Below, in pieces: positions 1-32,000 of a DNA stretch of 32,000 nucleotides. Made by a program: the position numbers and the translations under genes. Every line of letters begins with the position of its first letter. The first letter of the stretch is position 1. The DNA lies in assembly GCF_003428155.1 (NCBI RefSeq), contig NZ_QLIR01000007.1, positions 1 to 32,000 of the forward strand, in the 5' to 3' direction. Below the pieces are notes generated by a model, which was given only the letters and a program-made list of their open reading frames with translations, did no database searches and was not told the origin of the DNA. Source of the stretch: Fastidiosibacter lacustris (GTDB lineage: Bacteria; Pseudomonadota; Gammaproteobacteria; Francisellales; Francisellaceae).

Positions 1-68
1 AACACCAATAGCAACTTTTACTGATGGGAAAACGCACTGGCAAGAGAAGGTTGAATTGCTCAACCATA
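1..68 (-). CDS. possible 5' end of an unidentified gene running off the left edge (only 22 codons visible)
   Basis: ATG at 66-68 on the minus strand opens MVEQFNLLLPVRFPISKSCYWC with no stop before the window edge. Its first ~20 nt closely resemble the 5' region of the RibD paralog at 6174-6200. Too short to classify. Confidence 0.2.
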
Positions 69-172
69 TCTGACAAAAATCGCGTTTGAAAAATAGGCAA
101 CTGTCAGGTCAAGTCTAAACTTATACAACTTAGCAGAAGCATATTTTTTACAATTTTTTTAGTTTACGGCAT

Positions 173-751
173 TTATTGCTCAAATGTACATGTTGGAGCA
201 TTACTCGTTTGTAATATAAACGTTGCAAATCGCTCACCATACAATTCTGCAGTGCGAAGATCTCCAGAGTTTTCTATTCTGCACTGTTCAGACTGTGCCA
301 TTGCCCCTATATTAGAGCCAAACCTATTAATACAATCAACATCACCCCGATCGTATTGCGGTTCTGAAGATTGGTTATTAATTCCCAAGGAAATCCAATT
401 CATTTTATGCTGGCAGGCAAAAATAAATAAGGTCATTAATGTATTAAGCTTATCGCCATTAGTGCTATTTGAGCTAGTAAAACCACCGGCGAATTTATCT
501 TTCCAAGCACTTACCGCCCAACGAGATGAACTTTTGTCCATAAACTGTTTGAAGCCACCAGAAACAGTTCCCATATAAGTGGGTGAGCCAAATAAAATGC
601 CATCATATTGATCCAATACTTCAACATTTGTATTTGCATCAGCAAACACCATATCCACATCCTTAATATGTTTTAATACGCCTTTTTTAACAGCTTCTGC
701 CATTGCTTTGGTTGTGCCATATGAACTGCTGTATACGATTGCGATTTTCAT
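173..751 (-). CDS. flavodoxin-like-fold NAD(P)H:quinone oxidoreductase (WrbA-type)
   Basis: 192-aa ORF. It has the MKIAIVYSSSYGTTKAMAEAV flavodoxin-type N-terminus and an FGSPTYMGTVSGGFKQFMD segment like WrbA-family proteins. GGGAG SD lies 6 nt upstream of the ATG. Confidence 0.7.
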   Translation of the reverse strand: MKIAIVYSSSYGTTKAMAEAVKKGVLKHIKDVDMVFADANTNVEVLDQYDGILFGSPTYMGTVSGGFKQFMDKSSSRWAVSAWKDKFAGGFTSSNSTNGDKLNTLMTLFIFACQHKMNWISLGINNQSSEPQYDRGDVDCINRFGSNIGAMAQSEQCRIENSGDLRTAELYGERFATFILQTSNAPTCTFEQ

Positions 752-803
752 TTATTTCTCCCTTGGTTATTGATTAAAGCAAATCATCAATTCTTTATGT
801 AAT

Positions 804-832
804 TTTAAATTTGTCATATAGATGGTCGTCAA
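804..832 (-). promoter_or_regulatory. candidate sigma70 promoter for the flavodoxin-like gene (TTGACG-N17-TTTAAA on the minus strand)
   Basis: Reverse complement of 827-832 is TTGACG. 804-809 reads TTTAAA on the minus strand. The spacer is 17 nt. Hexamer reading only. Confidence 0.25.
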
Positions 833-845
833 ATATAGCATAATA

Positions 846-2069
846 TTATGTATGCGCTTGCTCACTCTTTGTTTTACATACAGAACTAATAAATTGTTCT
901 ATCCAGATAATTGGAATAATTATTAATGGAGCTGCACTGCATACTAACCATAGCGTATAAATATTGCTTATTGCTATGATCCAAGATCCAATACTGGCAT
1001 AACACAGAAGAACCGCACTGATGGTCATCTGGTACCATATCATATATTCTGCTTGTCTTTGCATGGGTTTACTTAATTTTGCAACATCCGAAAGTAAAAT
1101 AGGCCAAAAAAGAATATCACCTAAACAAATCAAGCCATAGGCTAACCATAGAAACGTTATATGAGATAATCCACTGTAAAGCAGTAAAAAGCCACTACTA
1201 AAAACAATGACTCCAAGTATTAAAGAAACATGATTTCGATACTTGTTTAGTGCGTTCACTAAATAAACCTCTAAACCCAAAATAAATACAAAATCACTTG
1301 CAAGAATCAAGCCAAACTGTGATTTAGATAATCCTAAATACTCAACGTAATATATAGGAATAAATGCGACTGTTTGAAAAAATGCAAACGAGAAAATAGC
1401 AAGTTTTAATAAAATCAATAAAAAAGATTTGTTTAATAATGGATGTTTTTCTTGTGCTAAGCTCGTTTTTTCATCAGCACCCTGTGAGTTTGAAATGTAA
1501 TCCCGTTTTATAAGTAAAAATATACTGACCAATATACTGATTGAAGCAAAGAAAATTGCCATTAAGAGATAGGATATATCAGCCATTAACCCGCCGATTA
1601 AAATACCAATGGTTCCCCCTGTACTAATGCATACTCGGTACAATGCGTAAGCATTTTTTCTGATTAATTCATCCTCTATTTTTGCTAACCGGTATTGAAA
1701 TCCCGGTCTATAGAAGGCTCCAAAAACACCAATGAAAAAGAAATAGCACAGTAAAATTTGCGTGTGGTGAGACAAAAATATTGTGCCAAAATTTAGGATT
1801 GAAAGACCTGCAAATGAAATGGTGACTACCACCGTTGGCTGAAATAATTTAAGCAATTTACCAGTGAGTTTTGTACCTATAATTGATCCAGCTCCAGATG
1901 CACTTAAAGCATAACCAATATCAATAATGTTAACTTTGACATATTGCTGCAGAAATAATGAATAAAATGAACTATATGCAGTACCAATGTAAGCAAATCC
2001 AAAAACGAAGATTAATATTAATATATCTTTTGGGATTAGTTTGAACGCTTTTTGATAGGATTTAATCAT
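846..2069 (-). CDS. MFS transporter (putative exporter of the operon product)
   Basis: 407-aa ORF made almost entirely of hydrophobic helices in a ~12-TM pattern. Its start overlaps the stop of the upstream propeller gene by 8 nt. Confidence 0.7.
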   Translation of the reverse strand: MIKSYQKAFKLIPKDILILIFVFGFAYIGTAYSSFYSLFLQQYVKVNIIDIGYALSASGAGSIIGTKLTGKLLKLFQPTVVVTISFAGLSILNFGTIFLSHHTQILLCYFFFIGVFGAFYRPGFQYRLAKIEDELIRKNAYALYRVCISTGGTIGILIGGLMADISYLLMAIFFASISILVSIFLLIKRDYISNSQGADEKTSLAQEKHPLLNKSFLLILLKLAIFSFAFFQTVAFIPIYYVEYLGLSKSQFGLILASDFVFILGLEVYLVNALNKYRNHVSLILGVIVFSSGFLLLYSGLSHITFLWLAYGLICLGDILFWPILLSDVAKLSKPMQRQAEYMIWYQMTISAVLLCYASIGSWIIAISNIYTLWLVCSAAPLIIIPIIWIEQFISSVCKTKSEQAHT

Positions 2070-3867
2070 GCAGTACCTCTATATGTCTAGGAACTAGTTG
2101 TTCATCATGTATTTGCATGATTTTTAACTGCTTATAACGCCCATATACTAGAAATGTATAACCATCTTCAGATAAGTGAAGCAATCCTTTTGAATAGTCT
2201 AAATTATCATAACATTCATCCAAAACTGTCCCATTTTGATAATCGATTAAAAAAATCCTTTTGGCATAGGTTATGGCAATTAAGTACTTTGAGTCTTGAG
2301 TAATCAAATAATCTTCGACTGTGTTCTTCCCAATCTCGAATTCATCTTGATTATGATGCCATTCGCCATTTATATATTGAATCCTATCTATTGAAGAGCT
2401 TCTAGTAACAAGTAGGTCATGACCATGCCATTTCATTCTCTTTGGAAGATAAGATGAAGTTTTGGCCACTTCAATTAAATTGTTGTTGTGATTTAATGTG
2501 AAAACATATAAATTTCCTACTCGCTCAGCAACCGCGATAAAACTATATGTATGGCTATAAGCTAAACTCCATAAAGGCGCATTGAGTATAAACTTGGATA
2601 TAATACTTCTTTTCTTTAGACAGACAACAAAGAGGGTGTAATTTTCACAGGCTACAAATAGTTGATCGTGACCAACACAAATATCTCTTACCACACTACC
2701 AATTCCAACAGTTTTAATTAATCTAAGTTTGCATTGATCAAAAATATAAATAACCCCATCAGTCGAACCACAAATTAAGTCATTTTTATAGGAGACTACT
2801 CTCTTATAATAACTAGTTCCTTTAACACATACTTCAGCATGATTGAAAATTAGTTGATTGACCTTAAAGTTAAACTTTAAAACTCGATTACAATCGCCAC
2901 CTAAATATATTGAATGATTATTCAAATTAACACATGAGCTCCAAATACAAAAATCGCCACCACTTTTTAATGTTTGTTTCTTCCCAGTCTCAATGTTAAT
3001 TTTATACAAAGACCCATCTCTAACTTGTGCTAATACATTTTGATCATTTATATGGCGTATCCATCGAATTTTAAAAGGCAAATGTGCAAGCACAGATTTT
3101 ACTGCAAGTGTATTCAAATCAATATTGTAAAGTTTTTTATCAAAGCTTGAAGCAATAAGCTGTTTTGTTTGCTTATTATATGTAACGTGTTCTAGATCAT
3201 CATGTGAGACTTCTTCACTATATTCATAGTTTATTGGATTGTTTAAATGAAATTTAAAAAGCCTTCTTGCATCGCTAGCAGCTACAAATTGATCATTTTC
3301 AATATGCTCAAACCAATGAATAGTTTCATTACTTTCTGTAAATTTCACCGAAGTGAACAGTTGATTTGATTCTAAATTATAGATGTAAATTTCTCCACGA
3401 TTTGTGCCTGCAAGTAAAAATTTTTTGTATACTCTCAAAGTGACAATTGCGTGATGAACCTCTTCCCCAAAAACTGCTATCACTTCGCCAATCATAGTTA
3501 CTCGTACAATAAAGTTGCGTGGTGTTACAAAAAATACTTCCTCCGAATTAGAATTAAAACAAATTCCTTGCCCTTCATTATGAACAATAGGACGAGTAAA
3601 TTTTTCTGGAGTTAGATCTCTATAAAATATCCTTGCTATTGGTTTTATATCATTTTCACAAGATAAAATATAAACAAAAAAATCTTTCCCTAGAGTGGCA
3701 ATATATGGTTTGTTACAATGACTAGCTATTGCTTGGATAGTACCATTATGGAGCTTATAGTCTTTAATTAACGACATATCATCAACATTCAAATGAATAA
3801 TATTACCTTCTTTGTCTCCCGCATAACAACTTGACCCTATAACAGCAAAAGAATTTATGTGATACAT
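2062..3867 (-). CDS. divergent beta-propeller repeat protein (second propeller of the operon)
   Basis: 601-aa ORF with recurring ~40-aa blade-like units (GTNRGEIYIYNL, GSTDGVIYIFD, ERVGNLYVFTL, DKKLYNIDL). It lacks canonical WD dipeptides. It is translationally coupled to the downstream MFS gene. Confidence 0.5.
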   Translation of the reverse strand: MYHINSFAVIGSSCYAGDKEGNIIHLNVDDMSLIKDYKLHNGTIQAIASHCNKPYIATLGKDFFVYILSCENDIKPIARIFYRDLTPEKFTRPIVHNEGQGICFNSNSEEVFFVTPRNFIVRVTMIGEVIAVFGEEVHHAIVTLRVYKKFLLAGTNRGEIYIYNLESNQLFTSVKFTESNETIHWFEHIENDQFVAASDARRLFKFHLNNPINYEYSEEVSHDDLEHVTYNKQTKQLIASSFDKKLYNIDLNTLAVKSVLAHLPFKIRWIRHINDQNVLAQVRDGSLYKINIETGKKQTLKSGGDFCIWSSCVNLNNHSIYLGGDCNRVLKFNFKVNQLIFNHAEVCVKGTSYYKRVVSYKNDLICGSTDGVIYIFDQCKLRLIKTVGIGSVVRDICVGHDQLFVACENYTLFVVCLKKRSIISKFILNAPLWSLAYSHTYSFIAVAERVGNLYVFTLNHNNNLIEVAKTSSYLPKRMKWHGHDLLVTRSSSIDRIQYINGEWHHNQDEFEIGKNTVEDYLITQDSKYLIAITYAKRIFLIDYQNGTVLDECYDNLDYSKGLLHLSEDGYTFLVYGRYKQLKIMQIHDEQLVPRHIEVLHD

Positions 3868-3868
3868 A

Positions 3869-3879
3869 TGTGAGCACTA
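3869..3879. repeat. inverted-repeat arm 1 (TGTGAGCACTA)
   Basis: Perfect reverse complement of 4076-4086. It lies 1 nt from the ATG (3865-3867) of the propeller gene. Confidence 0.9.
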
Positions 3880-4075
3880 CCTTTTAATTAATGTGAGTTT
3901 ATTTTTTTTAAAAAATATAAAGAAATAAAAAGTTATTTGGATGATCTCTTGACTTAAACGTTGTATTTGGCATGTTTTCCCCCTTCCTATTTGCTAGAAT
4001 TATTACTAGGTAATACTGAAACAGCTTTATTTTGATTAATAATCATAATTTTTTCCTCTATGTTGTTTGTTATAA

Positions 4076-4086
4076 TAGTGCTCACA
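4076..4086. repeat. inverted-repeat arm 2 (TAGTGCTCACA)
   Basis: Perfect reverse complement of 3869-3879. It lies 9 nt from the stop codon (4096-4098) of the FGE-domain gene. Confidence 0.9.
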
Positions 4087-4095
4087 CATATATCA

Positions 4096-5070
4096 CTAAA
4101 TTTCTACTAATCTAAACCCCATGACATAAATATCCTTAGAAAACCGCCCATGCCTTCTTGTTGTTCGGGCTAAATCATGATGTCTAGTAAAAGACCCGCC
4201 TCGTGCAATACGATATTCATCGATATCACCCAAATCATCAATTACCGCTTTTCCATTAGGGTATGGACGATAATAATCTTGTACATATTCTTCGACATTC
4301 CCAGACATATCTGAAACCCCAAATGGTGAATTTCCCTTGGGGAAAATACCCACGGGGGTACTGGAATAAAGCCCTGTCTCCAGTGTGTTGCATAGATTGG
4401 GCTTATATTCATTTCCCCAAGGATATTCATAATGAGCTGGACCTGAAGCAGCATACTCCCATTCATATTCGGTTGGTAACCTGAAAAATCTTCCCGTTTT
4501 TTTGGACAACCATTGAGTATATGAAATTGCGGCGTCATCAGAGATACTATAAACAGGGTGATTTGATTTCAAATACGGGTAAATGCCAAATTCCCAACTA
4601 CTAGGGAGCTCACAATATTTTGTATCTAATAAAAAGTCGTAATAATTCTCATTAGTTACCAGGTATTTAGATACTTTAAATGCTTTAACCATAACAGTAA
4701 ACTTAGGAACTTCCTTTAGTATCCATTCTTTCTTCACCCCCAATTGATTAAATCTGTCAAAAACTTCATAAGCCTTATTGATATTGATACCAATTTCAAC
4801 CTCTCCTGCGGGAATTTCAATCATTTTTGGGGTAATGGTTGAAGTTCTTGGATCCCCCATCAAACCTAAGAGAATACCTGCAGCATAGCGATATTCAAAA
4901 AGCTCATGGGACTCAGCTGTTAAGACAAGTTCATGCTTATTGCATTTTTTAATATGCAGCAACGCATTAGATAGATTAGGGACTCTCGTATCAACACTAT
5001 GCATTGACAGACCCATTGCTTCGCGATCATCCATTTGATTGATTATCTTTTTTATATCAGAAACAAGCAT
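4096..5070 (-). CDS. formylglycine-generating-enzyme (FGE/SUMF1, ex-DUF323) domain protein, ToxD-like
   Basis: 324-aa ORF. It carries the C-terminal FGE-sulfatase signatures MSGNVEEYVQDYY and RIARGGSFTRHHDLARTTRRHGR. Its start lies 1 nt after the stop of the RibD paralog. Confidence 0.7.
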   Translation of the reverse strand: MLVSDIKKIINQMDDREAMGLSMHSVDTRVPNLSNALLHIKKCNKHELVLTAESHELFEYRYAAGILLGLMGDPRTSTITPKMIEIPAGEVEIGININKAYEVFDRFNQLGVKKEWILKEVPKFTVMVKAFKVSKYLVTNENYYDFLLDTKYCELPSSWEFGIYPYLKSNHPVYSISDDAAISYTQWLSKKTGRFFRLPTEYEWEYAASGPAHYEYPWGNEYKPNLCNTLETGLYSSTPVGIFPKGNSPFGVSDMSGNVEEYVQDYYRPYPNGKAVIDDLGDIDEYRIARGGSFTRHHDLARTTRRHGRFSKDIYVMGFRLVEI

Positions 5071-5071
5071 T

Positions 5072-6178
5072 TTATAGTTTCCTTATCTCAGGACGGATGG
5101 GTTTCCATACCGCTTTAATATCATTTCCAGATGGTGAGGTGTGATCTAATGAAAAGTGTAGACAATTTTGTAATGTTCTTATTTGATCAAACCAAACGGA
5201 AGATTTGCTGTGATTACCTAATGGTTTTGGTGAAATATAGGTTATATATTCATCAACAAGATCTTCTTTGAAGAAACCACCGGCTAAATCAGCCCCACAC
5301 TCCACTAAAAGATAATTAATATTTCTCTTTGATAAATCCTCTACAATAAACGTCAGGTTTATTTTTCCATTTATTGACGGTGCTTTGACAATCAATAAAT
5401 TTTGTAGTTTAAGAAGATATTTAGGAATCTCATTTTCTTTCTTTAAAGTATAAACAATTATTTTTGCTTGAAACTTAATAATATTATCCACTTCTGAAAT
5501 GAACAAAGATGAATCCAAAATAACACAAACAGGTTGTTTTATTTCATGTAATCCTATATCTATACTCTTTGGCAACTCTCTAACAGTTAATTTACAGTCA
5601 TCCTGTTTTATTGTTTTTATGCTGGTAAGAACAGCATCTGACATTGCACGTATATGGTGAACATCCCTTCTTGAGTGATCACAACTAATCCACTTGCTAT
5701 TATTTGTACAATCAGCAATTTTTCCATCTAATGTAATTGCTTGTTTAAGCACTACCCAAGGACGTTTATAGTCAAACCTATGGAAATAACCTTTGTTTAA
5801 TTCTATATATTTGCTCTGTAGTTCTACTGATTGCAACTGCCTAATGCTTATCCCTTCCTTTTTTAGTGAATCAATTCCTTTTCCAGCAATCAGAGGGTTT
5901 GGGTCTGGCAATAAATAGATCACATCGGTAATCTTAGACTCAATAATCTGCTCACAACATGGTGGAGTTTTGCCAAAATGACAACAAGGCTCTAAGGTAA
6001 CATACATTTTTATATTGAGTGACTCTGAAGTTATTTTAGGGGTATGTTCAAGTGCTAAAATCTCAGCATGTTTCCCACCATATGATAAATGCGCTCCTTC
6101 CGAGATAATATGTCCGTCATGGACAATAACACACCCAACCATTGGATTAGGACTTGGTATAGCGACCTTGCTTAGCAA
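5072..6178 (-). CDS. RibD-like bifunctional pyrimidine deaminase/reductase paralog (ToxE-like), with disrupted 5' end
   Basis: 368-aa ORF with PNPMVGCVIV, GGKHAEILAL and VTLEPCCHFGKTPPCC zinc-deaminase motifs plus a C-terminal reductase-like half. The ORF-track start is a TTG. The canonical N-terminus MDRAIQLAKQGRYTKS is encoded from the ATG at 6197 in another frame (see finding). Confidence 0.75.
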   Translation of the reverse strand: MLSKVAIPSPNPMVGCVIVHDGHIISEGAHLSYGGKHAEILALEHTPKITSESLNIKMYVTLEPCCHFGKTPPCCEQIIESKITDVIYLLPDPNPLIAGKGIDSLKKEGISIRQLQSVELQSKYIELNKGYFHRFDYKRPWVVLKQAITLDGKIADCTNNSKWISCDHSRRDVHHIRAMSDAVLTSIKTIKQDDCKLTVRELPKSIDIGLHEIKQPVCVILDSSLFISEVDNIIKFQAKIIVYTLKKENEIPKYLLKLQNLLIVKAPSINGKINLTFIVEDLSKRNINYLLVECGADLAGGFFKEDLVDEYITYISPKPLGNHSKSSVWFDQIRTLQNCLHFSLDHTSPSGNDIKAVWKPIRPEIRKL

Positions 6179-6219
6179 GTTGAATTGCTCTATCCATAAA
6201 AATACAATCTTGCTCTAGT

Positions 6220-7917
6220 TTATAACCTCTCATAAATATTTCCATTATAGCTACTAGCTAAAAAACATTTTTGATCAGCATTGTAGATCATGCATGATAT
6301 CCCTGAGGTACACGGTCTAAAATTTTGCCATAAGCCACTGTCTAAATGATATATATAAATATCACCATAATAACCACCCGTAGCAATAAATTTCTTATCA
6401 TCGCTTATAGCAATACATTTAATGGAGTGCTTGTGCGGTGTATTAATAATGCTTTGCTCAGTAAGACTAGTTAATCTTAGTGTTAAGTCTCTACTTACTG
6501 AGACAAATTTATTGTCTTGATAATAAATACATCCATTAATGATTTTATCATGGGCGTTTTCTAAGCGTTTCACACAGTTAAAGTCATGTATTGAATGAAA
6601 TGCAGCATTGCAGTTTGCACTTACTGAATAAATAAAATCCTGTGATGTAGCTATCGATTTTATTGCATTATCATGAGCTTGAATTAGTTGGTATAAATTT
6701 AATGCCGCGCCATTTATCTTAAGGATGACAATGTCGCCTGTATAGGTGCCAATGGCAACATAAGTGCATCCATTGTTTAAATATTTAATAGCACAGTTTA
6801 TAGGTGAGTGGTGTTGATAAACGCTCGTGACGCCCTCACCATTTACCTGATAAACTGTACCAGTTTGTCCCCCAACTAATAAAAATTGATCAACCTTGAT
6901 GATAAAGTTACATAAACTTGGAACATCTGAAAGTGAATATTTATATTTTTTTCCATTAACACTCCTGCAGATTACAGCTCCCGCATCACCAACACTGAAA
7001 ATATCATCATCGCTTTTACAGATGGCATTAATACCAGAGGTAGGTATCACATTAGTTAAGTCCCAGCTACCTGATTCGATATTTAACTTGGCGTAACTTG
7101 ATCCAAATGTTGATACAACTAAGCTATTTTCATTCTGAAAATCACAAGATCTAGCCCAGATTTGATATGGGTAGGGCATTTTCTTAACCAAAACGAGATC
7201 ATTATTACTTGAAACTTGCCAAATAGCTAAATACCGATCATAGCTCAAGCTAATAAGCTGACTAAATTCTTGTGAGTATAATAATCGTTTAATCCCAGCG
7301 TTATGTGCTTTAATCACTGATATCTCATCATTTTCAAATATATAGATTTCTCCTTTATCGTTGCCAGAAAAAATACATTCGGCACCTTTAACTGCAATTG
7401 TATCGGTCTCTATCCCTTTGAGATCTGTTGAGTTAAGTAGTTTTCCTGTAAATGGTGACCATCTTTTTATCGTTCCATCATCACTACTACTAATGGCAAT
7501 TTCATCGTTAAGCCAAGATACTGATAATACATCTTGTTTGTGTCCTTTAAGTATATGGATAAGATTGCCTTCAATATCACAAAAATAAATATTATGGTCC
7601 CTTGAGGTAAAAATAATGTACTTATCAGAAGGGTGAAATGCAACACCTTCTGTATCATCTTTAGCAAATGTAAATATGGCTAAACAGTGTAACTCAGGTA
7701 CCGACCAGAGCCGTACAGTATAGTCACTGCTACTTGAAAGTAATAATTGACCATTATGACTAAACACGCACTGATTAACCAGATGGTCATGTGAGACTGA
7801 GGCAATTGCATTGGATTTAGTTGAGTCCCACAAAATTAACTTATTATCATATCCTGCTGTCGCAACATAATTATCCTTGGTGGCAACACCGCTAATTGGG
7901 CTGGAATGCATAGTCAT
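6220..7917 (-). CDS. WD40 repeat protein, ToxC-like
   Basis: 565-aa ORF with canonical WD40 blades (GYDNKLILWD, SSSDYTVRLWS, SSDDGTIKRWS, SYDRYLAIWQ). It has a 4-nt ATGA overlap with the upstream GTP cyclohydrolase II gene. Confidence 0.75.
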   Translation of the reverse strand: MTMHSSPISGVATKDNYVATAGYDNKLILWDSTKSNAIASVSHDHLVNQCVFSHNGQLLLSSSSDYTVRLWSVPELHCLAIFTFAKDDTEGVAFHPSDKYIIFTSRDHNIYFCDIEGNLIHILKGHKQDVLSVSWLNDEIAISSSDDGTIKRWSPFTGKLLNSTDLKGIETDTIAVKGAECIFSGNDKGEIYIFENDEISVIKAHNAGIKRLLYSQEFSQLISLSYDRYLAIWQVSSNNDLVLVKKMPYPYQIWARSCDFQNENSLVVSTFGSSYAKLNIESGSWDLTNVIPTSGINAICKSDDDIFSVGDAGAVICRSVNGKKYKYSLSDVPSLCNFIIKVDQFLLVGGQTGTVYQVNGEGVTSVYQHHSPINCAIKYLNNGCTYVAIGTYTGDIVILKINGAALNLYQLIQAHDNAIKSIATSQDFIYSVSANCNAAFHSIHDFNCVKRLENAHDKIINGCIYYQDNKFVSVSRDLTLRLTSLTEQSIINTPHKHSIKCIAISDDKKFIATGGYYGDIYIYHLDSGLWQNFRPCTSGISCMIYNADQKCFLASSYNGNIYERL

Positions 7918-15960: not shown

Positions 15961-16147
15961 CTGAAAGCCTTTTTAGATGATGCAATCCTAGAGCTTCCTT
16001 TCTTAACACAGAGATTACACATGGAATTTCAATGACACAATCTTATGGAAAAACAATTAATTGGAGATGTACAGGTTTTAAAGTTTTCAGTACTCTCCCA
16101 GACTCAAAATCGAGAAAAAAATGAAAATATAGCTTCGGGAGTAGAGA

Positions 16148-17398
16148 ATGCTTTATAGGGAACTGTTATCAAGAGTGAGGCTATTTAAAAATCAATCATA
16201 TGTCTTTTTTGCACTGAGTGGAATTGCCGCAACGATTGGCAATGGATTGGTGTATATTACAACCTCCTGGTACGCATATGAGTATTTTCAGTCAATTAGC
16301 GGTGTGGCATTGTTGATGTTTTGTATTTGGGCGCCCAGCATTATTTTTGGTCCTTTCTTTGGGGTGTGTGCTGATAGATACAATAGAAAAATGATATTGG
16401 TGCTCTCCAATGTTGTAAGAGGGGTTGCTATTTGTCTTTTCGTACTACTGGAACTTCTAAATTGGCACAATAATATATTTGTTTTGGCCATCGTATTAGG
16501 CGTTTTTGTCTCATTCTATATGCCTGCGGCTATTCCTATGATTACTCAGATTGTTAAAGAAGAAGACTTACCTAAGGCAAATGCCACGGTTGATATGCTT
16601 TATGAAGTAGGTACGATCATTGGAATGGGGCTTAGCGGTGTTTTCATTTATGCTTTTGGGAGTGTTTGGACTTTGTTTGTTGGTGGGATCTTATTTATAG
16701 TATCTGGGTATTTTAATGTACTGATGAGGTACCAACACGATAAAAAAGAGGTGCTCAATAGGCAAAGCACTTCTTTCATACGAGAGTATATCGAGTCAAT
16801 CAAATACATTTTTAACAAAAAAGGCTTAGTGTCTGTCTATCTTGTCCAAACGTTTGTTATGGTATTGCTGATGACCATCCCTGTTTTGTTAGTTCCTTAT
16901 GTGAATCAGGTATTGCATGCAAATAGCCGAATTTTTGCTTTGTTTGAGATGGTTTATTCAATGGGTGTATTTATTGGTTGCTTTTTCACACCGATGCTAT
17001 GTGAAAAGTTAAGGTTTAGAGTAACCGTAGCGTCACTGATGTTTGTCATGTTCCTTATGTTATTACTGATTGCCACTAACCTCAGTATGGTGATAAGCCT
17101 TATTTCCTATTTTGTTATTGGCTTTTGTTTATCCAGCTGGGCACTATCAATTGCTCAGGCGCAAATACACACGGATGTTGCATCCCAGGGTAGGGCGCAA
17201 TCAACTTTTAATAGCTTGTCAGGCATAGGCATTTTAATATTGTATTTGCTGGTCACTTTTGAAGGAAAAACGCTGCATACCCAAGCTTTATATTTTGCTG
17301 AAGCGATAATCGCTTTAGTAGGTAGTTTGATTGTTATCCTAGCAACGACGGAGCCTCAGAAAGTGGCAGAGCATAGCGCTGGGGGCAGATTAAAGTAG
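16148..17398 (+). CDS. MFS transporter (EntS/MFS_3-like)
   Basis: 416-aa ORF with a ~12-TM pattern. The loop motif GVCADRYNRKMILVLSNVVRG is typical of this MFS subgroup. GGGAG SD. Confidence 0.75.
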   Translation: MLYRELLSRVRLFKNQSYVFFALSGIAATIGNGLVYITTSWYAYEYFQSISGVALLMFCIWAPSIIFGPFFGVCADRYNRKMILVLSNVVRGVAICLFVLLELLNWHNNIFVLAIVLGVFVSFYMPAAIPMITQIVKEEDLPKANATVDMLYEVGTIIGMGLSGVFIYAFGSVWTLFVGGILFIVSGYFNVLMRYQHDKKEVLNRQSTSFIREYIESIKYIFNKKGLVSVYLVQTFVMVLLMTIPVLLVPYVNQVLHANSRIFALFEMVYSMGVFIGCFFTPMLCEKLRFRVTVASLMFVMFLMLLLIATNLSMVISLISYFVIGFCLSSWALSIAQAQIHTDVASQGRAQSTFNSLSGIGILILYLLVTFEGKTLHTQALYFAEAIIALVGSLIVILATTEPQKVAEHSAGGRLK

Positions 17399-17465
17399 TT
17401 ACAAAACATTTCAGGTTATGAGCTGTCAAGCCTTTTTAGATGGGACAGCCATGGCTATTTCAGGT

Positions 17466-17496
17466 AACAAAAACGATTGAACGCAAAGTAATCATG
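17466..17496 (+). repeat. 31-bp direct repeat, left copy (AACAAAAACGATTGAACGCAAAGTAATCATG)
   Basis: Identical to 23602-23632. It overlaps the stop codon (17492-17494) of the GCS2-like gene. Confidence 0.95.
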
Positions 17497-18493
17497 AGTT
17501 AAATGCTAAAGGCGCTGCTGACGTATAGCATTGTTTTATACAGCAAATAATTTCATCTGGGCTATATGCACTATCAAAGCAGCGAAATTCAATAAGTGGG
17601 GCATTATTATAAATGCGTGGTCTAGCTGCGTATAGATAATTGCTTTTGAAGCGTACATCATCTTCGTATGGAGGCGCTCCAAATAAATGGACTACTGCTT
17701 TTTTGCCTGCAGCAGCACTGGCTGAGTTAGCTAAAACGTATTCAATTAACCATCGTCCATGTAGATCTATCCAATTGAGGATATCATTTCTACATGAATT
17801 GCGACCTCTATTTCCATTGCTGTAAGTGTAAAAGTTAACTGATTTTCTCAGAAAATCCAAAAAATTATGGTAAAAAAGATCGTTAAAATCCCTGTTTTTT
17901 GTCAGAAACCAATGAGAGTGGCTGAGTGTGATATTTAATGAAGTGAAGCCTGCAAAACGTAGTGCTACATCGTGAAAGTTTATCGTTTGACATGGGAAGG
18001 GCGGGGAGAATTTTTGAGTAATCAATAGTGCTTTATTTGCATCTTGGGGGTCCAGTAAAATTTCATGTAAGTTACATACCCTATTCGAGCCGAGATCCAT
18101 GAACCTTCCAAAGGCAGCGGAGTAAGAGTCACTTAAAGTTAAACTCGGTAGTTGGAAGGACACAGCCAACTGATTGACTAAGTAAACAAGTATGCTTTCC
18201 ATGAGCTTTAATTCAGTGACTAACTCATCTAATTGCGCTATAGTCTTTGGAGGAGAGATGATTTCAATAATGGCATGGCTGTATTCTGGCTCAACCTTCC
18301 AGCCCTTGTCCAAGAGAGCAGTTAGAATGTTTGATTTTTTACAGCCTACGTAAATAAATTTTCTATAGAGGGTAAAAAAATCCCTTGATGCCAAAACGAA
18401 GGTGAGCTCATTATCTGTGAGACATTGAGCAACAAATGTATATTCCTTCTCGATACCTACTCGTGTCGTCATAGACATGGTATTTTTTTCCAC
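17492..18493 (-). CDS. glutamate-cysteine-ligase family 2 (GCS2)-like carboxylate-amine ligase
   Basis: The N-terminal VGIEKEY, AIIEIISPP and C-terminal PLIEFRCFDS resemble the GxExE / E..E / lExRxxD motifs of GCS2/YbdK-type ligases. The likely real start is the ATG at 18472 (ATGA overlap with the upstream stop) or at 18478. Confidence 0.5.
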   Translation of the reverse strand: MEKNTMSMTTRVGIEKEYTFVAQCLTDNELTFVLASRDFFTLYRKFIYVGCKKSNILTALLDKGWKVEPEYSHAIIEIISPPKTIAQLDELVTELKLMESILVYLVNQLAVSFQLPSLTLSDSYSAAFGRFMDLGSNRVCNLHEILLDPQDANKALLITQKFSPPFPCQTINFHDVALRFAGFTSLNITLSHSHWFLTKNRDFNDLFYHNFLDFLRKSVNFYTYSNGNRGRNSCRNDILNWIDLHGRWLIEYVLANSASAAAGKKAVVHLFGAPPYEDDVRFKSNYLYAARPRIYNNAPLIEFRCFDSAYSPDEIICCIKQCYTSAAPLAFNS

Positions 18494-19689
18494 TTAATGA
18501 GATGAGATTCTGATAAAACTCTCATGTTTTGTTCAACCTCCTGTTTGTCGTTGCCAATAATGACATAACTAGCCATTCTATTATGTATTCGTTCACGCTT
18601 GTAAAAGCGATCACCTACCTTTGTTTTAATTTCTTCGGCTGTGACCCATGACAAGGATTCAGCGGTATTCACCTGTAAGATTTCAGCCATTTCAGGTGCA
18701 GGAATATCTAGCCAACCTGCACATAATGAGCGTTGAATTTTCTGAGTATAAGGTATTCCAAGTTCTTGAAGGAACCATTTCTGAGCATAGTTGATGCCTG
18801 TGGCAGCTTCTATTGCAGTCACAAGAAAAGTACCTCCGAACCTTGCTCCAATTTCACAAAAATAAATTTCTCCATCAGAGGTAACAAAATATTCAGCGTG
18901 GGTGCATCCATTAGGAGGTGATAAAGTATTTATTACTAACTCATTTATAGAATGTAACTCTTGAATCAAGGTATCGTTTCTTGTTTGTATTATTCCACCT
19001 ACTTCTGAGGTTTGTAAGTGTACGGGTGGCTTAGTGTATTTAAATGCAAATGAACATTCTATTTTGTTATGGTTAATAAAGCTATCTACATGGTACATCT
19101 CACCACCAATAAAGCTTTCTATCATATACATTTCAGGATTGAAATACACATCCTGAATTGCCTCCTGAAATTGCTGCTCACTCTCCACTATAAACACATT
19201 CATACTAGCCATACCCAAACGTGGCTTGATAACAAAAGGCAATCCATATTTTTGGGAGAGGTTATTGAAATGTAAGTGCTCAATAATATTTATGTCAGCA
19301 AGTGAGGCATATTTTGGTAATTTAATTCCCTTATTCATCAATTCCTTTTTCATGGTGTATTTATCTCTGAAACGCAGGATATCAGCTATCTTGGGTCCAG
19401 GGATTTTATGAAGCATACGTAATGTTGCTGCAAGGTGCATATCTTCTTCAGAAAAGCAAATTAGGTGATCCACACCTCCTATGGTGTTAATAAGAGTTGT
19501 ACATAACTCGACTGTTAGTTCATCTGCTACTACAAAAACGCTGCACTTTTGTTTCCACTCATTAGGAACAAGCTCAGCATATTTTTTTGTGCCAATAAAA
19601 TAAAAGTCGAACAAATCGGCATCGGCGATTTCATGATAACGAATAAGCTCGTATCGGATTTTATTGAACACTAATACTTTGTCTCGCAT
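18469..19689 (-). CDS. ATP-grasp ligase (L-amino-acid-ligase-like), paralog 2
   Basis: 406-aa ORF with LPFVIKPRLGMASMNVFIV, MIESFIGGEMYHVDSF and HAEYFVTSDGEIYFCEIGARFGG ATP-grasp motifs. Its ATG abuts the upstream TAA (TAAATG), with AGGAG inside the upstream gene. Confidence 0.75.
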   Translation of the reverse strand: MRDKVLVFNKIRYELIRYHEIADADLFDFYFIGTKKYAELVPNEWKQKCSVFVVADELTVELCTTLINTIGGVDHLICFSEEDMHLAATLRMLHKIPGPKIADILRFRDKYTMKKELMNKGIKLPKYASLADINIIEHLHFNNLSQKYGLPFVIKPRLGMASMNVFIVESEQQFQEAIQDVYFNPEMYMIESFIGGEMYHVDSFINHNKIECSFAFKYTKPPVHLQTSEVGGIIQTRNDTLIQELHSINELVINTLSPPNGCTHAEYFVTSDGEIYFCEIGARFGGTFLVTAIEAATGINYAQKWFLQELGIPYTQKIQRSLCAGWLDIPAPEMAEILQVNTAESLSWVTAEEIKTKVGDRFYKRERIHNRMASYVIIGNDKQEVEQNMRVLSESHLIKWKKIPCL

Positions 19690-20910
19690 TTATATCTCCT
19701 CATGGTACTCAATGAATTGATGTTCCTGTAAAGTTCGAAAATCTTGTTCCAAAATGTGGTCATCTTGGTCTATCAGCATAATCGTGGCTGCTCTGTCATA
19801 GCATGATATTGATGCACCTATTCTTTCAAATGTTTGAACCTTCCAGTTTATATCAAACTTCTGACTAGCAAGACGTGGCAAAATGAATTGTTTTATCAGA
19901 CCTGCTTTCTTAGGTACATATATCCAAGCGGCGCTCATCAACTTCTCAGGGGTTATTTTTTGAGAACTTAAACCGAGTTCAAGCATAAATAAATAGGCGG
20001 CTATATCTAGACCTAGGGCATATTCATACATGGGTAAGATTTCTCCTCCTGGTGGGCGTGCCGCAATTTCGATAAATACAAGATTGTCATTGTTGGTGAG
20101 GAATAACTCCATATGAGTCATCCCATCAGGGGGAGATAGCGCCTTTAAAACTGACTCATTAAAACAGCGTATTCTGTCCTTTAATTCAGAGTTTGCAAGC
20201 AGCCTGCTTCCCAAATTGTTTCCATGCATGAAGTCTATTGCATTACCCATATATTCGCATACTTCTACAAATAGAATTTTCCCTTGGCAAACAATGCTAT
20301 CACAATGCAAAAATCTACCTTCTATATATTCCTCAAAGTTATAATCAGCCAGATTTGGTTGATTCCCCTCGACGACCCCTTGTAACTCTGCTTTATTACG
20401 TACTTTTTTTGCACCAATCCCTCCACTGCCATCTTTTGGTTTTACGATCAAGGGAAACCCCAAAGAGGATATAGTATTGACACAGTCGCCAATGCTCATG
20501 TTATCAAAGTCATCATCTATAAATTGTGGAACCTTGATTCCGTTCCGAAATAATATGGATTTCATGATTTTTTTATCTCTAAATGGGATGAGTTTGTCCT
20601 CATATGGACCTGGTAAATCAAAACGTTTTCGGATTCGAGCACACAGCAAAAGCAATTCCTCATCCCAACAAATAAGCTTCAATCTGCTGTTATAACTGGC
20701 ATATCGTTGAATGATGGTGGCAATAGATGTTTCATCAAAATTTTCGAGTTTAATGAGTTCATCGAAGGTATCTTTATGCTGATCTGGAAATCGATGATAA
20801 AACTCTTCGTCAAGTAAAATAATAAACTTATGTTTATTTGCATCGTAGAATCGATGTGGATTTAGTTTGTCATATCGCATTTTCAGTATAATAACGTATA
20901 TATCCTGCAT
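19690..20910 (-). CDS. ATP-grasp ligase (L-amino-acid-ligase-like), paralog 1
   Basis: FPLIVKPKDGSGGIGAKKV, FEEYIEGRFLHCDSI and HMELFLTNNDNLVFIEIAARPPGG motifs. I prefer the ATG at 20910 (GGAG SD 6 nt upstream, 406 aa like its paralog) over the ORF-track TTG at 20937. Confidence 0.75.
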   Translation of the reverse strand: MQDIYVIILKMRYDKLNPHRFYDANKHKFIILLDEEFYHRFPDQHKDTFDELIKLENFDETSIATIIQRYASYNSRLKLICWDEELLLLCARIRKRFDLPGPYEDKLIPFRDKKIMKSILFRNGIKVPQFIDDDFDNMSIGDCVNTISSLGFPLIVKPKDGSGGIGAKKVRNKAELQGVVEGNQPNLADYNFEEYIEGRFLHCDSIVCQGKILFVEVCEYMGNAIDFMHGNNLGSRLLANSELKDRIRCFNESVLKALSPPDGMTHMELFLTNNDNLVFIEIAARPPGGEILPMYEYALGLDIAAYLFMLELGLSSQKITPEKLMSAAWIYVPKKAGLIKQFILPRLASQKFDINWKVQTFERIGASISCYDRAATIMLIDQDDHILEQDFRTLQEHQFIEYHEEI

Positions 20911-20911
20911 G

Positions 20912-21742
20912 TCATGCTCCAGCGGTTTTTTGTACAAGGTTAAGGTTTATTTGAGATAAAAGCGTGTCTGCTTTGCGATAGTCTTTAACCATTTTTATTA
21001 GATCGTGGAACTCAGCCCACTGTTGTAATTCAAGGATGCTGAAATGTAAGCACATCTTCCATTGTTCAGTGTCTTTAATTAAATCTACCATCTGTTTTGA
21101 TGGAAAAGTTGAAAAGTAGGCGTTCACAAATGCTGTATATCTCGACTGTGCTTGATAGCGATTGATACTTGGAACAGTACAACATTCAACAATGGCAATA
21201 GCAAAGTCAATTATTGGATCACCCCAATTAGATTCTTCATAATCAATAAATGTATTAAATTTACCTTTAACGAACAAACAGTTTGGTAAACAAACGTCTC
21301 CATGCAGATAACATTGTATTCCAGAGACTTTCCATCCATTTTCAAGTAGTGTATGGTGAATTCTAACAGGTTGTGAAGAGAAGAGCGCATCGCCTATATG
21401 ATCTATCTGTATGCTGCTGTGAAACAATGCTAAACCGGTGGCAATTCCCTCAATATCCTTCAAATCAGGGCTGTTTTTGCATGTTTCTCCTAAATTTGGA
21501 AAAATTGCACAATGGTTTTCGTCGTCAAAATAAACTTGTGGCATGCTATTTTGCAGAATATTCCATGCGTATTTTTCACGATGATATGCTTTAGGGAGAT
21601 GAAATTTTTTCAAGTAATAAAGGTTACCTAATAGATTAAATGACACTACATAGTTTGCGCGACCATGAGACTTTTCTGCTTTGCACAAAAGTTCGACTTG
21701 CCATTTATACTGAGACCTAAACTGAACAGTAATATCGGTCAT
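20912..21742 (-). CDS. APH/choline-kinase-type phosphotransferase
   Basis: 276-aa ORF with the catalytic-loop motif YLHGDVCLPNCLF and the IDYEESNWGDPIIDFA motif typical of the aminoglycoside-phosphotransferase-like kinase family. Confidence 0.7.
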   Translation of the reverse strand: MTDITVQFRSQYKWQVELLCKAEKSHGRANYVVSFNLLGNLYYLKKFHLPKAYHREKYAWNILQNSMPQVYFDDENHCAIFPNLGETCKNSPDLKDIEGIATGLALFHSSIQIDHIGDALFSSQPVRIHHTLLENGWKVSGIQCYLHGDVCLPNCLFVKGKFNTFIDYEESNWGDPIIDFAIAIVECCTVPSINRYQAQSRYTAFVNAYFSTFPSKQMVDLIKDTEQWKMCLHFSILELQQWAEFHDLIKMVKDYRKADTLLSQINLNLVQKTAGA

Positions 21743-21759
21743 ATTTCCCCCCCCCTAAT

Positions 21760-22932
21760 TTAAACATCTTTGCATACGGCTTTGCGCAACAGAAGCATTT
21801 TAAAGAGTGTGACTAGCGTTGCTATGAGCATGACAATGCATAATAGCCACAAGTGATGGTTGCTAGTTGTCATAAACACTGGTAAGAAGTTAATAACAAT
21901 GGGGGTTAAAATGGCCAAAATGACTTTGGATGTACCAAAAGTGGTACTTTTATTTTGAAGATTACCCATCAAAGTTAGGAGATTGGTAAATTGGGTGATT
22001 ACCAGGGACTCAAGAATGGTGAAAACGATTAAGAAGGCGTATACAGAACCTATGCTTGGATATAATCTTACTGCGGACAAAAGCAGTATCAAAACAGTTG
22101 AACATGCTATAAACAACCATCGCGCCTCGCTTAAGGACAGCCGCATCTTTTGCGATACATATTGTTGAATAGCAACAAGCAAAACACCATTGAAAAACTG
22201 TGCCATAGCAACTTGCTCAGGTAAGTGTAGTAAAGTACTAAACAAATAGGGGAATATGACTGGGAAGGAAGCGACAAGCGCAAATGGTATGCAACAAAAT
22301 AGATGCAATTTAATAAAGTCAATATTCAAAATCCCTGACCAAGTTTCTGTGGGTTTTGGTTTTTTGTTTACTTCTTGATAGCAAGAAAAATGTGGCGTTT
22401 TTACTAACATAAAGAAACAAAGCAACAGCTCCAGAATCAAGCACACGATAAGTAAAGAATATAATGCTGACAACCAGATAAAACACAAAGCCAAGAGACT
22501 TCCAAGCACGGCACCCAGGTTGGTTGCTCTCAAAAAAGCGCCTTGGGACATGATTGTGGTTTTGTCATTTTCAGATAGCATAACCAATACGGCTCGAGCA
22601 TTCGTGCTGAATACACAGCCACCTATGCCTAAGCCCATGACACCTAAGGTCAAGAAATATACATGATCACTCAAGCACAATATAAGGTATGATAGCACAT
22701 CAATAGCGCAACCTATGAGCATAAGCCTGTGTACGCCAAATCTATCACCTAGCACCCCTGCGGGTAATGCAAATCCCTGGTTAGTAAGCAATAAAACAGA
22801 AAACATCATAGGAATGAGCGTGATAGAAATGTTGATACTTTGTGCATAGAGGTAAAAAATCCCCAGAAAAGCTGCGTAAGTTGTGGAGGAAGCCAGTCGG
22901 CGCGCAATAATAATGGTTTGTATATTCTGCAT
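21760..22932 (-). CDS. MFS transporter
   Basis: ~390-aa polytopic ORF with the MFS loop GVLGDRFGVHRLMLIG. The ATG at 22932 is preceded by AAGGAG. Confidence 0.75.
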   Translation of the reverse strand: MQNIQTIIIARRLASSTTYAAFLGIFYLYAQSINISITLIPMMFSVLLLTNQGFALPAGVLGDRFGVHRLMLIGCAIDVLSYLILCLSDHVYFLTLGVMGLGIGGCVFSTNARAVLVMLSENDKTTIMSQGAFLRATNLGAVLGSLLALCFIWLSALYSLLIVCLILELLLCFFMLVKTPHFSCYQEVNKKPKPTETWSGILNIDFIKLHLFCCIPFALVASFPVIFPYLFSTLLHLPEQVAMAQFFNGVLLVAIQQYVSQKMRLSLSEARWLFIACSTVLILLLSAVRLYPSIGSVYAFLIVFTILESLVITQFTNLLTLMGNLQNKSTTFGTSKVILAILTPIVINFLPVFMTTSNHHLWLLCIVMLIATLVTLFKMLLLRKAVCKDV

Positions 22933-22943
22933 CAATTTTCTCC

Positions 22944-23489
22944 TTATCTAGATAAAATAGATAAATATGGATAAGAAATAGAGATATCAGCGGCGAAAAG
23001 GGTCTGCTTGAGAAATTTATCTGTTAAAAAAACATAATCCCATAAGGTGATGTAAAGACCATAGCGTATGGTTGGATATTGATGATGAGTCATGTGGTAT
23101 TCTCCCCAAGCAAATAGAGTTGTAAGCTTGCCTTTAATTTCCGAATTGTGGTCTAAAACGGTTTCTGATAAAAAAACTTCGTATAAATAAACAAGGAGGA
23201 GTAGTACGCCACCAGTTGAAGGAAAGGGCAAGGCGAGGACGAGTGCTGGCAGAATTAAAGTAAGTCAGACATCTAAAGATTCCCTCAAGCCACCAAACCA
23301 CAACAAATAGTTTTGCCAAGTTGGCAAGCTCAGCTTGTTAAGCTGATGATATTTTATCAAATGGTGTGCTTTGTGGATTTTAAATAATGGGTTACGCCGA
23401 GGATTATAATGCGCAAGGGCATGCACGCCATAAGCGTAAAGAGACCATATCAGAAACACAAATAGAAAATTAACAATCCACTGGGTCAT
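22944..23489 (-). pseudogene. fatty-acid hydroxylase / sterol-desaturase-family gene interrupted by one in-frame TGA
   Basis: His boxes HALAH, HKAHH and HMTHH are spread over two ORFs (23265-23489 and 22944-23231). These ORFs are in the same frame and are separated only by the TGA at 23265-23267 plus 11 sense codons. The ATG at 23489 has an AAGGA SD. Confidence 0.6.
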
Positions 23490-23517
23490 AGGATATCCTT
23501 GAAAATAAATTTTATAA

Positions 23518-23546
23518 AACGTATCAAGTTGTAATATTTTTGTCAA
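23518..23546 (-). promoter_or_regulatory. candidate promoter of the ligase operon (TTGACA-N17-TACGTT on the minus strand)
   Basis: The reverse complement of 23541-23546 is a perfect TTGACA. There is a weak -10 at 23518-23523. It lies ~30 nt upstream of the ATG at 23489. Confidence 0.3.
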
Positions 23547-23601
23547 TGCCGTTTCGATGAGATTTTATATATGAACAGCGATAACTGGGGAGAGTGAAAT
23601 G

Positions 23602-23632
23602 AACAAAAACGATTGAACGCAAAGTAATCATG
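23602..23632 (+). repeat. 31-bp direct repeat, right copy
   Basis: Identical to 17466-17496. It contains the -35 hexamer of the putative rlmN promoter. Confidence 0.95.
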
Positions 23633-23640
23633 TGTATAAT
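23613..23640 (+). promoter_or_regulatory. candidate sigma70 promoter of rlmN (TTGAAC-N16-TATAAT)
   Basis: Hexamers at 23613-23618 and 23635-23640, about 60 nt upstream of the rlmN ATG. Confidence 0.45.
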
Positions 23641-23702
23641 GCCTGGGTTGAAAGAGCATCCACCATAAGTAAGTTTAAGTTAGGCAAATAGAGTAATCAA
23701 TA

Positions 23703-24821
23703 ATGCAGCAGGTGATTGAAAGTCAAATAAAAACAAATTTAATGAATTTTTGTCAAAAAGATATGCGAGACTACTTTGCCAGTATCGGAGAGAAGTCATT
23801 TCACGCAAAGCAGGTGTTTAAATGGATACATCAAAAAGGCGTGACTTCTTTTGAGGAAATGAGTGATCTTAGTAAGGCTTTGCGGCAGAAACTCATTGAG
23901 CTTGCGGAAGTTGTTACTCCTAAAGTGGCACTTGACAAGCCATCGAACGATGGTACGCATAAATGGCTTATTGATGTCGGTGGTAACTTGGTTGAGACCG
24001 TTTACATTCCCGAGGATTCTCGTGGGACATTATGTGTATCTTCACAGGTGGGTTGTAGCTTAAACTGTAGTTTTTGCTCAACAGGTAAGCAAGGCTTTAA
24101 TCGCAATTTGAGCGTTGCCGAAATCATTGGACAAGTATGGACAGCAGTGCGTACACTTTCAAAGCAGCATGGTGAGTATGATCGACAAATTACTAACGTC
24201 GTGATGATGGGGATGGGTGAACCCTTGATGAATTTCGATGCAGTAGTAAAAGCGATGGATATCATGATGGATGATCTGGCTTATGGGTTATCCAAACGTC
24301 GAGTTACCTTAAGCACATCAGGGGTCGTGCCGCGCATTTATGATTTATTGGAACAATCAGATGTATCCTTGGCCGTGTCTTTGCATGCACCTAATGATGC
24401 GCTTAGAAATGTATTAGTGCCTATTAATAAGAAATATAATATTGACCAGCTAATGGAGGCATGCAAATTATATGCGCAAAGAGGTCCACACAAGGAAATC
24501 ACCTTTGAATATACGCTAATGGAACATGTCAATGATGAGCTAGCACATGCAAAAGAGCTAGTTACACTATTGAAGTCAAAACAGGTACCCGCTAAGATCA
24601 ACCTTATCCCATTTAATCCTTATCCTGGCACGCCATACAAGAAACCAAGTAATAACCGCATCCATCGCTTTCAGCAATATTTAATGGAGGCGGGCTTTGT
24701 TACAACGATAAGAAAAACCAGAGGTGATGATATCGATGCCGCATGTGGTCAGTTGGCAGGTAAAGTGCAAGATAAAACAAATCGCCAGGCACGATATCAG
24801 CGTCAACTAAGTGAGGCATAA
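23703..24821 (+). CDS. rlmN: 23S rRNA (adenine2503-C2)/tRNA methyltransferase, radical SAM
   Basis: 372-aa [19 protein letters not shown]-terminus, [18 protein letters not shown] radical-SAM cluster motif and a C-terminal DIDAACGQL. Confidence 0.92.

Positions 24822-32000: not shown

Follow-up and report, generated by a model that had tools for sequence, protein, structure and literature searches.

A six-gene islet absent from a sister strain is flanked in Fastidiosibacter lacustris by 31-bp direct repeats matching the rlmN promoter region

In this study, we ask how a six-gene operon of Fastidiosibacter lacustris came to lie between two identical short repeats, one of which overlaps the promoter of the core gene rlmN. 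The window analysed is a stretch of 32,000 nucleotides, and in it the 31-mer AACAAAAACGATTGAACGCAAAGTAATCATG has exactly two + strand copies, at 17466-17496 and 23602-23632, both matching at 31/31 positions. There were no further matches in the window with up to three mismatches permitted, and none in 100 dinucleotide-preserving shuffles, so that none is expected by chance. These results bear out the perfect, same-orientation direct repeat described in the initial annotation, and the pair is unique in the window. A repeat search of the window also reproduced the claimed 10-bp continuation, returning a 41-nt pair with 93% identity (38/41) and a spacing of 6136 bp, which is the longest high-identity direct repeat of the window. 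The continuation (AGTTAAATGC versus TGTATAATGC) is identical at 7/10 positions, a similarity that may be due to chance given a binomial estimate of P ~0.01 at a match probability of ~0.3. Beyond the copies described here, the 31-mer was not found in the loci examined or in the metagenome and viral collections, and its 22-mer core had no match in either collection. The features around the repeats are as follows.

16148-17398, + strand: left flank MFS transporter (Pfam MFS_1 5.6e-39), which adjoins rlmN in the empty site
17466-17496: left 31-bp copy, attL-like junction, native DNA to its left and islet DNA to its right, exact match
17497-17506: islet-side 10-bp stretch, matching the native -10 region at 7/10 and encoding the C-terminal residues A F N S of the final operon gene product
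17497-23601, - strand: islet proper, 6105 bp, missing from the sister strain, a single operon of six genes together with an upstream region of its own
23602-23632: right 31-bp copy, attR-like junction, islet DNA to its left and native DNA to its right, exact match
23613-23640, + strand: native rlmN promoter, TTGAAC-N16-TATAAT, scan score 10/12, with the -35 inside the right repeat
23703-24821, + strand: rlmN, core gene of the right flank (NCBIfam RlmN equivalogs, 529 and 474 bits)

The sister strain 'Ca. Nebulobacter yamunensis' shares 99.38% average nucleotide identity with F. lacustris (PMC9837558). On its contig JAMBMW010000030.1 the islet is absent, and the MFS orthologue (416 aa, 7328-8578) lies immediately upstream of rlmN, separated from it by 168 bp that hold a single 31-mer. 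An empty site had been predicted in which 17440-17465 is joined through one repeat copy to 23633-23700, and this is what the contig contains: window positions 17401-17496 and 23633-23760, joined into 224 bp, are 100% identical to it. The blastn alignments between this contig and the window end at 17506 and restart at 23602, breaking exactly at the repeat, and they share 41 bp of overlap in the contig. The arrangement matches the simple MFS-promoter-rlmN order that the loss of one copy and the intervening DNA was proposed to rebuild. Moreover, the islet proteins checked fall in clusters with members from F. lacustris only and none from the second genome, whereas most flank proteins checked have a second cluster member, on contigs of 10,919 bp or 20,678 bp. 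Because the empty site is exact and the islet proteins are missing from the sister strain, the comparison supports the two 31-bp copies as the left and right junctions of the insertion or deletion of a cargo-only islet. The attL/attR-like scar reading of the initial annotation stands to this extent, and both of the routes that it named, site-specific and homology-mediated, are possible. With two genomes compared, the islet may be a gain in F. lacustris or a loss from 'Ca. Nebulobacter'.

It had been claimed that the right copy supplies the -35 of the promoter in front of rlmN, and the promoter scan placed it there. Caedibacter, Cysteiniphilum and two metagenomic relatives keep the block TTGAACGCAAAGTAATCA..TATAAT in front of rlmN even though their genes further upstream differ, and none of these four lineages has a second copy of the rlmN promoter. 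As judged from sequence conservation, the right copy is thus shown to belong to the native rlmN promoter. The left copy was correctly placed between the + strand MFS gene and the 3' end of the minus-strand operon, the last gene of which occupies 17492-18493 and has its TGA stop (17494-17492) within the repeat. The further claim that the left copy would fire antisense into the operon finds no support, since its -10 is damaged (TTAAAT, missing the key A at position 2) and the copy does not pass the promoter scan.

The DNA between the copies consists of six back-to-back minus-strand genes, in agreement with the statement that the accessory ligase operon, here one complete operon, fills the entire interval.

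22944-23489, - strand: first operon gene, fatty-acid-hydroxylase-like di-iron membrane protein, in-frame TGA at 23267-23265
21760-22935, - strand: operon MFS transporter, putative exporter (Pfam MFS_1 3e-19)
20912-21742, - strand: APH-family small-molecule kinase (Pfam APH 3.5e-9)
19690-20937, - strand: second ATP-grasp ligase, L-amino-acid-ligase type (Pfam ATP-grasp families; 4wd3 7.6e-15)
18469-19689, - strand: ATP-grasp ligase, L-amino-acid-ligase type (Pfam ATP-grasp_4, ATP-grasp_3; 4wd3 4e-19)
17492-18493, - strand: last operon gene, rare glutamine-synthetase-like fold, ORF of 333 aa (deposited versions 326 and 328 aa)
23518-23546, - strand: candidate operon promoter inside the islet, TTGACA-17-TACGTT, 9/12 in a relaxed consensus scan, a pattern match only

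The product of the last gene has no sequence match in Pfam, NCBIfam or the PDB, and only 15 relatives among 1.84 billion representative proteins. Its AlphaFold model (pLDDT 88.5) was compared with the PDB by Foldseek, and the best 50 matches listed were all glutamine synthetases or gamma-glutamyl-amide synthetases (E to 5e-5, TM 0.34-0.44); on this modelled fold, the protein is probably a carboxylate-amine ligase. The two halves of the di-iron hydroxylase-like reading frame match opposite ends of Pfam FA_hydroxylase and lie in a single frame that a lone TGA interrupts; homologues carry V or W in that column, and the gene is a probable pseudogene. The nearest solved relative of both ATP-grasp ligases is the L-amino acid ligase 4wd3, with 3vot, another L-amino acid ligase, also among the closest. 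The combination of ATP-grasp ligases and an MFS transporter resembles L-amino-acid-ligase clusters (bacilysin BacD, rhizocticin RizA, dapdiamide DdaF, tabtoxin TabS), from which the islet differs in having two ligases together with a glutamine-synthetase-fold protein, an APH-type kinase and a small di-iron hydroxylase. Among the matches listed, the NCBIfam equivalogs for dapdiamide DdaF and bacilysin BacD score far below cut-off. The same six genes occur in identical order in unrelated metagenomic genomes (loci L096-L099 and L100), with a partial module in locus L101 and a decayed one in locus L095. These homologues are 34-56% identical to the islet proteins at the amino-acid level, and their host genomes range from 28 to 52% GC. 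No flanking repeats of this kind were found around the module in the metagenomic genomes, and the module was not found in PLSDB plasmids.

In agreement with the initial annotation, neither the islet nor its edges yielded an integrase, a transposase or another recombinase, and a tRNA gene was not found anywhere in the 32-kb window. Terminal inverted repeats, att-like symmetry and a dif-like site were likewise not found at the islet, nor was a replication gene within it, nor a circular form or attP-type junction. We know of no recombinase, cognate ICE or IME that uses this 31-bp site. Classical attP arm sites would have little room, since the left junction falls in the terminal codons of a gene and non-coding DNA at the right end amounts to only 112 bp. 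The GC content of the islet (0.377 versus 0.356 and 0.375 for the host) and its GC3 are host-like, and its tetranucleotide distance lies inside the window's own range. Such a composition is consistent with long residence, and the perfect match of the repeats (31/31) with a recent event. Elsewhere in the window, 867 bp of an ABC-F gene present in the sister contig are missing, the gap lying between imperfect ~22-bp repeats.

Our preferred explanation, which we hold to be reasonably probable, is a Campbell-type single crossover within the 31 bp between a circular islet and the chromosome. A circular copy carrying one 31-mer would undergo one reciprocal crossover with the exact 31-bp counterpart at the rlmN promoter, after which the islet would stand between two hybrid copies; a crossover between these copies in the opposite sense would excise it and restore the empty site of the sister strain. 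The catalyst is not islet-encoded; it may be a site-specific recombinase from elsewhere in the genome, as for cis-mobilizable elements, or, with a somewhat smaller chance, host homologous recombination acting on short homology. The circular intermediate is inferred, and so are the enzyme involved and the way in which the event ran. This model is favoured because the repeat is exact and unique, the empty site is exact and the right copy is native. It is also favoured by the recurrence of the module as a six-gene transferable unit in other genomes and by short-repeat recombination in this lineage, the ABC-F deletion being short-repeat-mediated and 2 kb from the islet. Against it count the lack of an islet recombinase, the little room for arm sites, the lack of a detected circle and the host-like composition, and its homologous-recombination variant would need a prior event attaching 31 bp of the rlmN promoter to the operon.

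That difficulty would not arise if linear foreign DNA had been inserted illegitimately in one step, through a staggered break or template switching at a stalled fork, with the 31 nt between the joints copied on both sides; neither prior homology nor a dedicated recombinase would then be needed, and the origin of the repeat would be explained at once. The islet ends do look arbitrary, without terminal inverted repeats, recombinase or att-like symmetry: the left end cuts into the terminal codons of the last operon gene, and the product of this gene extends ~5 residues further after EFRCFDS than its homologues and ends at the TGA in the repeat. The 7/10 match at the left joint could be joining microhomology (AATGC), although the right joint has none. 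We nevertheless regard such an insertion as unlikely, because random breakage would have had to deliver, by luck, precisely one complete operon together with its promoter region, because 31 bp far exceeds the transposase-type target duplications known to us (2-15 bp), and because Gammaproteobacteria rarely join ends in this way. It is very improbable that an assembler threaded a separate 6.1-kb circle, or another locus sharing the 31-mer, into the rlmN locus. The genome is a draft of 62 contigs (PMC9837558), and at k <=31 the graphs of a circle plus empty site and of an integrated islet are equivalent; however, reads of at least 100 nt span the repeat, so that modern assemblers resolve it, and the islet has no replication gene and its module no plasmid counterpart in PLSDB. 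Even in that case, the 31-mer common to both molecules would constitute an attP/attB pair. The reading with the slimmest prospects is that of a dispersed motif, regulatory or REP-like, which flanks the operon by chance. The block is unusually conserved across genera, spacer included, which could reflect a protein-binding site, yet the 32 kb hold just two copies, and the 10.9-kb sister contig and each Caedibacter locus a single one, with a copy upstream of rlmN in every case. The metagenome and viral collections gave no match, and the empty site has one copy only, the breakpoints falling at the repeat.

A separate reading concerns polarity and timing rather than the nature of the repeats. The islet may be old in the lineage, the sole recent event being its loss from 'Ca. 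Nebulobacter' through recombination between the 31-bp repeats, and we give this slightly less than an even chance. In its favour, GC, GC3 and tetranucleotide usage are host-like although the module homologues are only 34-56% identical; the nonsense TGA in the first gene is a sign of decay; a short-repeat deletion occurred 2 kb away; and each of the two genomes carries >100 pseudogenes (PMC9837558). However, the left copy, although not under selection, still matches the right one at 31/31 positions, which speaks against an old duplication; and had an initial 41-bp duplication drifted, the chance of all three changes falling in the last 10 positions would be ~0.01. Parsimony gives no direction, since neither the islet nor the MFS-rlmN adjacency was found in any outgroup.

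Among known systems, we class the islet as CIME-like. Like CIMEs, and the pseudo-SCC elements at rlmH in staphylococci, it combines intact att-type direct repeats, cargo only and a precise empty site, and it lacks integration and transfer genes; unlike CIMEs, it has no remnant of a deleted recombination module, targets a promoter rather than a gene end or tRNA gene, and consists of one operon and hardly any non-coding DNA. With integrase-bearing islands and prophages (tyrosine recombinase, attP x attB) it shares the order flank, core, element, core, flank, a core within the usual length range and a highly conserved target at which the signals of the downstream gene are rebuilt upon insertion, and it differs from them in lacking an integrase, a tRNA or tmRNA target, compositional deviation and space for arm sites. 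In host homologous recombination, as in suicide-plasmid integration and repeat-mediated deletion, a single crossover likewise duplicates the shared segment and the reverse crossover gives a precise deletion, and the ABC-F deletion lies in the same window. In contrast, the homology here is 31 bp, near the lower limit for RecA-dependent exchange, and the promoter fragment on the donor has no explained origin. The Xer/dif elements (IMEX, gonococcal genetic island, pdif modules) are also cargo-only, with repeats of ~28-31 bp, and are moved by a host-encoded recombinase, whereas the site of the islet is a promoter and not the replication terminus. A dif-like repeat was rejected, since the E. coli dif 28-mer is matched at 14/28 positions at best, equal to the mean for random 90-nt windows (14.1).

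For F. lacustris, the locus is a clean, fairly ordinary gene gain or loss. The operon concerned, as predicted from its genes, probably makes a small peptide-like compound. Since the 31-bp duplication preserves the -35, spacer and -10 in front of rlmN, together with 11 bp upstream of the -35, rlmN expression should be unaffected.

In this study, we show that a 6.1-kb operon of six minus-strand genes in F. lacustris (17497-23601), together with one copy of a 31-bp sequence, forms a discrete unit that is present in one and absent from the other of two nearly identical genomes. The 31-mer, AACAAAAACGATTGAACGCAAAGTAATCATG, lies on the plus strand at 17466-17496 (left copy) and at 23602-23632 (right copy). 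The exact direct repeat reported in the initial annotation was borne out by a search of the whole window, which returned nothing beyond these two copies with up to 3 mismatches allowed, and no match to the 31-mer arose in 100 dinucleotide-preserving shuffles. The repeat finder extended the pair to 41 nt with 38 of 41 positions identical, and no other high-identity direct repeat in the window is as long. The added 10 bases (AGTTAAATGC versus TGTATAATGC) agree at 7 positions (P ~0.01 in our binomial estimate with a match probability of ~0.3), a similarity that is possibly due to chance. A 22-mer core of the repeat had no match in the metagenome or viral contig collections. The right copy overlaps the upstream region of rlmN, and the 31-mer of the left copy contains the stop codon of the last gene of the operon.

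Genes of the islet and its immediate flanks
16148-17398, plus strand: MFS gene, left flank
17492-18493, minus strand: sixth gene, 333-aa protein with no Pfam or NCBIfam match
18469-19689, minus strand: fifth gene, second ATP-grasp ligase (Pfam ATP-grasp families)
19690-20937, minus strand: fourth gene, ATP-grasp ligase (Pfam ATP-grasp families)
20912-21742, minus strand: third gene, APH-family kinase
21760-22935, minus strand: second gene, MFS transporter
22944-23489, minus strand: first gene, fatty-acid-hydroxylase-like di-iron membrane protein
23703-24821, plus strand: rlmN, right flank

The six genes stand back to back and fill the space between the copies; only 112 bp at the right end are non-coding, and the best candidate promoter of the operon, TTGACA-17-TACGTT, sits within them. 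Scans of the islet and flanking ORFs against Pfam and NCBIfam gave no recombinase or transposase domain, the islet holds no spare ORFs, and no tRNA or tmRNA gene was detected in the 32-kb window, so that the earlier statement that no integrase, transposase or tRNA gene lies in or beside the islet stands. The sole Rfam match in the window is an ordinary FMN riboswitch (11313-11505, 101 bits) upstream of the ribD-ribE-ribBA-ribH operon. The hydroxylase gene is a single reading frame broken by one TGA at 23267-23265 on the minus strand. This codon may have arisen by nonsense mutation or reflect an error in sequencing; a TGG-to-TGA nonsense mutation would be the simplest reading, because homologues carry V or W at this column. 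For both ATP-grasp proteins, the nearest solved structures are those of L-amino acid ligases (4wd3 and 3vot). The family of the 333-aa protein is rare (15 relatives in a set of 1.84 billion representative proteins), and its alignment (A1) contains the conserved motifs GIEKEY, PEYSxALIEVxSPP, FAGFTSTH, YAARPRI and EFRCFHS. Its AlphaFold model, built from this family alignment, reached a pLDDT of 88.5, and all 50 of the 50 PDB matches listed by Foldseek were glutamine synthetase or gamma-glutamyl-amide synthetase enzymes, with E values down to 5e-5 and TM scores of only 0.34-0.44. With the moderate support of this fold comparison, the protein is probably a third ATP-dependent carboxylate-amine ligase.

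The evidence for presence and absence of the islet comes from a sister strain. Cluster look-up returned second, near-identical members for most of the flank proteins tested (MFS, RlmN, a TPR protein, the start of a patatin-like protein and riboflavin synthase), all on a 10,919-bp NCBI contig, JAMBMW010000030.1 (L094), and returned no second-genome member for the islet proteins tested. This contig belongs to 'Ca. Nebulobacter yamunensis', which lives as an obligate endosymbiont in the ciliate Euplotes and shares 99.38% ANI with F. lacustris, and the cultivable F. lacustris and the endosymbiont have been reported as almost indistinguishable (PMC9837558). On L094, the MFS gene (7328-8578) is followed by 168 bp and then by rlmN (8747-9865), with one 31-mer in between. 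The overlap between the two blastn alignments, L094 6606-8686 to window 15427-17506 and L094 8646-10796 to window 23602-25752, is precisely the 41-bp region of the repeat. The empty site had been predicted with these boundaries, and the 224-bp string that joins window 17401-17496 to 23633-23760 is present in L094 at 100% identity. The islet breakpoints thus coincide exactly with the repeat: each copy has native DNA on its outer side, the left flank next to the left copy and the right flank next to the right copy. The nearest strain-to-strain SNPs lie at 17184, 282 bp left of the left copy, and at 24177, 545 bp right of the right copy, and therefore there is no tract of foreign flanking DNA. 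The finding of the predicted empty site bears out the proposal that the copies are attL/attR-like scars left by insertion of a cargo-only islet.

With regard to the origin of the repeat, the right copy is native to the rlmN locus. Its proposed contribution of the -35 hexamer to a near-consensus rlmN promoter was recovered by the promoter scan (TTGAAC-N16-TATAAT, 10/12). The suggestion that the left copy fires antisense into the operon is weak, because this copy keeps the -35 hexamer and has TTAAAT, lacking the A at position 2, in place of the -10, and was not called as a promoter. A block of the form (A/C)ATTGAACGCAAA(G/A)TAATCA..TGTATAATGCC, or a close variant, lies upstream of rlmN in all the related lineages compared, and the 18-mer TTGAACGCAAAGTAATCA is found a single time at each locus of Caedibacter and at that of the sister strain. 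The promoter including its spacer, GCAAAGTAATCA, is kept across genera despite an RlmN identity of 84-91% to that of the window, at the following positions in the window and at four related-lineage loci.

Position of the rlmN promoter block
Window: 23590-23660
L081: 9871-9960
L085: 6571-6660
L089: 9871-9960
L092: 4657-4746

In the protein database, the RlmN of the window is 91% identical to those of Caedibacter taeniospiralis and Cysteiniphilum litorale; the search of species-representative genomes gave nothing nearer than Francisella, with 74% RlmN identity and no synteny. The gene order 3' of rlmN is common to the window, Cysteiniphilum and one metagenomic relative. Different genes lie 5' of rlmN in every lineage compared: an RND pump in Caedibacter, rplT and an amino-acid permease in Cysteiniphilum, rplT in one metagenomic lineage, and an unrelated MFS gene plus 2 kb in another. 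A conserved promoter with variable upstream DNA may reflect a binding site for a regulator, a point of recurrent rearrangement, or the two together. In the relatives, no duplicate of the rlmN promoter was found within 10 kb, the matches being no longer than 15 nt. Neither the islet genes nor an orthologue of the flanking MFS gene were found at the Caedibacter, Cysteiniphilum and two metagenomic loci, and therefore these loci do not polarise the event.

It seems probable, though well short of certain, that the geometry of the islet was made by a Campbell-type single crossover between a circle and the chromosome. In such a model, one reciprocal crossover between a circle bearing the 31-mer and the chromosomal 31-mer would insert the islet, and the reverse crossover would remove it again. 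The islet encodes no recombination catalyst, and two sources of catalysis may be considered. A site-specific recombinase could act in trans, as with the cis-mobilizable elements termed CIMEs (defined in PMC6323972); this fits the sharp, perfect core and the conserved target, but no cognate element is known, and the arm sites would have no room, given that the reading frame of the last gene ends within the left copy and that the right end offers 112 bp of non-coding DNA. Alternatively, host homologous recombination could have acted on the 31 bp within the same Campbell model. This would make a special enzyme unnecessary, and recombination on short repeats is clearly active in the lineage, as seen from the loss of 867 bp from an ABC-F gene relative to L094; however, the donor would already have had to hold the promoter fragment. 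Illegitimate insertion in one step, with fill-in generating the 31-bp duplication, would account for the arbitrary-looking ends of the islet, but the stagger needed is unusually long, and we regard this model as rather unlikely. The hallmarks of transposons and insertion sequences are a transposase gene, inverted repeats at the ends and a target-site duplication of 2-15 bp. A transposon was rejected since the islet lacks a transposase, terminal inverted repeats are absent (the ends match at no more than 9 of 25 positions in any register), and as many as 31 bp are duplicated. An Xer/dif element was also rejected, as the best alignment of the repeat to E. coli dif, which may differ from the dif of this lineage, matched 14 of 28 positions against a random-window mean of 14.1.

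An extension of the trans-acting recombinase reading, which we consider a long shot, is that the rlmN promoter block serves as the attachment site of a recombinase shuttling recombinase-less operon cassettes among the Fastidiosibacteraceae. The break in synteny at the rlmN promoter in every relative is consistent with it, and, if true, it would also explain the variable DNA (RND pump, amino-acid permease, rplT, MFS) found 5' of the conserved promoter and spacer. As for the direction of the event, both a gain in F. lacustris and a repeat-mediated loss in Nebulobacter fit the data from the two genomes. An older resident islet that was lost in one strain is favoured by its host-like composition, the probable nonsense mutation in the hydroxylase gene and the deletion-prone background; a recent event is favoured by the left copy, which is under no selection and is still perfectly identical to the right copy.

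In F. lacustris, the ABC-F ATPase gene (window 15161-16009; L094 5326-7042) lacks 867 bp that the gene of 'Ca. Nebulobacter' has. Two imperfect internal repeats of ~22 bp, GATTTGTTGG(C/T)TCGTCAAGTA, one in each ABC domain, bracket the deletion, whose junction is near 15427-15444. The gene also carries 1-bp and 10-bp indels and its ORFs are split in L094, which suggests that it may be decaying in both strains. Farther from the islet (6.5 kb to its left), an ORF with an IS1 InsA-type HTH (9880-11007, 375 aa, TTG start) falls in a stretch (L094 838-1363) with only 95% identity between the strains, compared with >99.4% outside it, and the sister contig extends little beyond this stretch. A minus-strand cluster at 173-9595, adjoining the housekeeping rib operon, contains second copies of GTP cyclohydrolase II (7914-8513) and of a RibD-like deaminase/reductase (5072-6178), together with two WD40 beta-propeller proteins (6220-7917 and 2062-3867), an FGE-sulfatase/DUF323-like protein (4096-5070), an MFS transporter, a flavodoxin-like protein and a LuxR-type regulator. 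In gene content, the cluster is similar to the toxoflavin tox operon (ToxB, ToxC, ToxD, ToxE) without the ToxA methyltransferase.

The six genes appear to constitute a transferable module, as judged from their occurrence on distant contigs. The ATP-grasp protein has few orthologues, and the full set of six genes, in unchanged order, is found on four Logan contigs (L096-L099, 52% GC) and on a JGI contig (L100, 47% GC). Another contig (L101, 28% GC) has only the last two genes of the module, and a Francisellaceae MAG (L095, 45% GC) holds a decayed remnant. The identity of the islet proteins to these copies is 34-56% per protein. In L096-L099 the module lies beside a resolvase. In the 52% GC metagenomic organism (L096 1-6100 and L097 1-6100), it adjoins a serine resolvase and XhoI- and Eco57I-type restriction-modification genes, with a Saf_2TM-SAVED gene in addition on L097, which places it in a mobile or defence-island setting. 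For the copies in L096 and L098, the search for flanking repeats gave only short chance matches. The restriction-modification and SAVED neighbours prompted a defence-system reading, which was dropped as the islet proteins had no PADLOC match; a plasmid vehicle was likewise rejected, PLSDB containing no orthologous module. Composition was uninformative as a sign of foreign origin: the GC content of the islet is 0.377 compared with 0.356 and 0.375 in the flanks, and its codon-usage divergence and tetranucleotide distance fall inside the range of the flanking genes.

Compared with known systems, the islet works like a CIME. It has 31-bp attL/attR-type direct repeats and a precise single-copy empty site in a relative, and it holds six metabolic and transport genes with none for integration, excision or conjugation. 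It differs in having no remnants of a parent ICE or IME; the left repeat overlaps the last stop codon, and the right side has only 112 bp of non-coding DNA. The nearest category is therefore a cis-mobilizable or other recombinase-less islet with att-type repeats, although membership is unproven. Islands and prophages of the integrase type share the duplicated core, but the target here is the rlmN promoter rather than a tRNA or tmRNA gene or the end of a gene, no tyrosine or serine recombinase gene lies at the edges, and the composition does not deviate from that of the host. With respect to its cargo, the ATP-grasp proteins of the islet, with their Pfam families and the PDB relatives 4wd3 and 3vot, resemble those of L-amino-acid-ligase clusters.

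Gain and loss of genes bounded by repeats is a common phenomenon in comparative genomics. The present islet is an unusually clean natural example of the cargo-only kind, with junctions and empty site known to the base, and therefore its excision and integration are directly testable by PCR. It is also one of the few concrete differences in gene content between F. lacustris and 'Ca. Nebulobacter yamunensis'. Judging from its genes, the islet is predicted to specify a small-molecule pathway that includes an exporter, and the conserved, uncharacterised six-gene module, which includes a rare family with a predicted glutamine-synthetase fold, may be a source of a new peptide-like metabolite.

Follow-up and report, generated by a model that had tools for sequence, protein, structure and literature searches.

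What, if anything, does the block of six minus-strand genes at 17492-23489 of the window make in Fastidiosibacter lacustris? The window is the whole 32,000-nt stretch of DNA that was analysed, and the six ORFs in this part of it are co-oriented and tightly coupled. We lean, with modest confidence, toward a mobile, self-contained operon whose proteins would build a small amide-linked (pseudo-peptide) metabolite independently of NRPS and export it; the chemical steps, the substrates, the product and its phosphorylation we infer from family chemistry. The block and its borders comprise:

17466-17506, no strand assigned: left copy of a 41-nt direct repeat, overlapping the end of the gene for protein X, final codons and TGA stop included
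17492-18472, minus strand: protein X, 326 aa, from a rare family that lacks annotation, GS/GCL-like by predicted fold
18469-19689, minus strand: ATP-grasp ligase B, 406 aa (Pfam ATP-grasp_4, 4.2e-12)
19690-20910, minus strand: ATP-grasp ligase A of the L-amino-acid-ligase type, 406 aa (above gathering for both ATP-grasp_3 and ATP-grasp_4)
20912-21742, minus strand: APH / protein-kinase-like small-molecule kinase, 276 aa (Pfam APH, 3.5e-9, above gathering)
21747-21755, minus strand: G9 homopolymer that forms the ribosome-binding region for the kinase, within the 17-nt gap after the MFS gene (direct reading)
21760-22932, minus strand: MFS transporter, 390 aa (MFS_1, 3e-19; RefSeq WP_116963854)
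22944-23489, minus strand: FA_hydroxylase-family membrane di-iron His-box hydroxylase (Pfam matches on both fragments, and ortholog alignment)
23490-23601, minus strand: operon leader and putative promoter region, divergent from rlmN
23602-23642, no strand assigned: right copy of the 41-nt direct repeat, holding a sigma-70-like promoter that faces rlmN

Every junction was read directly on the minus strand:

Hydroxylase/MFS: TAA at 22944-22946, then 11 nt (GGAGAAAATTG), then the MFS ATG at 22932; AAGGAG overlaps the hydroxylase stop codon
MFS/APH: the MFS TAA, then 17 nt (ATTAGGGGGGGGGAAAT), then the APH ATG at 21742
APH/ligase A: TGA-c-ATG
Ligase A/ligase B: TAAATG
Ligase B/X: ATGA overlap, with the X ATG at 18472

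This reading confirmed the six-gene chain described in the first-pass annotation, with its gaps of 11 and 17 nt and its TGAcATG, TAAATG and ATGA signatures. The six genes are presumably transcribed as an operon. A start for ligase A at TTG 20937 was rejected because the TGA-c-ATG junction with the APH gene places it at ATG 20910, giving a protein of 406 aa. RefSeq lists a hypothetical protein, two ATP-grasp proteins, a phosphotransferase and an MFS transporter (WP_116963850-854), all with F. lacustris as source. When the proposed family labels were checked against Pfam, five of the six assignments held (two ATP-grasp, APH, MFS and FA_hydroxylase). None of the computational checks suggested in the first-pass annotation counted against its reading.

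Both ATP-grasp ligases score above gathering for ATP-grasp_3 and ATP-grasp_4, and they are paralogs of each other (26% identical). RizA (4wd3) is the closest solved relative of both, as expected from their earlier description as L-amino-acid-ligase-like: it is the best PDB match of ligase A (7.6e-15), and the match of ligase B to it (4.1e-19) brings the KP and EIxxRxGG motifs into alignment. Ligase A has one-to-one orthologs in two other loci (L001 and L005, 38-41% identity, vs about 25% to the B paralogs), and ligase B orthologs in seven loci are 35-55% identical. We checked the paralogs for loss of catalytic residues; the Lys, Glu, Arg, H-x-E and E-I-x-x-R-x-G-G positions were kept in 12/12 orthologs.

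Protein X is a putative third carboxylate-amine ligase. It contains the motifs GIEKEY, IEIISPP and IEFRCFD and belongs to a very rare family, with about 15 relatives among 1.84 billion representatives. Searches with X returned no Pfam, NCBIfam or PDB sequence match, and the GCS2 and Gln-synt Pfam models did not match X or 12 relatives even at E ≤ 10. Against E. coli YbdK, hhalign placed GIEKE on GIELE at a probability of 1.9%, which is not significant. An MSA-based AlphaFold (AF2) model of moderate confidence (pLDDT 75.8; 50-70 in the C-terminal half) was compared with the PDB by Foldseek, and the top ~39 matches were all GS, YbdK, GCL or GmaS, at E of about 1e-3 and TM of 0.3-0.44; the predicted fold matches 1r8g, 1tt4, 3ig5, 2gwc and 1v4g as well as GS/GmaS entries. 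The family-invariant residues are G6, E8, E10, G57, W58, E70, S73, T182, E295 and R297, and the model places the invariant residues of GxExE, E..SP and ExR on beta-strands. The N-terminal GxExE, the second Glu-bearing strand and the C-terminal ExR are as in the GS/GCL fold, and the GCL metal-binding His position would map to the His or Asn of an S-x-[HN]-x-T motif in X. Unlike the GCS2 and GS families, X and its relatives are shorter, about 305-355 aa. The claim of a GCS2-like ligase thus stood for the motifs and the predicted fold but not for GCS2 family membership, and we call X GCS2-like because of its predicted fold and motif pattern only.

The kinase scored 37.2 bits against Pfam APH (cut-off 23.2). 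Its HGDxxxxN catalytic loop, IDxEE metal site and upstream Lys are intact and conserved in five orthologs, in agreement with its assignment to the APH family. The NCBIfam search gave no equivalog-level match to any named kinase. As speculation, the G9 homopolymer upstream of this gene might play a role in phase variation. The MFS transporter likewise kept its label (MFS_1, 69.6 bits vs a cut-off of 33.4) and has orthologs 35-41% identical in the corresponding place of the L001 and L005 loci. It shows weak NCBIfam similarity to the drug-efflux MFS proteins SmvA and QepA and is probably an exporter. Kinases of the APH family and MFS pumps are well-known determinants of resistance. With weak NCBIfam matches of the kinase to APH(3') and of the transporter to efflux proteins, in a mobile genomic context, the block might be a resistance, detoxification or salvage module in which the kinase inactivates a compound, the MFS protein pumps it out and the ligases recycle or conjugate it. 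We consider this very unlikely. Those matches reach 25-28 bits against cut-offs of at least 205, the cassette was absent from 72,556 plasmids searched, and a resistance role would leave unexplained an oxygenase and three ligases that are conserved and catalytically intact.

The first-pass annotation had termed the operon an orphan, which proved imprecise. At least five other contigs (L001-L003, L005 and L092) carry all six genes in identical order, and partial cassettes occur in L091, L006 and L007. The host contigs range from 26 to 52% GC and each gene shows one-to-one orthology; gene order is conserved across distant hosts. Genes outside the six are unrelated between loci, and the flanks of L001 resemble a mobile element (resolvase, R-M system, HTH). 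The cassette is a rare, horizontally spread, recurrent six-gene block. It matched no defence system and no primary-metabolism equivalog, and a check for homology to glutathione, cell-wall and other primary-metabolism loci found none. The cassette contains neither a regulator nor an immunity gene, nor any evident gene for precursor supply.

In F. lacustris the cassette lies between an MFS gene and rlmN. This neighbouring MFS gene, outside the block, has a weak LplT-type match in NCBIfam. The two copies of the 41-nt direct repeat are 38/41 identical at a spacing of 6136, and their 31-nt exact core occurs twice where 0 occurrences are expected by chance. The promoter scan placed a sigma-70-like site (TTGAAC-16-TATAAT, 23613-23640, plus strand) facing rlmN. 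The direct repeat bracketing the block suggests that it inserted into the rlmN promoter region. The operon leader contains TTGACA at 23540-23545 on the minus strand; no minus-strand consensus promoter in the leader passed the scan, and no Rfam element or riboswitch was found there.

Two of the relatives carry an additional gene translationally coupled directly after X, a PLP-dependent decarboxylase of the Orn/DAP/Arg type in L091 and a pyruvoyl AdoMet_dc-type decarboxylase in L092, which are non-homologous to each other. In the loci for carboxylate siderophores (pvsABCDE, sbn and fsl, for example), amide synthetases stand together with PLP decarboxylases and MFS exporters. The two coupled decarboxylases and the MFS exporter would therefore also fit a metallophore or siderophore made by an NIS-independent route, comparable to the vibrioferrin, staphyloferrin B and Francisella rhizoferrin loci, with the ligases joining carboxylates to a decarboxylation-derived (di)amine and the MFS protein exporting the chelator. 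We regard this as decidedly improbable, since genes for IucA/IucC synthetases, TonB-dependent receptors and uptake are absent from all cassettes and from the genes beside them, the best Fur-box match in the operon promoter region (11/19) is at background level, and an APH-type kinase and a membrane hydroxylase have no role in known pathways of this kind.

The hydroxylase gene is interrupted. Its frame from 23489 to 22944 contains a single in-frame TGA at 23265-23267, and the two fragments score 25.6 and 22.5 bits against FA_hydroxylase, below the cut-off of 31, compared with 46-50 bits for intact orthologs. The HxxxH, HxxHH, DHN and HxxHH boxes are conserved in alignment with the intact L001 and L005 orthologs, which bears out the earlier description of an interrupted di-iron His-box enzyme. 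Members of the FA_hydroxylase family are integral to the membrane, and their typical substrates are lipids, sterols or carotenoids; this usual preference for lipophilic substrates is a poor fit to a hydrophilic peptide product. Some MFS proteins move lipids, and the MFS gene beside the cassette has the LplT-type match mentioned above. An envelope or lipid modification, in which a lipid is the substrate of hydroxylase and kinase, receives amino-acid or amine head-groups from the ligases and, as the finished product, is flipped by the MFS protein, is accordingly conceivable but unlikely. None of the seven loci contains an acyltransferase, glycosyltransferase or carrier protein, both ATP-grasp ligases have enzymes for free amino acids as their nearest relatives, the MFS protein of the cassette is similar to drug-efflux types, and hosts of 26-52% GC argue against a host-specific envelope substrate.

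The position of the TGA is occupied by Trp in the L005 ortholog and by Val in the L001 ortholog. We counted it as a genuine stop because TGA terminates 8 of the 27 ORFs in the window, and the pathway in F. lacustris may therefore be altered or decaying. The block could even be a decaying, non-functional remnant of an acquired cassette with no current phenotype, a possibility that we take seriously but doubt. The in-frame TGA falls at a conserved position, 129 pseudogenes are predicted among 1914 ORFs in F. lacustris (PMC9837558), and X is internally deleted in a related Francisellaceae MAG (L004). Given the interrupted hydroxylase of F. lacustris and the deletion within X of that MAG, parts of the lineage seem to be losing the cassette. 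However, the other five genes are full-length with all catalytic residues intact, and the 31-nt repeat core is still perfect. The hydroxylase has one lesion and no downstream frameshift, and its inactivation is therefore recent or a sequencing error. Moreover, work in E. coli has established UGA followed by C, as here, as a leaky stop context. F. lacustris might thus make a non-hydroxylated variant, low amounts of the product through UGA read-through, or nothing.

If synthesis and export of a small amide-linked metabolite is the correct reading, each of the two L-amino-acid-ligase-type ATP-grasp enzymes would activate a carboxylate by forming an acyl-phosphate and then couple it to an amine. 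Protein X would catalyse a third ATP-dependent carboxylate-amine ligation, plausibly with a side-chain carboxylate or an amine/polyamine acceptor. The APH-type kinase would place a phosphate on a hydroxyl group of either the product or one of its building blocks; this phosphate could serve activation, belong to the final molecule or provide self-protection. The membrane di-iron enzyme would hydroxylate the molecule, and the MFS protein would export it. In some relatives the appended decarboxylase would supply or create an amine terminus. The cassette would then yield an ATP-grasp-based peptide-like product without the usual NRPS machinery.

Both cassette ligases share the KP...E...H-x-E...E-I-x-x-R-x-G-G active-site pattern of RizA (Bacillus subtilis, 4wd3) and BL00235 (3vot), and the ~400-aa, three-domain size of L-amino-acid ligases, but they are only about 25% identical to RizA-type enzymes and fall far below the BacD and DdaF models (21.6 bits vs a cut-off of 850, and 25.9 vs 840). 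A dedicated MFS gene beside the ligases, presumably co-transcribed here, recalls the bacilysin (BacD/BacE) and rhizocticin loci. Unlike those loci, the cassette combines two ligases with a putative GS-like protein and adds a kinase together with a membrane hydroxylase, and it holds no anticapsin or phosphonate precursor genes. The horizontally acquired Pht island for phaseolotoxin in Pseudomonas syringae comprises 23 genes, including an amidinotransferase, a resistant OCTase and the fatty-acid-desaturase homolog desI, and its L-amino-acid ligase PhtU makes Ala-homoarginine (PMC11278893). It too is a route to a small peptide antimetabolite without NRPS that includes both an L-amino-acid ligase and a fatty-acid-desaturase homolog (PMC11278893); the likeness is one of gene content. 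The cassette's di-iron enzyme is of the FA_hydroxylase type, not the FA_desaturase type. The logic of glutathione synthesis, a short peptide made without ribosome or NRPS by a GS/GCL-fold enzyme (GshA) and an ATP-grasp-fold enzyme (GshB), is also similar, but the cassette shows no homology to gshA/gshB models, adds a kinase, a hydroxylase and an exporter, and is rare and mobile, not housekeeping. Comparative genomics by Iyer, Abhiman, Burroughs and Aravind (Mol Biosyst 2009) reportedly predicted co-operonic ATP-grasp and GS-like or GCS2-like amidoligases making novel peptide-like metabolites. Although protein X lies outside the Pfam families from such surveys, the cassette resembles these predictions in its combination of co-operonic ATP-grasp ligases with a putative GS-like amidoligase.

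Six minus-strand open reading frames spanning 17492-23489 make up the cassette, which encodes in order of transcription a hydroxylase, an MFS protein, an APH-type kinase, two 406-aa ATP-grasp paralogs (graspA and graspB) and a putative third ligase (X). Every junction was read directly.

Gene junctions within the cassette (all minus strand)
Hydroxylase to MFS: TAA, an 11-nt stretch GGAGAAAATTG with AAGGAG overlapping the stop codon, then the MFS ATG at 22932
MFS to APH kinase: TAA, a 17-nt gap, then the kinase ATG at 21742
APH kinase to graspA: TGA-c-ATG
graspA to graspB: TAAATG
graspB to X: ATGA

The TGA-c-ATG junction places the start of graspA at 20910 (406 aa), and the ATGA junction places that of X at 18472 (326 aa). 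RefSeq records are available for five of the cassette proteins (WP_116963850-854), and graspB (18469-19689) is 100% identical to a RefSeq protein of F. lacustris (Francisellaceae/Fastidiosibacteraceae). By ANI, 'Candidatus Nebulobacter yamunensis' (JAMBMW000000000) belongs to this species too (PMC9837558). The kinase gene has as its ribosome-binding region a minus-strand run of nine G (21747-21755), and slippage at this homopolymer could vary its length and alter kinase translation. The six-gene block and its coupling signatures were present as the first-pass annotation had claimed, and the Pfam searches it proposed returned both ATP-grasp_3 and ATP-grasp_4 for each of two genes, APH and MFS_1 for one gene each, and FA_hydroxylase for the two fragments of the first gene. 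Its observation is confirmed, and its interpretation, an orphan operon for amide ligation independent of NRPS, is partly supported.

Both ATP-grasp paralogs exceeded the cut-offs for ATP-grasp_4 (27) and ATP-grasp_3 (23.2), with 46.4 and 42.2 bits for graspB and 30.5 and 33.6 bits for graspA, respectively; the two are 26% identical to each other. [quoted passage not shown] The L-amino-acid ligase (LAL) BL00235 was the second-best solved relative, D-Ala-D-Ala ligases were weaker, and matches of the Ddl and PurK types stood at 1e-8 or weaker. In a residue-level alignment, VIKP and CEIGARFGG of the query fell on IVKP and GEIAMRIGG of RizA. The ATP-binding Lys, hinge Glu, two Mg-binding Glu and catalytic Arg expected of the superfamily are conserved: all 12 sequences aligned (5 A orthologs and 7 B orthologs) have K in (I/V)KP, E.(F/Y)(I/V), the motif H-x-E and the motif E-(I/V)-x-x-R-x-x-G, so the paralogs do not show the loss of catalytic residues that had been named beforehand as evidence against a ligase role. 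Judged from their sequences, graspA and graspB are predicted ATP-grasp enzymes of the LAL type. Neither reached a named LAL equivalog in NCBIfam (DdaF, 25.9 against a cut-off of 840; BacD, 21.6 against 850; PylC, 31.7 against 248). A RiPP or graspetide system was ruled out, as the cassette lacks a precursor ORF and its ligases belong to the LAL type rather than the RimK/MdnC type.

Protein X matched no Pfam family at E<=0.01, no NCBIfam family and, profiles included, nothing in the PDB beyond chance matches. A word-indexed search of 5.8 billion proteins recovered X alone, and an exhaustive phmmer search of 1.84 billion cluster representatives found 15 relatives at E<=1e-3; members from Paenibacillus, Bacillus and Metabacillus were gained by profile search. 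Among 13 members of the family, G6, E8 and E10 (GxExE), G57, W58, E70, S73, T182, E295 and R297 are invariant, and E63, Y64, S65, P74, R228, D236, P285 and R286 nearly so. A single-sequence AlphaFold prediction was unusable (pLDDT 36.7) and was replaced by a model built from a 14-sequence alignment (pLDDT 75.8, pTM 0.78; residues 1-150 mostly >90). Foldseek searches of the PDB with this model gave a homogeneous list (probability 0.8-1.0, E 1e-3 to 0.2, TM 0.25-0.44) of glutamine synthetases, YbdK (1r8g, 1tt4), glutamate-cysteine ligases (3ig5, 2gwc, 1v4g) and gamma-glutamylmethylamide or 1-naphthylamine GS-like enzymes. X thus has a predicted GS-type fold. The first-pass description of X as GCS2-like therefore holds at the level of the modelled fold, in its likeness to GS, GCL and YbdK, but not as membership of Pfam GCS2 (PF04107): none of the 13 members matched GCS2, Gln-synt or Amidoligase at E<=10. 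A profile comparison with E. coli YbdK by hhalign was likewise not significant (probability 1.9%), with GIEKE placed on GIELE.

In enzymes of the GS/GCL fold, the active-site funnel is lined by acidic and Arg residues on beta-strands. The predicted strands 4-16, 59-72, 178-184 and 283-299 of X carry the invariant E8, E10, E70, E295 and R297, a placement that would fit such a funnel by inferred residue mapping. X most plausibly works like a carboxylate-amine ligase of the GS/GCL type.

The kinase scored 37.2 bits against the APH model PF01636 (cut-off 23.2), and HGDxxxxN, IDxEE and an upstream Lys are kept in five orthologs. By its HMM match, catalytic loop and metal-binding Asp it is classed as a probable phosphotransferase of the APH/protein-kinase-like type. 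It had no PDB sequence match at E<=0.01 and lay below the equivalog cut-offs for homoserine kinase (26.4 against 271), APH(3') (24.9 against 205) and GntI (17-20 against 357). That the cassette is a resistance module is highly improbable, every resistance equivalog falling far below its cut-off. A role in anti-phage defence was ruled out within the PADLOC models, which matched none of the six proteins.

The hydroxylase frame runs unbroken from 23489 to 22944 on the minus strand save for one in-frame TGA at 23265-23267. Intact orthologs scored 50.1, 47.2 and 46.0 bits against FA_hydroxylase (PF04116, cut-off 31) and the two fragments in the window 25.6 and 22.5 bits. The His boxes HxxxH, HxxHH, DHN and HxxHH are all kept in alignment with the intact orthologs, which identifies the product as a putative membrane di-iron His-box oxygenase of the FA_hydroxylase family. 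Lipids are the usual substrates of this family, as would suit a cassette that modifies an envelope lipid; we regard that as unlikely, since the cassette has neither an acyl- nor a glycosyl-transferase and its two ATP-grasp proteins are nearest to ligases of free amino acids.

At the site of the TGA, the orthologous residue is Trp in L005 and Val in L001, two contigs from other genomes that carry the cassette. A change from TGG to TGA is one transition, and the base that follows the TGA is C. The endosymbiont XS4, from the bacterial family of F. lacustris, reads UGA as Trp (code 4; PMC13462651, PMC13092985), and stop-codon usage in the window was therefore checked. TGA terminates 8 of the 27 long ORFs, including the kinase, graspB and X genes at ends that match their orthologs, which rules out recoding here and makes the hydroxylase TGA a genuine stop. 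The simplest account of the interruption noted in the first-pass annotation is a nonsense mutation of recent date, or else an error in the assembly. The F. lacustris genome has 129 predicted pseudogenes (PMC9837558). Simple decay of the block in this strain would account for the nonsense codon, and is possible but doubtful given that the remaining five genes are intact.

The cassette is not an orphan, as had been supposed. Homologs of graspB are scarce (13 in 5.8 billion proteins), and the contigs that carry them have the same gene set in the same order. Gene order is conserved in L001-L003, L005 and L092 and partially in L091, L006 and L007.

Cassette loci in contigs from other genomes
L001-L003: hydroxylase 159 aa, MFS 357, APH 271, ATP-grasp 404, ATP-grasp 406, X 305
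L005: hydroxylase 205 aa, MFS 408, APH 247, ATP-grasp 415, ATP-grasp 409, X 355
L092: hydroxylase 178 aa, MFS 392, APH 275, ATP-grasp 413, ATP-grasp 401, X 306, AdoMet_dc-like protein 126
L091: contig begins within the MFS gene; APH, ATP-grasp, ATP-grasp, X, PLP-dependent decarboxylase of the Orn/DAP/Arg type 374 aa
L006: ATP-grasp and X
L007 (Elstera litoralis): ATP-grasp and the beginning of X

Each of the six genes is one-to-one orthologous by tblastn. Identity was 38-41% between A proteins and 41-45% between B proteins but ~25% across paralogs, which indicates that the A/B duplication is older than the spread of the cassette. The GC content of the host contigs ranges from 26 to 52%, that of the cassette follows its flanks, and the flanking genes beyond the six (or seven) are different from locus to locus; those of L001 are a resolvase, a restriction-modification pair and HTH proteins. 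A Francisellaceae MAG (L004, JBMSHD010000051.1) encodes a graspB that is 55% identical, followed by an X cut to 103 aa (741-1052), in which an internal deletion leaves only the N-terminal GIEKEY and C-terminal ARPR...ELRCF segments; the cassette is thus degrading in a relative. A graspB search of a genome-contig collection, apparently without F. lacustris itself, returned no copies. Metagenome scans found no X and one distant graspB match (28% identity), viral contigs held no copies of the cassette, and plasmids lacked X and offered only generic ATP-grasp proteins with ~25% identity.

A 41-nt direct repeat flanks the block; its copies agree at 38/41 positions and share a perfect core of 31 nt, for which chance would predict zero matches.

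Copies of the direct repeat
17466-17506: left copy, which provides the final codons and the stop of X
23602-23642: right copy, which holds a near-consensus promoter facing rlmN, probably the rlmN promoter

The spacing of 6136 bp takes in exactly the six genes, and the cassette encodes no recombinase. These repeats suggest that a short specific sequence between the MFS gene and rlmN served as the recombination site at which the cassette was inserted, and they offer a tractable case of small biosynthetic cassettes moving without an on-board integrase. No direct repeats of at least 18 nt surround the cassette in L001 or L005. In a scan with RlmN the nearest genome covered was that of Francisella sciaenopsi (74% RlmN identity), where the neighbouring MFS gene is absent and the left side is not syntenic.

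The left flank of the block comprises an ordinary FMN riboswitch (11313-11505; Rfam RF00050, 101 bits), the ribD-ribE-ribBA-ribH operon (11693-14989) downstream of it, an ABC ATPase gene and an MFS gene (16148-17398). On the right are found rlmN, then a pilW-like TPR gene and further housekeeping genes. Downstream of rlmN and pilW, 25585-27345 encodes a 586-aa fusion of an alpha/beta-hydrolase and a patatin-like phospholipase; in intracellular bacteria, proteins of this type are often effectors. Riboflavin-type genes occur a second time, as a non-housekeeping set at 846-9595 on the minus strand, beside the true rib operon.

Genes in and next to the second riboflavin-type set
173-751: flavodoxin/WrbA-like protein
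846-2069, minus: MFS protein
2062-3867, minus: second WD40 protein
4096-5070, minus: FGE-sulfatase/EgtB-like protein
5072-6178, minus: RibD-like deaminase/reductase
6220-7917, minus: WD40 beta-propeller protein
7914-8513, minus: GTP cyclohydrolase II
8738-9595, minus: LuxR-type regulator

In composition this set presumably corresponds to the toxoflavin tox operon (ToxB, C, E, D) minus its ToxA methyltransferase, and it may be an azapteridine/toxoflavin-like biosynthetic cluster. Between it and the rib operon, a 375-aa ORF (9880-11007, minus strand) with an IS1 InsA-type HTH domain may be a transposase-derived gene that marks another mobile boundary.

Outside the cassette, genes of the X family adjoin other oxygenase or activation genes.

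X-family loci outside the cassette
L008:8646-10969 (Paenibacillus sp. Root444D2): next to a DUF455-like ferritin-type protein
L094:332-3804: next to a DUF3865/haem-oxygenase-like di-iron protein, a PEP-utilising enzyme, an IMPase and an SHMT
L093:5935-8978 (75% GC): next to a lipocalin-polyprenyl synthase fusion

X is associated with di-iron oxygenases of three different folds, and the recurrent pairing hints that it acts on an oxygenated substrate.

We consider it somewhat probable that the cassette is a mobile operon whose products make a small amide-linked metabolite without NRPS and export it. The two LAL-type ligases and the GS-fold ligase would form up to three amide bonds; tailoring or activation would fall to the kinase and the hydroxylase, and export to the MFS protein. 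Two unrelated decarboxylases, recruited independently, directly follow X in L091 and L092 and are translationally coupled to it, which suggests that the product contains a decarboxylation-derived amine or a decarboxylated terminus. Both decarboxylase families include arginine and ornithine decarboxylases; together with the Arg-specific RizA this makes a basic amino acid or agmatine-type unit possible, a speculation that we hold with low confidence. Production of a metallophore would account for the decarboxylases and the MFS protein alike, and is nonetheless improbable: no IucA/IucC (NIS) synthetase, receptor or uptake gene lies in or beside any cassette, and there is no Fur-box-like site, which also rules out Fur control. 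Riboswitch control of the cassette was ruled out as far as the Rfam library goes.

The amide-ligation reading can be extended, tentatively and with more doubt than belief. The cassette may be the minimal set for an unseen NRPS-independent class of product, made by three ATP-dependent ligases and being either a pseudo-tripeptide with hydroxyl and/or phosphoryl groups added or an amide of an amino acid and a polyamine; X may found a Pfam-invisible GS-fold branch that recurrently partners di-iron oxygenases of three folds; and the whole may pass among distant bacteria as a mobile unit that targets promoters and has no recombinase of its own. If this is true, the catalytic repertoire of the GS/GCL fold would be extended, and a function found for X would be the first for a family that is annotated nowhere (~15 representatives in 1.84 billion). 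Because rule-based genome miners look for the hallmarks of NRPS, PKS and RiPP pathways, compact clusters that have ligases only are under-explored. At ~6 kb, self-contained and with intact copies in several GC backgrounds, the cassette is testable by synthesis and heterologous expression. It overturns nothing in current understanding and its F. lacustris copy has a broken gene, but it is a good, cheap target for such expression.

Bacilysin, tabtoxin, phaseolotoxin and the dapdiamides are potent antimetabolites and the characterised examples of ligase-only products. The gene combination of the cassette returned nothing relevant in a text-based literature search, and an earlier in silico mention is possible, for instance in the survey of Iyer et al. 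2009, which reportedly covers amidoligase operons. In its working the cassette resembles the LAL-based antibiotic loci for bacilysin, rhizocticin, tabtoxin and dapdiamide, and, as in glutathione synthesis, a ligase of the GS/GCL fold is combined with ligases of the ATP-grasp fold. The phaseolotoxin Pht island, in which a LAL lies alongside a membrane di-iron enzyme of undetermined role, provides a precedent (PMC11278893). The cassette is however a member of none of these systems, as equivalog thresholds are unmet and the gene set differs. It belongs to a known kind, NRPS-independent biosynthesis by ATP-grasp enzymes, and what is new is the GS-fold family, the fixed six-gene architecture and the evidence of mobility.
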